Part shown: positions 1-64,000 of the stretch, piece by piece
How the letters are laid out: each line of letters opens with the position of its first letter
Numbering within the stretch: position 1 is the first letter of the stretch
Assembly (NCBI RefSeq): GCF_043197895.1
Contig: NZ_JBICTY010000010.1
Location: 829 to 64,828 of the forward strand
DNA length: 64,000 nucleotides
Origin: Cryptosporangium sp. NPDC048952
GTDB lineage: Bacteria > Actinomycetota > Actinomycetes > Mycobacteriales > Cryptosporangiaceae
Direction of reading: 5' to 3'
Notes under the pieces: generated by a model
What the model saw: only the letters and a program-made list of their open reading frames with translations
What the model was told of the DNA's origin: nothing
Database searches by the model: none
Translations under genes and position numbers: made by a program

Positions 1-125
1 CGCGGGCACGGCGCGCGGAGCCGGCACGCGGGCACGGCGCGCGGAGCCGGCACGCGGGCACGGCGCGCGGAGCCGGCACGCGGGCACGGCGCGCGGAGCC
101 GGCACGCGGGCACGGCGCGCGCAGC
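1..125. repeat. Tandem direct repeat, 26-bp unit cgggcacggcgcgcggagccggcacg, about 4.5 copies, truncated by the window edge
   Basis: Unit start recurs at about 3, 29, 55, 81, 107. No unique spacers between units, so not CRISPR-like. Confidence 0.8.
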
Positions 126-133
126 ACGCCACG

Positions 134-181
134 GGTGCAGCCCCCCGCGCGCAGCACGGCGCGCGGGGGGGCTGCACCCGT
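134..181. repeat. Near-perfect 20-bp inverted repeat (gggtgcagccccccgcgcgc / gcgcgcgggggggctgcaccc) giving a strong hairpin
   Basis: Reverse-complement arms read directly; short loop agcacg. Confidence 0.8.
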
Positions 182-194
182 AGCGCACCTCGGA

Positions 195-1541
195 ATGGCT
201 CGCGGACGCGGACTCGGGCCCGATGTTCGGGGTGTACGCCACGAGGCGGCACGGATGCCGCACCGGACATACGGGGACACTGACATGGACGTCGAACTTC
301 CGGCCCGCTGGGCCGACGAGCCTTCGCGGCTCGCCGCAGTACGGATGATGCGCGAGTTCAGCACGTCGGTCGAACCGGTGCTGGCGAACATCGTCCGGAT
401 CGCCGCAGAGGCAGTGCGGGCACCGATGGCCATGCTCACGCTGGTCGAGGCCGAGCGCGTCCGCGCGGTCGTCCGCCACAACATCGGCGTCACGCAGCTG
501 CCACGCGCTGCGTCGCCCTGTGCCCGCGTCGTCGGCGACCGGGCCCCGCTGCAGATCCCGGACCTGCTCGAGGACCCCCGTTACGCGGTGGGACCTCTCA
601 CCGCCGTCGACCCGGGCGCCCGCTCCTACGCCGGCGTCCCGCTGCTCGACACCACCGGCAACGTCGTCGGTGCGCTCTCCGTGCTCGACCGCAAGCCGGG
701 CGCGCTCGGCCCGGAGCGCGCCCAGCTCCTCGGCCTCCTCGCCGACCAGGCGACAGCGATCCTGACGCTCGGCGCCGCCGTCGAGCAGTCGGCGACCGAG
801 GCCGCCGCCCTGGGCCGTTTCGGCAGCGACTTCATCTCGCTCATCACCCACGAGGTGCGGACGCCGGTCGCGGTCATCACCGGCAACCTCGAGCTCCTCG
901 ACGAGCTCGACGACGTGCCCGACCAGTACCGCGAGCGCATGGTCAGCGCGATCCGCCGCAACGCCGACCGCCTCGTCCGGCTGATCGACCACCTCCTGGT
1001 CACCGCCCGGGCGGGCGACGCCCTCAAGGCGACCGTGCACCGCTCACCGCTCGACTTGTCCGGCCTGGTCACCGACGCCGTCCGCGCGGCAGAGGCGAAG
1101 GCCAAGCAGGCCGGCGTCGCCCTCGACCTGCACATCGAGCAGCCGCTGCGCGTACCGGGCGACAGCACGATGCTGCGCACCGCTATCGACAACCTGCTGT
1201 CCAACGCCCTGCTCTTCACCCAGGCGGGTGGCCGCATCTCGGTGCGGGTCTCCCAGGGCTCCACCGACCTGCGCGACGCGACCGAGATCACGATCACCGA
1301 CACCGGCGTCGGCATCCCGGCCGACGAGCAGCCGCTGGTGTTCGAGCGTTTCTACCGCGGGGCGCACGCCCAGCGGACCGAGGCGCCCGGCGCCGGGCTC
1401 GGCCTCGCGGTGACCGAGGCGATCGCCGCCGCGCACGGCGGGCTGGTGCGGCTGGAGAGCACTCCCGGCGTCGGGACGACGGTGCGGCTGATGCTTCCCC
1501 TGGGCGCGACGCGCCCGGCGCTGGAGCTGGTCCGCAACTGA
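195..1541 (+). CDS. Sensor histidine kinase with N-terminal GAF domain (GAF-HisKA-HATPase_c); start uncertain (in-frame ATG candidates at 195 and 285, among others)
   Basis: H-box FISLITHEVRTPVAVITGNLELL; ATP-lid motifs TDTGVGIP and GAGLGLAV; GAF-like region upstream. Confidence 0.8.
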   Translation: MARGRGLGPDVRGVRHEAARMPHRTYGDTDMDVELPARWADEPSRLAAVRMMREFSTSVEPVLANIVRIAAEAVRAPMAMLTLVEAERVRAVVRHNIGVTQLPRAASPCARVVGDRAPLQIPDLLEDPRYAVGPLTAVDPGARSYAGVPLLDTTGNVVGALSVLDRKPGALGPERAQLLGLLADQATAILTLGAAVEQSATEAAALGRFGSDFISLITHEVRTPVAVITGNLELLDELDDVPDQYRERMVSAIRRNADRLVRLIDHLLVTARAGDALKATVHRSPLDLSGLVTDAVRAAEAKAKQAGVALDLHIEQPLRVPGDSTMLRTAIDNLLSNALLFTQAGGRISVRVSQGSTDLRDATEITITDTGVGIPADEQPLVFERFYRGAHAQRTEAPGAGLGLAVTEAIAAAHGGLVRLESTPGVGTTVRLMLPLGATRPALELVRN

Positions 1542-1587
1542 AAGCTCCCCGGTTCCGGTCCGCCATGCACCGGAGCCGGGTGATTCT

Positions 1588-1692
1588 TCCCGCCTGCCCG
1601 CCCCTCTGGGGAGGGATGGCAGGCGGGAGTACGTCTCGCTGCGCGCGACTCGCCACCCCCTCTGGGGAGGGATGGCGAGTCGCGCGGGCGTG
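1588..1692 (+). other. Two consecutive stem-loops sharing the inner core ccccctctggggagggatgg but with different, individually complementary outer stems (cccgcctgcc/ggcaggcggg and cgcgcgactcgcc/ggcgagtcgcgcg)
   Basis: Read directly; about 45 nt downstream of the kinase stop. Could be a tandem terminator or a structured RNA or repeat element. Confidence 0.6.
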
Positions 1693-1950
1693 CGCATTTA
1701 CGGCACTCCGCCCACGGACTGATACTCGAACCTTCATCTACTCTGGGTAGACATATCCAGACGCCCCGTAATACCCGCTGGTCCTCAGGCTGTGCCCCCA
1801 GAGGGACGGTCCGCGTATCCGTCCCGATTACAGAGATTCGCTGGTACGGGCCCGTCGGATTAGGCACGCTGAACGCGGGGCCGCGGAAAGCCCACCGCCA
1901 GCAATCAGCACGAACGACGGGGTGCCGGCCGTCGCAGGAGGGGAAGCGCC

Positions 1951-2874
1951 GTGACGGTTTTCGACACGAGTAGATCGACAGCACCCACTGCGTCGCTGCG
2001 CCCCAGAGAGCAGGTCCAGCGTCGGGTCACCGGCACCCCCCGCTGGGCCCCGGCAGCTGCCGGCATCGTGGTCGGGGTGTCCCGCGGCGACGACCCCACC
2101 GGCGTCCTCACCTGGGCGGCCCGAGAAGCCCGTGCCCTGCACGCCCCGCTCGTGGTGGCCCACGCCGGCAACGACGAGCGCGCCGACGCCGTCCTCGCCG
2201 AGGCCGGTGCGCTGGCCCGCCGGGCGGTTCCGGCCGGGCACGTCCGCACCGTCCGCGGTGACGGCCGTCCGCTCACGGTCCTCGCGGCCGCGGCCGACCA
2301 GGCAGGCATCGTGGTGGTCGGCACCGCCGCGGGCGCCGGTTCCGGCACCCAGCTCGTCGGCACGATCGCGGTGCGGCTGGCCACCGAGGGCCGGTCCGCC
2401 GCCGTCGTCGCCCGGCCTCCGGCCGGCGGTGCTCAGCCGCAGCAGGGCCCCTTCCCCGGTCACGTCGTCGTCGGTGTCGACGGCTCACCCGCGTCCCGCG
2501 CGGCGCTGGAGTACGCGTTCGCGCACGCGGCCGCCCACCGCCGTCCGCTGGTGGCGGTCTTCGTGACGACGGGTTCGGCCGCCGACTACTGGATCGACGA
2601 CAGCCTGCTCGACACCGCGGTCACCGACGACCCGGCCGCGAACGCGCTGGTCGACGAGGAAGTGAGCGCGTTCGCCGATCGTTACCGGGTACGCGCGACC
2701 ACCGCGGTGCACCGGGGCCGTCCGCTGGCGGTGCTGGCGAGGCTGTCCCGGGGAGCAGACCTGCTGGTCGTCGGCGTCAACGGGCGCCCGGCGGGAGCGC
2801 GCTCGCGGCTCGGCTCCACCGCCCGGGGAGTGCTGCTCGACCCGCCGACGACGGTGGCCGCGGTCCGCGCCTGA
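1951..2874 (+). CDS. Universal stress protein, tandem USP domains
   Basis: Two USP-like halves (VVGVSRGDD...LVVAHAG and VVVGVDGSPASRAAL...LLVVGVNGRPAGARSRLGSTARGVL); GTG start preceded by aggagg. Confidence 0.75.
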   Translation: MTVFDTSRSTAPTASLRPREQVQRRVTGTPRWAPAAAGIVVGVSRGDDPTGVLTWAAREARALHAPLVVAHAGNDERADAVLAEAGALARRAVPAGHVRTVRGDGRPLTVLAAAADQAGIVVVGTAAGAGSGTQLVGTIAVRLATEGRSAAVVARPPAGGAQPQQGPFPGHVVVGVDGSPASRAALEYAFAHAAAHRRPLVAVFVTTGSAADYWIDDSLLDTAVTDDPAANALVDEEVSAFADRYRVRATTAVHRGRPLAVLARLSRGADLLVVGVNGRPAGARSRLGSTARGVLLDPPTTVAAVRA

Positions 2875-2942
2875 CCCCAGTTTCGATCTTAGCGGTCGCG
2901 GCGGCCCGAAATATCGGCTCGCGGCACGACCCCGCTCCCGCC

Positions 2943-5159
2943 ATGCTCTGTCTAGGCTTCCTAGCCGAACCGCCCCCCGAAGCCCGGAGCACCGCGTTGA
3001 CCGACCGTCCGACCGTCCTCACCACCGAGATCGCCGCCGAGCAGCGTCACGTCGACGATGTGTACGCCCGGCTGGAGGAGGTGCGATCCGGCGCCACCGA
3101 GGTCGAGGCCGAAGGTCACCGACGGGCCCAGCTGGGCACCGAGGGTTCGCTGTACGAGAGAGACGTGCTGGTCCACCAGGCCGCGCGGCGGCGGGCGGCG
3201 CTCGACAGCGGGTACGACGGCCTGGTGTTCGGCCGCCTCGACCTGCGCACCGGTGAGGCCCGGCACATCGGCCGGCTCGGTGTGCTCGACGAGCGTTACG
3301 AGCCGCTCGTCGTCGACTGGCGTGCCCCGGCCGCCGCGCCGTTCTACCGCGCCACCGCCGAGGACCCGCTCGACGTCATCCGGCGTCGGGTGATCCACTC
3401 CTCCGGCACCCGCGTGATCGGGCTGTCCGACGACCTGCTCGACCCGGCTGCCGCTCCGGAGGGCATGGCCGTGGTCGGCGAGGGCGCGCTGATGGCGACG
3501 CTGGCCCGCGCCCGCGGCAAGGCCATGCGCGACATCGTCTCGACGATCCAGCGCGAGCAGGACGAGGCGATCCGCGCGCCCGCGAGCGGCACCACGATCA
3601 TCGAGGGCGGGCCGGGCACCGGGAAGACTGCCGTGGCGCTGCACCGCGTCGCCTACCTGCTGTACTCCGACCGCAACCGGTACGCCGGGGGCGGTGTGCT
3701 GGTCGTGGGGCCCTCGCCGACGTTCGTCCGGTACATCGACCAGGTCCTGCCCTCGCTCGGCGAGGAGGGGGTCGTGCTGCGGTCGCTCGCGACGATGCTC
3801 TCCAGCGTCAAGGCCACCCGTCGCGACAATGCCGCGCTCTCCGCGGTGAAGGGTGCGGCGAGCATCCGCCGGGTCCTGTCCCGGCTCGCCTGGCTGCCGG
3901 CGCCTACGGCACCGGACCGGTTCCGCGTCGTCTACGCCGGTGAAGTGCTTTCGTTGGACGTCCGGCAGCTGGCCGCCGCGCGCAAGGCGGCCCGGCGGCG
4001 AGGCAACACCCCGAACTCGGCCCGCGGTCAGGCGGCCACCGCGCTGCTCGACGCGCTCTGGAACGTCTCCCGGGGCTGGACCGGTGCTCCGGAGAACTGG
4101 GAGCGGGACGCGTTCGACGCCACGATCCGCGACCGCGACGAGTTCCGCGACTTCCTCGCGGCCTGGTGGCCGATCGTCGAGCCCGAGCACGTGCTGCGCT
4201 GGGCTGCCGACCGCGCGCGGCTGGCCCGCTGCGCCGGGCCCGACCTCCACCGCGACGACGTCGCACCGCTCGCGGCGTCGTGGAACCGGGACGGCTGGTC
4301 GGTGGCGGACGTGGCGCTGCTCGACGAACTGCGTGCGCTGCTCGGCAAGCCGCCGAAGCCGCAGGTCCGGCGTCGTCGTCCGGAGGAGTGGGAGATGCAG
4401 GAGATCCGGCTCTCCTCCGACCGTGCTCCGGCTCCGACACCCGCCTCGGACGAGGACGACGACGAGTTCTCGCTGATCGTCGTCGACGAGGCCCAGGACC
4501 TCTCGCCGATGCAGTGGCGGATGCTCGGCCGCCGCGGCAAGTACGCGTCCTGGACGCTGGTCGGCGACCCGGCCCAGAGCGCCTGGGAGGATCCGGACGA
4601 GGCCACCGCGGCCATGGACGCGGCCGTGGGCACCCGGGTGCGGCGCCGTTATCTGCTCACCACCAACTACCGGAACTCGGCGGAGATCTTCGAGCTGGCG
4701 GCGTCCGTGCTGCGCCGGTGGGAGCCCGGGCTCGAGCTGCCGACCGCGGTCCGCAGGACCGGCGCGAAGCCGGAGGATCGGCTGGTGTCCCCCGACCGGC
4801 TGGCCGACGAGCTGCGGGCGTGCGTCGAAGAGCTCTTGGCCGACGTCGAGGGCACGGTCGGGGTGGTCACCCCGGCGGACCGGCAGGACGAGGTCGCCGC
4901 GCAGTTGAACGGTCTGGGCACCGGCCGGCTCCAAATCGTGGACAGCATCGAGGCCAAGGGCTTGGAGTACGACGGTGTCGTGGTGATGGAACCGGCGGAG
5001 ATCATCGCCGAGTCCAGCGCGGGTCACCGGGTGCTGTACGTGTCGCTCAGCCGGGCGACGCACCGCCTGATCGTCGTCTCCACCGAACGCGACTGGTCGG
5101 TTCCGCCGGCCGACCGGACGGCACCGGACCGCGCCGCGGAGCCACTCTCCCTGTTCTGA
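2943..5159 (+). CDS. helD: HelD/UvrD-family DNA helicase
   Basis: Walker A GGPGTGKTAVAL; Walker B VVDEAQDL; LTTNYRNS and VSLSRATHRL helicase motifs. The 700-aa minus-strand ORF 2961..5063 is the Arg-rich antisense frame. Confidence 0.75.
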   Translation: MLCLGFLAEPPPEARSTALTDRPTVLTTEIAAEQRHVDDVYARLEEVRSGATEVEAEGHRRAQLGTEGSLYERDVLVHQAARRRAALDSGYDGLVFGRLDLRTGEARHIGRLGVLDERYEPLVVDWRAPAAAPFYRATAEDPLDVIRRRVIHSSGTRVIGLSDDLLDPAAAPEGMAVVGEGALMATLARARGKAMRDIVSTIQREQDEAIRAPASGTTIIEGGPGTGKTAVALHRVAYLLYSDRNRYAGGGVLVVGPSPTFVRYIDQVLPSLGEEGVVLRSLATMLSSVKATRRDNAALSAVKGAASIRRVLSRLAWLPAPTAPDRFRVVYAGEVLSLDVRQLAAARKAARRRGNTPNSARGQAATALLDALWNVSRGWTGAPENWERDAFDATIRDRDEFRDFLAAWWPIVEPEHVLRWAADRARLARCAGPDLHRDDVAPLAASWNRDGWSVADVALLDELRALLGKPPKPQVRRRRPEEWEMQEIRLSSDRAPAPTPASDEDDDEFSLIVVDEAQDLSPMQWRMLGRRGKYASWTLVGDPAQSAWEDPDEATAAMDAAVGTRVRRRYLLTTNYRNSAEIFELAASVLRRWEPGLELPTAVRRTGAKPEDRLVSPDRLADELRACVEELLADVEGTVGVVTPADRQDEVAAQLNGLGTGRLQIVDSIEAKGLEYDGVVVMEPAEIIAESSAGHRVLYVSLSRATHRLIVVSTERDWSVPPADRTAPDRAAEPLSLF

Positions 5160-5179
5160 GCTACCCCTACAGTGGGCCG

Positions 5180-6187
5180 GTGCTCCATCTGCGCTTGATC
5201 GTCCCGCCGGACCGGATGCCGGCGGTGATGGACCTGCTCGAGGGCGACGCCTCGGTCACCCACCTGGCGGTACTGACCGGTGCGGCCCGGGATCCGGTCG
5301 GCGACGTCGTGCTCTGCGACGTCGCCAGGGAGGGCGCGAGCGCGGTGCTCGGCGCCCTCCGCGACCTGGACATCGCGGAACACGGCGCGATCACGGCCGA
5401 GAACGTCGACCTCGTCCTGTCCGAGTCGGGCCGGAGAGCGGAGGAGGAAGCTCCTGGGCTGGGCACCGACGCCGTCATCTGGGAGGAGATCGAGCACCGC
5501 GTCAGCGACGAGATCCAATTGTCGGCGACGTACCTCACGTTCCTCGTCGTCGCGACGATCATCGCCGGGATCGGCGTACTGCTCGATCAGCCGATCCTGA
5601 TCGTGGGCGCGATGGTGGTCGGGCCGGACTTCGGACCGCTGGCCGCGTTCTGCGTCGGTCTGGTGCAGCGCAAACGCGCCATGGCCGTCCGTGCTGCGAT
5701 CGCGTTGCTGGTCGGCTTCCCGGTCGCGATGGCCGCGACGCTGGCCACGACGTGGCTGCTCGCCGCGCTCGACCTCGTCGACCGGTCCATGCTTTTGGAC
5801 GACCGGCCGCTGACCGACTTCATCTGGCGTCCCGACGCGCTCTCCTGGGTCGTGGGCTTCCTCGCGGGCATCGCCGGCATCACGTCGCTGACCTCGGCGA
5901 AGTCCGGTGCGCTCGTCGGCGTGCTGATCTCGGTCACGACGGTTCCCGCCGCCGCGAACGTGGCGGTGGCGCTCGCCTTCGGGGTGTTCGACGAGGCATG
6001 GGGCTCGACGGTCCAGCTCGTCGTGAACCTCGCCGCGATCGTCGTCGGCGGGGTGCTGACGCTCCTCGTCCAACGGCTGTTCTGGCAGCGCCGCTCGCTG
6101 CAGCCGAAGCGGACGCCGGAGGCCCGGCGGGTGGCTGCTCGCGCGCGCCGGAACGCCCGCCGCCGCGAGGCCGACGGGGGCCGGTAG
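5180..6187 (+). CDS. DUF389-family integral membrane protein (TIGR00341-like)
   Basis: Soluble N-domain followed by multiple TM helices (YLTFLVVATIIAGIGVLL...); GTG start taken as first in-frame start after the helicase stop. Confidence 0.55.
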   Translation: MLHLRLIVPPDRMPAVMDLLEGDASVTHLAVLTGAARDPVGDVVLCDVAREGASAVLGALRDLDIAEHGAITAENVDLVLSESGRRAEEEAPGLGTDAVIWEEIEHRVSDEIQLSATYLTFLVVATIIAGIGVLLDQPILIVGAMVVGPDFGPLAAFCVGLVQRKRAMAVRAAIALLVGFPVAMAATLATTWLLAALDLVDRSMLLDDRPLTDFIWRPDALSWVVGFLAGIAGITSLTSAKSGALVGVLISVTTVPAAANVAVALAFGVFDEAWGSTVQLVVNLAAIVVGGVLTLLVQRLFWQRRSLQPKRTPEARRVAARARRNARRREADGGR

Positions 6188-6282
6188 AGGGGCCGCAGTG
6201 GAACGCCCGCCCCCGGCGTGCCGGGGACGGGCGTTTGCCTGAAACCAGAGGCCTCAACCGATGGTGCGGGTCTTACCGGCCG

Positions 6283-6954
6283 TCAGAAGCAGCGACTGTC
6301 GCAGTCGCGTCCCCAGTGGTGACGGTGGTGGCTGAACGACGGGCAGTCCCAGCGGTGGTGGTAACGACGGCCGCCCTCCCACCAGAACCCGCCGCGGAAG
6401 AACGGGGCCCGACCGATGAAGTCGAGGTCGTCGTCCTCGTCGTCGACGATGACGATCGGTCCACCGGCGTTGACGACCGTCGCGCCACCGATCGGGGCGA
6501 CGCCACCGACGGGCGCCGCGCCACCGACGGGCGCCGCGCCACCGACGGGCGCGGCACCACCGACGGGCGCGGCACCGTCGACCGGTGCGGCACCGGTCGC
6601 CGGAGCGGTCGCCGGGGTCGCCGGAGCAGCGGTGTTCTCCGCGGGCGCGGGCTGCGCCGGGGTGTTGGTCGCCGGAGCAGCGGCCGGCTGCTCGTCGGGC
6701 GCCTGGGCCTGCCCGGCGGGGGCGGTGTCGTCCTTGTCGTAAACCTTCGCGCCGACCGGGATACCGCCATTCACCGGCTGCTGCGCGCTGTTGTCATTGT
6801 TGTCGTCGGCGGTGTTCCCACCCGCGACGACGCTAGTCGCCTCAACGGTGGGGTTGACGTTTACCGTCTGCGCCTGGGCAGCGGCCGCGCCGGCCAGGAC
6901 GATGCCCGCCGACACGGTTCCGACCTGCAGCGAACGACGAATCCAGTTGTTCAT
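6283..6954 (-). CDS. Secreted repetitive protein: Sec signal peptide, Ala/Pro-rich region with five APVGG pentapeptide repeats, acidic stretch, His/Trp/Cys-rich C-terminus
   Basis: N-terminus MNNWIRRSLQVGTVSAGIVLAGAAAAQAQT; C-terminus FWWEGGRRYHHRWDCPSFSHHRHHWGRDCDSRCF. Confidence 0.55.
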   Translation of the reverse strand: MNNWIRRSLQVGTVSAGIVLAGAAAAQAQTVNVNPTVEATSVVAGGNTADDNNDNSAQQPVNGGIPVGAKVYDKDDTAPAGQAQAPDEQPAAAPATNTPAQPAPAENTAAPATPATAPATGAAPVDGAAPVGGAAPVGGAAPVGGAAPVGGVAPIGGATVVNAGGPIVIVDDEDDDLDFIGRAPFFRGGFWWEGGRRYHHRWDCPSFSHHRHHWGRDCDSRCF

Positions 6955-7732
6955 CGAATGGAGACCTCTCCTGAGGTACGTGGAATCTGAGTAAAAGTCC
7001 TGTCGCAGCCCTCGGGCCGTGATCAGGCGTCGAACGAACGCGCGACTGCGCGTGGGAGAACCATCGTCAGAACGGTTCTGGTCAGTAGCCGACTTCGTCC
7101 CCACAATGGACCGTTGTCGGCCGGACGATAGGCGGCGGGAACACCGCGGCGATCGTCGTCAGAGTGAGCGATCCGGTACTACCGCGCGGCGCGCGCAACG
7201 CGCCGGTCCGGCAGTACACGAAACATCCCAACTCTCGTACGCCTCAACCCGCAGCTCCCCCACGGCCACGAGACCGACGAGCAGTCGCGACAGCACCGCT
7301 CGACGGAGGGAACTTTGGTGGCAGAACGGACTATTTGCAACCCCGCCGCGAAGAGCGCGGCCCCGGTCACGCAATTCACTTCCGCACTCGCCGTTAGTCG
7401 AGAAGGGTTGCGTGACCACTCTTGAATGATCGACCGGTCACGGCCAGTATTGGTGGTGGCGAGTATCACCTCGGTTGACTGGCAGCCCCTCTATTAACCC
7501 CACCCGGTAGCCACGAACGGATATCCTGCAATCCGCAGCCGATCACCGGGCACTACGGCCACAGCCCACACACATTTGCTCGCGGCGGAACTCCGGCAAC
7601 CCTCGATTCGTTATCGATCGGCTACTGGTTCCGGGCGTCGTGAATCACCCTGAACACACCAGGGTGCATGCGGGATTCGTTCCGCGCGACTAGTAGGGTG
7701 TGGCCACCGATAGCACGACGAGGAGAACTTCT

Positions 7733-8071
7733 GTGGCGCGGAAAGTACAGGTCATGTTGGTGGACGACCTCGACGGCGGCACCGCCGAAGAGACCGTCGC
7801 CTTCGCGATCGACGGAACCTCTTATGAGATCGACCTGTCGAGCGACAATGCGGCCGCACTCCGGGATTCGGTCGAGAAGTATGTGGCTGCGGCCCGCAAG
7901 GCCGGACGCGGCGGAACCCGCACGAATCGTCGCCCCGCAGCGACTAGTCAGCGCTCCGGTCGCGAACAGAACCAGGCCATCCGTGAATGGGCCAAGGGGA
8001 AGGGTCTGCAGGTAAGTGATCGCGGACGCATCCCGCAGGAAGTGATCGACCAGTACAACTCCGAGCACTGA
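7733..8071 (+). CDS. lsr2: Nucleoid-associated protein Lsr2
   Basis: N-terminus (V)ARKVQVMLVDDLDGG matches the canonical Lsr2 dimerisation domain; C-terminal RGRIPQEVIDQY DNA-binding motif; RBS aggaga about 6 nt upstream of GTG. Confidence 0.85.
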   Translation: MARKVQVMLVDDLDGGTAEETVAFAIDGTSYEIDLSSDNAAALRDSVEKYVAAARKAGRGGTRTNRRPAATSQRSGREQNQAIREWAKGKGLQVSDRGRIPQEVIDQYNSEH

Positions 8072-8099
8072 CTGTCATCACCGTTAACCGGCTAACGGC

Positions 8100-8200
8100 C
8101 TAACGAACCCGATCAGTCCGTTTTGCTCGATCGAGCCGGCTTTTCGTCCGGCGTGTCGCCCGCCTGGCCCCATCGCCCCAGATGGGGCGGGGCAGGCACT
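8100..8200. terminator. Imperfect GC-rich palindrome (gcctggccccatcgccccagatggggcggggcaggc) between the convergent lsr2 and response-regulator genes
   Basis: Inverted repeat read directly; could terminate both genes. Confidence 0.4.
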
Positions 8201-8574
8201 CAGCTCGTCAGCAGGGCGTATTCCAGTGCCGCACGGTGATGCGGCAGCGCCAGAACCGCATCGACGTCGATCCCGGCGAAGTCGCTCGGCTCGTAAATCG
8301 TCGAAATGATCAACCGGCAGGGTCGACCTGCCAGACCGGCCCGAATCCGGTCCACCAACGGCTGACCTTCCGACGCCGGTATCAGGGTGTCGATGATGAT
8401 GGCGTCCGGCGGTTGTGAACTCGCCGCTTCGACCGCCTCGGCGTCGGTGCCGACCTGGTCGACGCACCAACCCAGAGCCTGCAACTGCAGCGTGAACAGC
8501 GCCGCGAGATCGGGCTGGTCCTCGAGGATCAGCACTCGACGCCGAAAATCCGGAAAGCCCCCGCTCTCGGTCAT
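8200..8574 (-). CDS. Single-domain response regulator (CheY-like receiver)
   Basis: VLILEDQPDLAALF...DAIIIDTLIP (phospho-acceptor Asp context) ...LALP; no output domain. Confidence 0.6.
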   Translation of the reverse strand: MTESGGFPDFRRRVLILEDQPDLAALFTLQLQALGWCVDQVGTDAEAVEAASSQPPDAIIIDTLIPASEGQPLVDRIRAGLAGRPCRLIISTIYEPSDFAGIDVDAVLALPHHRAALEYALLTS

Positions 8575-8710
8575 GCCTTCAGGATTCGCCGCCCGGGTGC
8601 CATCCCGGGTGCACCTCGGTTGCGGGCCGGTAGCAGTCGATGCCCCCTTAACGGCCGACCCTGCACCTCGTCGGATCGGATGACCATCATTTCCGGCAGG
8701 TTAGCTACCA

Positions 8711-9115
8711 ATGAGTAACGTTCCCCGTTCCATTTCGGACTGGCACCATGCGGCCGTGACTGGTTCGGGCCCGGCGACGAGACCACCGGCAGGTTGCTCC
8801 GATCCCGGCCGGTGGATGGACGCCTATCTGATCGCCGAAGCGCACCGCGCCGAGAAGGACGTCTGCACCTGCGGACGGCCGCTTCCGTGCATCGCCGCGC
8901 AGCGCGCCGCAGAAATCATGGACGAGACGATGGTGGCGGCGCGCCTCGCGGAGCAGTGGACGCGGGCCGCGGAGGCCGCCGTCGAGGAGCAGCGCGCGAT
9001 CAGCCGCGCGATCACCCAGGACCTACCGATCCTCGTGGACCTGCCCGAACCAGCGCCGGCGCCGGTCGGCGCGCGCTTCTACCGGGAGCGAAAACCACCA
9101 CGTCATCGCAGCTGA
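8711..9115 (+). CDS. Hypothetical protein (CTCGRPLPC cysteine motif)
   Basis: ORF only; no recognisable family. Confidence 0.3.
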   Translation: MSNVPRSISDWHHAAVTGSGPATRPPAGCSDPGRWMDAYLIAEAHRAEKDVCTCGRPLPCIAAQRAAEIMDETMVAARLAEQWTRAAEAAVEEQRAISRAITQDLPILVDLPEPAPAPVGARFYRERKPPRHRS

Positions 9116-9214
9116 GCACTACGTTTGTGCGCAGTGTCTCCTCATTGACCTCTCAGTCTGCCCTCAGGTCGCCGACGCACTGTTGAGACAGTTGGAACCT
9201 TCGGGGAGGAACCC

Positions 9215-9499
9215 TTGACCATCATCGGAACGCTGCTCGGGCTCGTCCTCACGGTTTTCTGGTGGATTCTGATCGCCCGGATCGTCCTGGACTGGTCCGT
9301 GGTGCTGGCCGGCCCACCCGCCTGGGGCGGCTTCCGGGCCAAGGCCATCAACGTCGTCACCCGCATCACCGAGCCGGTGCTGGCTCCGGTGCGCAAGGTC
9401 GTGCCGCCGCTTCGCGTCGGCGGTGTCTCGATCGACCTGTCGATCATCCTGGTGTTCTTCGCGATCGTGATCCTGCGCAACGTTGTCGCGTTCCTGTAA
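9215..9499 (+). CDS. yggT: YggT-family small membrane protein
   Basis: Two TM helices flanking a conserved core; RBS ggggagga upstream. Confidence 0.7.
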   Translation: MTIIGTLLGLVLTVFWWILIARIVLDWSVVLAGPPAWGGFRAKAINVVTRITEPVLAPVRKVVPPLRVGGVSIDLSIILVFFAIVILRNVVAFL

Positions 9500-9505
9500 G
9501 ACGTC

Positions 9506-10594
9506 TTACCAGAGCAGGCCCGGCTGCGGGATCTCCGTGGCCGCCGCGAAGTACTCGTGCCACCGCTCGGCGGACGGAACGAACGCCGAGCCGGTGGAGC
9601 GGGCGACGAACACGTCCGCGAGCCCGCCCCGGGTGAACGCGGCGATGTCGTCCTTCCCGTCACCGTCGAAGTCACCGACACCGGGAACTGCCTCCCCCTC
9701 CGCCCACGACCGGGCCCACGGCGCCGAGGTCCTGGCGAAGGACCGGCCGGTGGACAGAGCCACACTCACCACACCCCGGCCAAAAGCCACCACGTCCGCC
9801 TTCCCGTCCCCATTGACGTCCCCCACCCCGGGCCGCGCCCCACCCTCCCCGAACCACCCGTTCCACTGGGTAGCCCCGCGGAACGCGTTCCCCGCCGAGA
9901 GCGCCACCCACACCGACGCCGTCCGTCCCCGCGCGAACGCCACCAGGTCCGCCTTCCCGTCACCGTTCACGTCCGCGACCGCCGGAATCGAGGCGCCGGG
10001 CGCGAACCAGCCGTGCCAGGGTGTGGCCGCGCCGAACGCCCGGCCGGTCGACAGCGCCACCGTGACCGTCGGGGCGCTCCCCCGATGGAACGCGACGACG
10101 TCGTCCTTGCCGTCGCCGTTCAGGTCGCCCACCGCCGGGATGGCGCTCTCCGGCGCGAACGACGTCGACCAGACCGACGTCGGACCGAAGGAACGGCCGG
10201 TGGACAACGCGACCGACACCGTCGGCTTGTTGCCGCGGGAGAACGCGACGACGTCGCTGCGGCCGTCACCGTCGAAGTCGCCGGTGAGGGGTGTCTGGCT
10301 CCAGAACGCGAACTGGTCGGACCAGAGGTCGCCGATGCCGTCGAACCGCGTTCCGGTGGAACGGGCGACGTACACGTCACCGCCCTGCCCCCGGGTGAAC
10401 GCGACGACGTCGTCCCGGCCGTCGCCGTCGAAGTCGCCGGCGCGGCCTCCGAATCCGTCGGACGATGCCGTCAGCGGCCGGTCGGCCGGAACGCCCGGCT
10501 GCGACGCGGTGTCCGGCGCCGGCCCGACGATGTAGGCCGCGTGCGCCACTGCCATCGACGTGCCGACCGCCATGATCGTGCTCAGTACTCCCAT
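9506..10594 (-). CDS. Secreted FG-GAP / VCBS repeat protein (integrin-alpha-like beta-propeller)
   Basis: Signal peptide MGVLSTIMAVGTSMAVAHAA; at least seven repeats of DxDGDG(K/R)xDxVAF. Confidence 0.75.
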   Translation of the reverse strand: MGVLSTIMAVGTSMAVAHAAYIVGPAPDTASQPGVPADRPLTASSDGFGGRAGDFDGDGRDDVVAFTRGQGGDVYVARSTGTRFDGIGDLWSDQFAFWSQTPLTGDFDGDGRSDVVAFSRGNKPTVSVALSTGRSFGPTSVWSTSFAPESAIPAVGDLNGDGKDDVVAFHRGSAPTVTVALSTGRAFGAATPWHGWFAPGASIPAVADVNGDGKADLVAFARGRTASVWVALSAGNAFRGATQWNGWFGEGGARPGVGDVNGDGKADVVAFGRGVVSVALSTGRSFARTSAPWARSWAEGEAVPGVGDFDGDGKDDIAAFTRGGLADVFVARSTGSAFVPSAERWHEYFAAATEIPQPGLLW

Positions 10595-10706
10595 GCCCGC
10601 CCCTTACAGATGTCCGCCCCTTTTGCCCTTGAATAACACCGCGCGTCGGTTCGGCTTCGGAGGCAAGGCCGGTCGGGTCTTTCGGGTTCGGCGGTTCGTG
10701 GGCACC

Positions 10707-11525
10707 ATGGGCAGGGTGGTGGGCACGCACGGTCTGGCCGACGCAGGGCGCACCGAAGTGGCGCCCCGGGTTCTGGCGGCCTGGGACGCGTTTCTCGCCT
10801 CGGCGGAATCGGCCGATTTGGAACGTGGGTGCTCCACAGCGGGCAGCACGGGCGCCGACGTCTGCATCCGGCTCGGGCTGTGGACCGAGTACGCGGCCCT
10901 GCACGACCTGGTGAGTTCCGCCCGCAGCGGCGCCGTCGGCCCGCCGCCGGATCTCGACGCCGTCGTGGAGACCCACCGCAGCGCCGGGCGCGACGAGATC
11001 CTCGCCGCGCTGCGCCGGCACCGGGACGCGGTCTCGATCTACTTCAACAGCTTCGACGAGTGGCTCGACCTCGACCCGACCGTCTCACCGTTCGGACGGC
11101 TGCCGCTGCTCACCACGCTGCTCGGGCAGGTGTATCCGCTGGCCGTGCACGCGCTGGACCTGGTCGACTGCGGCGCTCCGCCGCCACCGGACTTCCTGCT
11201 GGACTCCGGGCTCGCCGCGTTCGTCGACCTGCTCGGCGGCCTGGCGTGCGAGGACGGCATCACCGGCGGGGCCGCAGTGTTCACACCGCCGTCCGGCGGC
11301 TGGGCGTTCGCCTGCGGCGAGGAGGGCTGGACGGTCACCACGCTCGACCGGCGCCGCCCCGGCGGCACCGTGATCGAGGGCCCGGCCGCCGAGGTGCTCG
11401 CCGCGTCGGCGGGTCGCTCGGAACTGCGCGCGCTCCGCGTCCATCAGCAGGCCGGGTTACTGCGGCTGACCGACGTCGTCCGCCGCCTCGGCCGCACGAC
11501 CGCGATGCCGAAGCCCCAGGCCTAG
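10707..11525 (+). CDS. Hypothetical protein, possibly DinB_2 / mycothiol-dependent maleylpyruvate-isomerase N-terminal family
   Basis: ORF with protein-like composition; weak resemblance only. Start chosen at internal ATG to avoid overlap with the FG-GAP gene. Confidence 0.4.
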   Translation: MGRVVGTHGLADAGRTEVAPRVLAAWDAFLASAESADLERGCSTAGSTGADVCIRLGLWTEYAALHDLVSSARSGAVGPPPDLDAVVETHRSAGRDEILAALRRHRDAVSIYFNSFDEWLDLDPTVSPFGRLPLLTTLLGQVYPLAVHALDLVDCGAPPPPDFLLDSGLAAFVDLLGGLACEDGITGGAAVFTPPSGGWAFACGEEGWTVTTLDRRRPGGTVIEGPAAEVLAASAGRSELRALRVHQQAGLLRLTDVVRRLGRTTAMPKPQA

Positions 11526-12295
11526 GCGCGGCCCCAGGCCACGTGCGCTTCGAACGCCGGACGCGGATCCTGCCCGGTTTCGATCCGTCGCACTCGGTCG
11601 GCCAGCGCGGAGTCCAGCCGGGCGCGCCCCAGCGGGCCCAGGGCGTGGAACGCCGGTGAGGTGACGACGAACGGCGCGAACTCGAGCAGGAAGTCGTCCG
11701 CAGGCGGCAGTGCGTAGGCGGCCTCGATCGACTCGACCCGCACGTCGCTGAAACCGGCGTCGGCGAGCGCCACCCCGAACTCGTCCCGGCCCAGGTGCGG
11801 CAGATCGACCGCGAGTTCCCTGCTCGTGCCCCAGATGATCTCGGTGTAGGGGGACATGTGGGGCTTCGCCCAGTGCACGATCGCCACCGTTCCGCCGGGG
11901 CGGACCACCCGGCGCATCTCGGCGAGCGCGTGCGGACCGGCGTACATCGCGGCGAGGACGGAGAAGGCCGCGTCGAACGAATCCGTCGGGTAGGGCAGCG
12001 CGTTCGCGTCCGCGAGATCCGCCGACGCGTGCGGGTACGGCGCCACGCGGCCCTTCAGGTACGTCGCGGTCAGCGGCGCGTTGTCGACACCGACCACTTC
12101 GTACCCGCGCTCGGCCGCCGCGACGACGAGCGGGCCGGTGCCGGCGCCGACATCCAGCACGCGGGCGCTGTCCGGGAGCCCGGCGGAATCCAGCAGCCGA
12201 GCTGCGATCTCGCTGGTGGTGGGCTCGATCCACCGCACCGCCTGCGGCAGCATCAGATCGGTGTGGCTGACGAGGTCGATCGATTCGGAAACCAT
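11522..12295 (-). CDS. Class I SAM-dependent methyltransferase
   Basis: Motif I VLDVGAGTGPL; post-I EVVGVD; motif II PGGTVAI. Confidence 0.75.
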   Translation of the reverse strand: MVSESIDLVSHTDLMLPQAVRWIEPTTSEIAARLLDSAGLPDSARVLDVGAGTGPLVVAAAERGYEVVGVDNAPLTATYLKGRVAPYPHASADLADANALPYPTDSFDAAFSVLAAMYAGPHALAEMRRVVRPGGTVAIVHWAKPHMSPYTEIIWGTSRELAVDLPHLGRDEFGVALADAGFSDVRVESIEAAYALPPADDFLLEFAPFVVTSPAFHALGPLGRARLDSALADRVRRIETGQDPRPAFEAHVAWGRA

Positions 12296-12364
12296 GATTC
12301 GATTCCATCGACTGCCGGGCGGCCCGCCCATGCTCCGGCGCGACGGAAACATACGATCAGTGAC

Positions 12365-13231
12365 GTGGACGTCGTGAGCGAGGCGATCAGCAGCGTGCGG
12401 GTCGGCCGGGCCGAGGCGTGCTGGGTCACCGGCGCCGGCGCATGGGGCCTGCGGTATCCCGGCTATCCGGTCAGTGGCTTCCACATCCTGATCCGCGGTG
12501 AGGGCTGGCTGATCACGCCCACCGACGCGCCGCGCGCGGTGGCGCCGGGCGACGTGGTGTTCACGGCGGCGGGTGCGCCGCACGGCCTCAGCCACGCACC
12601 GACCACGATGGAGTCGCTGCCCCAGGCGGTGCTGGGCGCCGCGCCGCGGGTCGAGGACGCGGACAGCGTGTTCCTCTGCGGCGCGTACTGGCTCACGGAT
12701 GCCAGCACGCATCCGTACCTTCGTTCGCTGCCCGGCGCTCTGGCGGTGACCCCGACCGACCGCCACCTGCGCGCGCTGGTCGACCTCCTGGACGCGGAGG
12801 TCGCCACCGCCGCACCGGGCGGCTCGATCTCCCGGCCCGCACTGCTCGACCTGGTGCTCACCCACGTACTCCGGGAGTTGCTGGCCCAGCACCCGCCGGA
12901 GGACGGCGTCGACGACCCGGCCATCGCGGCCGTCGTCCGGCAGATCCGGACCGATCCGGAGAAGCCGTGGACCGCGCAGGAACTCAGCGACCGGGCCGGT
13001 CTGCCCCGGCGCGAGTTCTCGCGCCGGTTCGCGGAGGTCACCGGCCGGCCGTTACGGGCCTACCTCACCGAATCCCGCCTCGCTCTCGGCGCCCACCTGC
13101 TGCACGAGTCCGACCTCACGCTGGCGGCCATCGCCCGCCGGGTCGGCTACTCGACCGAGTTCGCGTTCGGTGCAGCCTTCCGCCGCGAATACGGTGTGTC
13201 CCCCGGGAACTTCCGTAAATCCCGAACCTAG
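12365..13231 (+). CDS. AraC-family transcriptional regulator with N-terminal cupin domain
   Basis: Cupin-like N-half (GDVVFTAAGAPHGLSH) and C-terminal HTH_18 (RVGYSTEFAFGAAFRREYGVSPGNFR); divergent from the methyltransferase. Confidence 0.75.
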   Translation: MDVVSEAISSVRVGRAEACWVTGAGAWGLRYPGYPVSGFHILIRGEGWLITPTDAPRAVAPGDVVFTAAGAPHGLSHAPTTMESLPQAVLGAAPRVEDADSVFLCGAYWLTDASTHPYLRSLPGALAVTPTDRHLRALVDLLDAEVATAAPGGSISRPALLDLVLTHVLRELLAQHPPEDGVDDPAIAAVVRQIRTDPEKPWTAQELSDRAGLPRREFSRRFAEVTGRPLRAYLTESRLALGAHLLHESDLTLAAIARRVGYSTEFAFGAAFRREYGVSPGNFRKSRT

Positions 13232-14034
13232 AAGCGACCGCCACCCTTGCTGTCGCCGGACAGCCGCTGCGCCAGGTAGATCGGCACGACCGACAGCACG
13301 ATCAGCACCGCCGCGACGACGTTGACCACCGGCGCCTGGTTCGGCCGGAACAGGTTGTTCAGGATCCAGATCGGCAATGTCTGCGTACCGGCTCCCGCGG
13401 TGAACGTCGTCACGATGATCTCGTCGAACGAGAGCGCGAACGCGAGCAGACCACCGGCGAAGAGCGCGGAACGCAGCATCGGGAACGTCACCAGCCGGAA
13501 CGTGGTGAACAGATCGGCGCCGAGGTCCATCGACGCCTCCTCCAGGTTGCCGCCGAGCCGGCGCAGCCGGGCGATCACGTTGTTGAAGACGATCACCACG
13601 CAGAACGTCGCGTGGGCGACGACCAGCGTGAGGAACCCGAGGTTGACGCCGAGCACGGTGCGGAACGCGTTGTTCAGCGCGATGCCGGTGACGATGCCCG
13701 GCAGCGCGATCGGCAGCACGATCAGCAGCGAGATCGAGTTCTGCCCGAAGAACTTGTGCCGCTGCAGCGCGAAGCTCGCCAGCGTGCCCAGCACCAGCGC
13801 GACGACTGTCGCGACGAGTCCGACCTGGACGCTGGTGAGGAACGCGTCGAGCGCGCCCTTGTTCTGCGCGGTGCGCTCCCACCACTCGAGCGTGAAGCCC
13901 GAAGGCGGCCAGCCGAACGTCCGGTCGCGGTTGAACGAGTTGATCAGAACGACGATCAACGGCACGTAGACGACGCCGAGCGCGAGGAACGTGAACGTGC
14001 GCAGTGCGATCCGGGCGGAGCGCGAGAGAGTCAT
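13228..14034 (-). CDS. potC: ABC transporter permease, PotC-like
   Basis: EAA-loop region EEASMDLGADLFTTFRLVTFP; six TM helices. Confidence 0.75.
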   Translation of the reverse strand: MTLSRSARIALRTFTFLALGVVYVPLIVVLINSFNRDRTFGWPPSGFTLEWWERTAQNKGALDAFLTSVQVGLVATVVALVLGTLASFALQRHKFFGQNSISLLIVLPIALPGIVTGIALNNAFRTVLGVNLGFLTLVVAHATFCVVIVFNNVIARLRRLGGNLEEASMDLGADLFTTFRLVTFPMLRSALFAGGLLAFALSFDEIIVTTFTAGAGTQTLPIWILNNLFRPNQAPVVNVVAAVLIVLSVVPIYLAQRLSGDSKGGGRF

Positions 14035-14909
14035 AGGTTCTCCAGTGCACCCGTGCGGCGGACGGCGGCCAGGTAGACGAGCATGATCGCGACCGGCACC
14101 GTGGCGACGGCCGCGGCGAACGGCAGGTTGTTGGCCGCGCCGATGTTGTCGTAGACGACGTTGCCGAGCAGCTGCTTCGTGCCGCCGACGATGCGGACCG
14201 CGATGTAGTCGCCGAGCGACAGCGAGAACGTGAAGATCGAACCCGCGACCACGGCCGGGAAGACCGTGGGCAGCACGACCGTGCGGAACGTCCGCAGCGG
14301 GCGCGCGCCGAGGTCGCCGGCGGCGTCGAGCAGGGAGTTCGGCAGCCGTTCGAGGCCGGCGTACACCGGCAGGATCATGTACGGCAGCCAGAGGTAGGCG
14401 AGGGTCACAGTGGTTGCGGTGATTCCGTAGCCGGGGGTGCCGCCGAGCCAGGACAGGATGCCGTCGCCGGAGAACATCAGCCGCCACGCGTAGACCTTCA
14501 CCAGGTAGCTCGCCCAGAGCGGGGTGAGGATCGCGACGACGAGCAGTCGCTGGGCGCGTGGCGACGCCACCTTGGCCATGTAGAACGCGACCGGCAGCGC
14601 GATCAGCGCGTCGATCACCGTTACGCCGACCGCGACGCCGATCGTCCGGAGCGTGATCGTGCGGTAGACCTCGCCGGTGAACAGCGTCGTGAAGTTGTCG
14701 AGCGTCCAGGCCCGCACGATCTGGCCGGTGAAGTCGTTCACCGACCAGAACGCGGCGACGAACAGCGCCGCCAACGACCCCAGATAAGCCAGCCCCAACC
14801 ACAACAGCGGAACCGACAGCATGATCCCGAGCCGAGCCCGGGGCCGCCGGTACAGCGCCGTAGACACCCGCCGCACCACCGAAGGGCGCCGCTCCAACGT
14901 CGCCGTCAT
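14031..14909 (-). CDS. potB: ABC transporter permease, PotB-like
   Basis: DAAGDLGARPLRTFRTVVLP EAA-loop; ATG at 14909 preceded by gaggag; 4-nt overlap with potC. Confidence 0.75.
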   Translation of the reverse strand: MTATLERRPSVVRRVSTALYRRPRARLGIMLSVPLLWLGLAYLGSLAALFVAAFWSVNDFTGQIVRAWTLDNFTTLFTGEVYRTITLRTIGVAVGVTVIDALIALPVAFYMAKVASPRAQRLLVVAILTPLWASYLVKVYAWRLMFSGDGILSWLGGTPGYGITATTVTLAYLWLPYMILPVYAGLERLPNSLLDAAGDLGARPLRTFRTVVLPTVFPAVVAGSIFTFSLSLGDYIAVRIVGGTKQLLGNVVYDNIGAANNLPFAAAVATVPVAIMLVYLAAVRRTGALENL

Positions 14910-14946
14910 CGTTCTCCTCAAAGCGCCGAAGGCGCGCTTGTCTTTG

Positions 14947-15060
14947 CTTGAAACCCGGAGCCCGCTCAGGGCGACGCTGCCAGTCGAGCGCGAATCCGCC
15001 GCGTATAGGTGAATACTCAAGGGTTCGCGCTCGCCTGGCAGGGTCGCCCTGAGCGGGCCG
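14947..15060. promoter_or_regulatory. Long intergenic inverted repeat (about 25-bp arms gagcccgctcagggcgacgctgccag / ctggcagggtcgccctgagcgggc) between the binding-protein and permease genes
   Basis: Arms read directly; position typical of intra-operon mRNA stability / decoupling hairpins in ABC importer operons. Confidence 0.6.
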
Positions 15061-15064
15061 CCCA

Positions 15065-16273
15065 CTACCCCTTGATAGAGGTCCAGGCTTGGGTCCAGGC
15101 GGAGTAGTCCTTGCACTTCACGTCGGTGCGGCCGTCGAGGCACTGGGTGATCGGCGTCGACCAGTACCAGATCTTCTTCGCGTACTCGGCGTCACCGGCG
15201 TGGTAGGTGTCGCAGTGCTTCTTGTCGGCGGTGAACTCACAGGCCTTGGGGTTGGCCGGCGACTCGCCGAAGTACTCCGCGACCTGCGCGTTCGCCTTCG
15301 GCGACACGATGTGGTCCAGCCACTTGTACGCGCACGTCTTGTGCTCGGACTTCGCGCCGACCATCCAGGTGTCCGACCACCCGGTCGAACCCTCCTCCGG
15401 CAGCACCGCCTCGATCTTCGCGCCCTCGGACTTCGCCACGTTCGCGATGACCTGCCACGACGTCCCGATCACCGAGTCGCCGGACTTGAACGCCGAAACT
15501 TCCTTCAGGTAGTCCGACCAGTACTCGCCCACGTTCAGCTTCTGCTTCTTGAGCAGATCGACGGCAGCCGCGAACTGCTTGTCGTCGAGCGCGTACGGGT
15601 TCTTGATCCCCAGGTCGGGCTTCGTGTTCATCAGGTACAGCGCCGCGTCGGCGATGTAGATCGGCGAGTCGTACGCGGTGACCTTGCCCTTGGTGGCCGC
15701 GTTGTCCTCGAACACCGAGCTCCACGACGTCGGGGCGGGCTTCACCGCGTCGGTGTTGTACATCAGCAGGTTCGCGCCCCACCCGTGCGGCACGCCGTAC
15801 GAGACGCCGTTGACGCTGTTCCACTTCTGGTTCTTGAGGAACGGGAAGATGTCGGCGTAGTTCGGCACGAGGTCGGTGTTCACCGGCTCGACGTCACCGC
15901 CGGCGATCAGCCGCAGCGACGCGTCACCCGACGCCGAGACCACGTCGTACTGGCCGGTCTTCATCAGCGTCACGGCCTCGTCGGAGGTGCCGAACACCTT
16001 GACGTTGACCTGGCAGCCGGTGGCCTTCTCGTACGGCGATACCCAGTCGACCTTCGGGTCGTTGGAGCCGTCCTCTGCGTATCCCGCCCAGGCCAGTACG
16101 TTCAACGCGCCTTCGGGCTTTCCGAGCTGCTTCAGAGCTTCCAGCTTCGGCGGAGTGAACCCCGCCTCGGACTCCGAGCTACTGCCGGAGTCGTCACTGG
16201 TACCGCATGCCGCGGCTGCCGCCACCAGCACGACGGCTGCTGCTCCGGCAAAGACACGACTCAACCGGTTCAT
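15065..16273 (-). CDS. potD: ABC transporter substrate-binding lipoprotein, PotD/PotF (polyamine) family
   Basis: Lipobox AAACGT after signal peptide; PotD-like fold motifs (WAGYAEDG, GVPHGWGANLLMYN, TWMVGA). Confidence 0.75.
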   Translation of the reverse strand: MNRLSRVFAGAAAVVLVAAAAACGTSDDSGSSSESEAGFTPPKLEALKQLGKPEGALNVLAWAGYAEDGSNDPKVDWVSPYEKATGCQVNVKVFGTSDEAVTLMKTGQYDVVSASGDASLRLIAGGDVEPVNTDLVPNYADIFPFLKNQKWNSVNGVSYGVPHGWGANLLMYNTDAVKPAPTSWSSVFEDNAATKGKVTAYDSPIYIADAALYLMNTKPDLGIKNPYALDDKQFAAAVDLLKKQKLNVGEYWSDYLKEVSAFKSGDSVIGTSWQVIANVAKSEGAKIEAVLPEEGSTGWSDTWMVGAKSEHKTCAYKWLDHIVSPKANAQVAEYFGESPANPKACEFTADKKHCDTYHAGDAEYAKKIWYWSTPITQCLDGRTDVKCKDYSAWTQAWTSIKG

Positions 16274-16311
16274 GAAATACCTGCTTTCTCCGTACAGGGG
16301 GGTGGGAGGAG

Positions 16312-17352
16312 TCAGGAGGAGGTAGCGGCCAACTCGCCGCTCACCGGCAGCGCGTGGGCGCTCTGCCAGCGCAGTCGAACGCGGTCACCGCGGTTGATGC
16401 CGCTCTCGCCTTCGTTCTGCCGTTGCACGACCAGCTGCCCGCCGGCGTCGAGATCGACGACGTACCGGGTGGACGCGCCGAGGTAGATCTCTTCGAGGAC
16501 CGTGCCCTCGGGCCCTTCCCCGGACTCCGACATCGGGGAGATCCGGATCTTCTCCGGCCGGATGCTCACCATGTCGGGCGATCCGAGCAGCGCGGTCGCG
16601 GTGGCACCCGACAACAGGTTGGTGACACCGACGAACCCGGCGACGAAGTCGGTCTCGGGGTGCTCGTACAGCCCGGCCGGGGACGCGATCTGCTCGATCC
16701 GTCCATCTCGGACGACCGCTACGCGGTCGCTCATCGTCAGCGCCTCGTCCTGGTCGTGGGTGACCAGCACGAACGTGATGCCGACGTTTCGCTGCAGGGC
16801 TTTCAGTTCGACTTGCATTTCGAGTCGCAGGGCCCGGTCGAGCGCGCCGAGCGGTTCGTCGAGCAGGAGCACTTTGGGACGGTTCACCAGCGCGCGGGCG
16901 AGCGCGACCCGCTGCCGCTGACCGCCGGAGAGCTGGCCGGGGCGGCGATCGCCGAAGCCGGTGAGGCGCACGGACTCCAGCGCTTCGAGCGCGCGCTGAC
17001 GGCGCTCCTTCTTGCCCACACCCTTGACGCGCAGCCCGTACTCGACGTTGCCGAGGACGGAGAGGTGCGGGAACAGCGCGTAGTCCTGGAAGACGGTGTT
17101 GACGTCCCGGTCGTACGGCGGCCGGGTGGTGACGTCCGTGCCCTGCAGCAGTACCTGACCCGCGGTGGGTAGCTCGAAGCCGGCGATCATCCGCAGCAGC
17201 GTCGTCTTGCCCGAGCCGGACGGTCCGAGCAGGGAGAAGAACTCACCGTCGGGGATCTCCAGGTCGATGCCGGCGACGGCTTCGACGTCACCGAACGTCT
17301 TGCGCAGCCCGCGCAGTTCGATGGCCGGGGCATTGTCCCTGGTGGGGTTCAA
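16312..17352 (-). CDS. potA: ABC transporter ATP-binding protein, PotA-like
   Basis: Walker A GPSGSGKTT; signature LSGGQRQRVALARAL; Walker B LLLDEPLGALD; C-terminal TOBE-like domain. Confidence 0.85.
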   Translation of the reverse strand: MNPTRDNAPAIELRGLRKTFGDVEAVAGIDLEIPDGEFFSLLGPSGSGKTTLLRMIAGFELPTAGQVLLQGTDVTTRPPYDRDVNTVFQDYALFPHLSVLGNVEYGLRVKGVGKKERRQRALEALESVRLTGFGDRRPGQLSGGQRQRVALARALVNRPKVLLLDEPLGALDRALRLEMQVELKALQRNVGITFVLVTHDQDEALTMSDRVAVVRDGRIEQIASPAGLYEHPETDFVAGFVGVTNLLSGATATALLGSPDMVSIRPEKIRISPMSESGEGPEGTVLEEIYLGASTRYVVDLDAGGQLVVQRQNEGESGINRGDRVRLRWQSAHALPVSGELAATSS

Positions 17353-17497
17353 CGGAACTCCTGGGAAGACGACGACGTTGGGCGGAACGATCGGTACTGA
17401 CTACGCGCCGAAACCTATGACGTCATAGTTCACAGCACAACCTGGCTACGTTGGAATTTATCGTGGAGTAACCTCAACGCTCCACACGGGAGGGTCG

Positions 17498-18256
17498 ATG
17501 GGCACGCGACGGTTCGACCGTGGGCCGCGATCCGCGCTGTTCGCGCCGCTGGAGAGCTTGAGCCGCACGGAGTTGGTGACCCATCGGCTGGCCGACGCGA
17601 TCATGCTCGGCCTGCTCATTGATGCCGAGCAACTGCCGAGCGAGACCGCCCTCGCCACCGGTTTCGGTGTGTCCACAGTGACAGTGCGTGAGGCGTTGAC
17701 CGCGCTGAGACAGCGAGGGTTGATCGAGACCCGGCGCGGGCGGGGTGGGGGGAGTTTTGTCCGGTCGCCGGCCGACGACCCGACCGCGGTGCTGCGCGAG
17801 CGGCTGCGTCAGTACAGCCCCGGCACGTTGCGTGACATCGGTGACCATTACGCGGCGATCAGCGGAGCGGCGGCCGAGCTCGCGGCCGAGCGGGCCGACA
17901 GCGAGGACGTGGCGCGGCTGCGGAGTGCGGTGGTCACAGTGGAGACGGCGGCCCGCCCGGGAGATCGCCGCCGCGCCGACGGCCACTTCTCGATCGAGGT
18001 GGCGGCCGCCGCACAGTCGGCCCGGCTGACCAGGGCGGAGATGGCTCTGCAGACCGAGGTCGGGCCGCTGTTCTGGCTCGTGCTCGAGGACGATGCGGCG
18101 CACGCGCTGGCCGTCGAGCGGTGCCGTGCGCTGACGGCTGCCGTGGTGCTGGGTGACGGTCAGCGAGCGCGTGCCGCCGCCCAGGAACGGATTGCCGACG
18201 CCGTCAACAGCCTGACCGAACGTCATCTGGAATTGGTTCGTCAGCCACGGGGGTAA
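17498..18256 (+). CDS. GntR-family transcriptional regulator (FadR/FCD C-terminal domain)
   Basis: HTH LPSETALATGFGVSTVTVREAL; divergent from potA. Confidence 0.75.
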   Translation: MGTRRFDRGPRSALFAPLESLSRTELVTHRLADAIMLGLLIDAEQLPSETALATGFGVSTVTVREALTALRQRGLIETRRGRGGGSFVRSPADDPTAVLRERLRQYSPGTLRDIGDHYAAISGAAAELAAERADSEDVARLRSAVVTVETAARPGDRRRADGHFSIEVAAAAQSARLTRAEMALQTEVGPLFWLVLEDDAAHALAVERCRALTAAVVLGDGQRARAAAQERIADAVNSLTERHLELVRQPRG

Positions 18257-18266
18257 AGGTCCCGGG

Positions 18267-19031
18267 TTGCGGGATGATCCGGGAATGGATCGCACGCGAA
18301 CCGCAGACCCGACCGCAACAGCGGCGGTGGTGTCGGTGGTGCGCAGAACGATCGAGGAAGCGTTCGACGGTGTGGCCGCGTTACGCCGGGACGTCGAGAG
18401 CATGTTTTCGGGGAGCACCGCCGCCGGTGGTACCGCGGTCGGCCGGGACGATCTCGCCGAGCTGTACCCCACGCTCACCGCCCCACTGCGGACGCCGGGC
18501 GGGCTCGCGAAGGGTGCGGGCTTCGTCGCGGCGCCGCACCTTCTCGTCGACGCGCCGTGGTGGCTGGAGTGGTGGACGCGGGAGCCGTCCGGAGAGCCGA
18601 GCCGCCTGGTCGTCGACGTCGATCCGGACGGCGAGAACTTCTACGACTACACGACGCTGCCCTGGTACCGGGATCCGCAGCGCACCGGGCAGCGGACCGT
18701 CACCGGCCCGTACGTCGACTACCTCTGCACCGACGACTACACGCTCACGTTCACCGCGGCGGTGCGCGACGGGGACGCGTTCCTGGGGGTCGTCGGCAGT
18801 GACCTGGACGTGGGCCTGTTCGAGGCGATCGCACTCCCGTCGCTGCGCGCGGTGCCGTGCACGGCGACGCTGATCAACGCCCACGGGCGGGTGATCGCGT
18901 CGAACTCACCGCAGCGCCGAGGTGGCTCGCTGGTCCGCGACGTGGACGTGGCCGCGCTGTGGGCGAACGGTTCGACGGCGGGAACCCGCCTCGTGCGCTG
19001 CGGGGACTTCCCGATCGGGCTGATGCTCTAA
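18267..19031 (+). CDS. Cache-like (sCache) sensor-domain protein without signal peptide or output domain; TTG start 11 nt after the gntR stop (alternative ATG at 18285)
   Basis: LPWYRDP and YVDYLCTDDYTLTFTAAVRDGDAFLGVVGSDLDV resemble Cache ligand-binding fold. Confidence 0.45.
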   Translation: MRDDPGMDRTRTADPTATAAVVSVVRRTIEEAFDGVAALRRDVESMFSGSTAAGGTAVGRDDLAELYPTLTAPLRTPGGLAKGAGFVAAPHLLVDAPWWLEWWTREPSGEPSRLVVDVDPDGENFYDYTTLPWYRDPQRTGQRTVTGPYVDYLCTDDYTLTFTAAVRDGDAFLGVVGSDLDVGLFEAIALPSLRAVPCTATLINAHGRVIASNSPQRRGGSLVRDVDVAALWANGSTAGTRLVRCGDFPIGLML

Positions 19032-19588
19032 AGACAGGGAGCGTCGCCCGGCCAGCGCTCGGCGAGCACGAGGTGCACGTGCCCGGCCTCGCCCACCTCC
19101 TCGAGCCCGGCGAAGTCGTGCACGACCCGCACGAACCCCTCCGGCACCGCGACCGCCACCGCCGCGAGCAGTTGCGCGCGGGCGTCGTCGGCGGTCGCTG
19201 TGGTTTCGGTGCCATCGAGGGCGGAGAAGAGGTCGGCGGCCAGGCCGAACGGGGCCGGGTCGATGCGGACGCGGTTGCCGGCGCACTCCACGCGCATGCC
19301 GGCGGGTACCCGCGCCCGGTAGTACTCCGCGCAGGCCACCAGCCTCGCGTTCTGCTCGGTCGACGGATCATTCGCTCCGTAGAGCGGCGGTAACAGCTCG
19401 AACCGGATGCCGTCCCAGACGACGCCGTGCCCTTCGAGCGGCACCTGGACCGTCTCGTTCGTCCCGGCGCCGAACCGCTCGTGCACCGCGGCCCGCGCGG
19501 CCGCCAGGTCCGGAACCGGTGCGAGCCGCTCGCCGGTGGCCAGCACCGGCTCCCATCCGTCGTCGGTGCTGCGGTAGGTCACGTCCAC
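19028..19588 (-). CDS. Hypothetical protein
   Basis: Protein-like composition; overlapping antisense frames are Arg/Pro-rich. Confidence 0.45.
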   Translation of the reverse strand: MDVTYRSTDDGWEPVLATGERLAPVPDLAAARAAVHERFGAGTNETVQVPLEGHGVVWDGIRFELLPPLYGANDPSTEQNARLVACAEYYRARVPAGMRVECAGNRVRIDPAPFGLAADLFSALDGTETTATADDARAQLLAAVAVAVPEGFVRVVHDFAGLEEVGEAGHVHLVLAERWPGDAPCL

Positions 19589-19602
19589 GGGGCAATCGTG
19601 CC

Positions 19603-20589
19603 CTAGTGCACGGGCCGCGTGAGGGCCGACAAGATCAGGATGCTCAGGCGACGGGCACGGTCGGGCGTGAAGCCGGCGTCCTCGGCCGCCTCCTCCACGA
19701 TCTGGCCGACGGTGGCCGTACCGAGGCTGCTCAGGTGCGGCAGGTTCGTGGCCGGCCCCTCGGGCAGGCGCCTGCGCGCCGCACCGCGGTTCCGCCGCCA
19801 GCGGGTGACGCCCCCGTGGTGGCGGGTTCCGACGTGCCCGAGGACGCCGGTCGCCGCGCAGGTGAGCATCGCGAGCGAGAGCACGGTGACGAGCTCGGCC
19901 TTCGGCCCCCCGAGCTGCAGCGCGACCGGGTCGTCGCGGCGCGCTCCGGACAGCGCCCAGCGGATCACCCGCCGCTGGAGGATCTCGTCGTCGAAGAAGC
20001 GCTGGACGACGACCGGGAAGCGGGGCATCTCGGCCGGGGCCAGCTCCTGGACGATCATCTCGGCGGCCCCGGCGACCGTGTGCGGCCCGAGGTCCTCCCA
20101 GCGCAGCTCCACCGGCTCGTCGGCCGGAAGGTCCCCGAGGTCGTCCGAGGGGGCGGGCTCGTCGGTCGTGTGCGGCGTTTCCTCGTCGACCGGCTCGTAG
20201 AGCTCCTCCTCGACGTCGGAAGTCTCGTCGTCCGGAGTTTGGTCATCCCAGTACGACGGCGTGCCGTACCCGGTTGCGCGGTACTCCCGACCCGCCGGAC
20301 GAGGCGGCACCTCTCCACGCCAGACGACCTCACCCTCGATCACCGCGGGCGGCCGGTCACCGAACGGGTCGTGCGCCTCGCGGTACGGGTCGAGCACGAA
20401 CCGCGTAGTCGGAGCGTCGTCGTCGTCCGCGTAGTCGAAGAACCCGCGGTACGAGTTCAGCGCGAACCGCGCCGTCGGGGTGTCGTCCTCGGTATACGGA
20501 TCCGGATCCACCCAGAACGCCGCCGTCGGTGCGTCGTCGTCGTCCAGCGCCGCACCCCGGTGGCGTCCGCCGCCGTACGGGTCGGTCAT
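19603..20589 (-). CDS. Hypothetical acidic protein with three N-terminal repeats of DDDAPT-x-RF-x-LDPY
   Basis: Repeat structure plus acidic linker; the opposing 448-aa plus-strand ORF is Arg-rich and judged antisense. Confidence 0.45.
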   Translation of the reverse strand: MTDPYGGGRHRGAALDDDDAPTAAFWVDPDPYTEDDTPTARFALNSYRGFFDYADDDDAPTTRFVLDPYREAHDPFGDRPPAVIEGEVVWRGEVPPRPAGREYRATGYGTPSYWDDQTPDDETSDVEEELYEPVDEETPHTTDEPAPSDDLGDLPADEPVELRWEDLGPHTVAGAAEMIVQELAPAEMPRFPVVVQRFFDDEILQRRVIRWALSGARRDDPVALQLGGPKAELVTVLSLAMLTCAATGVLGHVGTRHHGGVTRWRRNRGAARRRLPEGPATNLPHLSSLGTATVGQIVEEAAEDAGFTPDRARRLSILILSALTRPVH

Positions 20590-20681
20590 CAGGCGCCACC
20601 TCCTGCGGGGCTCATCGGCACGAGCAGGCGGTTGATGAGGCCGATAACTCGGCGAATTAGTGAGGCGACTACCGTGTCGGC

Positions 20682-21254
20682 ATGGACCGGGCCTCTGCGC
20701 AGACCACTTATCTACTGGTCGACGGCGAGAACATCGACGCCACGCTGGGCAGCAACATCTTCGGCGGGCGCCGACCCAGCCCGCAGGAGCGCCCGCGCTG
20801 GGAGCGCGTCCGCGACTTCGCGAGCGAGACCTGGGACCGCCCCGTCAAGGCCCTGTTCTTCCTGAACGCGAGCTCCGGCCAGTTGCCGCTGCCGTTCATC
20901 CAGGCGTTGCTCGCGCTGGACTACCAGCCGATCCCGCTCTCCGGCAGCACCGGTGAAAAGGTCGTCGACATCGGTATCCAGCGGACGCTCGACGCACTGG
21001 TCGACCGCCCCGGCGACGTGCTCCTCGCCAGCCACGACGGCGACTTCTTCGACCAGATCGAGCGTCTCCTCGACGGCAACCGGCGCGTGGGGCTGCTCGG
21101 GTTCCGCGAGTTCGTCAACTCCCGGTTCACCGAGCTGACCGCCGAGGGCCTGGAGATCTACGACCTCGAGGACGACGTCCGCTGCTTCAACGCCCGCCTG
21201 CCGCGCGTCCGCATCATCAATATCGACCGTTTCGACCCGCTCCCGTACCTCTGA
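20682..21254 (+). CDS. NYN-domain (LabA-like PIN nuclease fold) protein
   Basis: YLLVDGENIDATLG...ASHDGDF matches the NYN acidic core. Confidence 0.65.
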   Translation: MDRASAQTTYLLVDGENIDATLGSNIFGGRRPSPQERPRWERVRDFASETWDRPVKALFFLNASSGQLPLPFIQALLALDYQPIPLSGSTGEKVVDIGIQRTLDALVDRPGDVLLASHDGDFFDQIERLLDGNRRVGLLGFREFVNSRFTELTAEGLEIYDLEDDVRCFNARLPRVRIINIDRFDPLPYL

Positions 21255-21348
21255 CGCTGAGTCGTACATAAGACGACTACCTGGCGTTTCTTGAAACGGA
21301 CTGCCACTCTGCTCCCGAGAACGACGGCGAGGAGAGGACAGCGGCCCG

Positions 21349-21960
21349 GTGGGTGGTCTGTTAGATGCGGCCTTCGGATTCCCGGCGGTGCTGTTCACTT
21401 TCGCGCTCGTCGTCGTGGTCGGGTACTGGGTCCTGGTGATCGTCGGCGGCCTCGGCGTCGACGCGCTCGACGGTGACGGCGGCGCGGAGGCAGGTGGCGC
21501 GCACGGTGCTCTCAGCGCCATCGGCCTCGGCGGGGTGCCGGTCAGCGTCTCGCTGTCGGCGCTGATCGGGGTCGCCTGGTTCGGCACGTTCGTGGGGAGC
21601 GCGGTGCTCGGCAACGACGGATTCCTCATCGACGTCGGTCTGCTGGCCGGCGCGCTCGTCGTCGCATGGTTAGCGACCCGGCTGGTGACCCGCCCGTTGC
21701 GTCGATTGTTCCCCGACGAGAAACTGCCGTCCCGATCGGATTTCCTCGGCTCGACGTGCGTGATCCGCACCGGCCGCGTCGACGCGAAATTCGGCCAGGC
21801 GGAAGTGACAGCTGACGATGGATCGTCGGCACTTGTGCAGGTGCGCCAAACTGGCGAGTACGAACTCAGCGCCGGCGAAACAGCGCTGATCTACGACTAC
21901 GACACGGACGGCGAATTCTTCTTCGTCATGCCGTTCAATGCTGCCCACCCCCGGAGCTAG
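21349..21960 (+). CDS. NfeD-like membrane protein (YqiJ/YuaF type; C-terminal OB-fold)
   Basis: Three TM helices then soluble domain VIRTGRVDAKFGQAEV...ALVQVR; 8-nt gap to the flotillin gene. Confidence 0.7.
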   Translation: MGGLLDAAFGFPAVLFTFALVVVVGYWVLVIVGGLGVDALDGDGGAEAGGAHGALSAIGLGGVPVSVSLSALIGVAWFGTFVGSAVLGNDGFLIDVGLLAGALVVAWLATRLVTRPLRRLFPDEKLPSRSDFLGSTCVIRTGRVDAKFGQAEVTADDGSSALVQVRQTGEYELSAGETALIYDYDTDGEFFFVMPFNAAHPRS

Positions 21961-21968
21961 GTAAATCT

Positions 21969-24056
21969 ATGGATGCTGTGGCCCTCGGTGCCGGCGTGCT
22001 GATCGCCGTCGCCTTGATCGTTGTTCTCGGCCTCGCGATAATGGTGAGCCGACTGTTCAAGAAAGTTGAACAGGGCAAGGCCCTGATCGTCTCGAAGGTC
22101 AAAAAGGTCGACGTGACCTTCACCGGCGCGACGGTCATCCCGGTGCTCCACCGCGCCGAGGTCATGGACATCTCGGTGAAGACGATCGAGATCGCCCGTA
22201 CCGGCCGCGAGGGCCTGATCTGCCGCGACAACATCCGGGCGGACATCCGGATCACGTTCTTCGTCCGGGTCAACAAGACCGTCGAGGACGTCATCAAGGT
22301 GGCCCAGGCGATCGGTACGGCACGCGCGAGCAACCAGGACACGCTCCAGGAACTGTTCAACGCGAAGTTCTCCGAAGCGCTCAAAACCGTGGGTAAGCAG
22401 CTCGATTTCGTCGACCTCTACACGAAGCGGAATGAATTCCGCGATCAGATCATCGCGGTCATCGGTACCGACCTCAACGGTTACAGCCTCGAAGACGCCG
22501 CGATCGACTACCTCGAGCAAACGCCGCTGAGCCAACTCGACCCGGCGAACATTCTCGACGCGCAGGGTATTCGCAAGATCACCGAGCTGACCGCGATCGA
22601 GCACGTGCGCACGAACGAATTCCAGCGCACCGAAGAAAAAGAGATCACGCGCCAGAACGTCGACGCCAAGGAAGCAGTTCTCGAGCTGCAGCGCCGGCAG
22701 GCCGACGCCGAGATCAAGCAGCGGCGTGACATCGAGACCAACCGCGCCCGCGAAGAGGCCGAGATCTCCCGCGTCCAGGCGGAGGAGCGGCTCAAGGCGC
22801 AGAAGGCGCACCTGATCACCGACGAAGCGCTCGGCATCCAGAACCAGAACAAGGACCGGGAGATCGCGGTCGCGGAGAAGAACCGTGAGCGTGTCCTGGC
22901 GATCGAGACCGAGCGGATCGAGAAGGACCGCCTGCTCGAGGTCATCGCCCGGGACCGGGAGACGCAGCTCTCCACGATCAACAAGGACAAAGAGGTCGAG
23001 GTCGAGAAGCGCGCGATCGCCGACATCGTCCGGGAGCGCATCGCGGTCGAGAAGACCGTCGCCGAGCAGGAAGAGAACATCAAGAAGCTGCGCGCGGTCG
23101 AAGAGGCCGAGCGGATGCGCCAGACGCTGATCATCCAGGCCGAGGCCGAGGCGCAGGAGAAGCTGGTCAAGGACATCAAGGCAGCCGAGGCCGCCGAGCA
23201 GGCCGCGCAGCACCTGGCCCGCGAGGCGCTGACGCTGGCCGAGTCGCGCCAGCGGGCCGCCGAGCTCGACGCCGCCGCGAAGATCCGGCTCGCCGAGGCG
23301 ATCAAGGCCGAGGCCGCCGCGCCGGGCCTGGCCGCGGTGCAGGTCCGCGAGGCCGAGGCCGACGCGATCGAGAAGAGCGGTCTCGCCGAGGCGGTCGCCG
23401 ACCGCGAGAAGGGCCTGGCCCAGGCGCTCGTCGCGAAGGAGAAGGGCCTCGCGGAGGCCGCCATCGCGAAGGAGAAGGGCCTCGCCGAGGCCGAGGCGCT
23501 GCGCGAGAAGCTGAAGGGCGAGGCCGAAGGTCTCACCGACAAGGCCGCCGCGATGGCCGCCCTCGACGACGCCACCCGCCAGCACGAGGAGTACCGACTG
23601 CGCCTCGAGGCCCAGAAGGAGATCCAGCTGGCGAACATCGACGTCCAGCGGCAGATCGCCGAGGCGCAGGCCTCGGTGCTCTCCACCGGCCTGCAGAACG
23701 CCGACATCGACATCGTCGGTGGCGACACCGTGTTCTTCGACCGGCTGATGAGCTCGATCGCGTTCGGCAAGGGCGTCGACAAGTTCGTGGAGCACTCCGA
23801 GGTGGCCGGCACGCTGACCAAGCCCTGGCTGGACGGGTCGGCGAGCTTTACCGACGACCTGAGCCGGATCCTCGGGTCGGTGGACTCCGCCGACATCCGC
23901 AACCTGACGATCTCCGCACTGTTGATGAAGATGATCAAGGGCGGCGGCCCGGACTCCGCGAAGCTCGGTGAGCTGCTCGGCTCGGCCCGCCAGCTCGGCA
24001 TCGCCGACACCCCGCTGTCCCAGCTGACCGCCCTGAACGGCGTCACGAAGGCGTGA
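21969..24056 (+). CDS. floT: Flotillin-family protein (SPFH/band-7 domain plus long EA-rich coiled coil; YqiK/FloT-like)
   Basis: N-terminal TM; SPFH core (GKALIVSKVKKVDVTFTGATVIPVLHRAEVMDISVKTIEI); extended A/E/K-rich coiled coil; C-terminal flotillin tail. Confidence 0.85.
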   Translation: MDAVALGAGVLIAVALIVVLGLAIMVSRLFKKVEQGKALIVSKVKKVDVTFTGATVIPVLHRAEVMDISVKTIEIARTGREGLICRDNIRADIRITFFVRVNKTVEDVIKVAQAIGTARASNQDTLQELFNAKFSEALKTVGKQLDFVDLYTKRNEFRDQIIAVIGTDLNGYSLEDAAIDYLEQTPLSQLDPANILDAQGIRKITELTAIEHVRTNEFQRTEEKEITRQNVDAKEAVLELQRRQADAEIKQRRDIETNRAREEAEISRVQAEERLKAQKAHLITDEALGIQNQNKDREIAVAEKNRERVLAIETERIEKDRLLEVIARDRETQLSTINKDKEVEVEKRAIADIVRERIAVEKTVAEQEENIKKLRAVEEAERMRQTLIIQAEAEAQEKLVKDIKAAEAAEQAAQHLAREALTLAESRQRAAELDAAAKIRLAEAIKAEAAAPGLAAVQVREAEADAIEKSGLAEAVADREKGLAQALVAKEKGLAEAAIAKEKGLAEAEALREKLKGEAEGLTDKAAAMAALDDATRQHEEYRLRLEAQKEIQLANIDVQRQIAEAQASVLSTGLQNADIDIVGGDTVFFDRLMSSIAFGKGVDKFVEHSEVAGTLTKPWLDGSASFTDDLSRILGSVDSADIRNLTISALLMKMIKGGGPDSAKLGELLGSARQLGIADTPLSQLTALNGVTKA

Positions 24057-27000
24057 CCGGCCCCCTGACCGCCGGCGGCGCGGAGGCCAGCGCCGCCGGC
24101 ACGACCGCCGCCGGCCCGGCGGGCGTGGGCGGCGGGCCGGCTGACGTACCAGCCGGCCCGGCCACGCCCGGGCTCGATGCGGGCACCTACGACGTCCTCC
24201 GGAGCCGCCTGAAGACGCAGGCAACGGAGCTGGCGCAGCACGTCGAGGCGCTCAACACGCAGCGGCTCGACGTCTTCGGCGGCACCGAACTACGCCTCAC
24301 CGGCACCGCGCAGATCCGCACCGAGCACAACTGCGTCCCGCGCGACATCACGTCGGTCGGCGACCGGCTGCTCTTCGGCTACAACGCCTACCTGGGCATG
24401 AAGCCGGAGACGACGGTCGACGACGTGTTCTCCGTGCACCGCCTGGTACGCGACAACGACCGGCTCAGCTTCGAGCAACTCGAGCACGACCCGCTCCTCA
24501 CCGACGAGCAGTTCACCAAGGACCTCGGCGAGCAGTACCGGTATTTCCGGGAGAGCTCGCTGCTGCAGCTGCGCCGGCTCGACCCGCTGCTGCTCGCGGT
24601 GTTCCGCACCAGCCCGAACGCCGACGACAACCGCGTGCTCCGCTGGCGCCTCAACCTGGACGGCACGGCGAACTACGTCGACAACAAGGGCGAACGGGAC
24701 CACACGTTCCCCGCCAAGCAGGACTTCGACTGGGTCGAGACCACCCGCACCGACCACGTCCTCGGCCGGCACCCGCACATCTCGATCCTCGGCGTGGTGT
24801 TCGTCGAGACGATCGGCGGCGACCTCACGATCAAGGTCGAGAACAACACCGAGTCCGGCGAGGGCATCTACACCGAGCCGGTCAAGGAACCGCTGCAGAG
24901 CCTCGCCGACGCCGACGTCAGCTACGCCCGCATCGGCCCCCTGATCCTGCTCCGGATCCGTCCGTACAAAGAGGACGCCTGGCGCTACCTGATCTTCAAC
25001 ACGCTCACCCGCGACGTCCTGCGGCTGGACGGCATCGGGCAGGCCTGCCAGCGCCTGCCCGAGGACCAGGGCATCGTCGTGCCCGGCGGCTACTACCTGT
25101 CGACAGGCGTCCACCGCGTTTTCGACCAGGACACTTCCGGCCTGGAGTTCGAGCGTGTCATCCGCTCGACGAACGGCGAGGACGTCCTCTACGTCTTCCA
25201 CAGCCGGACCGACGGCCGCTACCTGCTGCTCCCGTACAACGTCATCCGCAAGGAGATCGCGAACCCGATCCCCTGCCACGGTTACGCGTTCTACGACGAC
25301 GGCACGCTGGTCGTGCTGCGCGCCACGAACGCCGAGCCGACTCGCGTCCACCAGATGCAGGTGTGGCAGACGCCGTACGTGTCGGACACGTACGCAGCAG
25401 CGCAGCCGGTGGGCACCGGACCGCTGGAGCGGATCGGCAACGCCGATCTGGTCCGCGGGATCTCCGACCTGCTGTCGGTCGCCCGGATGGCCGAGGACAC
25501 GACGCCCACCGAAGCGGCGTTCGACGCGCTGATCGGCGCCTGCCGCCGCGCCGTCGACCAGTACCACTGGCTCGACGAGAACGGCCTGGGTACCCCGCTC
25601 GCGCAGCTGCGGCGCACCGCCGAGCAGGTCCGCGAGGAGTTCGAGAAGGTCCAGAGCCTCACCGCGCAGGCCGCGGACGCGCTCGCCGCCGCTGTCGCCG
25701 AGGTCGGCACGCTGATCCGGGACGCGCGGACGGGTTCGCCGACCACGGCAGAGGAGTGGGCCGCCCAGCTCGCCGCGCTGCGCCGGGCGCAGGGTCGGCT
25801 GGTCGGGCTGCGCGAGGTCCGGTACGTCGACCAGACCGCCGTCGACGCACTCGCCGCGGAACTGACCGACGAGCTCGCGGCCGCCGGCCGCCGGGCGGTC
25901 GAGTTCCTCCGCGGCGAGGGTGCTTTCGACAGCTACGAACAACAAGCCGAACTGCTCACTGCCGACGCCGACGCGATCGCGTCCGTGGCGGAGGCGGCAC
26001 CGCTGGCCGAACGGCTCGACCAGCAGTCCGACGGGCTGGCCGTCGTCACCGAGGTCCTCACGTCGCTGGACATCGAGGACGCGACCGTCCGCACCGAGCT
26101 GCTCGCCCGCATCGGCGGTGTGCTCGGCAGCATCAACCGCGCCCGGGCGACGCTCGACGCGCGGCGCCGCGAGCTGCTCGCGGTGGAGGGACGTGCCCAG
26201 TTCGCGGCGGAGTTCGCGCTGCTCGGGCAGGCAGTGACCGGTGGACTGGCGGTCGCCGACTCCCCCGAGGCGTGCGACGAGCAGCTCGCGAAGCTGATGG
26301 CTCAGGTCGAAGGGCTCGAGTCCCGGTTCGGGCAGTTCGACGAGTTCCTCGCGTCGCTCGCGGAGAAGCGCGAGGACGTCTACGAGGCGTTCTCGGCGCG
26401 GAAGCAGGCGCTGCTCGACGACCGGCAGCGGCGGGCGAACCGGTTGGCTGCGAGTGCCGACCGGATCCTCGGCAGCGTGCAGCGCCGGGCCGTTCAGCTG
26501 GCCACACTCGAGGACGTCAACACGTACTTCGCGACCGACCCGATGGTCGGCACGCTGCGCGGCCTGATCGGCGAGCTGCGGACGCTCGGCGACGCGATCC
26601 GCGCGGAGGAGTTCGAGCGGCGGCTGTCGACCGCGCGTCAGGAGGCCGGGCGGGCGCTGCGGGACCGCACCGACCTGTACGACGGCGACACGATCCGGCT
26701 CGGACGGCACCGGTTCGCGGTGAACACGCAGGCAGCTGAGCTGACGCTCGTGCCGCACGAGGGCAAACCGGTGTTCGCGATCACCGGCACCGACTACCGC
26801 GCCCCGGTCACCGACCCGACGTTCGCGTCCACCGCCGAGTTCTGGGACCAGCCCCTGGTCTCCGAAGACGCCACCCTCAGCCGCGTGGAGTACCTGGCCG
26901 GCACCCTCCTCCTCTCGGGTGTTCGTGACCCTGCACAGGTGCAGACCGCTGCTGCCGAGCGGTACGAGGAGGGGTACGAGCGCGGCGTCCACGATGCGGA

Positions 27001-28933
27001 TGCGGCGGTGGTTCTCGGCGCGCTGGTCGAGCTGTACGACGAGGCCGGGCTGCTCCGGTACTCGCCCGGGGCGCGGGCGGCGGCGCAGCTGTTCTGGGCG
27101 TACGGCGTCGAGGACCGGAAACAGTGGGAGGTGCGCGCCCGGTCGCTGACCCGCGCGAACGAGATCTTCGGGGCGGGCGACGGGCTCGAAGCGCTGACCG
27201 CCGAGCTCGCGGCCGAGATGACCGAGGCCGAGCAGCCGCTGCTCGCAGCGGAATACCTCATCGCCGAGCTCGCGCACGAACCGTTCGGGTTCGTCACCGG
27301 CCCCCGGGCGGCGGAACTGGTGGCCGGCTTCGAACGAGCCCTCGGCCCCAACGCGTCCACTCTGGAAGACGACCTCAAGGAGCTCGGCGACGACGTCACC
27401 GCCCGGCACCGGCTGATCAACGCGTGGATGTCGGCCTACTCGCCCGAAGCCACCGAGGACCGCGACGAGGCCGTCGCGTACCTGCTCATCGGCGACGACG
27501 TCCCCCGCCGCGACTCCGCCGCGCAGCTCGAAGCCACCGTCGACGGCCTCCTGTCGGCACACCCCCGCATCACCGGCCGGACGCTGACCGTGCGCCTCGA
27601 CGACGTACTGGCCCGCGTCCGCCGATTCCAGGACGTCCGCGTCCCGGCGTTCCGCGCCTACCAGAAGCAGCGCGGCACCGTGATCGCGGAAGAACGCGCC
27701 CGGCTCCGCCTCAACGAGCTCGAAGCAGGGGTGCTCAGCTCGTTCGTCCGCAACCGCCTCATCGACCAGGTCTACCTCCCGCTGATCGGCGACAACCTCG
27801 CCAAGCAGCTCGGCACCGTGGGCCCGGACTCACGCACCGACCAGATGGGGTTGCTGCTCCTGCTGTCCCCACCCGGCTATGGCAAGACGACGCTGATGGA
27901 GTACGTCGCGTCCCGGCTCGGCCTGGTCTTCGTCAAGGTCAACGGCCCGGCGCTGGGCCACGACGTGACGTCGCTCGACCCGGAGCAGGCACCGAACGCG
28001 GCCGCGCGGCGCGAGGTCGAGAAGATCACGTTCGCGTTGGAGCTGGGGAACAACACACTGCTCTATCTGGACGACATCCAGCACACGTCGCCCGAGCTGC
28101 TCCAGAAGTTCATTTCCCTGTGTGACGCGACCCGCCGGATGGACGGGGCCAGCAAGACGTACGACCTGCGTGGTAAGCGCTTCGCGGTGTGCATGGCCGG
28201 CAACCCGTACACCGAGTCGGGGCAGCGGTTCCAGGTGCCGGACATGCTGGCCAACCGAGCCGACGTCTGGAACCTCGGTGACGTGCTGTCCGGGCGCGAG
28301 GAGCTGTTCGCGCTGAGCTTCCTGGAGAACACGCTGACGTCGAACCCGGTGCTCGCGCCGCTCTCGACCGGTGCGCCGGCCGACGTCGAGCTGCTGGTGC
28401 GGCTGGCGCGCGGGGACGCCACGGTGCGGCCGGACCAGTTGGAGAAGACGTACTCGTCCGTGGAGCTGGAGCAGATCCTGGCCGTGCTGCGTCACCTGCT
28501 GCGCGTGCAACATGTGGTTCTACGGAACAACGAGGCGTACATCGCGTCGGCGGCGCAGGCGGATTCGTCGCGTACCGAGCCGCCGTACCGGCTGCAGGGT
28601 TCGTACCGGAACATGAACAAGATGGCGCAGCGGGTGCTGCCGGTGATGAACGACGCCGAGCTCGAGGCCGTGATCGACGACCACTACGTCGGGGAGGCCC
28701 AGACGCTCGCGGCGGACGCCGAGGCGAACCTGCTGAAGCTGGCGGAGCTGCGGGGTGTGCTCACTCCGGAGGCATCCGCCCGCTGGTCCGCCGTGAAGGA
28801 AGGGTTCCTCCGCGAGCGGGCGCTGGGCGGCTCCGACGACCCCCTGGGCCGGGCGGTCGGCGCCGTGGGCCTACTCGCGGATCGGGTCCGGGAGGTCGAG
28901 CAGGCCATCGTCCGACTTGGTCCGCGCTCGTAG
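24053..28933 (+). CDS. Giant (1626 aa) protein with a C-proximal AAA+ ATPase domain of MoxR/AAA_5 type, flotillin-associated
   Basis: Start overlaps the flotillin stop. Walker A LLLSPPGYGKTTLMEY; Walker B LLYLDDIQHT; sensor-1-like CMAGNPYTE; about 1200 aa of mostly helical upstream sequence. Confidence 0.75.
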   Translation: MTGPLTAGGAEASAAGTTAAGPAGVGGGPADVPAGPATPGLDAGTYDVLRSRLKTQATELAQHVEALNTQRLDVFGGTELRLTGTAQIRTEHNCVPRDITSVGDRLLFGYNAYLGMKPETTVDDVFSVHRLVRDNDRLSFEQLEHDPLLTDEQFTKDLGEQYRYFRESSLLQLRRLDPLLLAVFRTSPNADDNRVLRWRLNLDGTANYVDNKGERDHTFPAKQDFDWVETTRTDHVLGRHPHISILGVVFVETIGGDLTIKVENNTESGEGIYTEPVKEPLQSLADADVSYARIGPLILLRIRPYKEDAWRYLIFNTLTRDVLRLDGIGQACQRLPEDQGIVVPGGYYLSTGVHRVFDQDTSGLEFERVIRSTNGEDVLYVFHSRTDGRYLLLPYNVIRKEIANPIPCHGYAFYDDGTLVVLRATNAEPTRVHQMQVWQTPYVSDTYAAAQPVGTGPLERIGNADLVRGISDLLSVARMAEDTTPTEAAFDALIGACRRAVDQYHWLDENGLGTPLAQLRRTAEQVREEFEKVQSLTAQAADALAAAVAEVGTLIRDARTGSPTTAEEWAAQLAALRRAQGRLVGLREVRYVDQTAVDALAAELTDELAAAGRRAVEFLRGEGAFDSYEQQAELLTADADAIASVAEAAPLAERLDQQSDGLAVVTEVLTSLDIEDATVRTELLARIGGVLGSINRARATLDARRRELLAVEGRAQFAAEFALLGQAVTGGLAVADSPEACDEQLAKLMAQVEGLESRFGQFDEFLASLAEKREDVYEAFSARKQALLDDRQRRANRLAASADRILGSVQRRAVQLATLEDVNTYFATDPMVGTLRGLIGELRTLGDAIRAEEFERRLSTARQEAGRALRDRTDLYDGDTIRLGRHRFAVNTQAAELTLVPHEGKPVFAITGTDYRAPVTDPTFASTAEFWDQPLVSEDATLSRVEYLAGTLLLSGVRDPAQVQTAAAERYEEGYERGVHDADAAVVLGALVELYDEAGLLRYSPGARAAAQLFWAYGVEDRKQWEVRARSLTRANEIFGAGDGLEALTAELAAEMTEAEQPLLAAEYLIAELAHEPFGFVTGPRAAELVAGFERALGPNASTLEDDLKELGDDVTARHRLINAWMSAYSPEATEDRDEAVAYLLIGDDVPRRDSAAQLEATVDGLLSAHPRITGRTLTVRLDDVLARVRRFQDVRVPAFRAYQKQRGTVIAEERARLRLNELEAGVLSSFVRNRLIDQVYLPLIGDNLAKQLGTVGPDSRTDQMGLLLLLSPPGYGKTTLMEYVASRLGLVFVKVNGPALGHDVTSLDPEQAPNAAARREVEKITFALELGNNTLLYLDDIQHTSPELLQKFISLCDATRRMDGASKTYDLRGKRFAVCMAGNPYTESGQRFQVPDMLANRADVWNLGDVLSGREELFALSFLENTLTSNPVLAPLSTGAPADVELLVRLARGDATVRPDQLEKTYSSVELEQILAVLRHLLRVQHVVLRNNEAYIASAAQADSSRTEPPYRLQGSYRNMNKMAQRVLPVMNDAELEAVIDDHYVGEAQTLAADAEANLLKLAELRGVLTPEASARWSAVKEGFLRERALGGSDDPLGRAVGAVGLLADRVREVEQAIVRLGPRS

Positions 28934-29521
28934 CGTCCGAATGCCCAACAGGAGCAGGACGACGGCGAGCAGGCCGACGATCACGTAGCCGCCGAGCGTG
29001 AACGTCTTCTCGAACTGGCGGGCGGCGGAGCCGAGCGCGGCGCCGATGCCGACGTGCAGCGCGGACCAGCTCGCCGCACCGAGGGCAGCGGCGGGGAGGA
29101 AGCGCGGGAGCGGAAGGCCCGCGCTGCCCGCCGCGGCGGGTCCCAACGCACGCACCGCGGGCAGGAAGCGGATGAAGAACACCGCCAGCGGGCCGCGCCG
29201 CTGCAGGGTCGCCGCGGCGCGGTCCCAGAGCACCGCCCCGTACCGGCGGATCAACCGCGTCTCTCGCAGGCGCGGCCCGTACCGACGCCCGATCGTGTAC
29301 CCGATCGCATCACCGAGGATCGCGCACACCGTGACCACCGCCCACAGCGCGACGAACCGCCCGGGTCCGTTCACCGTCGTCGCGGCGACGAGCAGACTCG
29401 ACTCACCGGGCACGATCAGCCCGAGCCCGAGCGTGCACTCGCCCAGCACGAGCAGCCCCGCCACGGCGATGACCGCGAGCGGCGGCAACGATTGAAGCCA
29501 GTCCAGGATGTCGGTGACCAT
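28871..29521 (-). CDS. dedA: DedA/SNARE-associated family membrane protein
   Basis: GLIVPGESSLL...LGDAIGYTIGRRYG motifs; 63-nt convergent overlap with the giant ATPase gene. Confidence 0.75.
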   Translation of the reverse strand: MVTDILDWLQSLPPLAVIAVAGLLVLGECTLGLGLIVPGESSLLVAATTVNGPGRFVALWAVVTVCAILGDAIGYTIGRRYGPRLRETRLIRRYGAVLWDRAAATLQRRGPLAVFFIRFLPAVRALGPAAAGSAGLPLPRFLPAAALGAASWSALHVGIGAALGSAARQFEKTFTLGGYVIVGLLAVVLLLLGIRTLRARTKSDDGLLDLPDPIRE

Positions 29522-29631
29522 GCGTGCTCCTTCGGCTCGGAGCCGGACACTACGGCTGAGCCTCGCAGCGAATTAATGCACTTTCGTCAGGGAACGCCCC
29601 TGGCTTCCGGCACTCGTGATTGGCTGGGAGC

Positions 29632-30654
29632 ATGCGTCCCTGGAACACCGAAATGGCTGGTCAGCTGCATCGCGACACGATCGAATCGAACCTGCTCAGG
29701 GGTAATCCCCTGGGTGATCCCCACGAGCGTCCACTGTGGGTCTACACGCCGCCGGGCTACTCGTCGGACACGCCCTTGCCGGTCGTGTACGTGATTCAGG
29801 GCTACACCGGCCAGATCGACATGTGGAACAACCGCTCGCCGTACCGGCAGACGTTCCCGGAGAACGTCGACGCACTGTTCGCCTCGGGTGAGACGCCCGG
29901 GTGCATCGTCGTCTTCGTGGACGCGTGGACCACGTACGGCGGCTCCCAGTTCGTGGACTCCCCCGGCACCGGGCCGTACCACTCGTACCTCTGCGACGAG
30001 GTCGTGCCGTGGGTCGACGCCCGGTACGCGACGCTGGCGCGCCCGGAGTCGCGGGCGATCAGCGGCAAGTCGTCGGGCGGGTTCGGGGCGATGATCACGC
30101 CGATGCTGCGCCCGGACCTGTTCGGCGCGCTCGCCACGCACGCGGGCGACGCCCTCTACGAGTACTGCTACGTGAGCGGATTCGCGAAGGCGGTGCGGCT
30201 CCTCCGTGAGTACGACGGGGACATCCAGCGGTGGTGGGCCGATTTCCAGTCGCGGACGTCGTTCACGAAGGAGGCCGACGGCGAATTGCTGATCCTGCTC
30301 GGCTGCACCGCCTGCTTCTCCGCCGACGAGGACGGCACCCCGCAGCTGCCGTTCGACCCGATCACCGGCGTGCTGATCCCGGAGCGCTGGCAGCGATGGC
30401 TGGACTGGGACCCGGTGCGGATGATCGACACGTACGCCGACGCGCTGCTGTCGCAACGCTCGATCTGGATCGACGCCGGCACCCGCGACGAGTGGTACCT
30501 CGACCTCGGCGCCCAAGCGTTCCACGCGGGCCTCAAGCGGATCGGCGTCCCCGACGACCGCATCCACTTCGAGCTCTTCGACGCCACCCACGGCGGCATC
30601 GACTACCGCTACCCCCAGGCCCTCAAATGGCTGGCCGAACGCCTGGAACGCTAG
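29632..30654 (+). CDS. Esterase-family alpha/beta hydrolase (enterochelin-esterase / PF00756-like)
   Basis: PLPVVYVIQGYTGQ...AISGKSSGGFGA (GxSxG nucleophile elbow). Confidence 0.65.
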   Translation: MRPWNTEMAGQLHRDTIESNLLRGNPLGDPHERPLWVYTPPGYSSDTPLPVVYVIQGYTGQIDMWNNRSPYRQTFPENVDALFASGETPGCIVVFVDAWTTYGGSQFVDSPGTGPYHSYLCDEVVPWVDARYATLARPESRAISGKSSGGFGAMITPMLRPDLFGALATHAGDALYEYCYVSGFAKAVRLLREYDGDIQRWWADFQSRTSFTKEADGELLILLGCTACFSADEDGTPQLPFDPITGVLIPERWQRWLDWDPVRMIDTYADALLSQRSIWIDAGTRDEWYLDLGAQAFHAGLKRIGVPDDRIHFELFDATHGGIDYRYPQALKWLAERLER

Positions 30655-32804
30655 GCGGGCTCGAGGCGGTAGATGGTGATCTGGCCGGCGCGGTAGTAGA
30701 CCGACCAGTGGGGTGAGGCGTCGAGGGCCGCGCGCAGCGCCTCGACCGAGCCGCGGGGCAGGTTGCCGAAGTACTCGGCGGTTCGCTGCATCAGCGGTGT
30801 GATCACCAGGAACGTCTCCGTGCCGCCGTACGACGCCGCCCAGCTCTCGATCGCCGGGAGCTGGTCGGCGTCGAGCACGAGGTGTTTGAACGACGGCTCG
30901 TCGGTGATCGACGGGTCGACGCTGCGGCCCGGGTTGAGGTCGCCGTAGTCCGCCGTGAGCCGCGCCGGGAACGCGGGCGCGAGCATCGTCATCGTCGACC
31001 CGGCGGGGGCCTGCGTCTCGAGGTAGCGCGCCGCCCGGATGTCGGCCGGCGGGACGACGTGCAGCGCGTACTGTCCCTGCAACCCCTGCAGCGCCGCTAT
31101 CGCGAGCAGCGCGAACACCACGCCGGAAGCAATACCCCAGCGCCGCGACCCCGCCCACCACGACGCGGCGAGCATCGCGCACCACGGCACCGAGAACAGG
31201 TACACCCGGTAGATCGCCTCACCGCCGTAGCTCTGCAGGAACAGCAGCAGGAACGGCGTGAACCCGAGCGCGAACGGGATGACGATCCGCCCGAGCCCAC
31301 GGCGGTGCCGCCACCCGACGACCAGCGCCGCGAGCCAGACCGCCACCGACAGCCCCCGGGCGACGAGCGCCGAGAACTCCTGCGCCCGGGTCCCCCACCC
31401 GCTCGTCGTGCCGGACGCGTTCTTGAACAGGTCGAACCCGTCGAACAGGTTGTACTGACTTTCGACCCCGCCCATCCGCGGCAGGAAATACCCACCCGCG
31501 ATCGCGGCCAGCGCGATCACCAGCCAGTTCGGTCGGATCAGACCGACGATCGTCAGTACGCCGACGCCGAACAGCAGCAGGTACGGGGTGAGCTGGTGCG
31601 CCGCGGTGATCGCCGCGAACACCAGCGCCACGACGACGAGCACCGGCCACCGCGGCCGGTCCCGTACCGGCGGGGCGTCGCGCACGAGCAGCTGACGCAG
31701 CCGGTTGAGCCGTCCGGCGGCCCGCGACCCGGGCAGCCCCCGGCAGCCGTGCATCAGCAGCGCGAAGAACCCCAGGCTCAGGGCGTACGCGTAGGCCTGC
31801 GGGGAGAAGTAGTTCTGGTCGACCCAGAGCGAGCAGACGAACAGGAACACCGCGAGGTACACGGCCCGGACGTCCCGGTTCAGTCCCCGCACGATCGCGG
31901 CGATCAACAGCGCGTCGATCAGCCCGAAGTACGGCGTCGACCAGCCCACGAACCGGATCGACGCCACCCCGGCGACACTGGAGAGCTGCGCGGTGGCGGC
32001 GAACAGCGCCGGCCAGCGCTGGTAGATGTCGTCCGGGTCGACGACCTGGCCGTAGCGCTGGACGAGCTCGACGACGCCGACGTGCTTGTACACCCACGGG
32101 TACTCGGGCACCGGCACGAGCAGCGGCGCGGTCGCCCACACCAGCAGTCCCATCGCCCCGATGCCGGCGAGCAGCACGAGCGTGCGGGCCCGCCCGAACA
32201 GCTCGATGCCGAACCCGACCCCCACCATTCCGATCGCGGCGACGAACGGAACTCCCAGGCCCCACGTCAGACCGAACTCGGTGATCCCGTTCGGGTCGGC
32301 CCGCAGCACGGTGACCAGCCACAGCCCCAGCGCGACGACGAACAGCGTCGGGGTGAGCACGGGAGCCACCCCCGTGGGCGGCGCGTCCGTGCCGACCCGG
32401 TCGAGGACGTCGGTCCGGCCCATCACGTCCGGCCTGCGTAGCCGGGCCAGCGCGACAGCTGCCGTCAAAGCCAGCAGTGCGGCGGTCGCCGCGAACGGGT
32501 GCCACGCCCGGAACCACACCATCGACGCCGCGCTCAGCCCGGTGAGCGCCAGGCTGAACGTGATCGTGAGCGCGCTCGCCACTACCTGGTCGGCGATCCG
32601 CAGGTGGCTGACGATCGCGGCGCCGGGGCCGGCCGTGAAGAACGCCAGCAGCAGCACCAGCCGGATCGGCCCGTCCGGGATCAGCAGCGCGACGGTCCCG
32701 GCCACCACTGTTGCCACGGCGACCGCCGCCAGCCCGGTTTCGGACGTCGGGGTGCCGAGTGCGGTGCTGCCGCGGGGCACCGACGAGAGCAGACGGACGG
32801 TCAC
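30651..32804 (-). CDS. 717-aa polytopic membrane protein, candidate GT-C-type glycosyltransferase or polymerase of the adjacent glycan cluster
   Basis: About 16 predicted TM helices with a large C-terminal soluble domain; GTG start; 18 nt downstream of the flippase gene. Confidence 0.55.
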   Translation of the reverse strand: MTVRLLSSVPRGSTALGTPTSETGLAAVAVATVVAGTVALLIPDGPIRLVLLLAFFTAGPGAAIVSHLRIADQVVASALTITFSLALTGLSAASMVWFRAWHPFAATAALLALTAAVALARLRRPDVMGRTDVLDRVGTDAPPTGVAPVLTPTLFVVALGLWLVTVLRADPNGITEFGLTWGLGVPFVAAIGMVGVGFGIELFGRARTLVLLAGIGAMGLLVWATAPLLVPVPEYPWVYKHVGVVELVQRYGQVVDPDDIYQRWPALFAATAQLSSVAGVASIRFVGWSTPYFGLIDALLIAAIVRGLNRDVRAVYLAVFLFVCSLWVDQNYFSPQAYAYALSLGFFALLMHGCRGLPGSRAAGRLNRLRQLLVRDAPPVRDRPRWPVLVVVALVFAAITAAHQLTPYLLLFGVGVLTIVGLIRPNWLVIALAAIAGGYFLPRMGGVESQYNLFDGFDLFKNASGTTSGWGTRAQEFSALVARGLSVAVWLAALVVGWRHRRGLGRIVIPFALGFTPFLLLFLQSYGGEAIYRVYLFSVPWCAMLAASWWAGSRRWGIASGVVFALLAIAALQGLQGQYALHVVPPADIRAARYLETQAPAGSTMTMLAPAFPARLTADYGDLNPGRSVDPSITDEPSFKHLVLDADQLPAIESWAASYGGTETFLVITPLMQRTAEYFGNLPRGSVEALRAALDASPHWSVYYRAGQITIYRLEPA

Positions 32805-32822
32805 CCAGTCATTCTGTACCTA

Positions 32823-34010
32823 TTACTGCAACAAAGTCCGGATTCGGATCACCAGCCCGGGCAGCAGGACCGCCGCCGTCAGCGCCTGTGCGCCGACATA
32901 CGCCAGTCCGACGCCCGGCAGCCCCAGCCGTGGCAGGAGCACCACCGCACCACCGAGGAACACGACAGCGGTGACGGCCTGGACGAACACGGCCGGCCAG
33001 AGCCGGTTCACCAGGATCGCCAGCGCGCAGTAGACGATGACAACAGCGGTGAACGGAAAGCTCAGCGCCGCCACCCGCAGCAGCGTGCCGCCGCCGTCCG
33101 CGAATGCCGTGCCCTGCACGAGCAGCAGCGTCGGGCCGAGCACCACCAGGCCGAGCGTGCCGGCGACCGCGACCGCCGTCACCAGGCCGAGGATCCGGCG
33201 CAGGTGGTGGGCCAGGCCGTCCGGGTCGCGGCCGACCTGGGCGATGAACGACATCATGATGTTCCAGACCAGCGTCTGCAGCGTGATGACGATCAGCCAC
33301 GGCACCGCGAAGTAGGCGTTGGCCACCGAGCCGGCCACGTGCACGACCAGCACCGGCGGGATCAGCGTGACGACGTTGCCGACCAGGTTGTTGACGTACT
33401 CCGCGGCCACGAAGTTGCCCAGCTGCCGCGGGCCGGGCAACTGCGATTCGCCGACGCTGCGCGCCGGGGCGAGGCGAGCGAAGATCACGAACGTGAGCAC
33501 GACGGCCGCGACCGCCGCGGGAATGCACCAGGCGGCCTCGATGCCCAGCTCGGAGCCGGTGGCGACCAGCGCCACGAGCAGTACGAGCTTGGCGCTGGAG
33601 GTCGCCACCTGCTTGGCCACGACCGTGCCGGCCCGGCCGAACGCGGTGAGCACGCCGTCCTGCACGTAGAAGAGCGCGTAGACGGTCACGCCGAGCACGA
33701 AGCCGAGCCAGTCCCAGCGTCCGAGGCCGAAGCCGTGGCCCGGGCCGAGCAGCAGGTAGGTGCCGCCGAACAGCACCGAGCCGGCGAGGATCCCGGCGAA
33801 GCCGGAGCCCAGGAACGCACCTGTGCGGTGCCCCGCCTGGGGCAGGAACCGCACGAACACCGACGAGAGGTTGAGCTGCGCGATCCCGCTGACCAGTGCG
33901 ATCGCCGAGACGGTCGCGTTGCCGTGCCCGACCTCGTCGGTCGGGTACAGGTGTGCGGCGGCGACCCAGAAAAGCATGTTCAACGCCGACGCCAGCACTG
34001 TCGACGACAT
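32823..34010 (-). CDS. Wzx-like polysaccharide flippase (polysaccharide-biosynthesis-protein family)
   Basis: 12-14 TM helices, N-terminus LRQASALMSSTVLASALNMLFWVAAAHLY typical of PF01943/PF13440. Start set at the internal ATG (ORF opens at 34163 but would overlap the GT2 gene). Confidence 0.6.
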   Translation of the reverse strand: MSSTVLASALNMLFWVAAAHLYPTDEVGHGNATVSAIALVSGIAQLNLSSVFVRFLPQAGHRTGAFLGSGFAGILAGSVLFGGTYLLLGPGHGFGLGRWDWLGFVLGVTVYALFYVQDGVLTAFGRAGTVVAKQVATSSAKLVLLVALVATGSELGIEAAWCIPAAVAAVVLTFVIFARLAPARSVGESQLPGPRQLGNFVAAEYVNNLVGNVVTLIPPVLVVHVAGSVANAYFAVPWLIVITLQTLVWNIMMSFIAQVGRDPDGLAHHLRRILGLVTAVAVAGTLGLVVLGPTLLLVQGTAFADGGGTLLRVAALSFPFTAVVIVYCALAILVNRLWPAVFVQAVTAVVFLGGAVVLLPRLGLPGVGLAYVGAQALTAAVLLPGLVIRIRTLLQ

Positions 34011-34087
34011 CAGCGCCGACGCTTGACGCAGCACCGTGGACGACCTCCACCTGGACACCGCACTCCGAGCTACGGGAGGGGCGATCG

Positions 34088-35407
34088 TCACCGGAGACCG
34101 ACCGGGGTCTTCGTGGCCGCACCAGCCGGCGCGGAGGCCCGCAGTCCTCGGAGGTAACGCCACGGGCCGGCGAGCATGCCTCGCCGGTTCGCGGCGAACA
34201 GCTCGGTCGGGAAGTCCTTCCGGACCGTGCCGACCCGGACGCTGTCGTTGCTCGTCAGGTCCTTCACCGCGGTCGGCACCAGCCGGAGCAGCCGCACGAG
34301 CCGACGCGGGTCGTCCCGGATCAGCGCGGCGTAGAACGCGGTGAGCCCGGCGCCGTACCCGGCCATCTGCGTGCGGAGCCCGTCGAGGTCGGCACGGTGC
34401 ACGTGACGCACCAGCGCCGCCGGGTGGTAAAGCGTGGTCGCCCCGAGGTCGAGCAGCCGGCTGAAGATCAGCGTGTCCTCGCCGCTCTGCGCGGGTGTAC
34501 CGGCACCGAGTGCCTCGTCGAACCCTTTCAACGTGCGCAGGGCGTGCAGACGGAACGCCATGTTGGCCCCGACGCCGAACGCCGGCAGCGGGTAGAGCGG
34601 GCTCTGGGCGGTGTGCGGCCCGAACTCGTCGGGAAGGAACCCGCGGCCCTTGCTGTGGCCGCCGAACTGCTCGAACCAGGCCTGGGCGTCGGTGCGGAGC
34701 TCGGCCGGGACGACGACACCGGACACCGCGACAGCGGCCGGGTTGTCCCCGAAAGCACGGACGATCTCGGCGACCCAGTGCGGGTCGGCGCGGACGTCGT
34801 CGTCGGTCCAGGCGACGATCCGCTCACCGGGTTCGCGGCTCAGCGCGGCGATCGCGGCGTTCCGGGCCCGCGACAGCCCGGGTCGCGCCTCGGCGACGTA
34901 CTCGATCGTCAACCGACCGCGGAACTCCTCGACCACGTGACGCGTGCGGTCGCCGACCGGCGCGTTGTCGACCACCAGGACGTCGAAGCGGTCGAACTCC
35001 TGGTCGGTGAGGCTGATCAGGCAGTCACGCAGCTCGTCGGGGTGCTCCCGGGTGCAGATGACGACGGTGACCGGCGGGGCCAGCTCCAGCGCGCGGGCCC
35101 GCCCGGCCAGGAACGGCGGGGTCGCGGCCAGCGCCGAGAGCGGAATGCCGTCCGGCGTCAGCATGGCGACGTCGATCCGCGCCGCGATCGCATTCCGGCA
35201 CTCCGCCAGGATGCCGTCGAGCAGCGCGGCCGGGCTCAACTCGTCGTCCGACGGCAGGTCCAGCCGCACCATCGCGAGCGGCTCGGTGAACAGCCGGACG
35301 ATCACCCAGGCCGCCTCACGCCGGTGCCCGAGCGTGTCGAAGACGTGGACCGACGGCAGCGGAGCGGACAGCTCGACGTCCAGCACGACGCCGGGGATGC
35401 GACTCAT
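34088..35407 (-). CDS. Family 2 glycosyltransferase
   Basis: VTVVICTREHPDELRDCLISL...VLVVDNAPVGD...WTDDDV (GT-A DxD). Confidence 0.75.
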   Translation of the reverse strand: MSRIPGVVLDVELSAPLPSVHVFDTLGHRREAAWVIVRLFTEPLAMVRLDLPSDDELSPAALLDGILAECRNAIAARIDVAMLTPDGIPLSALAATPPFLAGRARALELAPPVTVVICTREHPDELRDCLISLTDQEFDRFDVLVVDNAPVGDRTRHVVEEFRGRLTIEYVAEARPGLSRARNAAIAALSREPGERIVAWTDDDVRADPHWVAEIVRAFGDNPAAVAVSGVVVPAELRTDAQAWFEQFGGHSKGRGFLPDEFGPHTAQSPLYPLPAFGVGANMAFRLHALRTLKGFDEALGAGTPAQSGEDTLIFSRLLDLGATTLYHPAALVRHVHRADLDGLRTQMAGYGAGLTAFYAALIRDDPRRLVRLLRLVPTAVKDLTSNDSVRVGTVRKDFPTELFAANRRGMLAGPWRYLRGLRASAPAGAATKTPVGLR

Positions 35408-35416
35408 CGTGGTCCT

Positions 35417-36172
35417 CTACGTCAGCTCGTGCGCCAGCAGACGGGTGCTCGCCAGGCGGGTCAGACGCCAGGCGGGTTGAAGAGCGCGCTTGACGATCGG
35501 CGCGAAGCCCGGTTCCCCGGACGTGACGAGATTCCGCAGTTCGGCGCGGCTCATGCCGGGCAGCGGCTGCAGCCGGGGCAGCCCGAACCGGTCGTCGCCC
35601 GACCGCGCGATCCGGCGTCCGATCACGCACGCGTTCAGGTAGCCGGCGTCCGCGACGGCCTGCCGGGACTGCCGGTTGCTGTAGCCGTGCGGATAGCAGA
35701 ACGAACGCACCTCGACGCCGAGCCGCGCGGTGAGTTCGGCGCGGCTGCGCACGAGCTCGTCGCCGAGCGCGATCGGGGCCAGCGTGTCCATCGGACGGTG
35801 CCGCCGGGAGTGACTGCCGATCTCGACGCCGGACGCCGCGAGCGCGCCGAGCTGGTCCCAGTCGAGGTACCCGTGGTGACCCACCGAGCCGGTCGGGACG
35901 TAGAGCGTCGACCGCGCGCCGAACTCGGCCATCACGACCGCGGCGTTCAGGAAGTCGTCGTAGGCGTCGTCGAACGTCAGCGCGACGACCGGGCGGTCGG
36001 GGTCGGCGGCCTTCGCGGACAGCGCTTCGGTGAGCCCGAGCAGCTCCCAGCCGTCGGCGGTGAGCGTCGAGACGTGCATGCGGAAATCGGCCGCGGGAAC
36101 CTGCAGCCGGTCGGGCACGGAGTCCGGTTCGGCCGGGACGCCGTGGTACATCAGGATCGGCAGCGTGGTCAT
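35417..36172 (-). CDS. Polysaccharide deacetylase (NodB-homology domain)
   Basis: ALTFDDAYDDF...IGSHSRRHRPM...YPHGY motifs. Confidence 0.75.
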   Translation of the reverse strand: MTTLPILMYHGVPAEPDSVPDRLQVPAADFRMHVSTLTADGWELLGLTEALSAKAADPDRPVVALTFDDAYDDFLNAAVVMAEFGARSTLYVPTGSVGHHGYLDWDQLGALAASGVEIGSHSRRHRPMDTLAPIALGDELVRSRAELTARLGVEVRSFCYPHGYSNRQSRQAVADAGYLNACVIGRRIARSGDDRFGLPRLQPLPGMSRAELRNLVTSGEPGFAPIVKRALQPAWRLTRLASTRLLAHELT

Positions 36173-37071
36173 CGTGCCAGCCCGGTCCTGGCCAGCTGCA
36201 GCGCGAACCCCACCCCGGTCGACGCCACGCCCGCGAGCACCATGCCGGCCTTGGTGACGTCGCCCTGGAGCAGGTAGGCGCGCAGGCCGCGGGGCAGCAC
36301 CCGACGCAGGTAACTGCTCTCCTCGGAGAGCGCGGTGCGGTTCCGGGTGAGCTTGGCGAGACCGGCCTTACCGCGGCCTTCCAGCCAGCAGCGGCGCAGG
36401 AAGAACGCGACGCTGGAGCGCTCGGCGGGAACGTGGTGGCGGATCACCGCGGCCGGCACGCGCAGCCAGACGGCGCCCGGGCGGCTGCGGGACATGCGCA
36501 GGCAGAGCTCGGTGTCCTCGGGTTCGGAAACGTCGCCCACCTTGCCGAAGTCCGCGCGGAAGCCGCCGACCTCGGCGAATACGTCGCGGCGGACGATCAT
36601 GCCGCCGGTCCAGACGTTGCGGACCGCTGTCGGCTCGGCGGAGGCCTCGGGCAGCGTCGCGCCGATCACCCAGCCGAACTCGCGGGGGAACCAGCGGGGC
36701 TCACTCGTGTGCCAGACCGGCAGGATGCGGGAGCCGGCGCCGAGGACGTTCTCGTCGTCCATCGCGGCGACGAGGGCCGTGAGCCAGCCCGGCTCGGCGA
36801 ACGCGTCGTCCTCGAGGAAGACGACCAGCGGCGTGGTCGCCGCGAGCGCGATCGTGTTCCGGGAGCCGGAGACGCCCTGCTGGTACTGGTTCTCGACGAC
36901 GTCGATCTCGTCGCCGTAGTGGTCTGTCAACCGCTCGAAGAGCGGCCGGTTGTGGTCGACGGACACGACGAGCCGGTGCGGGTGATCCTGGCTGCGGACC
37001 GAGGCGATCGCCTCGACGAGCTGGCTCCAGCGCTGTTCGGTGTGGCACGTGATGCCGACGGTCACCGTCAT
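36169..37071 (-). CDS. Family 2 glycosyltransferase
   Basis: VGITCHTE...VVFLEDDAF...; start ATG shares one nt with the upstream TGA (TGATG coupling). Confidence 0.7.
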   Translation of the reverse strand: MTVTVGITCHTEQRWSQLVEAIASVRSQDHPHRLVVSVDHNRPLFERLTDHYGDEIDVVENQYQQGVSGSRNTIALAATTPLVVFLEDDAFAEPGWLTALVAAMDDENVLGAGSRILPVWHTSEPRWFPREFGWVIGATLPEASAEPTAVRNVWTGGMIVRRDVFAEVGGFRADFGKVGDVSEPEDTELCLRMSRSRPGAVWLRVPAAVIRHHVPAERSSVAFFLRRCWLEGRGKAGLAKLTRNRTALSEESSYLRRVLPRGLRAYLLQGDVTKAGMVLAGVASTGVGFALQLARTGLAR

Positions 37072-37898
37072 CAGACAGCGCTGTTCACGCGGGTGGGGGT
37101 CATACCTGCGGCATCGACCGCGCGCACCGGAACCTGAGATCCGAGTGCGGCACTGAGACGTGCGGCACGCGTCATGGCCGGGAGCTGCGGGCTGAACCGC
37201 TCGCGCACGATCGTGACCAGGACGCGCCACCCGTCGCGGAACGTGCGCAGGTTGCTCTCACCGTGCAGGCGGTCGTACTCGAAGCTCGGCACCTCGGAGA
37301 CGACCATGTTCGCCCGGGCGACCCGGATGTTGATCAGCGTCTCGACCTCGAAGCCGTCGCCCCACTTCTGGGCGGGCGTGTGCGCCGGGGCTAAGCCGAA
37401 CGACGGGATCGCGCTCTTGCGGAAGGCGTTGTAGCCGTAGCAGAGGTCGGTGTAGCTGGTCAGGAACAGCAGGTTCGTGAGCGTGTTCAGGCCCCAGTTG
37501 CCGGCGCGGCGCAGTGGGCTGATGTCGTCGCTGCCGCCGCCGTCGACGAAACGGCTGCCCTTGACGTAGTCGGCGCCGTTGTCGAGCTCGCGGACGAACG
37601 CGTCGATCTCGGCCGGGTCCATCGAGCCGTCGGCGTCGATCATGACGACGTAGTCGCTGGTGGCGGCCTCGAAGCCGGCGGCGAGCGCGTTGCCCTTGCC
37701 GCGGCGGGTCTGGCTGATGACCTTGATGTCCGGGCGAGCATTTCTTGCGGCCGCCACGGTGCCGTCGATGGAGTTCGCGTCGACCAGCACGACCTCGTCG
37801 ACGTAGTCCGGCAGGGCGGCGAGAACGACCGGGATGTTCCGGGCCTCGTTCATCGTCGGGATGACGACGCTGACGGTGCGGTTCATCGTGGTGCTCAT
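37071..37898 (-). CDS. Family 2 glycosyltransferase, polyprenol-phosphate sugar transferase (DPM1/GtrB-like)
   Basis: VSVVIPTMNEARNIPVVL...VVLVDANSIDGT...VVMIDADGS (DxD). Confidence 0.75.
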   Translation of the reverse strand: MSTTMNRTVSVVIPTMNEARNIPVVLAALPDYVDEVVLVDANSIDGTVAAARNARPDIKVISQTRRGKGNALAAGFEAATSDYVVMIDADGSMDPAEIDAFVRELDNGADYVKGSRFVDGGGSDDISPLRRAGNWGLNTLTNLLFLTSYTDLCYGYNAFRKSAIPSFGLAPAHTPAQKWGDGFEVETLINIRVARANMVVSEVPSFEYDRLHGESNLRTFRDGWRVLVTIVRERFSPQLPAMTRAARLSAALGSQVPVRAVDAAGMTPTRVNSAV

Positions 37899-38013
37899 CG
37901 CCGTACTCCCCTGCTCTCGTGGCTCTCACCAGGGAAGAGAGGGTTACGACCGAACTGATACTTCGGGCATTTGTGACGGCTGGCACATTGCGCCCGCGAG
38001 GGACACTCAAGTC

Positions 38014-38442
38014 ATGAGCGCCATTCGCCTTCTGCTCAACGTCATTTGGGTATTCGTCGCCGGCTTCTGGCTCGCCGTCGGCTACGTGATCGCCGGCCTG
38101 ATCTGCTGCCTGCTGATCGTGACGATCCCGTTCGGGATCGCGTCGTTCCGCATCGCGGGGTACGTCTTCTGGCCGTTCGGGCGGGAAATGATCCGCAAGC
38201 CCGGCGCCGGTGCCGGGGCCGGGCTCCTCAACGTCATCTGGTTCGTCGTGGCCGGGTGGTGGCTCGCGCTGGGCCACCTGTTCACCGCGGCCGCGCTGGC
38301 CGTCACGATCATCGGTATACCGATGGCGTGGGCGAACCTGAAGCTGATCCCGATCTCACTGGTTCCGTTCGGGCGTGAGGTGGTGGACAGCGACCGGCTG
38401 ACCTTCACGCCGGTGTACCGCGTGCCGGAGCGTCAGCACTGA
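38014..38442 (+). CDS. yccF: YccF-domain inner-membrane protein
   Basis: Duplicated motif NVIWFVVAGWWLALGH / NVIWVFVAGFWLAVGY characteristic of YccF. Confidence 0.7.
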   Translation: MSAIRLLLNVIWVFVAGFWLAVGYVIAGLICCLLIVTIPFGIASFRIAGYVFWPFGREMIRKPGAGAGAGLLNVIWFVVAGWWLALGHLFTAAALAVTIIGIPMAWANLKLIPISLVPFGREVVDSDRLTFTPVYRVPERQH

Positions 38443-39387
38443 GACCGTCGCCCACAGGGTGAGCAGTAGCAGGAAGAGTGCAACGGCGGCGGCCGTCAGC
38501 ATCGGGGAACCGGTGTCGGCGGCCGCCGCCGTCGTTCCGGTGACGAGCGTCCCGGTCGGGAACGTGAAGCCCCACCAGGTGGGGCCGAACGGCGGTTTCG
38601 TTTTGATCGTGACCGCGGTGACCAGAACGAGCCAGAGCATCGCAAAACCCCACACCGGCAGCGTGTACGCGAGCGGGTCGTCCCACAGCAGGTGCGCCGC
38701 GGTGATCGACTGGCCCAGCGGCCCGAGCACGATCCACAGCGTGGGGACGAGTTTCGCCGGGAGCGGCGGGCCGGTGAGGAGTCGGTTCCAGAGCTGCGCG
38801 AGCACGAGGAGGGCGGCGAGGAGGCTGGCGCCGAAGAGCGCCGTCGACACGACTTCGATGTCCGCGCTGAACGGGACGTGGGGCGCGAGGAGCGCGCCGT
38901 TCGCGGCCGACACCATCGGCGGTACGACCGGCATGAGCCAGCCGCCGAACGGGAGGTCCCGCTGCTGGCGGGTGATCATGCGGTAGGGGATGTATACCGC
39001 CGTTGCGAGGCCGCCGACCGTGCCGATCGTCCAGAGGACGGCGTCCAGCGCGACCGCCGCCGGCGCGGCCCCACTGAGTACGAGCGCGCCCCCGCCGACG
39101 GTCATCAGCGCCATCGGCGGCGCTCCGTAGAAGTGCAGCATGATCGGGTCCGCCGCGTGCGTGGCTGCTCGCCTCCACTGCTTCGCCGACGCCACGAGCA
39201 GGGCGACGAGCAGCGCGGCGGCCGCGAGCCAGGTGAGCGTGGCGAGCACGCGGAGCCCGGGGAGCTGCACGGGTAGCCCGGCCGCACCGACCGCGACGAT
39301 CCCGGTTCCCATCACCGCGGCAAACCAGTTCGGCGTGACCCCGCCGCCATTCGCAAGCCCCGCGCCGGGTCCGGTGAGCGTATTCAC
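38356..39387 (-). CDS. TDT-family (TehA / C4-dicarboxylate-malate type) transporter
   Basis: Ten TM helices, WFAAVMGTGIVAV N-terminus typical of TehA/SLAC1 family; 87-nt convergent overlap with yccF. Confidence 0.65.
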   Translation of the reverse strand: MNTLTGPGAGLANGGGVTPNWFAAVMGTGIVAVGAAGLPVQLPGLRVLATLTWLAAAALLVALLVASAKQWRRAATHAADPIMLHFYGAPPMALMTVGGGALVLSGAAPAAVALDAVLWTIGTVGGLATAVYIPYRMITRQQRDLPFGGWLMPVVPPMVSAANGALLAPHVPFSADIEVVSTALFGASLLAALLVLAQLWNRLLTGPPLPAKLVPTLWIVLGPLGQSITAAHLLWDDPLAYTLPVWGFAMLWLVLVTAVTIKTKPPFGPTWWGFTFPTGTLVTGTTAAAADTGSPMLTAAAVALFLLLLTLWATVSVLTLRHAVHRREGQPVAVHHLTPERNQ

Positions 39388-39457
39388 GGCTCCAGCCTCG
39401 GCCGTGCCGGTTCGGCCCGGTAGGGAGCGAAACGAGCTGGGCTCATAAACTGCGGTT

Positions 39458-40366
39458 ATGCCCCTCGCGCCGCTCTTCGCCGACCTCGGCAGCTTCGACC
39501 TGCTGCTCTCGGTCGCCCGGCTCGGCAGCGTCGGGCAGGCAGCGCGCGAACACGGCGTCTCCCAACCCGCGGTGAGCGCCCGCCTGCGTCAACTCGAACG
39601 CCGCCTCGGCATCGCGCTGCTCCACCGCACCCCGCGCGGCTCCACCCTCACCAGCGAGGGTGCGCTTGTCGCCGACTGGGCCCGCACCGCGATCGACGCC
39701 GCCGACGCGCTCGCGGCCGGTGTCGGCGCGCTCCGAGCCGCCCACGACAGCACGCTGCGCGTGGCTGCGAGCCAGACCGTCGCGGAGTACCTGTTCCCGC
39801 GCTGGCTCGTCTCGGTGCGAGCCGCCAACCCCTCGCTCGGCGTCACCCTGGACGCGATGAATTCCGCCGACGTCGCCCGGCGCGTTCTCGCCGGCGAGGT
39901 GGACCTCGGGTTCGTCGAGGGCCCGGACCTGCCGTCGGGCCTGCACGCCGAGACCGTGCACGACGACCGGCTCACGGTGATCGTCGCCCCGACCCACCCG
40001 TGGGCCCGCCGCGGTATACCGGTGAGCGAGTTGGCCGCGACGCCGCTCGTCGCCCGCGAGGCGAATTCCGGTACGCGCCGCGCACTGGAGAGCGCCCTGC
40101 ACGCGGCCGGCGTGACGTCGATCGCGCCGCCGCTGCTCGAGCTCTCCTCGACGACTGCGATCAAGTACGCGGTGGCGGCCGGGAGCGGCCCGGCGGTGCT
40201 CAGTTCGCTCGCGATCGCCGGTGAGCTGAGCAGCGGGGTGCTCGTCGAGGTGTCGGTGGAGTCCGATCCGCCGCTCCGGTTGCGTCGGGAGCTCCGTGCG
40301 GTGTGGCCCACCGGGCAACAACTGTCCGGTCCGGCGCGCGACCTGTACTCGATCGCTCGCAAATAA
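39458..40366 (+). CDS. LysR-family transcriptional regulator, divergent from the TDT transporter gene
   Basis: HTH LLLSVARLGSVGQAAREHGVSQPAVSARLRQLE; LysR substrate-binding C-domain. Confidence 0.8.
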   Translation: MPLAPLFADLGSFDLLLSVARLGSVGQAAREHGVSQPAVSARLRQLERRLGIALLHRTPRGSTLTSEGALVADWARTAIDAADALAAGVGALRAAHDSTLRVAASQTVAEYLFPRWLVSVRAANPSLGVTLDAMNSADVARRVLAGEVDLGFVEGPDLPSGLHAETVHDDRLTVIVAPTHPWARRGIPVSELAATPLVAREANSGTRRALESALHAAGVTSIAPPLLELSSTTAIKYAVAAGSGPAVLSSLAIAGELSSGVLVEVSVESDPPLRLRRELRAVWPTGQQLSGPARDLYSIARK

Positions 40367-40451
40367 CGTCCAGTGTGGATCGACTGTTGCTTCGGGACGG
40401 TCGAACGACAAGAATGTAAGACGCGTGTCGTTTCTGAAGTAGGGCGGGTGC

Positions 40452-40919
40452 TTGGGCGTGCTGGACTTCGGCTTCTCGTTAGCCATCGCTGCGGTTGCGG
40501 TGTTCCTCACGATCGCCCTGGTCACGACGCTCTTACCGATCGGTGCCGGCCTCGGCGGCGTCGCCGTCACGTTCCTCGGTCTCACCGGTGCACTGTCGGG
40601 TTACTCGGCCTGGCGCTGGGTGCGTTGGGTTCGTTCCCGCGTGGAGCGCATGCACTGGTCGGTCATCGCATCGCTCGGCGCCGCGGCCACCGCGTCCGAG
40701 CTCTACGGCATGACCCGCCTGGCCACCGACTCGCTCGTCGGGATGCCGCAGCAGCTCGCCGGCCTGGCCGGATTCAGCCTTCTCGCCGCGATCACGGTCG
40801 CGGTCACCGGTGTCGCGAGCCTGGGCCTCTACCAGCGCGCGATGACCGATCAGGCCCTCACCCGCTGGGCCGAGCGCCGCCTGAGCCGGCTCTCCGCCGG
40901 CGCCCTCACCGTCGCCTGA
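40452..40919 (+). CDS. Hypothetical membrane protein (4 TM)
   Basis: TTG start; hydrophobic segments only. Confidence 0.4.
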   Translation: MGVLDFGFSLAIAAVAVFLTIALVTTLLPIGAGLGGVAVTFLGLTGALSGYSAWRWVRWVRSRVERMHWSVIASLGAAATASELYGMTRLATDSLVGMPQQLAGLAGFSLLAAITVAVTGVASLGLYQRAMTDQALTRWAERRLSRLSAGALTVA

Positions 40920-41045
40920 TCAGCAGCACCTCGTCCACAGGGGAAGCTGCTTTCGGCGCGGGCTGTGGAGCAACGGGCGAGTGGGGGTTGGGCTCCTTAC
41001 GGTCGCTGACGACCACGTCGCGTCCGTTGATTGGAGCGCCGCCCC

Positions 41046-41714
41046 ATGCCCAAGAAATCGATCCGCCGGAAGCGGCGCCAGGCTCGTCGCGGCCGGCGTC
41101 GGCAGCAGACGCCCCGCGCGGCTGAGTCCGAGCGCACGGCCGCCGATCGCGCCCAGTTCCTCGCGGGCGTGGAGGCGTTCGCCCGCGCCCTCATCCGTGA
41201 GCGCGGCACGGCAGCCGACGACGACGAGGACGACTGGGACGAAGACGAGCACGACGAAGACGAAGACGAAGAGCCGCCGCAGGACTTCGAACCGGAAGCC
41301 CACCGCACGATCCTCGCGGCGATCCGCCGCATCGTCACCACCCACACACCCCAACCGGCCTACGACACCGTCCCGCACCTCACCCAGCGTGAACGCGACC
41401 CCCGCTACAACGTCTGCCCCGGCGACGGCGTGCTCATCGCCGAGATGGTGGCCGTGAGCATGCTGCTCGACCTGCGCTACAACGTCCGAGCCGACCCGGC
41501 CCCCGCCATCCACTGGATCACCGAGCGACTGGGCGCCGAACACGGCCGCCGCGCGCTCCGCGTCGCCGATCTGCTCGACCACCCCGATGCCCCGCCGTGG
41601 CAATCAATCCACCCTCCGCAACCCGGCGAAGAGCCCCTGCTCCCCGCGATGGTGCTCCTCCTCGCCGGCATCGGCGGCGCCGCGACACACCGACAACCGC
41701 TCCCACCAAACTAG
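41046..41714 (+). CDS. Hypothetical protein with highly basic N-terminus followed by an acidic D/E tract
   Basis: MPKKSIRRKRRQARRGRRRQQ ... DDDEDDWDEDEHDEDEDEE. Confidence 0.45.
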   Translation: MPKKSIRRKRRQARRGRRRQQTPRAAESERTAADRAQFLAGVEAFARALIRERGTAADDDEDDWDEDEHDEDEDEEPPQDFEPEAHRTILAAIRRIVTTHTPQPAYDTVPHLTQRERDPRYNVCPGDGVLIAEMVAVSMLLDLRYNVRADPAPAIHWITERLGAEHGRRALRVADLLDHPDAPPWQSIHPPQPGEEPLLPAMVLLLAGIGGAATHRQPLPPN

Positions 41715-41770
41715 ATCTTCATGATATTCATTTTCAGGTCCGGGCCAATCACCGACCGAGGAGTTCCCCC

Positions 41771-42724
41771 GTGAAGATCGCGTTCGTCGGAAAGGGAGGG
41801 AGCGGCAAGACGACGCTGAGCGCGCTGTTCATCCGTCATCTCGCAGCAGAGGGGCGGCCGGTACTCGCCTTCGACGCCGACATCAACCAGCACCTCGGCG
41901 CTGCACTCGGGCTACCGGAAGACGTCAACCTGGTCCCCCTGGGCCAGCACCTCGACGCACTCAAGGACTACCTGCGCGGCGACAACCCGCGGATCGCGTC
42001 GGCGGCGGAGATGATCAAGACGACGCCGCCGGGGAGCGGCTCCCGGCTCCTGCGCGTCAGCGACGACGAGCCGCTCTGGGAGCGGTACGGCCACCCGGCC
42101 GCCGGCGCGCGGCTGCTCGTCACCGGGCCGTTCGCCGAGTCCGATCTCGGCGTGGCCTGCTACCACAGCAAGGTCGGCGCGGTGGAGCTGCTGCTCAACC
42201 ACCTCGTCGACGGAGCGGACGAGTACGTCGTCGTCGACATGACGGCCGGCGCCGACGCGTTCGCCTCCGGACTGTTCACGCGGTTCGACCGCACGGTGCT
42301 GGTCGTCGAACCCACCCGTAAGAGCGTCAGCGTCTACCACCAGTACTGCGGTTACGCCGCCGAGCACGGCGTGGCGGTGTCGGTCGTCGGCAACAAGGTG
42401 CTCGACGACGGCGACGTCGCGTTCCTGCGCGAGCAGGTCGGCGACGACCTGGTCGGCTGCGTGGGGCTCTCCCCCGCGATTCGGGCGGCCGAGCGCGGGG
42501 AGCCGCTGCACCTGGACGACCTGGCGCCGTCGGACCGCTCGACGCTGGCCGCGGTCCGGGACGCACTCGACACGACGCCCCGCGACTGGCCCCGCTACAC
42601 CCGCCAGGCGGTCGACTTCCACCTGCGGAACGCGGCGACCTGGGGCGACGAGCGCACCGGCACCGACCTGGCCGCCCAGATCGATCCGGACTTCGTCCTG
42701 GGCCCGGACGCACTCATCCACTGA
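41771..42724 (+). CDS. CooC/MinD/ParA-family P-loop NTPase
   Basis: Deviant Walker A KIAFVGKGGSGKTT; Walker B YVVVDMTAG; RBS gaggag. Confidence 0.7.
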   Translation: MKIAFVGKGGSGKTTLSALFIRHLAAEGRPVLAFDADINQHLGAALGLPEDVNLVPLGQHLDALKDYLRGDNPRIASAAEMIKTTPPGSGSRLLRVSDDEPLWERYGHPAAGARLLVTGPFAESDLGVACYHSKVGAVELLLNHLVDGADEYVVVDMTAGADAFASGLFTRFDRTVLVVEPTRKSVSVYHQYCGYAAEHGVAVSVVGNKVLDDGDVAFLREQVGDDLVGCVGLSPAIRAAERGEPLHLDDLAPSDRSTLAAVRDALDTTPRDWPRYTRQAVDFHLRNAATWGDERTGTDLAAQIDPDFVLGPDALIH

Positions 42725-42739
42725 TCGAAGGAGAAGACC

Positions 42740-43132
42740 ATGTCCCTGAACGTTCCCACCGCCCTGCTCGAGCGTGCCGAGCACGGCGACATCAGCGACG
42801 CCGAGTTCGTCGACTGCGTCCGCGAGTCACTGCCCTACGCCTGGTCGACGATCACCCGCGTCATCGCCGACCTGGAGTCCGGCTCCGACGCGTTCGCCGA
42901 CGACTCCACGCCCCCGCCGAGCGAAGCCGAGCGCGGGCAGCTGCTGCGCGCCCTGGCCAGCGACGCGATCCGCGGCGGCCTCGAGCGTCACTTCGGGGTG
43001 GCCCTGGCGTTCCAGAACTGCCACCGGGTAGCGGCGTTCCGCCCGGCCGCCGTCGGCGGCCCGGAGCACCGCGCCTTCGTCTCCACCCGGGGCCAGCTGC
43101 TCAACCAGTCGCCGGAACTCCGCGACTGCTGA
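42740..43132 (+). CDS. Small conserved hypothetical protein co-transcribed with the CooC-like ATPase
   Basis: 15-nt gap, RBS aaggagaag; 130 aa acidic protein. Confidence 0.55.
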   Translation: MSLNVPTALLERAEHGDISDAEFVDCVRESLPYAWSTITRVIADLESGSDAFADDSTPPPSEAERGQLLRALASDAIRGGLERHFGVALAFQNCHRVAAFRPAAVGGPEHRAFVSTRGQLLNQSPELRDC

Positions 43133-44300
43133 CCCCACCCGGGCCGGCCGCCTCGAGCGGCCGGCTCTCCGGCTCCTGGCCGCGGATGCGCTGGTACAGC
43201 GCCAGGTACTCGTCCGCGGCGCGGGCCGGGGTGAATCTTCGCGCCGCCGATGCCGCACAGGCCTCCGGGCTCAACGTGTCGGCTCGGCGCCACGCCTCGG
43301 CGAACCCGTCCTCGTCGTCGGCGAGCAGCCCGGTGACGCCCAGCTCGATCAGCTCGGGCAGGCACCCCCGGCGCAGGCCGATCACCGGCGTACCGAGTGC
43401 CAGCGACTCCACCACGGCGGTGCCGCCGGGCTCCTCCCACTGCAGCGGGAACAGCATGGCGCACGCGGTGGCCACCAACTCGTCCCGCTCCGCACCGGCG
43501 ACGGTTCCGACCCAGCGCACCAGCTCGCCGTCCACGTGCGGAGCCACCTCCTCCACCCAGTACCGGACGTCCGGGTTGGACAACGCGTCATCCGAGGCCG
43601 CAGCCAGCTCCGCCGGGTTCCGGTACGCACCGATCGGGCCGGCCAGCACCAGCTTCTTCCCGAGCCGGTGCGCGACCCGCGCGGCCAGGTGCTGGCCCTT
43701 CAGCGCGCTGATCCGCCCCAGCACCACGCTGTGGTCACCCTTGAGCGGCCGGGGGCGCCGGTCGGCGTCCGTGGCGAGCGGCGTCGCGAGGTACACGTGC
43801 CCGACGCTGTGCGCGCGCAGCGCCGCCGGAGCCCGATCCATCTGCGACGCCGAGACCCCGTTGACGAACACCCGGCCACCGCCGTCGAAGCGGCCATAGA
43901 GGGCCGGGTGCTTGGCCAGGTCCCAGTGCAGCGTGTGCAGCACCGGCACGTGGGAGCCGGCCGCCAGCACCACCGGCCCCCACGCCTCCACGTTGTCGTG
44001 CACGACGTCGATCTCCGGACGCCGCCGCAGCTCCACCACCACCTGGTGCATGTGCGCGGCCGCGATCCCGGCTGCCCGGTTGTACGGCTGCTGCAGGTGG
44101 GCGAACTGCCCGTCGTCGAACGTCACGATCCGGTCTTCCACGTCGAGCGTGCTCGTGCCCACGGTCGCGAGCACGACGCGGACGCCGCGACGACGGAGTT
44201 CGGGCACCAGTGCCGCAACGACGTTTTCAATCCCGCCGTAACCGTTCGGCGGCACAGGTAACCAGGGACCCGCATTCATCAGAACGGTAAGCGTCGACAT
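43101..44300 (-). CDS. Family 4 glycosyltransferase (GT-B)
   Basis: GGIENVV N-terminus; E-x7-E region LFPLQWEEPGGTAVVESLALGTPVIG. Confidence 0.75.
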   Translation of the reverse strand: MSTLTVLMNAGPWLPVPPNGYGGIENVVAALVPELRRRGVRVVLATVGTSTLDVEDRIVTFDDGQFAHLQQPYNRAAGIAAAHMHQVVVELRRRPEIDVVHDNVEAWGPVVLAAGSHVPVLHTLHWDLAKHPALYGRFDGGGRVFVNGVSASQMDRAPAALRAHSVGHVYLATPLATDADRRPRPLKGDHSVVLGRISALKGQHLAARVAHRLGKKLVLAGPIGAYRNPAELAAASDDALSNPDVRYWVEEVAPHVDGELVRWVGTVAGAERDELVATACAMLFPLQWEEPGGTAVVESLALGTPVIGLRRGCLPELIELGVTGLLADDEDGFAEAWRRADTLSPEACAASAARRFTPARAADEYLALYQRIRGQEPESRPLEAAGPGGVSSRGVPATG

Positions 44301-44411
44301 CGATACCTCCCACGGCCACATGAACATCACCGGTTTTCAGCTGGATAAACCGGTCGCGTTTTGGCGGACCCGCAACGGGAACCGATCGCCCGAACCCACC
44401 CGGAGGACTCC

Positions 44412-45377
44412 ATGCGCGCAACGCGGTACCGCGTCGGTTTCGTCGGAGCCGGCGGCGTCGCCACCCGGCACGCCTCGGTTCTGGCCGAATTCCCGGACGT
44501 CGCCATCGTCGGCGTCGTCGATCCGAACCCCGATACGGCCCGGGCACTGTCCGAGAGCTACGGCGCGACCGTCGAGGAAAACGTCGACGACCTGCTCGCG
44601 CTGGAGCCCGACGCGGTCTACGTGTGCGTGCCCCCGTTCGCGCACGGCGCGGCCGAGACCACGGTGCTCGCCGCCGGTGTGCCGCTGTTCGTGGAGAAGC
44701 CGCTCGGCCTCGACGAGGAACTACCGACGCAACTCGCGGCGCGTGCCGTCGCGGCCGACATCGTGACCGGCGTGGGCTTCCACTGGCGCTATTCGGCCGC
44801 GGTGGCACGGGCGCGGGAGGCGCTCGAGGGCCACCGGGTGAGCCTCGTCGCCGGCGCCTGGCTCGACAAGGTGCCGCCGGTCGGGTGGTGGCCGCGGCGC
44901 GACGGCTCCGGCGGTCAGCTGATCGAACAGTCGGTGCACGTCGTCGATCTGGCTCGGGTTCTGGTCGGTGACGTGACCGAGGTCTACGCGGTCGCCGACG
45001 CCACTCCCCCGGACGTGCCCGACGCCGACGTCGACGGTTCCGCGGCGGCGACGCTGCGCTTCGCGTCGGGGGCGGTCGGAACGCTGTCGACGACGTGCCG
45101 CCTGGGCTGGAAGCACCGCGCCGCGCTGGAGGTGTACGCGGACGGGATCGCGGTGGCGATCTCGGAGGAGGGCTGCGAGGTGCGGACCGCCGACGGGCAC
45201 CAGTGGCACCCGGTGGACCCGATGGACGCCAAACGCGCTGTCGACCGCGCGTTCCTGGACGCCGTCGGAGGGGACCGGGACGGCTTACTCGTCGACTACC
45301 CCGACGCGCTCCGCAGCCACCAGTTGGCGTGCGCGCTGGCGCGGTCCGCGGCCGAGCGGCGGCCGATCGATGTCTGA
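44412..45377 (+). CDS. Gfo/Idh/MocA-family NAD(P)-dependent oxidoreductase
   Basis: Rossmann N-terminus YRVGFVGAGGVATRH ... VEKPLG. Confidence 0.75.
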   Translation: MRATRYRVGFVGAGGVATRHASVLAEFPDVAIVGVVDPNPDTARALSESYGATVEENVDDLLALEPDAVYVCVPPFAHGAAETTVLAAGVPLFVEKPLGLDEELPTQLAARAVAADIVTGVGFHWRYSAAVARAREALEGHRVSLVAGAWLDKVPPVGWWPRRDGSGGQLIEQSVHVVDLARVLVGDVTEVYAVADATPPDVPDADVDGSAAATLRFASGAVGTLSTTCRLGWKHRAALEVYADGIAVAISEEGCEVRTADGHQWHPVDPMDAKRAVDRAFLDAVGGDRDGLLVDYPDALRSHQLACALARSAAERRPIDV

Positions 45378-46422
45378 GCGCGCGCTGATCGTCGAGAAGC
45401 CCGGGCAGCCCACGATCCGCGAGGAGCCTCCGGCGGAGGGCACCCTGCGGATCAGGACCGAGTACAGCGGCCTCTCCGCCGGCACCGAACTGGCTGCCGT
45501 GAAGGGCACGACGCCGTTCGCCACGTCGGTCTGGGACGCCGAGCTCGGCCTGTTCCGGCCCGGCACCGCGACCGGCTACCCGATCGAGCGGCTCGGGTAC
45601 ATGGAGGTCGGCCGGGTCGTCGAGACCGGAGCGCTGGTAGCGATGGCCTACGGGCATCGCACCGGCTACACCGCGGACCCGCTCGTCGACCGGATCGTGC
45701 CGCTCCCGCCCGACCTCGATCCGGTGCTCGGCGTTTACGTGGCGCACGCCGGACCGATCTGCGCGAACGGACTGCTGCACGCCGCCGCCGATCTCTACGG
45801 CGAGGTCCGCACGCTCGGTGACGGTGTCCGCGGGCGGCGAGTGGTCGTCATCGGTGCGGGCATGGTCGGGCTGCTCACTGCTCTGTTCGCCCGGCGCTAC
45901 GGCGCCGCCTCCGTCGTCGTGGTGGATCCGACGCCCGCGCGGCGCTCCGTCGCGGAACGGCTGGGGCTCGAAACGCTCGATCCGGACGACGTCGACGTGG
46001 CGCCGGTGCTCAAGACGCGGTGGCGGCACGCTGCTGCCGACCACGGCGCGGACGTGGTGTTCCAGTGCCGGGGGCGCTCGGAGGCGCTGGCGCTCGCGCT
46101 GCGTGTGCTGCGGCCGCAGGGCACGGTGATCGATCTGGCGTTCTACCAGGGTGGCGCGGATGCCGTCCGGCTCGGTGAGGAGTTCCACCACAACGGGCTC
46201 ACCGTGCGGTGCGCGCAGATCGGGCGGGTGCCGCGTGGCACCGCGCACGCCTGGGACCGGGACCGGCTCTCGGGGGAGACGATCGATCTGCTCCGCGCCG
46301 ACGGCGCCGCGATCCGCGAACACCTGATCACCGACCTGATCCCGTTCGACGACGCCCCGGAGCACCTCCGAGCCCTGTCCGACCGCACCCGCTCGACCAT
46401 CCAGACCGTCTTCACCTTCTGA
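45370..46422 (+). CDS. Zinc-type medium-chain dehydrogenase/reductase (MDR) family protein
   Basis: VVVIGAGMVGLL Rossmann motif; 8-nt overlap with upstream gene. Confidence 0.65.
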   Translation: MSERALIVEKPGQPTIREEPPAEGTLRIRTEYSGLSAGTELAAVKGTTPFATSVWDAELGLFRPGTATGYPIERLGYMEVGRVVETGALVAMAYGHRTGYTADPLVDRIVPLPPDLDPVLGVYVAHAGPICANGLLHAAADLYGEVRTLGDGVRGRRVVVIGAGMVGLLTALFARRYGAASVVVVDPTPARRSVAERLGLETLDPDDVDVAPVLKTRWRHAAADHGADVVFQCRGRSEALALALRVLRPQGTVIDLAFYQGGADAVRLGEEFHHNGLTVRCAQIGRVPRGTAHAWDRDRLSGETIDLLRADGAAIREHLITDLIPFDDAPEHLRALSDRTRSTIQTVFTF

Positions 46423-46426
46423 CGAC

Positions 46427-47092
46427 TCAGGCAGCCACGAGCTCCGGGGCACGACCGTGGGCGAGGGCCCGTCGCTCGATCGGGGTGATAGCGCGGGAGC
46501 GGCGGTGGGAGCGGGCGACGAAGTACAGGACGGTGGTGGCCATGAACAGCTGCCACACGTTCGGCACCCAGACCGCCGCGTCCCCACGCAGCACCCCGTG
46601 CCCCAGCCACGCCAGCGTGCAGACCAACCCGAGCACACACGACACCGGTGAGAGCCCCGACACGTCCGGATTCCGCAGCAGCGACGCCAGCTGCGGAATG
46701 CCCGGCAGCACCGTTGCCAGCGCGGCGACCGTCCCCACCGCGGCGGGTCCTCCGACCTCGTTCAACCCCACCGCGACCAGCAGCACACCGGCCATGCCGA
46801 GCGCCCACCGCGGCGCGGTCCGACGCGCCGCCGGCGTGAGCCGGTAGACAGTCACCAGGATCAGGATGCCGATCGTGCTGTTCACCGCGTTGCAGACGAC
46901 CTGGATCGCCCCCGCGCCGGACAGCCCGTAGAACAGCCACAGCATGGAGTTCTGCAGGCTCAACCAGAGCCGCGCGGGCGGAATCCCGCTGACCTTCCCA
47001 CGCACGCAGCTGCGGTGTGCCTGCGGGAGGTTGAACCCGATCGCCAGGACCGTCGCGACCCAGCCCAGTACCCACGCTGCTTCCAGCCGCAT
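46427..47092 (-). CDS. Membrane protein with two PQ-loop repeats (SWEET / MtN3-like)
   Basis: Two LPQ motifs (GFNLPQAHRS and LPGIPQLASLLR), each at the start of a three-helix bundle. Confidence 0.5.
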   Translation of the reverse strand: MRLEAAWVLGWVATVLAIGFNLPQAHRSCVRGKVSGIPPARLWLSLQNSMLWLFYGLSGAGAIQVVCNAVNSTIGILILVTVYRLTPAARRTAPRWALGMAGVLLVAVGLNEVGGPAAVGTVAALATVLPGIPQLASLLRNPDVSGLSPVSCVLGLVCTLAWLGHGVLRGDAAVWVPNVWQLFMATTVLYFVARSHRRSRAITPIERRALAHGRAPELVAA

Positions 47093-47204
47093 GCTCCGAA
47101 CGCCCCCGCATCGAGTGAAATGCGGGCCCCCCGCCCGCAGACGCTCCTCGATTCGGCGTCGAAAGTTGCGGAATGAACGAACGGGCGCTCAGGCTCCCGA
47201 TCTG

Positions 47205-48470
47205 CTACCCGAGGAACGAGCGGGCGAGGTGGTACTTGCTGTCGCTGGCTCCGGAGCAGGAGTCCGAGCTCGCGTTGGCCTCGGCGCCGTCCGAGCAGGG
47301 CTGGTCCCGCGCGAGCTGCCAGAACGACGTCCACGCCGCGCCCCGCGAGCGGGCGAACGCGCTCAGCTGCGCCGCGTCGGAGGCGGTGAACACCTCGGTC
47401 GACGGCTCGTTGACGCCGATCAGCGTCGTGACCGCCACCCGGGACCACGCGGCCGACTCGGAGAGCCCGAACGCGCTCTTGACCTGCTTCTGCGTGCCCT
47501 TCATCGACTCGATCGCGTAGTAGCCCATCCGACCGTCGGGGTCGGGCGCCGCGGACTCGCCGAAGTCCATCGCCATCACGTTCACGGCGTGGATCGTGGC
47601 GCCGTTGCCGGCCGCGCTGTTGAGCAGGCTGACGCCGTCGCCGGTGAGGCCGGTCGGGTTCACCGGGAGCGTCACCGACACGTCCAGCGTCTTGCCGGCC
47701 GACGAGGCGGTCCGCTCGATGATCGCGATCGCCTGGGACCGCCGGTCGACCGACGCACTGTCGCTGAGCACCCCGCCCTCGACGTCGAAGTCGACCCGGG
47801 TGAGGTCGTACGCGTCGATCACGCTCTGGTAGGCGGCGGCCAGTTCCTCGGCCGACGAGCAGCTCGCCGCGAGCTCGGTGCCGGATTCCCCACCGAACGA
47901 GACCCGCACCTGGCCGCCGGCGGCCCGGTAGGCCGCCACCTTGCTCTTGACCGACGCGTCATCGACGCCCACCTGGCCGTCCCACGCGGGGGTGCAGCCG
48001 TTGCCGGAGATGATGAACGCCAGGTTCAGGTGCTTGATGCCGGCGTTGCGGACCTCTTTCAGGTCCGACTCCGAGTACTGCAGCACGTCGACGTAGGGCG
48101 AGAACTCGGTGCCGTTGGAGACCGGCTGCTTCGGCGTCGGCGAGACCTTCCCGCCGGCCGGCGGGAGGTGCGACCGACGCGCGCGGGGCCGCTTCGAATC
48201 GTGCGAGGGTGCCGGCTCGGCCGACGGGGTCTCCTCGTCCTCGCACTCCTCGGCGCTGCATCCCGCGGCGAGCGGCGAGCCGGTGTGGTGGATGGTCGGC
48301 CCGACCGCGGCGTAGGCACCGGCGGTCGTCATCACGAACGCGACGACGAGGCCGATCGAGATCAGGAGACGTCGAGGCGTTCGGCGACGGTGAGCACCCC
48401 CGGCACTCTTTCTCGAATGATGCACGGGGAACGCTGCTCCAGAGGTGGCGGTTGTTTCAGTCGTCAACAA
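47205..48470 (-). CDS. Secreted glycoside hydrolase family 18 chitinase
   Basis: Catalytic DxxDxDxE region RVDFDVEGG; NLAFII and GGESG GH18 motifs; signal anchor. Confidence 0.7.
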   Translation of the reverse strand: MLTTETTATSGAAFPVHHSRKSAGGAHRRRTPRRLLISIGLVVAFVMTTAGAYAAVGPTIHHTGSPLAAGCSAEECEDEETPSAEPAPSHDSKRPRARRSHLPPAGGKVSPTPKQPVSNGTEFSPYVDVLQYSESDLKEVRNAGIKHLNLAFIISGNGCTPAWDGQVGVDDASVKSKVAAYRAAGGQVRVSFGGESGTELAASCSSAEELAAAYQSVIDAYDLTRVDFDVEGGVLSDSASVDRRSQAIAIIERTASSAGKTLDVSVTLPVNPTGLTGDGVSLLNSAAGNGATIHAVNVMAMDFGESAAPDPDGRMGYYAIESMKGTQKQVKSAFGLSESAAWSRVAVTTLIGVNEPSTEVFTASDAAQLSAFARSRGAAWTSFWQLARDQPCSDGAEANASSDSCSGASDSKYHLARSFLG

Positions 48471-48607
48471 TATCGGTCCAGTACAACGATCCGTTACCGC
48501 CGACGACGGGACTTAAGGCAGCGTTAGGCTGCCATCCAGCCTGCTCACAGCCTTCGCGGCAGAACCGTGACGACGCCCACTCAGTCGCGACAGGACGGTC
48601 ACAGTAC

Positions 48608-48650
48608 GACGCCGGGTGACCGCCCCCCGTGGTGACGGTCGCCCGGCGTC
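48608..48650 (-). terminator. GC-rich hairpin (about 14-bp stem) just downstream of the lipoprotein gene
   Basis: gacgccgggtgaccg ... cggtcgcccggcgtc arms. Confidence 0.5.
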
Positions 48651-48675
48651 CGATCAGAAGATCGGGTCAGACAGA

Positions 48676-49503
48676 TCAGCCGTTGAGCAGCTGGACGACG
48701 TCGTCCGGCATCGGCGCGGTCTCCTCCGCCGGCGGCGCGGCGACCGGAGTGCCGGCGCCGTACTCGTACACCGACTTGTAGGTCTGTGCCTTCGTCGCAC
48801 CCGTCGCCGGGATCGAGAGCACGAACTCGGTCACCTTGCCGTCGACGACAGTGGCGGTGAACGGGATGGCCTTGGCCTTTTCACCCAGCGCCTTCACGAT
48901 CGCCGCCGAGACGATCTCCACGTTCGGCTGCTTGGTGTAGTCGATCGTGCCGCTGAACTTGCCCTCGGACGACTCGGTCACGTCGACGGTTGACGTGAAC
49001 AGCGCGCCCAGCCGGGCCGGGTCCTCGTCCTGGTCCTTGAAGCCGGTCGGCGTGTCGGGGGACTTGAGCACCGCCGGGTCGACCGGCATCCACTTGTCCG
49101 GGATCTCGGGCAGGCCGAGGTCCTGCTCGCTGTCGATCTTCATCTTGATCCACGACTTCTGGTCGACGATCCGGAACGCCGTCGTCAGCGTGTACTTCGG
49201 TTCGGCGCTGTTCATGACGGTCGTCAGCTCGTAGGCCTTGGCCGGCGGGTTGACCGCGCCGAACGCGTCGGTGGCCTCGCCCTCCGGCGCGCCCACCTGA
49301 GTGATCTTGTAGGTGAAGGGTTCGGTGCTCGTCGTCGGCGCGGCCGCGACCAGCTTCTGCTGCGGCGTCTGGACGGCCGTCTTCACGGACTCGGAGACGG
49401 TGTCCGCCGCACCGCAACCGGTGGTGGCCAGCACGGAGGCGGCGAGAGCCAGACCGGCTCCCAGCACACGGACTCGACGGCTGGTCTTCACTGCAGAACG
49501 CAT
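48676..49503 (-). CDS. Lipoprotein (Lpp/LprG-like fold possible)
   Basis: Signal peptide with lipobox LATTGC. Confidence 0.6.
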   Translation of the reverse strand: MRSAVKTSRRVRVLGAGLALAASVLATTGCGAADTVSESVKTAVQTPQQKLVAAAPTTSTEPFTYKITQVGAPEGEATDAFGAVNPPAKAYELTTVMNSAEPKYTLTTAFRIVDQKSWIKMKIDSEQDLGLPEIPDKWMPVDPAVLKSPDTPTGFKDQDEDPARLGALFTSTVDVTESSEGKFSGTIDYTKQPNVEIVSAAIVKALGEKAKAIPFTATVVDGKVTEFVLSIPATGATKAQTYKSVYEYGAGTPVAAPPAEETAPMPDDVVQLLNG

Positions 49504-49715
49504 GACTTCTCTACTTCCAATTCGAATGGGGCCGCGGTAACGCGGGGAGCCGTGTAAAGCAGGGGCCGCTGTGACGGCCGGGGTGCGAGTGGTCGCACTT
49601 CGGCAGCGTGTCGAGGCTCGCTGCCGAAGTGCTGCGGACCCGCTGCCGTTCACTGCCGAACGACTTCCCCACCTCGCTGACCTGCCCTTACCTAAAGGTC
49701 CGATAAGGAATTCCG

Positions 49716-51422
49716 ATGAGGTTGCTAAGGTCGCCTCCGCGCGCATCGTCGGTCGAGGAGGTACGGGTGGAAGTCGACGGCGCCGAACCGGCGCTGCGTT
49801 TCGCCGTCCTCGGTCCACTCCGGAGCTGGCGGGGTGGCCAGGCACTCGATCTCGGGCCGGGAAAGCAGCGGGCAGTACTCGCCGTACTGCTCCTCGACGC
49901 CAACCGCGTGGTACCGGCGCAGCGCATCGTCGAAGCGGTCTGGGACGACGATCCGCCGGAGAACGGGGCGAACGTCGTCCAGAAGTACGTCGCCGGTTTA
50001 CGCCGGGTCCTCGAGCCCGAGCGCTCGCCCCGGGCACCGTCACAGGTACTGACGCTCAGCGACGGCGGGTACCGACTCCACGTCGGCGAGTTCGACGTCC
50101 AGACGTTCCAGATCCGGGTGCGCAAGGCCGAGGCGTTGCGGCGCGGCAACGACACGGCCGCAGCGGCTGCCGAGTTACGTCGCGGGCTCGAGCTCTGGCG
50201 CGGGCAGCCGCTGGCCGGGCTCTCGGGTCGGTGGTTCGACGCCCGTCGGCAGCAGCTGGCCGACCAGTACGCCGCGGCGTGGGAGTCGCTCGCCGAGCTC
50301 GAGCTGGAGCTCGGTCGGCACTCCGGGCTCACCACGGAGTTGGGGCGCCTGGTCGGTGAGTACCCGGGGCGCGAAGGGCTACGTGCCGCGTTGATGCTCG
50401 CGCTCTACCGCTCTGGGCGGCAGGTGGAGGCACTGGCGGCCTACCGGGACGCCCAGGAGCACCTCCGCGAAGAGTTCGGCGTCGACCCCGGCGACCATCT
50501 CCGCGAACTGCACCAGCGCATCCTGTCCTCGGACCCGACGCTCGCGCTCCCGTCCAGGGCGAAACCCTCCGCACCGGACGGGCCGCCCGACGCAGCCCCG
50601 GAGCCGACGCTCCCCCCGTCGTCGTCGGCCCGCCCCGTACTACCTCCGCCACCGCCCTACGGCTTGGCACACCCGAGCCCGGCACCCCTCCTCCCCGGCC
50701 CTCCGTCGTACCCGGTCTCCCCGCCGGCCTCGATCAACCCCCCGGCTACGGACCACCGCGCTCTGATCGGCTGGATCAGAGCGGTGTTCTTCACGACATT
50801 GGCGGTGTGCACGCTCGGCCACGCGACGTTCCTCGTCGTCGGCTACTACGGCCTCCGCCGACGCAACACGTGGAACATCATCGCGGCTGTCGCCTATCTC
50901 CTGGGCACCCTGGGGTTGTGGGTGTGGGCGGCGATCCTGCCGACCGACCCCGAGACCGAGGTGCCCCTCACCCCCTGGGACTGGCTGCTACTTCCGTCGC
51001 TGGTGGTCTCGCCGCTGGTCGGAGCGGTGCACATCTTCGCGCTGGAGATGTTCAACCTCAACCGCATGAAGCAGGACGACAACGCCGCCGAGATCACCAA
51101 CCGGATGGACCGCGAGCGGGCGCTGCAGATGGTGACGCACCACCCGGAGATGGCCCGTGAACTGCGGATCGGTCGCCCCGACCTCCCCCGCTGGTTCGGT
51201 GACGGCGGCCTGATCGACGTGAACGGGGTGCCGGAGTACGTCCTGGCGCAGCTCCCCGGCATGACGCTGGAGCAGGCCGGCCGCATCATCGCCGACCGCA
51301 CCGTGCGCGGGCCGTACACGTCGGTCTACGACCTCACGTTGCGCCATCCCGACCTGAGGCTCAACCCCGCGGCCCTCAACCGCTTCGTCACGCTGATCGT
51401 GCCGAGCCGCTCCCCTACCTGA
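49716..51422 (+). CDS. SARP-family regulator (OmpR-type wHTH + BTAD) fused to a Pro-rich linker, transmembrane helices and a C-terminal ComEA-like helix-hairpin-helix domain
   Basis: LRFAVLGPL...RAVLAVLLL...; BTAD LMLALYRSGRQVEALAAY; TM segments; C-terminus LIDVNGVPEYVLAQLPGMTLEQAGRIIADRTVRGPYTSVYDL. Confidence 0.7.
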   Translation: MRLLRSPPRASSVEEVRVEVDGAEPALRFAVLGPLRSWRGGQALDLGPGKQRAVLAVLLLDANRVVPAQRIVEAVWDDDPPENGANVVQKYVAGLRRVLEPERSPRAPSQVLTLSDGGYRLHVGEFDVQTFQIRVRKAEALRRGNDTAAAAAELRRGLELWRGQPLAGLSGRWFDARRQQLADQYAAAWESLAELELELGRHSGLTTELGRLVGEYPGREGLRAALMLALYRSGRQVEALAAYRDAQEHLREEFGVDPGDHLRELHQRILSSDPTLALPSRAKPSAPDGPPDAAPEPTLPPSSSARPVLPPPPPYGLAHPSPAPLLPGPPSYPVSPPASINPPATDHRALIGWIRAVFFTTLAVCTLGHATFLVVGYYGLRRRNTWNIIAAVAYLLGTLGLWVWAAILPTDPETEVPLTPWDWLLLPSLVVSPLVGAVHIFALEMFNLNRMKQDDNAAEITNRMDRERALQMVTHHPEMARELRIGRPDLPRWFGDGGLIDVNGVPEYVLAQLPGMTLEQAGRIIADRTVRGPYTSVYDLTLRHPDLRLNPAALNRFVTLIVPSRSPT

Positions 51423-51435
51423 CGGAATCGCACGT

Positions 51436-52104
51436 ATGACCCGGTCCGTGGTGGGTAGCCCAGTGTCCATGAGCACCGAACCTGTCACTGACCCGGAGGC
51501 GGAGGGTCTCCCTGGCACCGCCGACGACGATTCGTTCGCGGACCCGGAGCGTGACGCCGCGCGTGCCGCCGACGGCCCGTCCTCGGCGCTCCCCGCCGAC
51601 CGGCCGATCGCGTCGACCGAGTTCGGCACGACCGCCGAGGAACAACGCGAGGGCGAACCGCTCGACGACCGGCTCCGCCGCGAGGTCCCCGACGTCATCG
51701 AGGAGATCGACGCCCCGACTGTCGCCGACCCCGTCGCCGAGGCCGAGGCCGAGTGGGAATCCGAGAACACGGACGAGACCGACTTGGACGTCGGCGGCAC
51801 CCCGCGCGACGACTACCCGGAGGTACACGGCCGCCCACTCGACGCGAGTGACGTCGCCATCGAGATCGACGGCGTGACGCCGGAGGCGGAGGATCCCGAG
51901 ACGGCCGCGGCCCTCGACGGGATCGACCCGCGCACGGAATCTCCGGTGTCGGTCTACGACCGCGACCTTGACAACGTGGCCGGCCGCCTCGTCGAGCCGG
52001 ACGAGGGCGCCCACGTCGACGACGAAAAAGACGCAATCGCGGACGAGCGTGGATTCGGCGGTACGTCGGCCGAAGAGCAGGCGATCCACGTCATTCGGGA
52101 GTAG
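51436..52104 (+). CDS. Highly acidic DUF5709-like protein
   Basis: pI about 3; C-terminal GGTSAEEQAIHVIRE. Confidence 0.5.
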   Translation: MTRSVVGSPVSMSTEPVTDPEAEGLPGTADDDSFADPERDAARAADGPSSALPADRPIASTEFGTTAEEQREGEPLDDRLRREVPDVIEEIDAPTVADPVAEAEAEWESENTDETDLDVGGTPRDDYPEVHGRPLDASDVAIEIDGVTPEAEDPETAAALDGIDPRTESPVSVYDRDLDNVAGRLVEPDEGAHVDDEKDAIADERGFGGTSAEEQAIHVIRE

Positions 52105-52131
52105 TTACGACTGACGAGCGAAAAGCAGTCC

Positions 52132-52168
52132 GCGGGCCGTCCCACCTGGGGCGGCCCGCATTTGTCTT
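52132..52168 (+). terminator. Intrinsic terminator: 8-bp GC stem (gcgggccg/cggcccgc) followed by a T-rich tract (atttgtctt)
   Basis: Read directly, 28 nt after the DUF5709 stop. Confidence 0.6.
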
Positions 52169-52184
52169 AGCTGGACCTTCGCCG

Positions 52185-52300
52185 GACTTGAGGCCCATTT
52201 AAATACCATCACGGCAACCTTTTTTTGTATTCTCACCATTGAATTGACGGCATTTTTTTCGGAGCTATCGTTTCAATTGTTTCCAGGCGCTGACTACGCA
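52185..52300 (+). promoter_or_regulatory. AT-rich island (about 40 % GC) carrying candidate promoter elements (ttgacg ... cgtttcaa) upstream of the ECF sigma gene
   Basis: Marked local GC drop; runs of T7. Confidence 0.5.
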
Positions 52301-52328
52301 CCCGGCAGCGCTGTGGGAGGTGGAAGGC

Positions 52329-52886
52329 GTGTTCGATCGGCCCCGCGAGCACGCCTTCCACAATTTTTTCGAGGCCCACCACGGAGAGCTGGCCCGCATG
52401 GCGTCGCTGATCACCGGTGACAGCAGCGTGGCCGACGACCTGGCCGCCGATGCCTTCGCGGAGATCTGGCGTTACTGGGACCGTGTCACCGCCGCTGACG
52501 ATCCGCTGGCCTACGCACGCGGAGTCCTGGTCAACGTCGCCCGCAGTTGGAACCGACGCCACGGGCTGGAAGAGCACAGCGCTCGGCTGGCCGGCCTGTT
52601 CCACCGCGACGAGCGTACGGCGGAGGCCGACGTTCCCGCCGCGCTCGACGTCCGCGCCGCGCTGGCCCGGCTGCCGTACCGCCGACGCGCGTGCGTCGTG
52701 CTGCGGTACGCCTTCGACCTCTCCGAGCGGGAGGTGGCCGACGTCCTCGGCATCTCCGTCGGCACCGTGAAGAGCCAGACGTCGCGCGGAGCCACCCAGT
52801 TGGCCGCGTTGATCGCCGCGACCGAGGACCCGCGGGCCGCGCTGGTCCGCAGCGGCGCCGGCGCGCGTCGGGGCGGTGTCAGATGA
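52329..52886 (+). CDS. ECF-family RNA polymerase sigma factor
   Basis: Region 2 (FAEIWRYWD, YARGVLVN) and region 4 (REVADVLGISVGTVKSQTSRG); RBS gggagg 8 nt upstream of GTG. Confidence 0.8.
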   Translation: MFDRPREHAFHNFFEAHHGELARMASLITGDSSVADDLAADAFAEIWRYWDRVTAADDPLAYARGVLVNVARSWNRRHGLEEHSARLAGLFHRDERTAEADVPAALDVRAALARLPYRRRACVVLRYAFDLSEREVADVLGISVGTVKSQTSRGATQLAALIAATEDPRAALVRSGAGARRGGVR

Positions 52887-53740
52887 CGCCCACCCCACGC
52901 GAGGAGGAACTGCGCATCCGCCTCCGAGCGGCAGCCGACGAGCACCGGCCCGACCGCGAGGCAATGCTGGCCCGGATCGACCGCCGCCGCGCCGAAGGCA
53001 CCGCGGGTCGCAGCGCGTTCCGCGCCGAAAGAAGCGGCGGCCGACGCCGGGCGGGCGGAATCGGCGGGTTCCGGCCAATCGCGGCAGCTGCGGCACTGGC
53101 CGGGGTCGTGACGCTCGGCGTCGGTGGCACCTGGCTCTTCGTCGGCTTCGGGCAGTCGGAGCAGCCCGACGCGGCGAGTGCACCACCGCCGCCGCCCGTG
53201 GCCGCGGTCACGCCCACCACGGCGGCCACCACCCCCGAGCCGGCACCGACCACGTCCTCGCCGACGCCGTCCGCCGCGTCGCCGTCCGCGCGGTCGACGT
53301 CACCGAGCAAGTCTTCGACGTCACCCCGGACGAGCCAGGCACCGATCCCGGACGGGAACGCCCGCGAACGCGGGTGGCTCTGGTCGAACGGGGCGCTGGA
53401 CCCGAACTCCAATGCCAATTGGTCGCAGAGCACCGTGACGCTCAAGAACAAGTCCGAGATCACCGCGCTCGACGTGACGATCCGCGTCGCGGTGACGTCC
53501 GGCCTGAAGACGACCGGCAACTGGAGCAGCGTCCCGAACGACAAGCTCGAGTCGGAAGTGCGTGAGGACGCCGGGTGGCTGTACTACCGGTTCCGGCTGC
53601 GGGACGGCGCCACGATGGCGCCGGGCAGCTACGTGTTCGCCGGCCAGTACAACCACGGGGGCCGGAGCACCGGCAAGGACGCGTACGTGGCGTCAGCGAG
53701 CGCCGGGAAGTCCGACGTTCAGGTCCACGGCGGGTTCTGA
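52883..53740 (+). CDS. Anti-sigma factor: cytoplasmic N-domain, one TM, Pro/Thr/Ser-rich linker, extracytoplasmic C-domain
   Basis: ATGA overlap with the sigma stop; TM LAGVVTLGVGGTWLFVGF. Confidence 0.6.
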   Translation: MTPTPREEELRIRLRAAADEHRPDREAMLARIDRRRAEGTAGRSAFRAERSGGRRRAGGIGGFRPIAAAAALAGVVTLGVGGTWLFVGFGQSEQPDAASAPPPPPVAAVTPTTAATTPEPAPTTSSPTPSAASPSARSTSPSKSSTSPRTSQAPIPDGNARERGWLWSNGALDPNSNANWSQSTVTLKNKSEITALDVTIRVAVTSGLKTTGNWSSVPNDKLESEVREDAGWLYYRFRLRDGATMAPGSYVFAGQYNHGGRSTGKDAYVASASAGKSDVQVHGGF

Positions 53741-55195
53741 CCAGGGCCGACCGACGCCGGCGAGCACCGCGGGCCGACGGGCCCGCAGCACCGCCGCCCA
53801 CGTCACCCCGGCGACGAACGCCGTCCCGATCAGCGCACCGAGCAACCATGACGGTCGGCCACCCGCCGGCGGGAACACCGACGACAGGCGCAGCAGGCCG
53901 AACACGAACACGAAGCCGGTCACCACCGCGGCAACGGCGCCGGCCACCGCACGCAACTCCCAGCCACCGACCTCGGTCTCCTCCTCGTCACTGCGGAGGA
54001 ACCAGAACAACGCACTGATCGACGTGAGAGCGAGCGCACCGGTGATGCCGAGCCCGCTGGCCAGGCCGAGCCAGAGCGCGTAGATGCGGTCGCCGGTCGC
54101 GATGACCGCCACCGCGCCGATCGCGGCGAGCGCCGGCACCCCGGCCCGCACGAGCCAGGCGTCCCGCGCACCGAGCAGGAACACCGGCGGCAGCACCCGG
54201 TCGAGCGCGAGCCCGGACAGCTGGCGGTTCACGGCCTTGTGCAGCACGACGGCGCACCCGACGACAGCGAGCACGAGCGTGAACATGATCAGCCGGGCGA
54301 CGTTCGGCGCCGCCTCCGGCCCCACGATGCGACCGATCAGCGTGAACAGCGATTGCCCGGTGGTGCCGGTGGTGGACGCGACGTCGTCCGGCGCAACCGC
54401 GGCACGGGCCTGGCCGCTGGTGGCCGCGCTGACCGCCCACGCGCTGAACGCGGACGCCGTCGTCATGATCAGTCCGGCCAGATAGGCCGCGCGCGGGACG
54501 TTCCGGCCGGGCGTCCGGACGTCGCGGATGAAGTTGAGGCTGGTGTCCAGGCCGATGAACGCCGTGACCGCGAAGCACAGCGCGATCCCGAACGAGCCGC
54601 TGAACAGCCAGCCGGGGTCGAGCGGCGCGGTGAAGTCACCGTCGCGCATCGGCAACTGCAGAGCCCGGACGTCGAACCAGATCAGGATGACGGCCTGCGC
54701 GGCGAGCAGCCCACCCAGCAGCCAGATGACCCGGCGCAGCCGCACCATGCTCAGCAGCGAGACCAGGACGACGCCGATCAGCGCCGCGACTTCACCCGGC
54801 AGATCGACGCCGATCAGGTCGACCGACAGCCCCGATAGCGTCAGCGCGAACACCGCGTAGAGCGAGACCAGCGATCCCAGGTACGACACCAGCACCACGG
54901 CGGCGACGCCGAGCCCGATCGACGGCCCCAGACCGGCGGAGACCAGCGCGTAGAGGCCTCCGGGGTGGCGGACACGGCGGGCCATGCTGGTGAACGCCAG
55001 CGCCGCGCACAGCAGCGCGATGCCGCCCAGCACGTAGACCAGCGGCATCGCGACCACGTGCCCGAACTGGAACGCACCGGGAATGGCCACCCACGCCACC
55101 AGCAGTGGCGCGTGGCTCATCGTCGCGACGATGGCCAATTGCCAGCCGGCCAGCGTGCCCTCGTGCGTAGCGGGTTCCGAGAGGTGGCGTGCCAT
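53693..55195 (-). CDS. APC-superfamily amino-acid permease
   Basis: 12 TM topology, APC-like N-terminal motif region. Confidence 0.6.
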   Translation of the reverse strand: MARHLSEPATHEGTLAGWQLAIVATMSHAPLLVAWVAIPGAFQFGHVVAMPLVYVLGGIALLCAALAFTSMARRVRHPGGLYALVSAGLGPSIGLGVAAVVLVSYLGSLVSLYAVFALTLSGLSVDLIGVDLPGEVAALIGVVLVSLLSMVRLRRVIWLLGGLLAAQAVILIWFDVRALQLPMRDGDFTAPLDPGWLFSGSFGIALCFAVTAFIGLDTSLNFIRDVRTPGRNVPRAAYLAGLIMTTASAFSAWAVSAATSGQARAAVAPDDVASTTGTTGQSLFTLIGRIVGPEAAPNVARLIMFTLVLAVVGCAVVLHKAVNRQLSGLALDRVLPPVFLLGARDAWLVRAGVPALAAIGAVAVIATGDRIYALWLGLASGLGITGALALTSISALFWFLRSDEEETEVGGWELRAVAGAVAAVVTGFVFVFGLLRLSSVFPPAGGRPSWLLGALIGTAFVAGVTWAAVLRARRPAVLAGVGRPWSEPAVDLNVGLPGAR

Positions 55196-55250
55196 GTGAT
55201 CGAGCGCTCCTATGCGAACAACGTTCGCGTAATAATAGGTCGATTGCTCG

Positions 55251-55985
55251 ATGCGTCAAGATGGGCCGATGAGCTCCTCGATCGACGTCACCCGGCTCGG
55301 TGGTGCTGCGTGGTGGCGTGACCGCCGCGCCGCGCGGGACCGCCGACGCCACCGGCAGGGCGGGCTCACGATCGAGCAGATCACGAAGACCGCGCTGGTC
55401 ATCGTCGACAGCGAGGGGCTGAACGCGCTGACGATGCGCCGGCTCGCCGACGAGCTGGGCACGGGTGCGGCGTCGCTCTACCGGCACGTCGCGAACCGCG
55501 AGGAGCTGCTGATCGAGGCCGTCGACCACGTCCTCGGCGAGGTGGAGTTCGGAACGCCGAAACCGACGTGGCGCGAGGACTTCGCCAACCAGGCCCACCT
55601 GCTGTGGTCGACGCTCATCGCGCACCCGCACCTGTTGCCGGTCGTGCTGCGGACCCCGCTGCTCGGACCGAACGCCGTCGCCGGACGCGAAGCGAGCCTG
55701 CACCGGATGCTCGCGCACGGGTTCCGCCCGGCGGACGTGCAGCCGATCTACACGGTCATCGTGACCACCGCACTGGGTCACGCCGCCTTCGCCGGTGCCA
55801 CCGAGCGGCCCGGCCCGTTGCGTCCCGAGGTCTACGCCGAGCTGCCCGCCGACGAGTACCCGACGGTGACCGCGCTGGCCGAGCTCACCGAACCGCAGAC
55901 CTCATCGGCGCTGTTCGCGCTGACGATCGACATCATGTTGGACGGCATCGAAACCCGTTACCCCCGCGAGGAGCGTCCGTGCTGA
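55251..55985 (+). CDS. TetR-family transcriptional regulator (start possibly at the ATG near 55269)
   Basis: HTH LTMRRLADELGTGAASLYRHVANREEL. Confidence 0.75.
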   Translation: MRQDGPMSSSIDVTRLGGAAWWRDRRAARDRRRHRQGGLTIEQITKTALVIVDSEGLNALTMRRLADELGTGAASLYRHVANREELLIEAVDHVLGEVEFGTPKPTWREDFANQAHLLWSTLIAHPHLLPVVLRTPLLGPNAVAGREASLHRMLAHGFRPADVQPIYTVIVTTALGHAAFAGATERPGPLRPEVYAELPADEYPTVTALAELTEPQTSSALFALTIDIMLDGIETRYPREERPC

Positions 55986-56941
55986 CCGATCTTCCCCTCG
56001 ACCAGCTGCTCACGTACCGCAGCGCCCAGACCCGCCCGGACGACTTCGTCGAGTTCTGGGACAAGACCCTGCTGGCGGCCCGTGGTTACGACATCGACGT
56101 GACCGCAGATCTGGTCTCCACCGGTTTGACCACGATCGACACATACGACGTCTCGTTCGCCGGGTATGACGGCGAGCGGATCCGGGCGTGGCTGCGCGTA
56201 CCGGCCGGCGCGCGCGAGCCGCTGCCCACCGTCGTCGAGTACATCGGCTACGGCGGCGGACGCGGCCACGTGCTGGAGAACCTGACCTGGGCCTCCGCCG
56301 GTTTCGCCCATCTCCACATGGACACCCGCGGCCAGGGCTCGAAGTGGAGCGTCGGGCACACGCCGGACTCGGCCGCGTCCGGGCCGCAGATCCCGGGGTT
56401 CGTCACCCGCGGCATCGAGGACCCGTCGACGTACTACTACCGGCGGCTCTTCACCGACGCGGTGCGCGCCGTCGACGCCGCCCGGGCGCTGCCGCAGGTC
56501 GACGTCGATCGGATCGCTGTCTACGGCAGGAGCCAGGGCGGCGCGCTGACGCTGGCCGTCGCCGGGCTGCGCGACGACGTCCGCGCTGCGGCGGCGATGG
56601 TGCCGTTCCTCTCCGACTTCCCGCGGTCGACCCGGATCACCGACGCGCACCCGTACCGCGAGGTGGCCGACTACCTGGCGACGCACCGCGAGAACGTCGC
56701 GCAGGCCCACCGCACGCTCTCGTACTTCGACGCGGTCAACATGGTGGCCACTGCGAATGCACCGGCGCTGATCTCGGTGGCGCTGATGGACGCGATCTGC
56801 CCGCCGTCGTCGGTGTACGCGGCGATCAACGCCTACGCCGGGCCGCACGAGGTGCTGACCTGGGACTACAACGGCCACGAGGGCGGCGGCCCGGTCGACC
56901 AGGAGCGGACGCTGAAGTTCGTGCGCGAGCAGCTGGGCTAA
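55979..56941 (+). CDS. Acetylxylan esterase / cephalosporin-C deacetylase (CE7) family
   Basis: GxSxG nucleophile GRSQGG; typical CE7 N-terminus (LDQLLTYRSAQTRPDDFVEFWDKTL); GTG start overlapping the tetR stop. Confidence 0.75.
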   Translation: MLTDLPLDQLLTYRSAQTRPDDFVEFWDKTLLAARGYDIDVTADLVSTGLTTIDTYDVSFAGYDGERIRAWLRVPAGAREPLPTVVEYIGYGGGRGHVLENLTWASAGFAHLHMDTRGQGSKWSVGHTPDSAASGPQIPGFVTRGIEDPSTYYYRRLFTDAVRAVDAARALPQVDVDRIAVYGRSQGGALTLAVAGLRDDVRAAAAMVPFLSDFPRSTRITDAHPYREVADYLATHRENVAQAHRTLSYFDAVNMVATANAPALISVALMDAICPPSSVYAAINAYAGPHEVLTWDYNGHEGGGPVDQERTLKFVREQLG

Positions 56942-58623
56942 CCGAGCCGGTGCACGTAGATGTGGTACCCGAGGTCGGCGGCGATCCGCGACAGGTGCGC
57001 GGCGAGCACGTCCGGCTCGGCGTCGGCGTCGGGTAGCTCGGCGTCGAGCACTCCGTAGACCTCGTCGGCACCCCGCACCGGAACGGCGATTCCGGTGCCG
57101 GGGCCGAACGTCACGGCGGCAGTGGTGAAGGTCGTGTCCACCCGGCCTTCACCACTGACCTGCTCGGACGTGCCGCGGGAGTCCGCGGTCAACCGGAGCT
57201 CGGTGCCCTCGGCCAGCCAGAGCCGGACCCGCGCGCCGGGCTGCGAGTCCGCGATCGCACCGACCAGACGCTGCGCGACCTCGACGGAGTAGCCGCAGCG
57301 CAGCAGCAGACGGGCGACGGCCAGCTCGCAGGCGCGCCGGCCCCGGTCCTGGCTCGCGCTGGTGACGTCACGCAGCGCCACCACCGCACCCTCCGCGCCG
57401 CTCCCCACGACGATCCGCTCGGCGTTGGCGAGGAAGCGACGCACCGGGCGGCCCGGGACCCGGAAGGTGAGCGGGGCGTCCCGGACGATCTCGCCCGCCA
57501 GGGCCCGCGCGCTCGGGTAGTCCGCCGGGTGCACCGGCTCGCCGTCGGGACCGAAGAGGTATTCGTGCAGCCGCAGCGCGGCCTCGACCAGCGACCCCGG
57601 CTTCGCCTCCATGACGTCGAGGAGCGCCGGGTTGCCGAACAGCGGGATGCCCTTCGCATCGCAGGCGTAGACCGGGGTGCCGAGGCTGTTGAGCACCGCT
57701 TGGAGCAGGCCCTCGCGGCGGCTGGCGTCGGCTTCCGCGTCGAACCGGCCCGACGCGTCGAGCAGTGACACGCAGATCCGGGTGCCGCCCGCGCCGGACA
57801 CCGCGCGGATCGACGCGTCCACCGGCATCCGGCGGCCATCCTTCGTCGTCGCCCACATCGTCCGGCGGCGCACTGCGCCGCGCCGCTCGGCCGGCAGCGC
57901 GGACAACGTCGCCAGGATCGCGCGGATCGTCACCGCGTCGCGGTCCGGGAACAGCAGCGTGTGCAGCGGGGTGCCGAGGACTTCCTCGCGGGTCCAGCCG
58001 AACGTCGTGGCCGCCGCCGCGTTCCAGGCGAGGATCGCGCCGTCGCCGTCGACCACCAGGAACGACTCGGCCAACGCGTCCAGCAACGGGACGAGGTCGA
58101 GCAGGTTGACGGTCAGCTCAGCGGCCATGCCGGCGACGCCGGGCAGCAGGCCGGCTGTCGTCGCGACACCGGTCAGCGCGGCACGCTGGGCGACCGTCCA
58201 CTCCCGGGGTGCGTGGTCGAGCGCGCAGACACTTCCGACGACGGCCCCGTCCGACCCGATCAGCGGCACCGCGGCGAACGCACCGATGCCGAGGTAGGAG
58301 ACGACGGCGGCGCGCGCAGCCGTCGGGTCGGCGGCGGTGTCGGCGAGCCACGCCGGTTCGCCGGAGGCCACCACGGTGCGGCACAGCGAGTCCGCGACCG
58401 CGATCCGCCGGGTCAGCGCGAACACACCGCCGATGCCGTGCAGACCGATGAGTCGGTCCCATTCGCCGTCGACCAGAGAGATGACGCCGATCGGTGCAGC
58501 CGTGACGCTGGCCGCCGCACCGGCGATCGCGTCCATGGAGAGCGGGACTCCGGAGAGGATCGCCGTTGCGCGATCCACCGCCGCGAGCCGTCTTTCGTCG
58601 TAGAGCTCGCCGTTATCGTCCAT
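56938..58623 (-). CDS. Multi-sensor protein (GAF-PAS-PAS-GAF-like) without a recognisable output domain
   Basis: PAS-like segment LVVDGDGAILAWNAAAATTFGWTREEVLG; GAF-like flanks. Confidence 0.55.
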   Translation of the reverse strand: MDDNGELYDERRLAAVDRATAILSGVPLSMDAIAGAAASVTAAPIGVISLVDGEWDRLIGLHGIGGVFALTRRIAVADSLCRTVVASGEPAWLADTAADPTAARAAVVSYLGIGAFAAVPLIGSDGAVVGSVCALDHAPREWTVAQRAALTGVATTAGLLPGVAGMAAELTVNLLDLVPLLDALAESFLVVDGDGAILAWNAAAATTFGWTREEVLGTPLHTLLFPDRDAVTIRAILATLSALPAERRGAVRRRTMWATTKDGRRMPVDASIRAVSGAGGTRICVSLLDASGRFDAEADASRREGLLQAVLNSLGTPVYACDAKGIPLFGNPALLDVMEAKPGSLVEAALRLHEYLFGPDGEPVHPADYPSARALAGEIVRDAPLTFRVPGRPVRRFLANAERIVVGSGAEGAVVALRDVTSASQDRGRRACELAVARLLLRCGYSVEVAQRLVGAIADSQPGARVRLWLAEGTELRLTADSRGTSEQVSGEGRVDTTFTTAAVTFGPGTGIAVPVRGADEVYGVLDAELPDADAEPDVLAAHLSRIAADLGYHIYVHRLG

Positions 58624-58703
58624 TTGCGCGCTTTGACAGAGGGAGTAGATCAACGCGCAGAAACGATAACAGCATTAACGGCATTTCCGTCCCTTTGCGC
58701 CGG

Positions 58704-61088
58704 TTAGGCGGCGGGAACGGGCTCCGGCTCCTCGGCTTCCTCTTCGTCCTTTTCGTCGAGGGTGGCTGGCACTTCCCACGGGCTCAGCTGGTCGAAGAGC
58801 CGAGCGAGCATTCCCATCGCGGCGAGCAGGATCAGCGGGAAGACAGTGCTGAACGCGCGCGCCCCGGAGGGCGTCCCGCCGAGCACTTCCAGGACGACGC
58901 AGCCCACGATGCCACCGAGCGCGAGAGCGGCGAGGGGATCACGCAGCGCCCGGAGCGGCGCCGCGACCAGGGCCAGCACGAGCACCGAGCAGAGCACGGC
59001 GTCCTCGGCGAGGTAGGCCCCGTCGGTCCGGAGCAGCGCACCCACGTCGACCCCGCCGCGTACCAGTTCCCCGAGACTTCCGAGGTACCGCGCGTCAGCG
59101 ATCGGAGCGACCTGCCCGAGCGCGACCAGCGCCACGGCGAGCCCGGACGCGACCGCCACGTACGGCAGCCAGGCGTTGCGCAGCGTCCGCTCCCGCCAGG
59201 CCGTGAACACCCAGGCGGACGCCACGGCGGCCACGAACGCGGTGGCCGGCGCCCGGCTCGCCAGCAGCAGCGCGGTGAGCACCGCGAAGACGACGAGCGT
59301 CCGGCGTCCGCGACGGCTGCCGAGCGGCAGCGTGAACAGGAGCGCGCAGCAGAGCGCCAGCGCGAACATGTCGGCCGTACCGGTCAGCGACGTGGCGACG
59401 ATCCGGTCGCAGATTCCGAACACGACAGCGGTGACCGTGCCGGCCAGCGCGCCCCACCGCTTGGCCGCGAAGTACGTCAGCATGCCGACCGCGGCGAAGA
59501 ACGACAGCAGCGGGACGACGATCAGGCCGCGGTCCCCCAGTGCTCCGACGAACGGCGCCGACAGCACCGGGTACACCAGGTTCGGGTCCGCGGAGCTGGC
59601 GTGCGCGAACAGCCAGTCGGAGCCCTGGCCGAAGCAGGAGTCCCGGCCGCAGTTCGTCGCGGCGAACGGCTTGTCGTAGAGCTCCGCATAGGTGCGCTCG
59701 GCGGCCTCACCGGGCGTGAAGCCGAGGATCCGGTACGACCAGGCCAGGTGGTACATGCTGCTCGAGTAGAAGTGCCAGATCCGGTAGGAGAGCACTGCCG
59801 GGACCAGCACCGCGAGGCTCGCGACGGTCACCCACGCGTGCGCCGGCATCCGCCCGAGCCAAGTCTTCGGCAGCCAGCGCCGGGCGCGGTGTTCCAGCGG
59901 CACCGGCTCCCGCGGCTCGGCCTCCGTGGAGCGCGACGGCAGCCGTCGGATCGGTCCCCACAGGTCGACCATCAGCGCGACGACGGCCAGCACCAGCAGC
60001 GGCACGACCGGCGCGTGGTAGCGGAACGCCGCCGGCCAGAACTCGATCACGTTGAATGCGCTGACCACGAAGAACGCTCCGGCGGCCAGGCCTGAGATTT
60101 CACTGCGGAAACGCCAGACAACCGCCACTGTCGACGCTACGAGCAGCGCGACCAGCGCGAGGTCGTACCGCACGGCCAGCAGGTCGGACCGGATGATGTT
60201 CTCGGTGACCTCCGGGATCGCCGCGATCCCGCTGGTGCCGAAGTACTTGATCGTGAGCTCGTCGAACCGCTGGGCGAGCGACAAGTCCTCGCCGCCGAAG
60301 ATCAGCGGCGTGATCAACATCTGCGCGGCGAGCACGACGAACGCGACGACGTTTCCCCACACCGCGAACGACAGCCAGGGGTTCCGGAACGCCCGGTCCC
60401 GGATCGCGACCAGCAGCCACACGCCCGCGACCGCCACCGGCAGCGCGATCGCGAACTGACGGTTGAGCATGCCGAGAGCGATCAGCGCGACGTAGCTGAT
60501 CAGCTGTTTCCGGCCGACTTTCCGCGCCAGCGGAAGCACGAGCAGTGGGAGCGCGAGCAGTGCGAACGCGGGCCCCTCCGTGTGCGCGACGACGCTCCAG
60601 CGCGACACGTAGACCGGCAGCAGCAGCATCGCACCGGCGACCAGCGCCCACCGCGGCCCCCACAGCCGCGAGGCGAGCAGGACGGTCGCCAGGATCGCCA
60701 ACGCGTACCCGACGATCGGGACGACGAGCATCCCCGCCGGACCGAACAGCGCCACGAACGGCGCGGAGAGCACCGGAAGCAGCACGCGCGGCCCGACCAC
60801 GGCCGCGTACGGGCCGGTGAAAAAGCTCTCGTGGAAGTCGGGCGGCCAGCAGGTGATGCAGGTGGCCAACCCCGGGTTGTCGCGCAGGTAGTCGAACGAC
60901 ATCTGAGCGGCCTCGGCCTGGGGGTGGCCGAGGTACCAGTAGGTCCACGCCAGGTAGATCCGGGAGTCCGGGCCGTACTGGGCGTTCGTCACGAGCGCCA
61001 GCGCCACCGCCAGGACGCAGAGCGCGCCCAGCACGAGCCAACCCGACACCGGCAGAGCGTTGCGGAGGGACCGCGCCATCGTCTTCAT
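58704..61088 (-). CDS. 794-aa polytopic membrane protein made of two homologous halves, each with a conserved extracytoplasmic Cys pair
   Basis: Half 1 YLAWTYWYLGHP...ATCITCW...PVLSAPFVALFGPAGMLVVP; half 2 YHLAWSYRILGFTP...ATNCGRDSC...PVLSAPFVGALGDRGLIVVP. Confidence 0.65.
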   Translation of the reverse strand: MKTMARSLRNALPVSGWLVLGALCVLAVALALVTNAQYGPDSRIYLAWTYWYLGHPQAEAAQMSFDYLRDNPGLATCITCWPPDFHESFFTGPYAAVVGPRVLLPVLSAPFVALFGPAGMLVVPIVGYALAILATVLLASRLWGPRWALVAGAMLLLPVYVSRWSVVAHTEGPAFALLALPLLVLPLARKVGRKQLISYVALIALGMLNRQFAIALPVAVAGVWLLVAIRDRAFRNPWLSFAVWGNVVAFVVLAAQMLITPLIFGGEDLSLAQRFDELTIKYFGTSGIAAIPEVTENIIRSDLLAVRYDLALVALLVASTVAVVWRFRSEISGLAAGAFFVVSAFNVIEFWPAAFRYHAPVVPLLVLAVVALMVDLWGPIRRLPSRSTEAEPREPVPLEHRARRWLPKTWLGRMPAHAWVTVASLAVLVPAVLSYRIWHFYSSSMYHLAWSYRILGFTPGEAAERTYAELYDKPFAATNCGRDSCFGQGSDWLFAHASSADPNLVYPVLSAPFVGALGDRGLIVVPLLSFFAAVGMLTYFAAKRWGALAGTVTAVVFGICDRIVATSLTGTADMFALALCCALLFTLPLGSRRGRRTLVVFAVLTALLLASRAPATAFVAAVASAWVFTAWRERTLRNAWLPYVAVASGLAVALVALGQVAPIADARYLGSLGELVRGGVDVGALLRTDGAYLAEDAVLCSVLVLALVAAPLRALRDPLAALALGGIVGCVVLEVLGGTPSGARAFSTVFPLILLAAMGMLARLFDQLSPWEVPATLDEKDEEEAEEPEPVPAA

Positions 61089-61280
61089 CGGTTCGGAACG
61101 CTAGGCAAATCTGCGCCCGATCTCTGCTCTGAGCAGCGGAGTTCGCGGGTTGTACAGCAGCTGTTCGGCACCGCGGCCCCTGCTGGTCGGCGTTCCGACA
61201 GCGTGTAAAGAAGACTTGACATCGTGTCGGCTCTGCCTGACATTGGAGATGTCAAGAATGCTTTACACAGGAGGTAGGTC

Positions 61281-61709
61281 GTGACGCTCACCGAGAAACG
61301 GGCGTGGATCACCCTGGTCGTCACCGTCGTCGCTTATGCGGGGTACGCGATCACGGTGCTGAGGCGTGCGGACGGGCAGCCGCTGCCCGACGTGCACTAC
61401 GCGGGCCCGTTGCTCACGACGATCGGCGTCGCGATGATCGCGGCCATCGTGCTCGAGATCGTGGTCTCGATGTTCACGCCGAACGCGTCACGTGCGACCG
61501 ACGTCCGCGACCGGGAGATCGGTCGGCTCGGCGAGTACGTCGGCCAGTCGTTCGTCGCGATCGGTGGCGTCGCGGGGCTGCTGATGGCGATCGCGGAGTG
61601 GGACTGGTTCTGGATCGCCAACGTCATCTACCTGTGCTTCGCCCTGGCCGCTGTGCTGGGCGCGGTCGCGAAGGTCGTCATCTATCACCGCCCCTTCCCT
61701 TCCCTATGA
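61281..61709 (+). CDS. Small membrane protein (DUF2178-like)
   Basis: Four TM helices; RBS aggagg before GTG; 13 nt upstream of the XRE gene. Confidence 0.55.
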   Translation: MTLTEKRAWITLVVTVVAYAGYAITVLRRADGQPLPDVHYAGPLLTTIGVAMIAAIVLEIVVSMFTPNASRATDVRDREIGRLGEYVGQSFVAIGGVAGLLMAIAEWDWFWIANVIYLCFALAAVLGAVAKVVIYHRPFPSL

Positions 61710-61722
61710 ACACGAGTCCCGA

Positions 61723-61947
61723 ATGGTGAAGCCGACCCGGGTCACGAACTCGATCCGCGCCCTGCGTTTCGCGAACAGCGAGATGACCCAGGCTGACCTG
61801 GCGATGCGCATCGGCGTGACCCGTCAGACCGTCATCGCCATCGAGCAGGGCCGCTACTCGCCGTCCCTCGAAATGGCCTTCCGCATCGCCCGTGTGTTCT
61901 CGGTTCCCCTCGACGACGTTTTCCACTATCCGGAGGAAGCGCCATGA
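61723..61947 (+). CDS. XRE-family helix-turn-helix transcriptional regulator
   Basis: MTQADLAMRIGVTRQTVIAIEQGRYSPSLEMAFRIARVF. Confidence 0.8.
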   Translation: MVKPTRVTNSIRALRFANSEMTQADLAMRIGVTRQTVIAIEQGRYSPSLEMAFRIARVFSVPLDDVFHYPEEAP

Positions 61948-62918
61948 AAGCGTGCACCCGCTCCGCCTACGGTTCCGCCGACGTGCTGCAAGTTCGCGAC
62001 ATCGAGTTGCCCACCCCGGCTGACGACCAGGTTCTCGTCCAGGTCCGGGCTGCCAGCAACGACCGCGGCGTGTGGCACATGATGACCGGACTTCCGCTGG
62101 TCATGCGGCCGGTCATCGGCTTACGGGCGCCGAAGGTCCAGGTGTTGGGGCGCGCGTTCGCCGGCGTCGTGACCGCCGTGGGGTCCCGGGTGACGAAGTA
62201 CGGGCCCGGTGACGAGGTGTTCGGCACCACGAACGCCGGGAGCTGGGCCGAGTACACGGTGGCGCCCGAACGGCTGATCGCTCCACTGCCCTCCGCGGTC
62301 TCCTTCGAGCAGGGCGCGAGCCTCGGGTGCTCGGGCACCTCCGCGTTGCAGGCGGTCCGCGTCGGTGACGTGCGCTCCGGGCAGCGGATGATGGTGATCG
62401 GCGCCGGGGGCGGCGTGGGGTCGTTCGTGGTTTCGCTCGCCGCGCAGCGGGGGGCGAGCGTCACCGCGGTGTGCAGCGCGTCGAAGCGCGAGCTGGTGAC
62501 CTCGCTCGGCGCGGAGGACGTCGTCGACTACGCCGAGGAGGAGGTGGACGCGCGCGGGCAGCGATACGACGTGATCGTCGACTGTGCGGGGAACCGGCCG
62601 CTGTCGTTGCTGCGCAGGGCGCTGAAGCCTGGTGGTGCGCTGGTGTCGGTGGGTGGGGAGGACCACCCCGGGCGGCTCACGCAGGGCTTCCAGTGGCAGA
62701 TGTTGCGGCCGCTGGCCGGGGTGTTCGTGCGGCGCCGGGTTCGCAGTGTGATCGGTAAGGAGGGTGGGGAGGATCTGGTCGAGCTCGGCCGGATGATCGC
62801 CGCCGGCGAGCTGACGCCCGCGATCACGCGGACGTACTCGCTCGTCGAGGCGCCGGACTGCATGCGAGACCTCGCCGGGGGCCACCCAGCAGGCAAGCTG
62901 GTACTAGCTATTTCATAA
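61944..62918 (+). CDS. NAD(P)-dependent quinone oxidoreductase / zinc-type alcohol dehydrogenase (MDR)
   Basis: GxGxxG MMVIGAGGGVGSFVV; MDR N-domain. Confidence 0.75.
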   Translation: MKACTRSAYGSADVLQVRDIELPTPADDQVLVQVRAASNDRGVWHMMTGLPLVMRPVIGLRAPKVQVLGRAFAGVVTAVGSRVTKYGPGDEVFGTTNAGSWAEYTVAPERLIAPLPSAVSFEQGASLGCSGTSALQAVRVGDVRSGQRMMVIGAGGGVGSFVVSLAAQRGASVTAVCSASKRELVTSLGAEDVVDYAEEEVDARGQRYDVIVDCAGNRPLSLLRRALKPGGALVSVGGEDHPGRLTQGFQWQMLRPLAGVFVRRRVRSVIGKEGGEDLVELGRMIAAGELTPAITRTYSLVEAPDCMRDLAGGHPAGKLVLAIS

Positions 62919-62930
62919 GCGCCCTATGCG

Positions 62931-63000
62931 CGGAGGGCCCTGTACGGCGAGGGCCCTGTGCGGCGAGGGCCCTGTGCGGTGAGGGCCCTGTGCGGCGAGG
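62931..63000. repeat. Tandem repeat, 16-bp unit gagggccctgtgcggc, about 4.5 copies, between convergent genes
   Basis: Read directly. Confidence 0.8.
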
Positions 63001-63005
63001 GAGTC

Positions 63006-63941
63006 CTATTTTGTGAGCGAGCCGAGGGCGGCGCCGAGGCCGATGCTGATCGCGGCCACGACGAGCACCACGACGGCGAGGATGATCAGGACTCGGCGCG
63101 GGACGCCTTCGTCCTCGGTGACGTCGTCGGGGTGCGCCTGCGAGCGAGAGACCCGCGGCTGCGACCGCAGGGCCTTCCGCCGCTCGGCCCGCCCCCGCCG
63201 AGGCCCATCCGACTGGGCGCCGGAATCCCGCCCCGCCCCGCTCCCCTGCGACGAACCGGCCCCGGGCTCCGCCCCGTACGGCGATCTCGCACCAGAGGCC
63301 GCGCCATATGACGATCCCGAACCAGGGGCGTCATCCCCGAACGACGAACCCGAACCGTGCGCGCCCCCGAAAGGCGAACCCGAACTCGGGGCTTCCCCGC
63401 CGAACGACGAAGCCGAACCGGCAGGTGCGCCGCCGAACGACGAAGCCGAACCGGCAGGTGCGCCGCCGAACGACGAGGGCGAACCGGGGGCCGCACCGCC
63501 GAACGGCGAGCCCGGGGCTGCGCCGCCGAACGGCGGGGCCGACTCGGGAGGCGTGCCGCCGAAGGCCGATGCGGCGGGCATGCCGGTAGCCGGTGGGCTG
63601 CCGGGGGTGGCGCCGGCGACGGGGCGGAGGTCGAGCCCAGCGCTCGCTCGATCGTCGTAGGACGGGTAGAGCGGCGCGGACGGCTCGTCGTACACGGGAT
63701 AGGCCCCCGACGGCGAACGCACCCCCGGCGGCTGCGCCCCCACCACCGGATGCGACCCGGAAACCGAATGGGCCCCGGCCGCCCCGCGGCCAGGAGGCCC
63801 TCCCACCGGTGGGTTACCCCCGCGCGAACCGCCGACCAAGGGCGCTCGCACGGGCGCGCCACCGCCGGGAGGACCCCCGACGGGCGGAGCACCCACGGGC
63901 GGACCCCCGACCGGCGGCCCACCGACCGGCGGAACCGACAC
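63006..63941 (-). CDS. Pro/Gly/Ser-rich low-complexity protein with C-terminal TM anchor; N-terminus probably beyond the window end
   Basis: PPVGG and SSFGGAPAGSA repeats; C-terminal RVLIILAVVVLVVAAISIGLGAALG. Confidence 0.5.
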   Translation of the reverse strand: MSVPPVGGPPVGGPPVGAPPVGGPPGGGAPVRAPLVGGSRGGNPPVGGPPGRGAAGAHSVSGSHPVVGAQPPGVRSPSGAYPVYDEPSAPLYPSYDDRASAGLDLRPVAGATPGSPPATGMPAASAFGGTPPESAPPFGGAAPGSPFGGAAPGSPSSFGGAPAGSASSFGGAPAGSASSFGGEAPSSGSPFGGAHGSGSSFGDDAPGSGSSYGAASGARSPYGAEPGAGSSQGSGAGRDSGAQSDGPRRGRAERRKALRSQPRVSRSQAHPDDVTEDEGVPRRVLIILAVVVLVVAAISIGLGAALGSLTK

Positions 63942-64000
63942 GGGTGGCGCGGAGAACCCGGAGATCGACGGCGCACCGGAAATCGATCCGGCAACCGGCG

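What the first reader, a model, noticed from the sequence alone, without database searches (positions are those of the whole stretch)
1588..1692. Two back-to-back hairpins with identical core and covarying outer stems
Both elements contain ccccctctggggagggatgg (itself a small palindrome ccctc/gaggg) flanked by 10-13-bp stems that differ in sequence but are each perfectly self-complementary. Compensatory variation with a conserved core is the signature of a selected RNA/DNA structure rather than chance.
Basis: seen in the sequence. Interest (0 to 1): 0.55.

Follow-up and report, generated by a model that had tools for sequence, protein, structure and literature searches.

The report
Conserved-tip RNA hairpins after kinase gene
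Two very stable hairpins between a sensor-kinase gene and a stress-protein gene share a 19-base tip that is unchanged across the genus Cryptosporangium while their stems changed in matched pairs, so they are a real, undescribed, single-locus RNA element whose function is unknown.

Summary
H1 (1588-1628) and H2 (1642-1686) are perfect 11- and 13-bp hairpins. Both carry the same apical module, GCC-NNN-CCCTC-TGGG-GAGGG-AT-GGC.

The window comes from Cryptosporangium sp. NPDC048952. The hairpins lie 46 nt after the stop codon of an orphan GAF histidine kinase and about 260 nt upstream of a usp gene followed by a helD-like gene, all on the + strand.

This is not a dispersed repeat. Exact-motif scans of 185,579 species genomes and of JGI metagenomes found hairpin-flanked copies only at the orthologous Cryptosporangium locus.

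Eleven orthologous loci hold 15 intact copies:
- 11 of 14 outer-stem pairs show double compensatory changes.
- The inner stem, the loop and 19 core bases are invariant, whereas only 14-20% of silent kinase sites are invariant over ten of these loci (the eleventh lacks the kinase).
- Every locus keeps at least one intact copy, and extra copies decay.
- G·U pairs favour the + strand RNA.

There is no Rfam match, and neither a canonical U-tract nor a promoter was found.

Best reading: a clade-specific cis-acting RNA hairpin. The stem would give stability or termination, and the invariant tip would be a docking site for an unknown factor. The function is inferred, not shown.

The parts
285..1541 (+). 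Orphan GAF-HisKA-HATPase sensor histidine kinase gene. The hairpins lie in its 3' flank.
   Evidence: Pfam GAF, HisKA and HATPase_c. 100% identical to the 418-aa Cryptosporangium sp. NPDC048952 protein P0001.
1546..1583 (+). H0: a hairpin 5 nt after the kinase stop codon. Its arms are conserved in sequence across Cryptosporangium, its loop varies, and it has one U·G pair that is valid only on the + strand.
   Evidence: Fold. Orthologue alignment A1. Absent from the L012/L013/L048 clade.
1588..1628 (+). H1: outer stem 1588-1598/1618-1628 (11 bp), internal loop CGC(1599-1601)/AT(1616-1617), inner stem CCCTC(1602-1606)/GAGGG(1611-1615), loop TGGG(1607-1610).
   Evidence: Model score 66.2 bits. 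Orthologues with compensated stem changes.
1642..1686 (+). H2: outer stem 1642-1654/1674-1686 (13 bp), internal loop ACC(1655-1657)/AT(1672-1673), inner stem CCCTC(1658-1662)/GAGGG(1667-1671), loop TGGG(1663-1666).
   Evidence: Model score 66.2 bits. One stem pair runs through the series A-U (window), G·U (L011, L014), G-C (japonicum, arvum).
1700..1950 (+). Context: a strongly conserved non-coding leader that ends in the invariant ribosome-binding site of usp (GCAGGAGGGGAAG..GTG). It is separable from the hairpins, because distant relatives keep its core without them.
   Evidence: Alignments A1 and A3. L049 and L050. No Rfam match.
1951..2874 (+). Universal stress protein (Usp) gene, followed by a HelD/HelR-like gene at 2943-5159.
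   Evidence: Pfam Usp. NCBIfam HelR/HelD models hit but score below their cut-offs. The gene order is conserved in all orthologous loci.

Best explanation
H1 and H2 are cis-acting RNA stem-loops on the + strand transcript that leaves the histidine-kinase gene. Each has two functionally distinct parts.

1. A long outer stem of arbitrary sequence. Only its pairing is selected. It gives a very stable helix (about -30 to -57 kcal/mol) that would stop or insulate transcription, or block exonucleases at the kinase-usp boundary. This is the U-tract-less, I-shaped hairpin type common in high-GC actinobacteria.

2. An invariant apical module: three G-C pairs, a bulged or mismatched junction (C bulge, G·U, C·A), the 5-bp CCCUC/GAGGG helix and a UGGG loop. 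Its sequence is read specifically by a trans-acting partner, most likely a protein. One intact copy per genome is enough.

Shown here: the structure, the selection on pairing, the selection on the tip sequence, the single-locus distribution and the + strand bias.
Inferred: that the region is transcribed, that the stem terminates or protects the transcript, and that a factor binds the tip.
For: - Position and strand. The hairpins start 46 nt after the kinase stop codon. Both flanking genes are on the + strand.
- Pairing is selected. In 15 copies, 11 of 14 outer-stem pairs show double changes. 91.3% of cells are paired against 42-61% in slid registers, and 0 of 500 shuffles reach the observed score.
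- The strand is +. There are six G·U pairs and one peripheral A·C in the stems. One pair runs through the A-U, G·U, G-C series in H2, and H0 and the arvum H1 each have a U·G.
- The tip sequence is selected. 19 core columns are invariant, whereas only 20% of kinase third-codon positions and 14% of four-fold sites are invariant over ten of these loci (the eleventh, L048, lacks the kinase).
- Internal control. The hairpin upstream of the kinase gene (window 127-185) changes both stem and loop between the same species.
- One copy is needed. All 11 loci keep at least one intact core, and second copies decay in L014-H1, L009-H1, L012-H2 and L004-H2. L012 keeps H1 and L013 keeps the H2 position.
- L048 has lost the kinase coding region and its neighbouring spacer was rearranged, yet it keeps H1 intact.
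- The conserved module is asymmetric: a 3x2 internal loop, an invariant C opposite an invariant A, and a non-palindromic TGGG centre. H1-H2 spacing varies between 52 and 58 nt. Both features fit a single-stranded hairpin better than a dyad-symmetric DNA operator.
Against: - No transcript data exist. Neither 3' ends nor transcription start sites are known.
- There is no U-tract after H1 or H2 in the window, and the terminator scan found nothing. Efficient intrinsic termination is therefore doubtful.
- No partner protein or RNA has been identified.
- The G·U versus A·C bias rests on about five independent events.
- In the apical junction each strand can form one wobble and has one mismatch, so the tip itself does not reveal the strand.
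- More distant relatives (L049, L050) have the kinase, leader and usp arrangement without this module, so it is not essential to the locus.
Confidence: 0.45

Rival explanations
1. The hairpins are the 5' domain of the usp-helD leader, or an intercistronic element of a kinase-usp operon. They would control usp expression, for example as a protective 5' structure after processing or as a regulated attenuator, rather than serving the kinase mRNA.
For: - In L048 the kinase coding region is deleted, leaving a 19-codon remnant, yet H1, the leader and usp persist.
- No sigma-70-like promoter was detected between H2 and usp in four loci.
- The leader is strongly conserved and predicted to fold back on the usp ribosome-binding site.
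- The tip contains a ribosome-binding-site-like GGAGG and a complementary CCCCUC that could match the usp site GGAGGGG.
Against: - L049 and L050 keep the leader core without any such hairpin.
- The promoter scan is nearly blind at 70% GC: about 0 hits are expected even in shuffles.
- The L048 deletion may be recent, since L048 is about 92% identical to L012.
- Hairpins this stable cannot plausibly open to pair with sequences 260-330 nt away.
- The match between the tip and the usp site is at chance level (4 hits against 5.5 expected).
Confidence: 0.2
2. These are plain tandem factor-independent terminators or 3'-end stabilisers. The shared tip has no separate function and persists through common descent, gene conversion between H1 and H2, or a folding-nucleation role.
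For: - Their position after a stop codon.
- Three hairpins in a row.
- In some orthologues the last hairpin is followed by a short T run, such as L011 GTTTTCCC and japonicum CTTTCCC.
- Similar strong hairpins lie behind other genes, at 127-185 and 48608-48650.
Against: - The tip is far more conserved than silent sites, and more conserved than the kinase protein-coding positions.
- Conversion within a genome cannot explain identity across genomes whose kinases are only 64-89% identical.
- The control terminator-like hairpin in the same genomes keeps neither stem nor loop.
- At least one intact copy is retained in all 11 loci, with reciprocal decay of the other.
Confidence: 0.12
3. The core is a double-stranded DNA operator (CCCTC-N4-GAGGG, a 5-4-5 inverted repeat) for a dimeric regulator of usp or the kinase, perhaps the unknown partner response regulator. 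The surrounding palindrome would be an unrelated terminator.
For: - The core contains a 5-4-5 inverted repeat. From general knowledge, this layout is typical of NarL/DosR-type response-regulator sites.
- It lies 280-350 bp upstream of usp, and there are two copies in some species.
Against: - The conserved block is not dyad-symmetric: the centre is TGGG, an invariant C faces an invariant A, and the spacers to the conserved GCC/GGC are N3 on one side and N2 on the other.
- Outer-stem covariation and G·U tolerance are not expected for a DNA site.
- Copy spacing varies between 52 and 58 bp.
- There are no further sites in 64 kb, nor elsewhere in the two Cryptosporangium representative genomes in which the exact 19-mer was found, C. 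japonicum and sp. NPDC051539.
Confidence: 0.1
4. The hairpins are endoribonuclease (RNase III-type) processing signals that separate kinase and usp messages, like the phage T7 intercistronic hairpins with a lower stem, an asymmetric internal loop and an upper stem.
For: The architecture is a lower stem of 10-19 bp, a 3x2 internal loop, a 5-bp upper stem and a tetraloop, giving 17-26 bp in total. The site is intercistronic between genes on the same strand.
Against: - H1 in most species is only about 17-18 bp long, which is short for RNase III (established knowledge, not tested here).
- Nothing here tests cleavage.
- RNase III sites rarely need an invariant 19-nt sequence.
Confidence: 0.08
5. 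The functional strand is the minus strand. It would give a small RNA whose hairpins display C-rich tips (AUCCCUCCCCA) that bind G-rich ribosome-binding sites, in the manner of 6C RNA.
For: - The minus-strand tip is C-rich and contains CCUCC.
- There is a weak 6C hit on the minus strand (20.4 bits).
- Minus-strand folds are as stable as + strand folds for the perfect stems.
Against: - The 6C score is far below the gathering score of 47 and has E = 2.4.
- Six G·U pairs on the + strand become A·C mismatches on the minus strand. L011-H2 and L013 fold 8.4 and 1.3 kcal/mol worse on that strand.
- Most of the C's are paired rather than in a loop.
- No gene or promoter is evident on that strand.
Confidence: 0.05

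Closest known systems
U-tract-less (I-shaped) terminator or 3'-end hairpins of high-GC actinobacteria
   Same: A GC-rich perfect hairpin, or several, just downstream of a stop codon on the coding strand. Only stem pairing is constrained, and no run of U follows.
   Different: Ordinary examples do not conserve their loop. The control hairpin at 127-185 does not. Here a 19-nt tip is invariant across a genus and is retained in at least one copy per genome.
Guanidine-II riboswitch (mini-ykkC): two tandem hairpins with identical conserved tetraloops and covarying stems
   Same: The formal architecture: back-to-back hairpins, conserved identical tips and freely covarying stems.
   Different: - The loops are UGGG, not ACGR.
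- The conserved part is much larger, about 25 nt.
- The stems are far longer.
- The downstream ribosome-binding site is about 260 nt away.
- 7 of 11 loci have a single intact copy.
- There is no Rfam hit.
ANTAR antiterminator targets (dual hexaloop hairpins next to a terminator, partnered with sensor kinases such as the GAF-PAS kinase PdtaS)
   Same: Tandem hairpins with conserved loops that would be read by a protein, in a two-component-system context, close to terminator-like structures.
   Different: - The loop is 4 nt. If the closing pair opens it becomes CUGGGG, which lacks the defining A1.
- One copy suffices.
- No ANTAR gene was seen nearby.
- The kinase has HisKA (PF00512), not the PdtaS-type domain.
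Phage T7-type RNase III intercistronic processing hairpins, and intercistronic stabiliser hairpins
   Same: A lower stem, an asymmetric internal loop and an upper stem, placed between genes on the same strand.
   Different: The upper stem is only 5 bp, the sequence is invariant rather than only the shape, and cleavage is untested.
Dispersed palindromic repeats (REP/BIME, mycobacterial TRIT terminator motif)
   Same: Conserved palindromic sequence in intergenic regions behind genes.
   Different: Those occur in tens to hundreds of copies per genome. This motif occurs at one locus only.

Membership tests
Canonical intrinsic (hairpin + U-tract) terminator | GC-rich hairpin downstream of a stop codon on the coding strand | tested here: met
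   H0, H1 and H2 start 5-100 nt after the kinase stop codon. The folded region gives -111.6 kcal/mol, z = -5.75.
Canonical intrinsic (hairpin + U-tract) terminator | Run of U immediately after the stem | tested here: not met
   The scan found 0 terminator-like sites in the window and in three orthologues. H1 is followed by gtacgtc and H2 by ggcgtgc. Only L011 (GTTTT) and japonicum (CTTT) have short T runs.
I-shaped (U-less) actinobacterial terminator / 3'-end hairpin | mRNA 3' ends map at the base of the hairpin | not testable with these tools
   No Term-seq or RNA-seq data are available for Cryptosporangium.
Dispersed palindromic repeat family (REP, TRIT, MITE-like) | Many copies per genome at unrelated loci | tested here: not met
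   The exact 19-mer gave 8 loci in 185,579 species genomes, and only the 2 Cryptosporangium loci are flanked by inverted repeats. The metagenome scan gave 32 loci, of which 1 is orthologous. The covariance model found no further copy in the 64-kb window.
6C RNA (Rfam RF01066) | Covariance-model score at or above the gathering score of 47 bits | tested here: not met
   20.4 bits, E = 2.4, on the minus strand, covering H2 plus its flank only.
Guanidine-II riboswitch (mini-ykkC) | Two hairpins, each capped by an ACGR tetraloop | tested here: not met
   The loop is UGGG in all 15 copies. No Rfam hit even at E up to 10. 7 of 11 loci have one intact copy.
ANTAR-binding dual hairpin | Two hairpins with hexaloops that have A at position 1 and G at position 4 | tested here: not met
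   The loop is a tetraloop. The alternative 6-nt reading CUGGGG has C at position 1. There is no Rfam hit.
[quoted passage not shown] | 19-bp palindrome found upstream of rifamycin-resistance genes across Actinobacteria | tested here: not met
   The papers describe the RAE as widespread in Actinobacteria. This 19-mer occurs only in Cryptosporangium among 185,579 species genomes, and it lies upstream of usp, not directly upstream of the helD-like gene.
[quoted passage not shown] | Match to the RAE consensus sequence | not testable with these tools
   The consensus appears only in figures, and the original paper is not held.
CRISPR mini-array | Direct repeats separated by unrelated spacers, with cas genes or a leader nearby | tested here: not met
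   There are only two copies. The supposed spacer ends pair with sequence outside the repeats to form hairpin stems. The arrangement is orthologously conserved. No cas-like genes are among the neighbours.
RNase III processing hairpin | Helix of about 20 bp or more with an internal loop that is cleaved by RNase III | not testable with these tools
   The helix is 17-26 bp including the non-canonical junction. Cleavage cannot be tested.

The most novel reading that the evidence does not exclude
The invariant tip is the recognition site of an as yet unknown, clade-specific RNA-binding regulator. By binding the hairpin tip, this regulator would decide whether transcription or mRNA survival continues from the GAF sensor-kinase gene into the usp-helD stress operon. 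That would be a new protein-dependent attenuation or antitermination module in a phylum where RNA-binding regulators are poorly known.
Probability: 0.15. Interest if true: 0.6.

Novelty: new member of a known kind. Interest (0 to 1): 0.4.

Why it matters
Actinobacteria lack Hfq, ProQ and CsrA, and few sequence-specific RNA-protein regulatory pairs are known in the phylum. A hairpin whose stem evolves freely while a 19-nt tip stays frozen is a clean bait for finding such a partner, because stem swaps and tip swaps separate the two functions.

It also bears on how U-tract-less hairpins behind actinobacterial genes work. Its reach is limited, however: one locus in one genus, next to a kinase and a stress protein of unknown role.

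Tried and rejected
- **Genome-wide repeat family.** Rejected: exact-motif scans of species genomes and metagenomes, and a covariance-model scan of the window, found only the orthologous locus.
- **Known RNA family.** Rejected: no Rfam hit at gathering thresholds in 64 kb. Only noise appeared at E up to 10, including 6C on the minus strand at 20 bits and Pseudomonas sRNA P35 at 21 bits.
- **Small ORF starting at the tip's ATG (GGAGGgATGg).** Rejected: the ATG is ACG in three species, the reading frame differs between the window and japonicum, and the spacing between ribosome-binding site and start would be 1 nt.
- **G-quadruplex.** Rejected: the conserved part has only three usable G runs, and the fourth would lie in the variable stem.
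- **Long-range pairing of the tip (GGGAYGG) with the invariant leader block CCGUCCC, or of CCCCUCU with the usp ribosome-binding site.** Neither can be tested by covariation, because both partners are invariant. Both are thermodynamically implausible against hairpins of about -30 to -57 kcal/mol. The operator-like pattern count is at chance.
- **RAE link through the downstream helD-like gene.** The consensus sequence was not retrievable, and the distribution argues against it.
- **Promoter and terminator consensus scans.** Uninformative at 70% GC.
- **Literature search for the motif string.** One irrelevant hit.
- **Fetching two named orthologues by their kinase proteins.** No encoding contig could be retrieved for the C. 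phraense kinase (P0009) or the C. arvum kinase (P0003). The C. arvum locus was later fetched through its Usp protein; C. phraense was never examined.

Full report
**What is there.**
The window has 70% GC. It comes from Cryptosporangium sp. NPDC048952: the kinase and Usp proteins are 100% identical to NCBI proteins of that strain.

An orphan cytoplasmic histidine kinase with GAF, HisKA and HATPase domains ends at 1541 (285-1541). A universal stress protein gene starts at 1951, and a HelD/HelR-like gene follows at 2943-5159. All three are on the + strand.

The 409-nt spacer begins with three hairpins:
- H0, 1546-1583.
- H1, 1588-1628: 11 perfect outer base pairs.
- H2, 1642-1686: 13 perfect outer base pairs.

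H1 and H2 share the apical module GCC-NNN-CCCTC-TGGG-GAGGG-AT-GGC, of which 20 nt are identical in a row.

**More than chance.**
- The 19-mer, allowing up to 3 mismatches, occurs twice in 64 kb against 0.04 expected.
- The region folds with z = -5.75 on the + strand and -6.89 on the minus strand.
- A covariance model built from the copies scores only H1 and H2 (66 bits each) in the whole window with filters off. The next hit scores 25 bits and is an ordinary hairpin between convergent genes, without the core.

**Not a repeat family.**
- An exact scan of one genome from each of 185,579 species found the 19-mer in 8 loci. Only the C. japonicum locus (two copies, 57 nt apart) and the Cryptosporangium sp. 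NPDC051539 locus are flanked by inverted repeats. The other six hits are bare chance matches.
- A scan of JGI metagenomes with AYGG allowed gave 32 loci, of which one is orthologous.
- There is no Rfam family at gathering thresholds in 64 kb, and nothing significant at E up to 10.

**Orthologues.**
I fetched the same kinase-spacer-usp locus through the kinase and Usp proteins. The sources were C. arvum, C. japonicum, C. minutisporangium, C. aurantiacum, strain NPDC051539 and five metagenome or SRA contigs. Kinase identity ranges from 89% down to 64%.

The model finds 15 + strand copies in 11 loci. Four loci have two intact copies and seven have one.

**Selection on pairing.**
On the 15-copy alignment:
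- The outer helix has 14 pairs, and 11 of them carry changes on both sides.
- 91.3% of cells are paired, against 42-61% when the partner is slid by 1-3 columns.
- 0 of 500 shuffles reach the observed covariation score (the 12-copy version is).

Among strict orthologues the paths are visible. The fourth pair of H1 is U-A in the window and L011, G-C in arvum, japonicum, L012 and L048, and the U/C intermediate in NPDC051539. One H2 pair is A-U in the window, G·U in L011 and L014, and G-C in japonicum and arvum.

**Selection on the tip.**
The inner helix CCCTC/GAGGG, the TGGG loop, the C before it, the A after it and the three closing G-C pairs never change.

The only variable tip position (AT or AC) always faces a purine that it can pair with: G·U, A-U or G-C.

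Over ten of these loci (L048 lacks the kinase gene) only 20% of kinase third-codon positions are invariant, 14% of four-fold sites, and 56-66% of first and second positions. The tip is therefore more constrained than the protein.

As an internal control, the hairpin between the upstream gene and the kinase (window 127-185) changes both stem and loop between the same species.

Redundant copies decay:
- L014-H1 is ccctttgaagaggga.
- L009-H1 is decayed.
- L012-H2 is interrupted.
- L004-H2 has become cccctc-gac-gagggg.

Every locus nevertheless keeps one intact copy. L012 keeps the H1 position and L013 the H2 position.

In L048 the kinase coding region is deleted down to a 19-codon remnant, and the spacer after H1 is replaced, but H1 itself is untouched.

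**Strand and molecule.**
Non-Watson-Crick stem cells are six G·U and one peripheral A·C when read on the + strand. H0 and the arvum H1 add further U·G pairs. On the minus strand these would be A·C mismatches: L011-H2 loses 8.4 kcal/mol there.

This points to + strand RNA, the strand of both flanking genes, but it rests on only about five independent events.

The conserved block is not dyad-symmetric, and H1-H2 spacing varies between 52 and 58 nt. Both points argue against a dimeric DNA operator.

**Limits of the element.**
Two more distant loci, L049 and L050 (Usp identity 68% and 66%), keep the core of the downstream leader and the usp ribosome-binding site but have no such module. L049 also retains the kinase gene; the L050 contig does not reach that far upstream. 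L050 has an unrelated GC hairpin instead. The module is therefore a Cryptosporangium-clade addition, separable from the leader.

**Mechanism.**
Shown here: a hairpin whose pairing and whose tip sequence are under separate purifying selection, needed in one copy, at one locus.

Inferred: the outer stem acts as a U-less terminator, insulator or exonuclease block for the transcript leaving the kinase gene, and the distorted, sequence-invariant tip is a docking site for a specific partner.

I give this 0.45. The rivals are:
- a 5' or intercistronic domain controlling usp (0.2);
- plain terminators whose tip is functionless (0.12);
- a DNA operator (0.1);
- an RNase III-type processing signal (0.08);
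- a minus-strand small RNA with C-rich tips (0.05).

No U-tract and no consensus promoter were found, but those scans are almost blind at this GC content.

**Comparison with known systems.**
The element resembles I-shaped actinobacterial terminator hairpins in place and stem. It resembles the guanidine-II riboswitch and ANTAR targets in the formal pattern of tandem hairpins with identical tips and free stems. It fails the defining features of each: the ACGR loops, the A1/G4 hexaloops and the Rfam scores.

It also fails the defining features of 6C RNA, of REP or TRIT-type repeats, of CRISPR arrays and, by distribution, of the rifamycin-associated element that precedes helR genes.

It is best filed as a new, narrowly distributed member of the broad class of conserved cis-acting RNA stem-loops. 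Interest is moderate. The evolutionary evidence is unusually clean and gives a ready experimental handle, but the element is confined to one locus in one genus and its function is unknown.

Noticed in passing
window 1700-1950 (L047 2250-2500, L013 4390-4600, L049 2330-2500, L050 150-320): A non-coding leader of about 250 nt upstream of usp has long invariant blocks: ATCCGTCCCGAT, GGCACGCTGA and GCCGTCGCAGGAGGGGAAG, followed by the GTG start. Its core persists in distant relatives that lack the hairpins. There is no Rfam match. RNAalifold pairs its 5' part (CUACUCY..) with the usp ribosome-binding site, but with little covariation. It may be an undescribed regulatory leader for the usp-helD operon.
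   Followed up: partly
window 1546-1583: H0, a third hairpin 5 nt after the kinase stop codon. Its arms (CCCCGGYTCCGGT/ACCGGAGCCGGG) are conserved in sequence in all Cryptosporangium species, but its loop varies. It is absent from the L012/L013/L048 clade.
   Followed up: partly
L009 1855-2184 (C. minutisporangium): The 3' half of H2 plus the downstream sequence is tandemly amplified as a 57-nt unit, with 2.7 copies after an assembly gap of Ns. The repeat boundary lies inside the core loop (CTCTGGGGAG). This suggests replication slippage at the hairpin.
   Followed up: partly
L048 1971-2271 compared with L012 2861-4385: In a metagenome relative that is about 92% identical to L012, the histidine-kinase coding region is cleanly deleted in frame, leaving a 19-codon remnant. 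About 1.1 kb of unrelated DNA is inserted upstream. H1, the leader, usp and helD remain.
   Followed up: yes
window 1-133: A tandem repeat of a 26-nt unit (CGCGGGCACGGCGCGCGGAGCCGGCA, 5.1 copies, 97% matches) runs off the window start. It is followed at 127-185 by a hairpin of about 26 bp, between the upstream 163-aa gene and the kinase gene.
   Followed up: partly
window 2943-5159: The HelD/HelR-like RNA-polymerase recycling ATPase gene is conserved downstream of usp in all orthologous loci. It scores well below the NCBIfam HelR and HelD cut-offs (431 against 1100 bits), so it is a divergent family member. Whether a rifamycin-associated element precedes it was not checked.
   Followed up: no
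window 1929-1942: The usp ribosome-binding region CCGTCGCAGGAGGG matches the tip pattern CCCTCNNNNGAGGG with one mismatch. Statistically this is at chance level (4 hits against 5.5 expected), but both are invariant GGAGG-containing elements of the same spacer.
   Followed up: partly
window 1795-1822: Only the window, japonicum and arvum have a local hairpin GGGACGG...CCGTCCC inside the leader. Its 5' arm resembles the 3' part of the tip (GGGAYGG). In other species the invariant CCGTCCC block has no obvious local partner.
   Followed up: no

Follow-up and report, generated by a model that had tools for sequence, protein, structure and literature searches.

What does a flotillin gene do beside a gene for a giant ATPase? 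In a 64,000-nucleotide stretch of Cryptosporangium DNA (the window, meaning the whole stretch that was analyzed), the longest ORF for a 1626-aa ATPase overlaps the end of a flotillin gene, and the locus raises the question of which genes belong together and what they may do. Four ORFs, all on the + strand and with exactly the coordinates and lengths given in the initial annotation, were examined: (i) an NYN gene at 20682-21254 (190 aa; Pfam NYN); (ii) a putative YqiJ/YuaF-type (NfeD-like) gene at 21349-21960 (203 aa; hydropathy, orthologue alignment, and hhalign); (iii) a flotillin (YqiK-like SPFH) gene at 21969-24056 (695 aa; Pfam Band_7 and BLASTP); and (iv) a DUF3686-family ATPase gene at 24053-28933 (1626 aa as the longest ORF; Pfam). 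Three of the four ORFs had a coding-type GC3 of 0.92-0.93, and Rfam and tRNA scans found nothing in the window. The divergent gene upstream (19603-20589) does not correspond to the PucR-type regulator of Streptomyces loci. The region 21349-28933 very probably represents three genes of one functional module.

Linkage of the flotillin and ATPase genes across phyla

Related loci were drawn from one genome per species, using the best 80 of at least 590 matches plus hand-picked additions, a set biased toward Actinomycetes. In all 84 of the giant-gene loci with upstream DNA, the flotillin gene was found directly upstream and on the same strand, with a median distance of 124 nt between the flotillin stop and the codon at which ATPase conservation begins. 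This linkage covered Actinomycetota, Myxococcota, Acidobacteriota, Gammaproteobacteria, and a Clostridia MAG, spanning at least five phyla; the loci include those of Myxococcus, Corallococcus, Acidobacteriota, Methylomarinum, Thalassomonas, delta-proteobacterial and Clostridia MAGs, and two metagenomic contigs. The flotillin-ATPase pairing proposed at the outset was thus borne out by gene-neighborhood comparison, while neither the NYN gene nor the other flanking genes were retained. The flanks of the module loci were ordinary metabolic/transport, housekeeping-type genes that varied from genus to genus, and no other flanking gene conserved across the related loci was detected by reference-based tblastn.

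The NYN gene was correctly recognized as encoding a nuclease fold (Pfam NYN E-value 2.3e-6, above the gathering score), but its suggested place in the module did not hold. Of 88 other loci, just 2 have it beside the module, both of them from Cryptosporangium, and the remaining 86 lack it. The upstream NYN gene is, therefore, an unrelated, genus-restricted neighbor outside of the module. Within Cryptosporangium it may be cotranscribed with the module, since a simple scan of the intervening DNA revealed no terminator or convincing promoter.

Translational coupling of the flotillin and ATPase genes had also been proposed. In support of this, the longest ATPase ORF starts with a GTG at 24053 that overlaps the flotillin TGA as GTGA (4 nt), and gene models from two other Cryptosporangium genomes show this 4-nt overlap as well. 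However, the NCBI model for this protein of Cryptosporangium sp. NPDC048952, which is 100% identical, begins 72 nt downstream of 24053 and is 1602 aa in length, the length obtained from an alternative GTG start at 24125. Coupling is thus plausible but not certain.

Two membrane proteins upstream of the ATPase

The flotillin assignment was upheld by Pfam Band_7 (E-value 8e-8), by BLASTP homology to Escherichia coli YqiK (28% identity over 463 aa, E-value 1e-38) that spans the SPFH domain and coiled coil, and by an N-terminal TM helix, the only one detected by hydropathy. The TM helix (aa 8-26) is followed by the SPFH/Band-7 domain (aa 32-175) and then by a long coiled coil rich in Ala and Glu, with a further region at the C terminus. 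A PDB sequence search with the flotillin returned no match. The SPFH domain was 62-81% identical to that of proteobacterial and acidobacterial orthologues linked to the giant gene versus 28% identity to E. coli YqiK; as judged from these identities, the giant-gene-linked flotillins are a separate, slowly evolving subgroup.

The 203-aa protein, initially labeled NfeD, was more difficult to place. Hydropathy predicted three TM helices (aa 14-32, about 57-87, and 91-109), and an alignment of 16 orthologues pointed to a soluble beta-rich C-terminal domain (aa about 125-200). The window protein had no Pfam or NCBIfam match, with NfeD and YqiJ models giving none even at an E-value of 10. The 16-orthologue profile was weakly colinear with E. 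coli YqiJ (hhalign probability 47%, E-value 1.9e-4, 145 columns), and Pfam YqiJ_N was touched by 2 of the 16 orthologues (E-value 0.007). The TM helices, the C-terminal beta domain, and the YqiJ colinearity weakly suggest a YqiJ/YuaF-type, NfeD-like protein. A family HMM located the gene directly upstream of flotillin in 67 related loci and found it absent in 12 Streptomyces loci, where it is dispensable.

Domains and predicted fold of the giant ATPase

The giant ATPase is soluble and cytosolic: hydropathy revealed no TM segment in its 1626 aa, while both partners are membrane proteins. According to the initial annotation, a MoxR/AAA_5-type ATPase was its only recognizable domain. HMM and structure searches, the check suggested for this protein, upheld the MoxR class by fold but also revealed strong Pfam matches to DUF3686 (24227-25567, aa 59-505, E-value 3.9e-208) and DUF7902 (25922-26173, aa 624-707, E-value 1.5e-27); AAA_5 scored 21.4 bits, just under its cut-off of 22. 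NCBIfam returned sub-threshold RuvB/CDC48 P-loop matches and nothing more, PDB sequence searches with the single protein and the family profile gave P-loop similarity only, and no literature on DUF3686, PF12458, or DUF7902 was found. The family comprises 1320 clusters at 50% identity (E-value ≤ 1e-3), with the full-length architecture kept down to 26% identity and conservation of about 65% across orders and about 50% across phyla. We found no match of the protein to a well-characterized family of unrelated function, and the linkage to flotillin was not found to be lost in relatives.

AF2 models of the protein (pLDDT 90.4 and 88.9) predicted an N-terminal helix (aa about 45-75), within which the DUF3686 region starts, and after it a domain of approximately 28 beta strands (aa about 81-439). 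Foldseek matched this beta domain to propellers at an E-value of 6e-7 with TM-scores of only 0.2-0.4; the domain thus resembles a beta-propeller in the model, if a non-canonical one. A predicted helical-bundle arm (aa about 445-1220) comes next, with two small beta insertions and with DUF7902 lying inside it, and leads to the AAA+ module (27725-28642, aa about 1225-1530; fold search and motifs) and a C-terminal helical tail (28643-28930, aa about 1531-1626; AF2 helices and conserved residues). The folds closest to the AAA+ module were those of CbbQ and NorQ, which are MoxR remodeling ATPases, together with dynein and midasin, and the predicted core is of this MoxR/dynein/midasin type, in the MoxR class. 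A first reading of the AAA+ module as a classical AAA, based on PDB sequence matches, was rejected after the fold search; a full-length Pfam AAA match, an aromatic pore loop, and the paired-arginine second region of homology, which are traits of classical AAA proteins (Cdc48/FtsH/Vps4), were not found.

The motifs of the AAA+ module are Walker A (GYGKT, aa 1275-1279, nt 27875-27889), Walker B (LYLDD, with D1340-D1341 at nt 28070-28075), sensor-1 N1384, a candidate Arg finger at R1402, and an invariant QGSYRNMNK (aa 1515-1523). Across 22 sequences, with identities as low as about 30%, the active-site motifs do not vary, and ATPase activity is therefore likely to be under selection. The Walker B motif ends in Asp-Asp and not Asp-Glu, which could mean that hydrolysis is slow and switch-like rather than that of a motor. 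Substrate threading is doubtful, because no aromatic pore-loop motif was evident upon inspection of the sequence between Walker A and Walker B.

Relationship to a PspA-linked operon

The initial annotation had considered the locus not to be a characterized module. No experimental characterization was found in the literature, and no relevant literature pairing flotillin with MoxR, or YqiK with AAA+ or propeller proteins, was found; however, the same gene order and domains were described by Ravi et al. 2024 (mSystems, PMC11237479). That study, which was done entirely by computation and offers neither a Pfam family nor an ATPase clade nor a structure, reports an operon of YqiJ/YuaF, Band-7/flotillin, and beta-propeller/coiled-coil/AAA+ proteins, exemplified by the neighborhood of Dokdonia donghaensis ANH61663.1, notes widely distributed shortened operons without PspA, and proposes sub-membrane assembly or remodeling (PMC11237479). 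The operon and the window have in common a 3-TM first gene, a flotillin, and a propeller/helical/AAA+ protein, in the same order, whereas the CesT-like/PspA pair, phospholipase D, and Zn-ribbon genes are all missing from the window. A search of the window for homologues of PspA, DUF2170, and Zn-ribbon proteins gave none, nor was a phospholipase D gene present there. Among the 88 related loci, a DUF2170 (CesT-like) and PspA pair adjoins the triad in two, and this in two arrangements, upstream of the triad in Methylomarinum and downstream in a distant metagenomic locus; neither the window nor any actinobacterial locus has the pair. Thus, the window triad is a further example of an operon already catalogued by comparative genomics, carried here in an abbreviated form without the CesT-like/PspA pair. 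New relative to that catalogue are the placement of the ATPase in the MoxR class, the recognition that its propeller is non-canonical, and the count of linked loci.

Proposed function and alternatives

The first description of the locus left open a membrane-remodeling or a stress/defense machine. Of these, remodeling and stress fit the PspA-linked operons, and a role of the module in membrane/flotillin remodeling or envelope stress is probable. The most likely role would be ATP-driven remodeling of the flotillin assembly or its clients under membrane stress. By analogy with the SPFH assemblies that have been solved, the YqiJ-like protein and flotillin would build a cage or dome at the cytoplasmic side of the membrane; the ATPase would oligomerize through its AAA+ ring and reach this assembly via its propeller and helical arms; and ATP hydrolysis would serve to build, reshape, or take apart the scaffold of flotillin and YqiJ, or to handle proteins held there, within a stress response of the membrane-integrity (PspA) type. 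Weighing against this proposal are the rarity of the PspA pair (2 of 88 loci), the lack of an encoded VWA partner, the Asp-Asp Walker B, the lack of an evident aromatic pore-loop motif, the absence of the YqiJ-like gene from 12 Streptomyces loci, and the bias of the loci toward Actinomycetes. The parts of the proposal differ in strength. That the flotillin cage is the direct substrate of the ATPase is a tentative suggestion, and it is somewhat more doubtful still that the ATPase is a dedicated cage remodeler, in which a MoxR ring with six propeller-tipped arms would dock on the cytoplasmic dome of flotillin and YqiJ to open it, take it apart, or change its shape.

The alternative that fares best is that the ATPase is a MoxR-type chaperone that matures, inserts, or extracts another membrane protein or complex, with flotillin and the YqiJ-like protein serving only to concentrate the client. 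CbbQ and NorQ, the closest folds, belong to the MoxR ATPases and bring about the activation or maturation of other enzymes, the modeled propeller and helical arms could serve in client binding, and flotillins are widely described as client platforms or chaperones (PMC11237479 and PMC11222466). On the other hand, no candidate client gene is conserved beside the module, no VWA adaptor was found, and the strict coupling in 84 of 84 loci to one slowly evolving flotillin subgroup points to a direct relationship with flotillin. We consider this alternative rather unlikely, and slightly less credible than the dedicated remodeler.

Far less probable is an anti-phage or conflict system, a membrane-associated sensor/effector in which the ATPase would trigger membrane disruption and the NYN nuclease would be an effector. 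A large ATPase with repeat domains beside a nuclease-fold gene invites this reading, but the only PADLOC matches of the four proteins, IetA (E-value 0.0015) and NYN (E-value 0.0026), were weak, not significant, and limited to the P-loop or to partial coverage. The absence of NYN from 86 of the 88 related loci, the conservation of the ATPase across orders and phyla, which is unlike that of fast-evolving defense genes, and the ordinary flanks that differ by genus likewise argue against it; defense is not supported and is largely refuted. A DNA-repair ATPase is the least credible reading of all, as it draws on names ("ATPase involved in DNA repair" for Pfam DUF3686 and "DNA repair ATPase" at NCBI) and on weak RuvB P-loop matches (E-value 4e-4, 19 versus a curated cut-off of 282 bits), while domain, profile, and fold searches found no domain of a DNA-binding, nuclease, or helicase type, membrane-protein genes always accompany the gene and no repair gene is conserved nearby, and the literature search brought up nothing on DUF3686 or PF12458.

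Significance

The name "DNA repair ATPase" is misleading, is carried on thousands of genomes, and should be corrected; bearers of the ATPase include Streptomyces, Nocardia, Myxococcus, and marine Gammaproteobacteria. If the ATPase acts on the flotillin assembly, it would provide genetic and biochemical access to the building, opening, or recycling of SPFH cages, and the remodeling role proposed here, if true, would tie flotillin to PspA-type membrane repair. Were the ATPase a dedicated cage remodeler, it would be a bacterial counterpart of Vps4 acting on ESCRT-III, would make this the first SPFH scaffold with a motor of its own, and would explain the energy input of some PspA systems that have no Vps4-like ATPase.

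Comparison with known systems

As in the window, a gene for a small NfeD-like membrane protein directly precedes a gene for a flotillin with TM, SPFH, and coiled-coil regions in the yqiJ-yqiK pair of E. coli and the yuaF-floT pair of Bacillus subtilis, YqiJ and YuaF being treated as NfeD homologues (PMC2636767). Unlike the window flotillin gene, yqiK of E. coli is not followed by an ATPase gene. The window flotillin is also about 140 aa longer than that of the E. coli/B. subtilis-type pair and belongs to a much more conserved subgroup.

MoxR proteins such as CbbQ, NorQ, and RavA are about 270-500 aa and normally work with a VWA-domain partner. Compared with these, the window ATPase has about 1200 aa of additional N-terminal domains, a DD Walker B, and an AAA_5 score below the Pfam cut-off; no Pfam VWA match that could indicate a VWA/MIDAS partner was found in the module or its flanks.

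SPFH proteins are paired with AAA+ machines elsewhere, prohibitin with the m-AAA protease and erlin with p97. The AAA+ protease FtsH sits inside HflK/C cages, QmcA and YbbJ make up a cage of the SPFH-NfeD kind, and flotillin assembles into a dome, as cited in PMC13086221 and PMC11920096. By analogy, the window may likewise couple an SPFH scaffold to an AAA+ machine at the membrane, as in the HflK/C-FtsH, prohibitin, and erlin pairings. In contrast to FtsH-type partners, the window ATPase has no protease domain or TM anchor and is MoxR-like rather than of the classical clade, and the soluble part of flotillin is cytoplasmic, whereas that of HflK/C is periplasmic.

Gene organization of the flotillin-ATPase module

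An ORF scan confirmed four genes on the forward strand at exactly the coordinates assigned in the initial annotation: a NYN-domain gene (20682-21254; 190 aa), a YqiJ/NfeD-like gene (21349-21960; 203 aa), a flotillin gene (21969-24056; 695 aa), and a giant ATPase gene (24053-28933; 1626 aa). The G+C content of the window was about 70% by base composition, and three of the four ORFs displayed a third-position GC of 0.92-0.93, typical for genes of this genome. The giant protein was 100% identical to P0001, NCBI's own protein for this gene of Cryptosporangium sp. NPDC048952. In its longest reading the giant gene starts with GTG at 24053, overlapping the flotillin stop codon as GTGA, and the same 4-nt overlap was called by gene callers in two other Cryptosporangium genomes; the NCBI model starts 72 nt further 3′ (1602 aa). 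The flotillin-to-giant gap is at most 68 nt with either start. Translational coupling of the two genes, as originally claimed, is thus plausible but unproven: the overlap on the longest ORF speaks for it, and the NCBI start 72 nt downstream against it.

By sequence, the 695-aa protein is a flotillin, with an N-terminal TM helix, a Pfam Band_7 domain, and homology to E. coli YqiK (28% identity over 463 residues of SPFH and coiled coil, E 1e-38). The 203-aa protein was found to have three hydrophobic helices and a beta-rich C-terminal domain, with no Pfam or NCBIfam match even at E 10. In hhalign, a profile of 16 of its orthologues gave a colinear alignment to E. coli YqiJ (probability 47%, E 1.9e-4), and two of these orthologues touched Pfam YqiJ_N. 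YqiJ and YuaF were treated as NfeD homologues by Hinderhofer et al. 2009 (PMC2636767), and NfeD-like, of the YqiJ type, is a fair label that rests mainly on architecture and position.

Conservation of the module across phyla

The giant-protein family is large: over 6000 clusters matched at the 90% identity level and 1320 at the 50% level (E ≤ 1e-3), and the full-length architecture of ~1600-1900 aa was retained down to 26% identity. A single genome was scanned for each species, and the best 80 of at least 590 loci were compared; eight loci added through protein look-ups brought the set to 88. A flotillin orthologue was directly upstream of the giant gene, on the same strand, at 84 of the 88 loci, the remaining four having less than 400 nt of upstream DNA. 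The first conserved codon of the ATPase lay a median of 124 nt beyond the flotillin stop (131 nt in the window). Many loci were from actinomycetes (Streptomyces, Nocardia, Nonomuraea, Micromonospora, and others), while Myxococcus, Corallococcus, Acidobacteriota, deltaproteobacterial and Clostridia MAGs, Methylomarinum, and Thalassomonas were also represented. The linkage is far beyond chance and strict across phyla (84 of 84 loci with sufficient upstream DNA); it was conserved in relatives, and the family proved not to be a well-characterized one with an unrelated function. The YqiJ-like gene was detected by family HMM at 67 of the 88 loci and was missing from 12 Streptomyces loci. No other flanking gene was conserved across the 88. 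Compared with the SPFH region of the window flotillin, those of ATPase-linked orthologues from Proteobacteria or Acidobacteriota showed 62-81% identity; E. coli YqiK, in contrast, is only 28% identical to the window flotillin and has no ATPase gene downstream.

Domains and predicted fold of the giant protein

A MoxR/AAA_5-type ATPase had been considered the only recognizable domain of the giant protein. This is incorrect: Pfam also matched DUF3686, described there as "ATPase involved in DNA repair" (aa 59-505, E 3.9e-208), and DUF7902 (aa 624-707, E 1.5e-27), both of unknown function, in addition to partial AAA and AAA_5 matches near aa 1268-1387. No TM segment was found by hydropathy. AlphaFold2 models were built in two parts from a 56-sequence alignment, with pLDDT of 90.4 (residues 40-720) and 88.9 (residues 700-1626). 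The models predict a helix (aa ~45-75), a domain of ~28 beta strands (aa ~81-439), helical bundles with two small beta insertions (aa ~445-1220), an AAA+ module made up of an alpha/beta domain and lid (aa ~1225-1530), and a helical C-terminal tail; as modeled, the protein carries a propeller-like domain on helical arms. Walker A (GYGKT), Walker B (LYLDDIQH, with an unusual Asp-Asp), sensor-1 N1384, R1402, and a QGSYRNMNK motif were invariant in 22 sequences, down to ~30% identity. The AAA+ module, with these invariant catalytic motifs, is of the MoxR class by fold. Beyond the P-loop, no solved structure in the PDB was related by sequence, whether searched with the single sequence or the family profile.

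Neighboring genes

The 190-aa protein matched Pfam NYN (E 2.3e-6). Its gene was found upstream of the module in all three Cryptosporangium genomes compared, counting that of the window (L088, 2578-3150; L089, 2436-3008; gaps to the YqiJ-like gene of 94, 104, and 248 nt across the three), and was absent from the other 86 loci. It lies outside the module, in ordinary within-genus synteny. Divergent from the NYN gene are two co-oriented genes (186 and 328 aa; 19028-20589, reverse strand) with no Pfam match.

On the 3′ side, a convergent VTT/DedA-family gene (28871-29521, reverse strand) overlaps the giant gene by 63 nt (28871-28933). A GH18 glycosyl-hydrolase gene separates the two in C. aurantiacum and C. 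minutisporangium (L088, 10858-12003; L089, 11030-12172) and seems to have been lost in the window. Adjacent 717-aa and 446-aa genes (30651-34163, reverse strand), with strong coding signal and no Pfam match, sit upstream of a family-2 glycosyltransferase gene (34088-35407); the 717-aa gene has syntenic orthologues in other Cryptosporangium loci. Farther away, ~4.3 kb of lower G+C (~0.675; 5160-9500) held no ORF with coding-type GC3, no Rfam family, no tRNA, and no Pfam match among the longest ORFs tested.

A PucR-type protein (GGDEF_2 and HTH_30) was encoded near the module, mostly divergently upstream, in 31 Streptomycetaceae loci of Streptomyces and Embleya (e.g., L058, 3309-4394, reverse strand; L045, 2317-3375), including 12 genomes devoid of the YqiJ-like gene. 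It is a candidate local regulator, with no counterpart in the window. A 666-aa TrkA_N-domain protein was encoded directly 3′ of the ATPase gene in 12 Streptomyces loci (e.g., L045, 12047-14047, forward strand).

PspA linkage was observed at two of the 88 loci, where a DUF2170-PspA pair took differing arrangements: DUF2170 (CesT/Tir-like, YjfI type) and PspA precede the triad in Methylomarinum, and in one distant locus from a metagenome they come after the ATPase gene. No PspA gene was found in the window or in the actinobacterial loci compared. Two Gammaproteobacteria encode a ~182-aa Zn_ribbon_TFIIB protein with the module, between the flotillin and ATPase genes in Methylomarinum (L084, 7243-7791, forward strand) and divergently upstream in Thalassomonas (L085, 4269-4820, reverse strand). 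This protein is reminiscent of YdjG, a Zn-ribbon protein that B. subtilis encodes in its pspA-ydjGHI operon (PMC9239133).

Proposed function

Three co-oriented, tightly spaced genes encode two membrane proteins and one soluble giant. Rings of the MoxR, midasin, and dynein classes mechanically remodel protein complexes. SPFH proteins form membrane cages, examples being the flotillin dome, QmcA-YbbJ, and HflK/C, which surrounds FtsH (cited in PMC13086221 and PMC11920096). Based on these analogies, the most likely role is that of an ATPase acting on the flotillin/YqiJ assembly, or on proteins held by it, under membrane stress. The ATPase would oligomerize and dock through its propeller and arms onto the cytoplasmic side of the assembly; it would then spend ATP on building the scaffold, opening it, or taking it apart, or on handling the proteins inside, as part of a membrane-stress response. 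This proposal is weakened by the lack of a VWA partner at the window module, the Asp-Asp Walker B, the lack of an obvious pore-loop motif, and the presence of PspA at so few loci.

A serious, if rather unlikely, alternative is a MoxR-type chaperone for some client, with flotillin merely its platform. The defense role also raised initially appears highly improbable, as PADLOC gave no significant match, evolution across phyla is slow, the flanks are ordinary and variable, and the NYN gene is not conserved. A function in DNA repair, whose sole basis is the database name, is more doubtful still.

Comparison with known systems

A literature search found no mention of DUF3686, PF12458, or DUF7902 and no experimental work on the module. 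The association is already in the literature as an observation from comparative genomics, and the giant protein belongs to a large family that carries a name, albeit a wrong one. Ravi et al. 2024 (mSystems, PMC11237479) described an operon of CesT/Tir-PspA and three further genes, with "related abbreviated operons" (flotillin, a YqiJ/YuaF protein, and sometimes the ATPase) widely distributed. Table S3 of that study gives for Dokdonia the order YqiJ-YuaF, Band-7+coiled-coil+flotillin, and beta-propeller+coiled-coil+AAA-ATPase, the same gene order and architecture as in the window. The module is thus already catalogued, computationally only, and the locus described here brings no new category.

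Follow-up and report, generated by a model that had tools for sequence, protein, structure and literature searches.

A giant propeller-bearing AAA+ ATPase encoded next to flotillin in Cryptosporangium, a candidate remodelling ATPase

A 64,000-nucleotide stretch of DNA from Cryptosporangium sp. NPDC048952 (hereafter, the window) encodes a giant protein with a complete AAA+ domain at its C-terminal side, located directly after the genes for a flotillin-like and a YqiJ-like membrane protein. We give an even chance to the reading of this protein as a flotillin-associated remodelling ATPase, that is, a cytoplasmic multidomain AAA+ ATPase working in a three-gene cassette with the other two. The protein is one more member of a family already known but uncharacterised, and an ordinary orthologue within it; the name of this family in the databases, 'DNA repair ATPase', is in all likelihood mistaken.

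The three-gene cassette and its conservation

The cassette and the questionable start of its last gene were located in the window as follows:

21349 to 21960, + strand: protein of 203 aa with three predicted transmembrane segments and a beta-rich C-terminal part of about 80 aa; YqiJ/DUF1449 (NfeD-like) by the names of its orthologues
21969 to 24056, + strand: membrane-anchored SPFH/Band-7 flotillin-like protein, 695 aa, Band_7 at residues 32-175; NCBI 'SPFH domain-containing protein'
24053 to 28933, + strand: giant ORF, 1626 aa plus stop; NCBI 'DNA repair ATPase', with 1602 aa there, from the GTG at 24125
24053 to 24184, + strand: low-complexity Ala/Gly/Thr/Pro N-terminus of the giant ORF, unconserved and of doubtful translation (it may not occur)

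The NCBI protein of the same strain is 100% identical and starts 24 codons downstream of the GTG at 24053, which overlaps the TGA of the SPFH gene (ending at 24056). The first ~45 residues of the longer form are of low complexity and without conservation, and the first 25 columns of the homologue alignment consist of 83% gaps.

A total of 82 loci were fetched, 78 of which had enough upstream DNA for flotillin to be looked for. A flotillin homologue (44-76% identity) immediately preceded the ATPase gene in 76 of these 78, including Myxococcus, Corallococcus, delta-proteobacterial, Acidobacteriota, Clostridia and Planctomycetota genomes; the two exceptions were Aureibacter tunicatorum, which had no flotillin, and one locus (L074) with a flotillin match of only 181 aa. 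This association indicates that the ATPase most likely acts on flotillin assemblies and not in DNA repair, and the synteny suggests that the two proteins may be in physical contact. The YqiJ-like gene precedes the flotillin gene in about 60 loci. Its product is called YqiJ-like here after its orthologues, which are named DUF1449, YqiJ family or OB-fold-containing in NCBI and UniRef; searches for YqiJ/NfeD homology with the single sequence and with a 15-sequence profile gave no match in Pfam, NCBIfam or the PDB, and the flotillin protein had no PDB sequence match at E <= 0.01.

The genes around the ATPase in the window are NYN, YqiJ-like, SPFH and DedA/VTT, and across the loci only flotillin and the YqiJ-like gene were conserved. 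For the other neighbours, no cluster of flanking ORFs was common to more than 26 of the 82 loci, in a clustering that was noisy owing to spurious ORFs in high-GC DNA. A promoter and terminator scan around the operon gave nothing convincing, and no tRNA or Rfam matches were obtained within the window.

A large multidomain ATPase adjoining membrane proteins, with an NYN-domain gene just upstream in the window and a weak match to IetA (E 0.0015), could also be taken for a system of phage defence or conflict, with the large NTPase sensing invasion and the membrane protein as the effector. We consider this very improbable, as PADLOC returned no significant system (only the IetA match and one to NYN, E 0.0026, both weak and partial), the NYN gene was conserved in no other locus, and the cassette is highly conserved and widespread in actinomycete genera. 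The flotillin is ~70% identical between these genera, and at least 33 Streptomyces loci were present among the 80 matches listed. High sequence conservation over many actinomycete genera is more what would be expected of housekeeping genes than of a defence island with patchy distribution.

Family membership and database name

The Pfam models DUF3686 (PF12458) and DUF7902 (PF25472), followed by an AAA-type match (E 1.1e-05), define the domain order of the protein. The same two families together with an AAA-type domain were present in 240 of the 240 homologues listed, the latter being PF00004 in all of them except three, which had PF07728 (AAA_5).

Literature searches (DUF3686, PF12458, 'DNA repair ATPase' with flotillin, MoxR with flotillin) yielded nothing relevant, and neither experiments nor solved structures on any family member were found in the literature. 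The operon and the propeller/coiled-coil/AAA+ architecture had, nevertheless, already been described by comparative genomics, with Dokdonia donghaensis DSW-1 as an example context, and roles in the assembly of sub-membrane complexes were proposed (Ravi et al., mSystems 2024, PMC11237479); that study assigned no clade and presented neither a motif analysis nor a structure. The Cryptosporangium locus shares with that operon the domain order of the ATPase (propeller, helical region, C-terminal AAA+ domain) and the adjoining protein with TM, Band-7 and flotillin regions; its small membrane protein would, by the names of its orthologues, correspond to the YqiJ/YuaF-type one. It corresponds to the 'abbreviated operon' of those authors, without the CesT/Tir-PspA dyad, the Dokdonia protein being compared here by its description. 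A scan of the ORFs from 17.5 to 30.7 kb did not recover the dyad, which was not a conserved neighbour across loci either.

The same study bears on a second reading, in which PspA/IM30 (bacterial ESCRT-III) would be the real substrate and the ATPase a Vps4-like disassembly factor for polymers recruited to flotillin platforms. The cassette is fused to the CesT/Tir-PspA dyad in Dokdonia and some other bacteria, and the authors suggest that abbreviated operons may act with PspA encoded elsewhere (PMC11237479). However, no PspA-like gene occurs in the conserved neighbourhood, which contains flotillin and the YqiJ-like gene only; the AAA+ module is of the MoxR type and not of the classic-clade Vps4 type; and no MIT-like domain was detected in the ATPase, so that PspA as the substrate seems improbable to us.

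A role as a DNA repair ATPase is favoured by names only (Pfam DUF3686 'ATPase involved in DNA repair' and the NCBI product) and by weak matches to RuvB restricted to Walker A. The RuvB matches are confined to some 35 residues at the P-loop; domain, PDB and Foldseek searches recovered neither a DNA-binding nor a nuclease domain; repair genes are absent from the conserved neighbourhood, whose constant partners are membrane proteins; and literature searches gave no paper supporting the name. We find this role scarcely credible. Most of the homologues listed with a name, out of more than 6,000 matching sequence clusters, carry this one, for which no support is visible.

Architecture of the giant protein

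AlphaFold2 models were built from an alignment of 44 diverse sequences (mean pLDDT 85-86) and, together with the Pfam matches, divided the protein N-terminal to the AAA+ module into the following regions:

24227 to 25567, + strand: Pfam DUF3686, residues 59-505, an N-terminal helix then a beta-propeller (E 3.9e-208)
25421 to 26674, + strand: helical rod, residues ~457-874, antiparallel bundles with helices of up to 58 residues, ~420 residues long
25922 to 26173, + strand: Pfam DUF7902, residues 624-707, within the rod (E 1.5e-27)
26690 to 27712, + strand: conserved middle region of mixed alpha/beta structure, residues ~880-1220 (AF2 models)
26984 to 27004, + strand: invariant GVHDxDA motif, residues 978-984 (homologue alignments)

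The preliminary description, made from the letters alone, had proposed an ORF at 24053-28933, which was confirmed as 1626 aa on the + strand, and a protein of about 1200 N-terminal helical residues, rich in Ala, Glu, Leu and Arg, followed by a C-proximal AAA+ core. The AAA+ core is where it was expected, whereas the N-terminal region is not all helical: the long helices and their composition (18% Ala, 13% Leu, 11% Arg, 10% Glu) hold for residues ~457-874 only, residues ~81-439 form a beta-propeller, and residues ~880-1220 are of mixed alpha/beta structure. That interpretation was therefore supported in part, and it had left out the decisive flotillin and YqiJ-like genes upstream.

The propeller (residues ~81-439) has about 27-28 beta strands in the AF2 model (pLDDT ~85-94), probably arranged in seven predicted blades, and the DUF3686 match has an Ala content of only 6%. 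Foldseek paired it, with a probability of ~1.0, with WD40/propeller domains of Vps11, prolyl oligopeptidase, trilobed protease and the clathrin terminal domain. The rod, in which the preliminary description saw a possible coiled-coil lever, consists of long, spectrin-like helical bundles. A 'protocoatomer-like' propeller-plus-solenoid assignment, suggested by Foldseek matches to IFT-A, clathrin and RZZ, was discarded, given TM-scores of only 0.07-0.12 and helices of 20-58 residues arranged in bundles, with no short solenoid hairpins.

The middle region comprises a small beta unit (residues 880-918), a helical domain (944-1146), a second small beta unit (1152-1181) and a 36-residue connecting helix, and Pfam and PDB searches with it (residues ~880-1220) were without match. 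Residues D871, G884, F888, N891, E938, R944, G978, H980, D981, D983, R1008 and H1170 were invariant in 110 homologues. The domain with the GVHDxDA motif has no place yet in the flotillin-remodelling model.

The nucleotide site and a proposed role with flotillin

The C-terminal module contains the following elements:

27725 to 28372, + strand: AAA+ alpha/beta core, residues ~1225-1440, MoxR/dynein/midasin/McrB type
27866 to 27892, + strand: Walker A SPPGYGKTT, residues 1272-1280, with K1278; invariant
27944 to 27997, + strand: conserved loop breaking helix 2, residues ~1298-1315, PALGHDVTSLDPEQAPNA; candidate helix-2 insert or pore loop
28064 to 28084, + strand: Walker B variant YLDDIQH, residues 1338-1344, with Q1343 and H1344 invariant
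28136 to 28165, + strand: two short strands before beta-4, residues ~1362-1371; candidate pre-sensor-1 beta-hairpin, inferred from DSSP
28199 to 28216, + strand: sensor 1 GNPYTE, residues 1383-1388, with N1384; invariant
28250 to 28264, + strand: ANRAD, residues 1400-1404, with R1402 as candidate arginine finger; invariant
28373 to 28930, + strand: AAA+ lid and C-terminal helical region, residues 1441-1626 (AF2 model)
28595 to 28609, + strand: QGSYR, residues 1515-1519, candidate sensor 2; invariant

Walker A conforms to GxxxxGK[ST], the fold has an alpha/beta core plus a helical lid, and all the nucleotide-site motifs of this complete AAA+ domain are invariant. GYGKTT (residues 1275-1280, nucleotides 27875-27892), YLDDIQH and GNPYTE, which the preliminary description had placed at residues about 1270-1400, were all present there, and they are not chance matches, since S1272-T1279, D1340, D1341, Q1343, H1344, G1383-P1385, R1402 and Q1515-R1519 were invariant across 69 representatives with 30-58% overall identity. 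The same motifs were invariant in sets of 111 and 44 homologues from Actinomycetota, Bacteroidota, Verrucomicrobiota and Planctomycetota. SPPGYGK[TS], [LVI]DD[IV]QH, NP[YF]T and xNRAD were kept in 82/82 fetched loci; QGSYR was kept in 79 of the 80 loci matched by regular expression. Sensor 1 (N1384), the arginine finger (R1402) and sensor 2 (R1519) are assigned by position, and R1402 is presumed to be the finger also by analogy with the MoxR-type motif. In the model, helix 2 is read from the DSSP string as a short helix, a 14-residue loop (residues ~1302-1315) and a helix (pLDDT >90); the loop is highly conserved among homologues and may represent a helix-2 insert or pore loop. The two strands of the candidate hairpin are E263-265 and E270-272 of the DSSP string in the numbering of the model.

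In structure, the AAA+ module falls into the MoxR/dynein/midasin/McrB type, its closest structures being those of MoxR-type (clade 7) proteins. Pfam AAA_3, which we take to be the MoxR model, was not significant (E 0.13; 12.6 bits, cutoff 27). A scan of the C-terminal fragment alone gave 24.3 bits for AAA_5 (cutoff 22). Searches of PDB sequences, using either the protein alone or a profile of 69 sequences, gave matches at the level of Walker A only, without a solved relative. In NCBIfam, RuvB and Cdc48 were matched weakly at the P-loop, at scores far below cutoff.

Walker B was correctly anticipated as non-canonical: instead of hhhhDE it reads LLYLDD, with the acidic pair kept and Glu replaced by Asp in every homologue. 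By alignment, D1340 is at the Mg2+-binding position and D1341 at that of the catalytic Glu, the latter being aligned with the catalytic Glu of CLPB ('FDEVDKAHP'). Proteins of the DnaA/DnaC/IstB type have an hhhhDD Walker B, with DnaA carrying nearly the same string ('..IDDIQF..') as YLDDIQH; this Asp-Asp pair is common to them and to the present ATPase, and in DnaA/DnaC-type AAA+ proteins Asp stands in place of the catalytic Glu.

Such a site could belong to a nucleotide-gated switch or scaffold and not to a motor. ATP binding and slow hydrolysis would set the time at which a large propeller-rod lattice assembles beneath flotillin platforms, and nothing would be threaded or unfolded. The invariant DD with D1341 at the Glu position is consistent with this, as are the Foldseek resemblances of rod and propeller to scaffold or coat-type proteins, with low TM-scores, and the drop to about 2% of ATPase activity caused by E109Q at the same position in the MoxR protein NorQ (PMC9976466). 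Against it, the invariance of sensor 1, the candidate arginine finger and sensor 2 suggests that hydrolysis is important, and Asp can serve as general base in other P-loop NTPases. We regard the switch as possible but unlikely. With Asp in place of the catalytic Glu, hydrolysis is probably slow and could be very slow, so that 'remodelling motor' may be too strong a term.

Bacterial flotillins are widely studied as membrane-microdomain organisers whose function is still debated, and, to our knowledge, the regulation of their assembly is unclear. An ATPase of this size, encoded right after flotillin in at least six phyla and with an active site that is unusual yet intact, is an obvious candidate regulator. 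In the remodelling reading, the protein would form a ring through its AAA+ domains, like MoxR proteins. The rod would keep the propellers at a distance from this ring, where they could bind flotillin/YqiJ assemblies, or clients held by these, from the cytoplasmic side. ATP binding and hydrolysis would remodel, disassemble or turn over these assemblies, in the way that FtsH acts within HflK/C cages or Vps4 acts on ESCRT-III polymers. A more elaborate machine, with a MoxR-type ring, six propeller-tipped rods gripping flotillin cages, slow Asp-catalysed turnover that opens, closes or recycles them, and GVHDxDA providing a metal-dependent or catalytic step, strikes us as a long shot. If true, it would be the first dedicated energy-consuming partner of bacterial flotillins and a prokaryotic counterpart of coat-disassembly ATPases.

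The MoxR proteins CbbQ, NorQ and RavA have a D-E Walker B with the catalytic Glu, whereas the present ATPase has DD-IQH; MoxR proteins measure ~270-500 aa, against 1626 aa here, including the 1200-aa N-terminal extension; and a VWA/MIDAS-domain partner is usually encoded adjacently to them, while none was found near the ATPase in the window or among the neighbours conserved across loci. Dynein heavy chain and midasin (Rea1/Mdn1) concatenate six AAA+ modules, with a stalk emerging within the ring, whereas the present chain has a rod N-terminal to AAA+ and only one AAA+ module, so it must oligomerise. SPFH scaffolds are coupled genetically or physically to AAA+ proteins in HflK/C-FtsH and in the prohibitin-m-AAA protease, judging from references 26-27 as cited in PMC2636767. 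The cassette resembles HflK/C-FtsH in pairing an SPFH-family scaffold with an AAA+ ATPase, a pairing known here from the genes; FtsH is a classic-clade, membrane-embedded protease, whereas the flotillin-linked ATPase is soluble, of the MoxR type and without a protease domain.

Nucleotide site and type of the AAA+ module

The open reading frame at 24053..28933 (+), in a window of about 70% G+C, translates into 1626 residues, and the three ATPase motifs of the preliminary description were located where it had placed them (GYGKTT at residues 1275-1280, YLDDIQH at 1338-1344 and GNPYTE at 1383-1388). A phmmer search with residues 1150-1626 against 1.84 billion cluster representatives recovered 373 of them at E <= 1e-30. 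Sixty-nine full-length representatives, with overall identity to the query of only 30-58%, were aligned, and across them the Walker A S1272-P-P-G-Y-G-K-T1279, residues D1340, D1341, Q1343 and H1344, G1383-N-P1385, R1402 and Q1515-G-S-Y-R1519 were all invariant. This invariance was unchanged in alignments adding Bacteroidota, Verrucomicrobiota, Planctomycetota and Sumerlaeia homologues (32-37% mutual identity), and the motifs were likewise kept in 82/82 genomic loci fetched; no orthologue with a degenerate domain was found among these representatives and loci. A PDB alignment set LYLDDIQHTSP on the CLPB Walker B LFDEVDKAHP, placing D1341 at the catalytic-glutamate position. The Walker B previously noted as non-canonical is therefore real and a fixed trait of the family, and the nucleotide site is complete and conserved, of the MoxR structural type, with Asp replacing the catalytic Glu.

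Among known AAA+ structures, the comparison figures were highest for the MoxR proteins CbbQ (16.4) and NorQ (16.3), then midasin (14.1), dynein heavy chains (12-14) and McrB (11.7), with classic-clade, Clp/Hsp100, RFC and ORC proteins at 12.3 or less. At the sequence level Pfam agreed only weakly with a MoxR-type reading, scoring AAA at 28.7 bits, AAA_5 at 24.3 bits and AAA_3, which we take to be the MoxR model, at only E 0.13. In the DSSP string of the model, helix 2 is broken by a highly conserved 14-residue loop (residues ~1302-1315) and two short strands precede the sensor-1 strand (~1362-1371); these would fit as a candidate helix-2 insert and pre-sensor-1 hairpin, features listed for the MoxR-type group (PMC9976466).

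MoxR proteins have a catalytic Glu in Walker B and a VWA/MIDAS partner, whereas the window ATPase has Asp, a 1200-residue N-terminal extension, and no VWA/MIDAS gene nearby, either in its window neighbourhood or among the conserved flank ORFs of the fetched loci. For these three reasons it is not assigned as a canonical MoxR family member, although its module is predicted to resemble the MoxR type in its working. In NorQ, the E109Q change at the catalytic Glu position leaves ~2% activity (PMC9976466). Since Asp replaces this Glu in the window ATPase, a slow switch or scaffold may be considered, a role that we regard as doubtful.

The N-terminal 1200 residues

The longest reading frame opens at 24053 with a GTG that shares bases with the stop codon of the flotillin gene before it (GTGA), and the NCBI record starts 24 codons later, at 24125; the start is ambiguous, the residues in between being of low complexity and unconserved. 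The first ~45 residues are Ala/Gly/Thr/Pro-rich, equally of low complexity and without conservation. Pfam assigned DUF3686 to residues 59-505 (E 4e-208) and DUF7902 to residues 624-707; Pfam, PDB and fold searches revealed no known enzymatic domain in the region, and a sequence search of the PDB no solved structure of a relative. An AF2 model of residues 45-1200 had a mean pLDDT of 85.2.

Predicted elements of the N-terminal region (AF2 models)
First in the model: helix of 30 residues
Residues ~81-439: beta-rich domain, about 27-28 strands (propeller)
Residues ~457-874: helices up to 58 residues long (rod)
Residues 880-918: small beta unit
Residues 944-1146: helical domain
Residues 1152-1181: second small beta unit
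Running into the ATPase: 36-residue helix

As modelled, the extension thus shows a propeller, a spectrin-like rod and a conserved middle domain. This picture is consistent with the composition, because the propeller region has 6% Ala and the rod 18% (with 13% Leu, 11% Arg and 10% Glu). The preliminary description, largely correct on the ATPase motifs, had the whole region as Ala/Leu/Arg/Glu-rich long helices, which holds for the rod but not for the beta-rich propeller; its interpretation is likewise supported in part.

In the middle domain, D871, G884, F888, N891, E938, R944, G978, H980, D981, D983 and R1008 (within residues 860-1010) are invariant, as is H1170, and so is a GVHDxDA motif at residues 978-984 (window 26984-27004). 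The domain matched nothing in Pfam, among PDB sequences or by fold that would account for these positions, which are the chief unexplained feature of the protein and could bind a metal, take part in catalysis or contact the ATPase ring.

Linkage to flotillin and a YqiJ-like gene

Genes around the ATPase
20682-21254 (+): NYN-domain gene, 190 aa (LabA-like, predicted RNase), upstream of the cassette
21349-21960 (+): protein of 203 aa, its sequence showing three hydrophobic segments and a C-terminus rich in beta structure, upstream of the flotillin gene
21969-24056 (+): membrane-anchored SPFH/Band-7 protein, 695 aa (Pfam Band_7 at residues 32-175; NCBI 'SPFH domain-containing protein'), with a long Ala/Glu-rich helical region
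Next after the ATPase, convergent: DedA/VTT gene

The 82 loci compared comprised 80 related ones from one-genome-per-species contigs and two obtained by exact look-up; in four, the upstream DNA was too short to judge flotillin. Of the 78 judged, 76 had a flotillin homologue (44-76% identity) directly before the ATPase, among them Myxococcus, Corallococcus, delta-proteobacterial, Acidobacteriota, Clostridia and Planctomycetota genomes; the exceptions were Aureibacter tunicatorum, with none, and locus L074, with only a 181-aa match. The gene for the 203-aa protein stands before flotillin in about 60 loci. Its orthologues carry the names 'DUF1449 family', 'YqiJ family' or 'OB-fold-containing' (NCBI, UniRef), and its product gave no match in profile searches of Pfam and the PDB. 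NYN, DedA and the other window neighbours were not conserved across the fetched loci (NYN beside the cassette in 0/82 others), and no further flank ORF cluster was shared by >26/82. The synteny of the ATPase with flotillin and the YqiJ-like gene is thereby shown to be near-obligate.

Of the ATPases examined, that of A. tunicatorum (Bacteroidota; 8001-12830 of its locus) has diverged furthest, sharing 24-30% overall identity with the window protein, and it alone has neither a flotillin nor a YqiJ-like gene beside it. Flanking it are a gene with a PRiA4_ORF3 domain and one for an HflX-like GTPase. In the window flotillin, the helical region carries three tandem ~11-residue repeats, (A/V)AKEKGLAEA-like (23440-23530). 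DNA repeats in this gene, GGCCTCGGCGAGGCC, were flagged as minus-strand terminator-like hairpins but are almost certainly coding repeats rather than terminators.

On the opposite strand, 4 kb from the cassette, lies a binding-protein-dependent ABC importer of PotABCD-like layout (13228-17352, -; two permeases, an SBP_bac_8 solute-binding protein and an ABC_tran+TOBE_2 ATPase). Between the two, at 17498-19031 (+), are a GntR/FCD regulator gene and, after it, one whose 254-aa product contains a partial Cache/PDC sensor domain. Downstream, at 30651-37230 (-), is a polysaccharide-type cluster, in which two family-2 glycosyltransferases and a polysaccharide deacetylase are encoded together with two membrane proteins, a polytopic one of 717 aa lacking a Pfam match and a multi-TM one of 446 aa.

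Possible role beside flotillin

The NCBI 'DNA repair ATPase' of Cryptosporangium sp. NPDC048952 (Actinomycetota) is 100% identical to the window protein over 99% of its length. The window protein belongs to a large catalogued family, in which it is an ordinary orthologue; one search matched more than 6,000 sequence clusters. The name appears to come from old annotation alone, and a function in DNA repair is highly improbable; a place in a defence system is only slightly less so. A literature search found no paper naming DUF3686 or PF12458, or tying 'DNA repair ATPase' to flotillin.

The architecture and the operon are already in print: a 2024 mSystems comparative-genomics paper on the phage-shock-protein system includes this gene set, with the 3TM protein typified by YqiJ/YuaF, linked in some bacteria to the CesT/Tir-PspA dyad; abbreviated operons without PspA have a wider distribution, and polyamine genes are recurrently linked with PspA/Band-7 operons (PMC11237479). 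A Vps4-like role directed at PspA is unlikely, more so than a slow switch or scaffold. We give about even chances to a joint reading in which the AAA+ modules would assemble into a ring like those of MoxR proteins, the rods would hold the propellers out to flotillin/YqiJ assemblies on their cytoplasmic face, and nucleotide turnover would remodel or recycle these assemblies or their clients.

This work assigns the module to the MoxR type, shows DD-IQH to be invariant and to lie at the catalytic position, and divides the N-region into a propeller, a spectrin-like rod and a conserved domain as yet unexplained; it also puts a count on the tightness of the flotillin linkage. The chief value of the ATPase lies in a handle on flotillin regulation and in correcting a misleading database name. 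The proposed flotillin-ATPase pair would parallel other SPFH-AAA+ pairs, such as HflK/C-FtsH and prohibitin-m-AAA.

Follow-up and report, generated by a model that had tools for sequence, protein, structure and literature searches.

What does a membrane protein do that carries one fold twice in a single chain, and do both copies do the same work? This question is raised by a gene in the 64,000-nt stretch of Cryptosporangium sp. NPDC048952 DNA analysed here (the window; GC content of about 70%). The open reading frame (58704..61088, on the minus strand, as are all parts of the gene given below) has an ATG start and a TAA stop and encodes a 794-AA product, predicted to be a membrane protein with two fused GT-C-fold modules. 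Its sequence matches P0001 of the same strain at 100% identity; P0001 bears the NCBI name 'glycosyltransferase family 39 protein'.

The repeat was measured by explicit half-versus-half alignments; self-BLAST of each protein returned the diagonal only. AA 12-377 align with AA ~414-765 over 368 columns at 27.7% identity (E 2.6e-30, 107 bits), vs. a top score of 24.3 bits and a mean of 17 for 100 shuffles of the C-half. This confirms the internal duplication proposed in an earlier note on this DNA, and the repeat is much longer than the ~120 residues given there. The protein consists of two tandem modules of ~385 AA, a 31-residue basic linker between them and a short acidic tail. The N-module (AA 1-384; 59937..61088) is followed by the cytoplasmic linker (AA 385-415; 59844..59936), with nine Lys/Arg in AA 378-415 and low pLDDT at 396-411. 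The linker starts inside a conserved P-S-R-S-T-E motif (AA 384-389; 59922-59939), part of the R-x-P-S-R-S-T-E-A sequence common to the double-module homologs. The C-module (AA 416-770; 58779..59843) has the same fold as the N-module, and the acidic C-terminal tail (AA 771-794; 58707..58778), a low-confidence segment, is predicted to be cytoplasmic. Homologs of 690-920 AA (n = 31) were found in independent genome and metagenome assemblies. The halves align with each other in 19 of the 21 closest ones, with E values of 1e-20 to 1e-41; P0003 and P0017, in which the linker pattern was unmatched, were left out of this test, and hmmalign shows a second module in both.

According to the general definition, GT-C superfamily proteins have a polytopic membrane domain of 7-13 TM helices (PMC11127046). 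Hydropathy and AF2 secondary structure gave 10 TM helices per module, 20 in total, which is within this range. The N-termini of both modules were placed in the cytoplasm by hydropathy, the positive-inside rule and AF2 helices. Fold comparison revealed structural similarity to solved GT-C enzymes. As a profile search of PDB sequences gave no match at E≤10, the fold comparison is the only tie of the family to known structures. The sole Pfam model matched at E≤10 was PMT_2, at 27.6 bits vs. a cut-off of 26.1, which makes the sequence link to known GT-C families marginal. At the level of the predicted fold the window protein is a GT-C protein. The earlier suggestion of a tandem duplication of a GT-C-like module is thus supported, with two homologous GT-C-fold modules and one old duplication indicated by the tree described below.

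In GT-C enzymes, the catalytic Asp sits shortly after TM1. In the N-module, the first extracytoplasmic loop (AA 36-117; 60738..60983) is 82 residues long, contains short helices and carries D41, C77/C80, R101 and the PVLSAPFV block. The near-invariant D41 (codon 60966..60968) lies six residues past TM1 and is the proposed catalytic Asp. The loop is also present in the C-module (AA 437-521; 59526..59780), with Ser443 at the D41 position. The PVLSAPFV blocks, noticed before as identical, are found at AA 105-112 (60753..60776), running into TM2, and at AA 507-514 (59547-59570) in the C-module first loop. A 'Cys-x2-3-Cys' loop had also been described for each repeat. The Cys pairs are present (ATCITCW from AA 75 and ATNCGRDSC from AA 477), and topology analysis (hydropathy, positive-inside rule, AF2 helices) places both first loops outside, as had been supposed, but the spacings are C77-x2-C80 (C-I-T-C; 60849..60860) and C480-x4-C485 (59634-59651). 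The Cys pair is not family-wide: it is confined to the clade around the double-module proteins and absent from most single-module relatives. Each pair, Cx2C or Cx4C, probably closes a small disulphide that stiffens its own first loop. A four-Cys metal site between the modules was also considered and rejected; the N-module CxxC is kept in relatives whose C-half lost the first loop.

Alignment of ~150 representatives to the N-module HMM gave a family-wide signature of D41, R101, S/A108, T170, E/D171, R210, Q211, D/E302, D309, R356 and Y357, with all 11 residues on the extracytoplasmic face of the predicted topology. Where the rest of the signature is intact, modules have Asp at the D41 position in all but two cases (Glu, Gly). 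The N-module of the window protein keeps 11 of 11; beyond the first loop these are T170-E171, R210-Q211, D302, D309 and R356-Y357, within 60018..60581. The C-module equivalents are S443, N503, S510, A572, D573, R612, A613, D689, D696, R744 and A745, and those of D41, R101, T170, Q211 and Y357 are therefore lost (5 of 11). The C-module also retains the fold, its Cys pair, the SAPFV block and several structural residues. In comparison with the ortholog from C. japonicum, the N-module has a dN/dS of 0.135 and the C-module one of 0.32; for the first loops alone the values are 0.07 and 0.29, respectively. Two further orthologs showed the same trend, with a higher value for the C-module (range across comparisons 0.32-0.55). 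Both modules are under purifying selection; since this holds for the C-module despite its lost residues, its retention reflects a role other than that of the canonical active site.

As the first module keeps all conserved residues and the second has lost several, the protein is probably a built-in dimer of an active and a helper half. We consider it reasonably probable that the window protein is a two-module GT-C glycosyltransferase in which the N-module is catalytic and the C-module a non-catalytic partner, the two forming a covalent pseudo-heterodimer comparable to the dimers that other GT-C enzymes form without a covalent bond. We infer the enzyme activity, the lipid-sugar donor class and the inactivity of the C-module.

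An alternative in which both modules are active, the C-module through a rewired active site, would make the protein bifunctional, with two sugars or linkages or two acceptors. We regard this as unlikely, even though it would fit the selection on the C-module, its high AF2 confidence, the retention of D689, D696, R612, R744, the Cys pair and SAPFV, and the D-S-R motif of the P0018-P0021 C-modules, which keep its Asp and Arg. Against it, the equivalents of R101, T170, Q211 and Y357, near-universal in the ~150 family members, are absent from the C-modules of all 21 double proteins, and that of D41 is missing in 17 of them. In the Rugosimonospora-type relatives (P0022-P0031) the C-half is devoid of the entire first loop and the N-module is intact, so that lineage can do without the active-site region of the C-module. 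Only the deep-branching P0018-P0021 still have the Asp; therefore, the decay of the C-module was stepwise. With D689/D696, R612 and R744 kept under purifying selection, the C-module may have a residual or different activity.

Gene neighbourhoods of the relatives bear on the donor. A GT2 of the polyprenyl-P-sugar-synthase class is nearby in all five sampled single-module relatives, and adjacent or nearly so in four. The gene of P0186 overlaps the GT2 by 4 bp, that of P0046 has it immediately downstream, that of P0049 is separated from it by the paralog X409 alone, and that of P0097 by GtrA and a 61-AA ORF; the gene of P0052 is part of an Rml/epimerase/GT1/ABC cluster, ~8 kb from GT2 and DUF2304. 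A GtrA-family gene stands beside three of the five. When these GT2s are compared with NCBIfam, the top-ranking models are PpgS, AglJ, Dol-P-hexose transferase and ArnC. At Micromonosporaceae-type loci, a second family copy adjoins a cassette that encodes a 438-AA protein with weak SpoVB/MOP similarity, a 233-AA GT2 (best match PpgS, 7e-29) and a 114-AA DUF2304 protein; at L002, epimerases are present as well. Compared by gene order and sizes alone, the cassette matches M. tuberculosis Rv3630-Rv3631(PpgS)-Rv3632 (PMC3485146, PMC9671496, PMC6487176).

Such an arrangement is that of the Gtr-type three-component systems of extracytoplasmic glycosylation, composed of a GtrB-like Pol-P-sugar synthase, a GtrA/MATE flippase and a GT-C protein (PMC11127046); they include GT136 ORF12 and the mycobacterial PpgS/Rv3632/Rv3779 transfer of GalN (PMC11127046, PMC3485146, PMC9671496). 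The gene layout around the single-module relatives is the same and the predicted chemistry is the same, a GtrB-like GT2 being found for four of the five and for the second copies beside the PpgS-like cassette. At the window locus, in contrast, the GT-C component stands without an adjacent synthase or flippase: there is no Pol-P-sugar synthase GT2 within ~20 kb of the gene and no GtrA-family or other flippase gene at the locus. The nearest Pol-P-sugar-synthase-like GT2 (37071-37898; AglJ-like, E 5.5e-37) is ~21 kb off, in a separate polysaccharide-type cluster. Also unlike these systems, the window protein does not belong by sequence to GT136, Rv3779 or any other family described, and the double-module architecture is not described for them.

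For the enzyme with a catalytic N-module and a helper C-module the following mechanism may be proposed. A cytoplasmic GT2 would charge polyprenyl phosphate with a sugar, and the resulting polyprenyl-phosphate-sugar would be carried across the membrane by a flippase. On the outer face, Arg, Gln and Tyr of the N-module would bind the flipped donor, and D41 would serve the transfer of one sugar to an envelope glycan or a protein outside the membrane. The family-invariant D41, R101, T170/E171, R210/Q211, D302, D309 and R356/Y357 would together provide donor binding and acceptor activation. The C-module would be a permanently attached non-catalytic partner that most likely stabilises the dimer or aids acceptor binding.

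The fold could also belong to a non-enzyme, a lipid- or glycolipid-binding scaffold or a transporter like PIG-U/GAB1, possibly linked to the Pup locus via the paralog described below. This is very unlikely: a near-invariant Asp after TM1, kept across a divergent family together with ten more polar residues of the outer face, is typical of an active site, the single-module relatives share operons with Pol-P-sugar synthase and GtrA, and catalytic GT-Cs outscore PIG-U in the fold comparison. PIG-U/GAB1 (PDB 7w72, 7wld, 9ub7) are separate subunits of the eukaryotic GPI transamidase, carry no fused active GT-C and are not paralogs of their partner.

That the protein is simply one of the GT39 protein O-mannosyltransferases (Pmt), which its NCBI name would imply, is also very unlikely. 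Pfam PMT (PF02366) and PMT_4TMC (PF16192) gave no match at E≤10, no Pmt model of NCBIfam was matched, the profile retrieved no PMT from the PDB sequences at E≤10, and PMT_2 is touched by only 3 of 19 single-module relatives. Loop 1 of GT39 enzymes carries an Asp-Glu motif; here it reads G-P-D41-S-R (family consensus D-S-R). ArnT and ALG12 score nearly as high as Pmt4, which places the similarity at fold level. GT39 membership is excluded; a function in protein O-glycosylation may still apply. GT83, the ArnT family label of some homologs, was likewise rejected, with no match to ArnT models or solved ArnT, and the Pfam models corresponding to the earlier suggestions of GT87/DUF2029 (PimE-like) and DUF2142 had no match. 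Clear membership in a characterised family, named beforehand as evidence against the duplicated-module view, was thus absent from the model searches for GT39, GT83 and GT87/DUF2029. Because the tests for these three failed, the database labels GT39, ArnT family and DUF2079 over-reach as judged from sequence comparison.

The chance that the double length is an artefact, with two adjacent paralogous genes joined by sequencing or annotation error, is negligible: unfused tandem paralogs occur in the family, yet the repeat is kept across homologs and is therefore not an assembly artefact, a single open frame with the conserved linker motif recurs in >30 proteins, encoded in independently assembled genomes of several species and in metagenomes, and the window frame itself is open from 61088 to 58704.

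We used a family profile of nine N-modules and six C-modules for an exhaustive search of 1.84 billion representative proteins, which gave 388 matches at E≤1e-3, 58 of them with E≤1e-30. The majority are single-module proteins of 355-440 AA that cover the full profile in one stretch, and the sampled single-module relatives are all metagenomic. A word-indexed homolog search with a broad single-module profile gave seven matches and added almost nothing. With PMT_2 matched as above and Glyco_transf_22 grazed by 2 of the 19 single-module relatives, no existing Pfam model really covers the family. A neighbour-joining tree and best-hit lists both put all Cryptosporangium/Micromonosporaceae C-modules in one cluster, next to a clade of N-modules with the single-module P0041 and P0042. 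This grouping points to one old duplication. In a second double lineage (P0070/P0184, P0166) the degenerate module is N-terminal; its modules pair together inside a different single-module clade, and the fusion was therefore independent. At locus L021, the single-module genes X409 and P0049 stand in tandem with a 4-bp overlap and both signatures intact, presumably the precursor state of a fusion. Because the pairing of an intact with a degenerate module evolved repeatedly, these comparisons suggest a dimeric ancestral enzyme of the single-module type, for which one active site per dimer suffices.

Dimeric GT-Cs (Pmt1-Pmt2, Pmt4, EmbA-EmbB) and a non-catalytic GT-C fold (PIG-U/GAB1) are already known. 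The Pmt1-Pmt2 heterodimer and Pmt4 homodimer (GT39; PDB 6p2r, 9e61, 9i5k) are formed by separate polypeptides, whereas the modules of the window protein are fused in one chain, one of them degenerate; it also differs in having 8-10% identity and no MIR domain, DE motif or PMT/PMT_4TMC match. ArnT (GT83; PDB 5f15/5ezm) has a single module and a C-terminal periplasmic domain that the window protein lacks; identity is 12% and no NCBIfam ArnT model was matched. The EmbA-EmbB heterodimer and EmbC homodimer (GT53; PDB 7bvf) are built of unfused ~1,100-AA subunits with carbohydrate-binding domains, both catalytic, and their structural similarity to the window protein is much weaker. To our knowledge, a single chain that joins two GT-C modules has not been described before; a literature search of limited coverage found none, which does not prove that the architecture is new.

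GT-C enzymes assemble a large part of the cell envelope in actinobacteria, and drug targets, e.g., the Emb proteins, are among them. A natural fusion with one degenerate yet selected module offers a genetically simple system for the role of the second GT-C protomer, for which stability, acceptor binding and regulation are candidates, and a second lineage has independently reached the arrangement of an intact and a degenerate module. The window protein also defines a sequence family, mislabelled GT39, ArnT or DUF2079, that now has a testable residue signature.

The window locus itself gives no pathway clue. Downstream by 50 bp, on the same strand, is a gene for a GAF-PAS protein (56938..58653), syntenic in 5 of 5 group-A loci (see below) and possibly co-transcribed with the window gene. 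Upstream and divergent are the gene of a 142-AA membrane protein without family match (61281..61709, plus strand), syntenic in all group-A loci, then a small XRE-type HTH gene (~61.7-61.9 kb) and a zinc-dehydrogenase gene. A promoter and terminator scan of 56.8-61.8 kb, uninformative in DNA of 70% GC, gave no matches. The arrangement is kept in four other Cryptosporangium genomes.

At least 13 related loci were found by an N-module search with one narrow peptide pattern. The full-length tree separates two paralog groups, with one of each per named species. Group A is of the window type, and group B lies between mpa and dop of the Pup-proteasome locus; for the same-strain paralog P0014, this position was deduced from its nearest relative, P0010. 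The mpa-dop position is also held by copies from a Cryptosporangiaceae MAG, Catelliglobosispora and Rugosimonospora/Micromonosporaceae, in eight distinct loci in all. This position is therefore ancestral; the window gene arose by duplication at the level of the genus and has moved away from it. The link of the family to the Pup-proteasome locus is an unexplained lead. It is quite doubtful, as a wider scenario, that a homodimeric GT-C became a fused asymmetric pseudo-heterodimer at least twice independently, that the mpa-X-dop position reflects a link between envelope glycosylation and pupylation, and that Rv2113 is a diverged relative. Rv2113, a membrane protein of M. tuberculosis given as 387 AA in 10.1101/2023.07.12.548660, has no known domain, is the callyaerin target and occupies the same position in the Pup locus.

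Eight distinct Pup-proteasome loci (L001 8001-10580; L003/L010; L006; L007; L011 3285-5408; L014; L015; L016) carry, between mpa, which encodes the proteasome ATPase, and dop, an ortholog or paralog of the window GT-C gene. As these loci cover both Cryptosporangiaceae and Micromonosporaceae, we conclude that the mpa-dop site is the ancestral position of the family gene. In M. tuberculosis, Rv2113 occupies the mpa-dop position. Rv2113, the callyaerin target, is an uncharacterised membrane protein of 387 aa (10.1101/2023.07.12.548660).

A conserved cassette (L002 10408-14761; L003 16298-18565; L012, L013, L015) lies directly after prcA, and in the Micromonosporaceae-type loci it adjoins a second family copy. 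It encodes, in order, a 438-aa protein with weak SpoVB/MOP-flippase likeness, a 233-aa GT2 whose top NCBIfam match is PpgS, and a 114-aa DUF2304 protein; epimerases are added to it in L002. Compared on gene order and sizes alone, the cassette agrees with Rv3630-Rv3631(PpgS)-Rv3632 of M. tuberculosis. A family of 666-670-aa proteins, which gave no match in Pfam or NCBIfam, was also found together with the GT-C gene. One member is flanked by mpa and the GT-C gene in a MAG (L003 5886-7886), and a tandem pair is located past the PpgS-like cassette in Rugosimonospora-type loci (L002 14855-16867 and 16919-18322).

Several variants of the two-module arrangement were observed. In L021 (7420-9788), two single-module family genes with intact signatures overlap by 4 bp downstream of GtrA and a GT2 gene, and this tandem pair resembles an unfused forerunner of the double protein. 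An independent double-module lineage, made up of P0070/P0184 (744 aa) and P0166 (758 aa), has the opposite order to the window protein: its degenerate module comes first, at the N-terminus, and its intact module is C-terminal. The '1.5-module' relatives P0022-P0031, from Rugosimonospora, Micromonosporaceae MAGs and KLBMP 9797, retain an intact N-module, the first loop, the Cys pair and the SAPFV block having been lost from their C-half.

At the predicted cytoplasmic end of N-module TM10, after Arg residues, the window protein carries a P-S-R-S-T-E motif (aa 384-389; 59922-59939). Almost every double and '1.5-module' protein shares this motif, and the single-module relatives do not. It may serve as a site of phosphorylation or processing; in the orthologous loci L004 and L005, a Ser/Thr kinase gene was noted at a distance of 2-4 kb. 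In several '1.5-module' proteins (P0023, P0025-P0027) the linker has grown into long Arg/Glu/Ala-rich low-complexity inserts.

In the window, a GAF-PAS gene (56938-58653, minus strand) lies 50 bp downstream of the GT-C gene. Divergent from the latter are genes for a 142-aa membrane protein without a family match (61281-61709, plus strand) and, on the same strand, a small XRE-type HTH protein (~61706-61930). Synteny with the GT-C gene extends to all three in 5/5 group-A Cryptosporangium loci, and the four genes may form a sensor/regulator unit. A polysaccharide-type cluster (29587-37898, minus strand), unlinked to the GT-C gene, is a possible donor source for it. The cluster comprises three GT2 genes (34088-35407, 36169-37230 and 37071-37898), the third resembling AglJ/Dol-P-hexose-transferase, a polysaccharide deacetylase gene (35417-36172) and three unannotated ORFs of ~430-530 aa; weak likeness to the 438-aa flippase-like cassette protein was seen for the ORF at 32809-34122.
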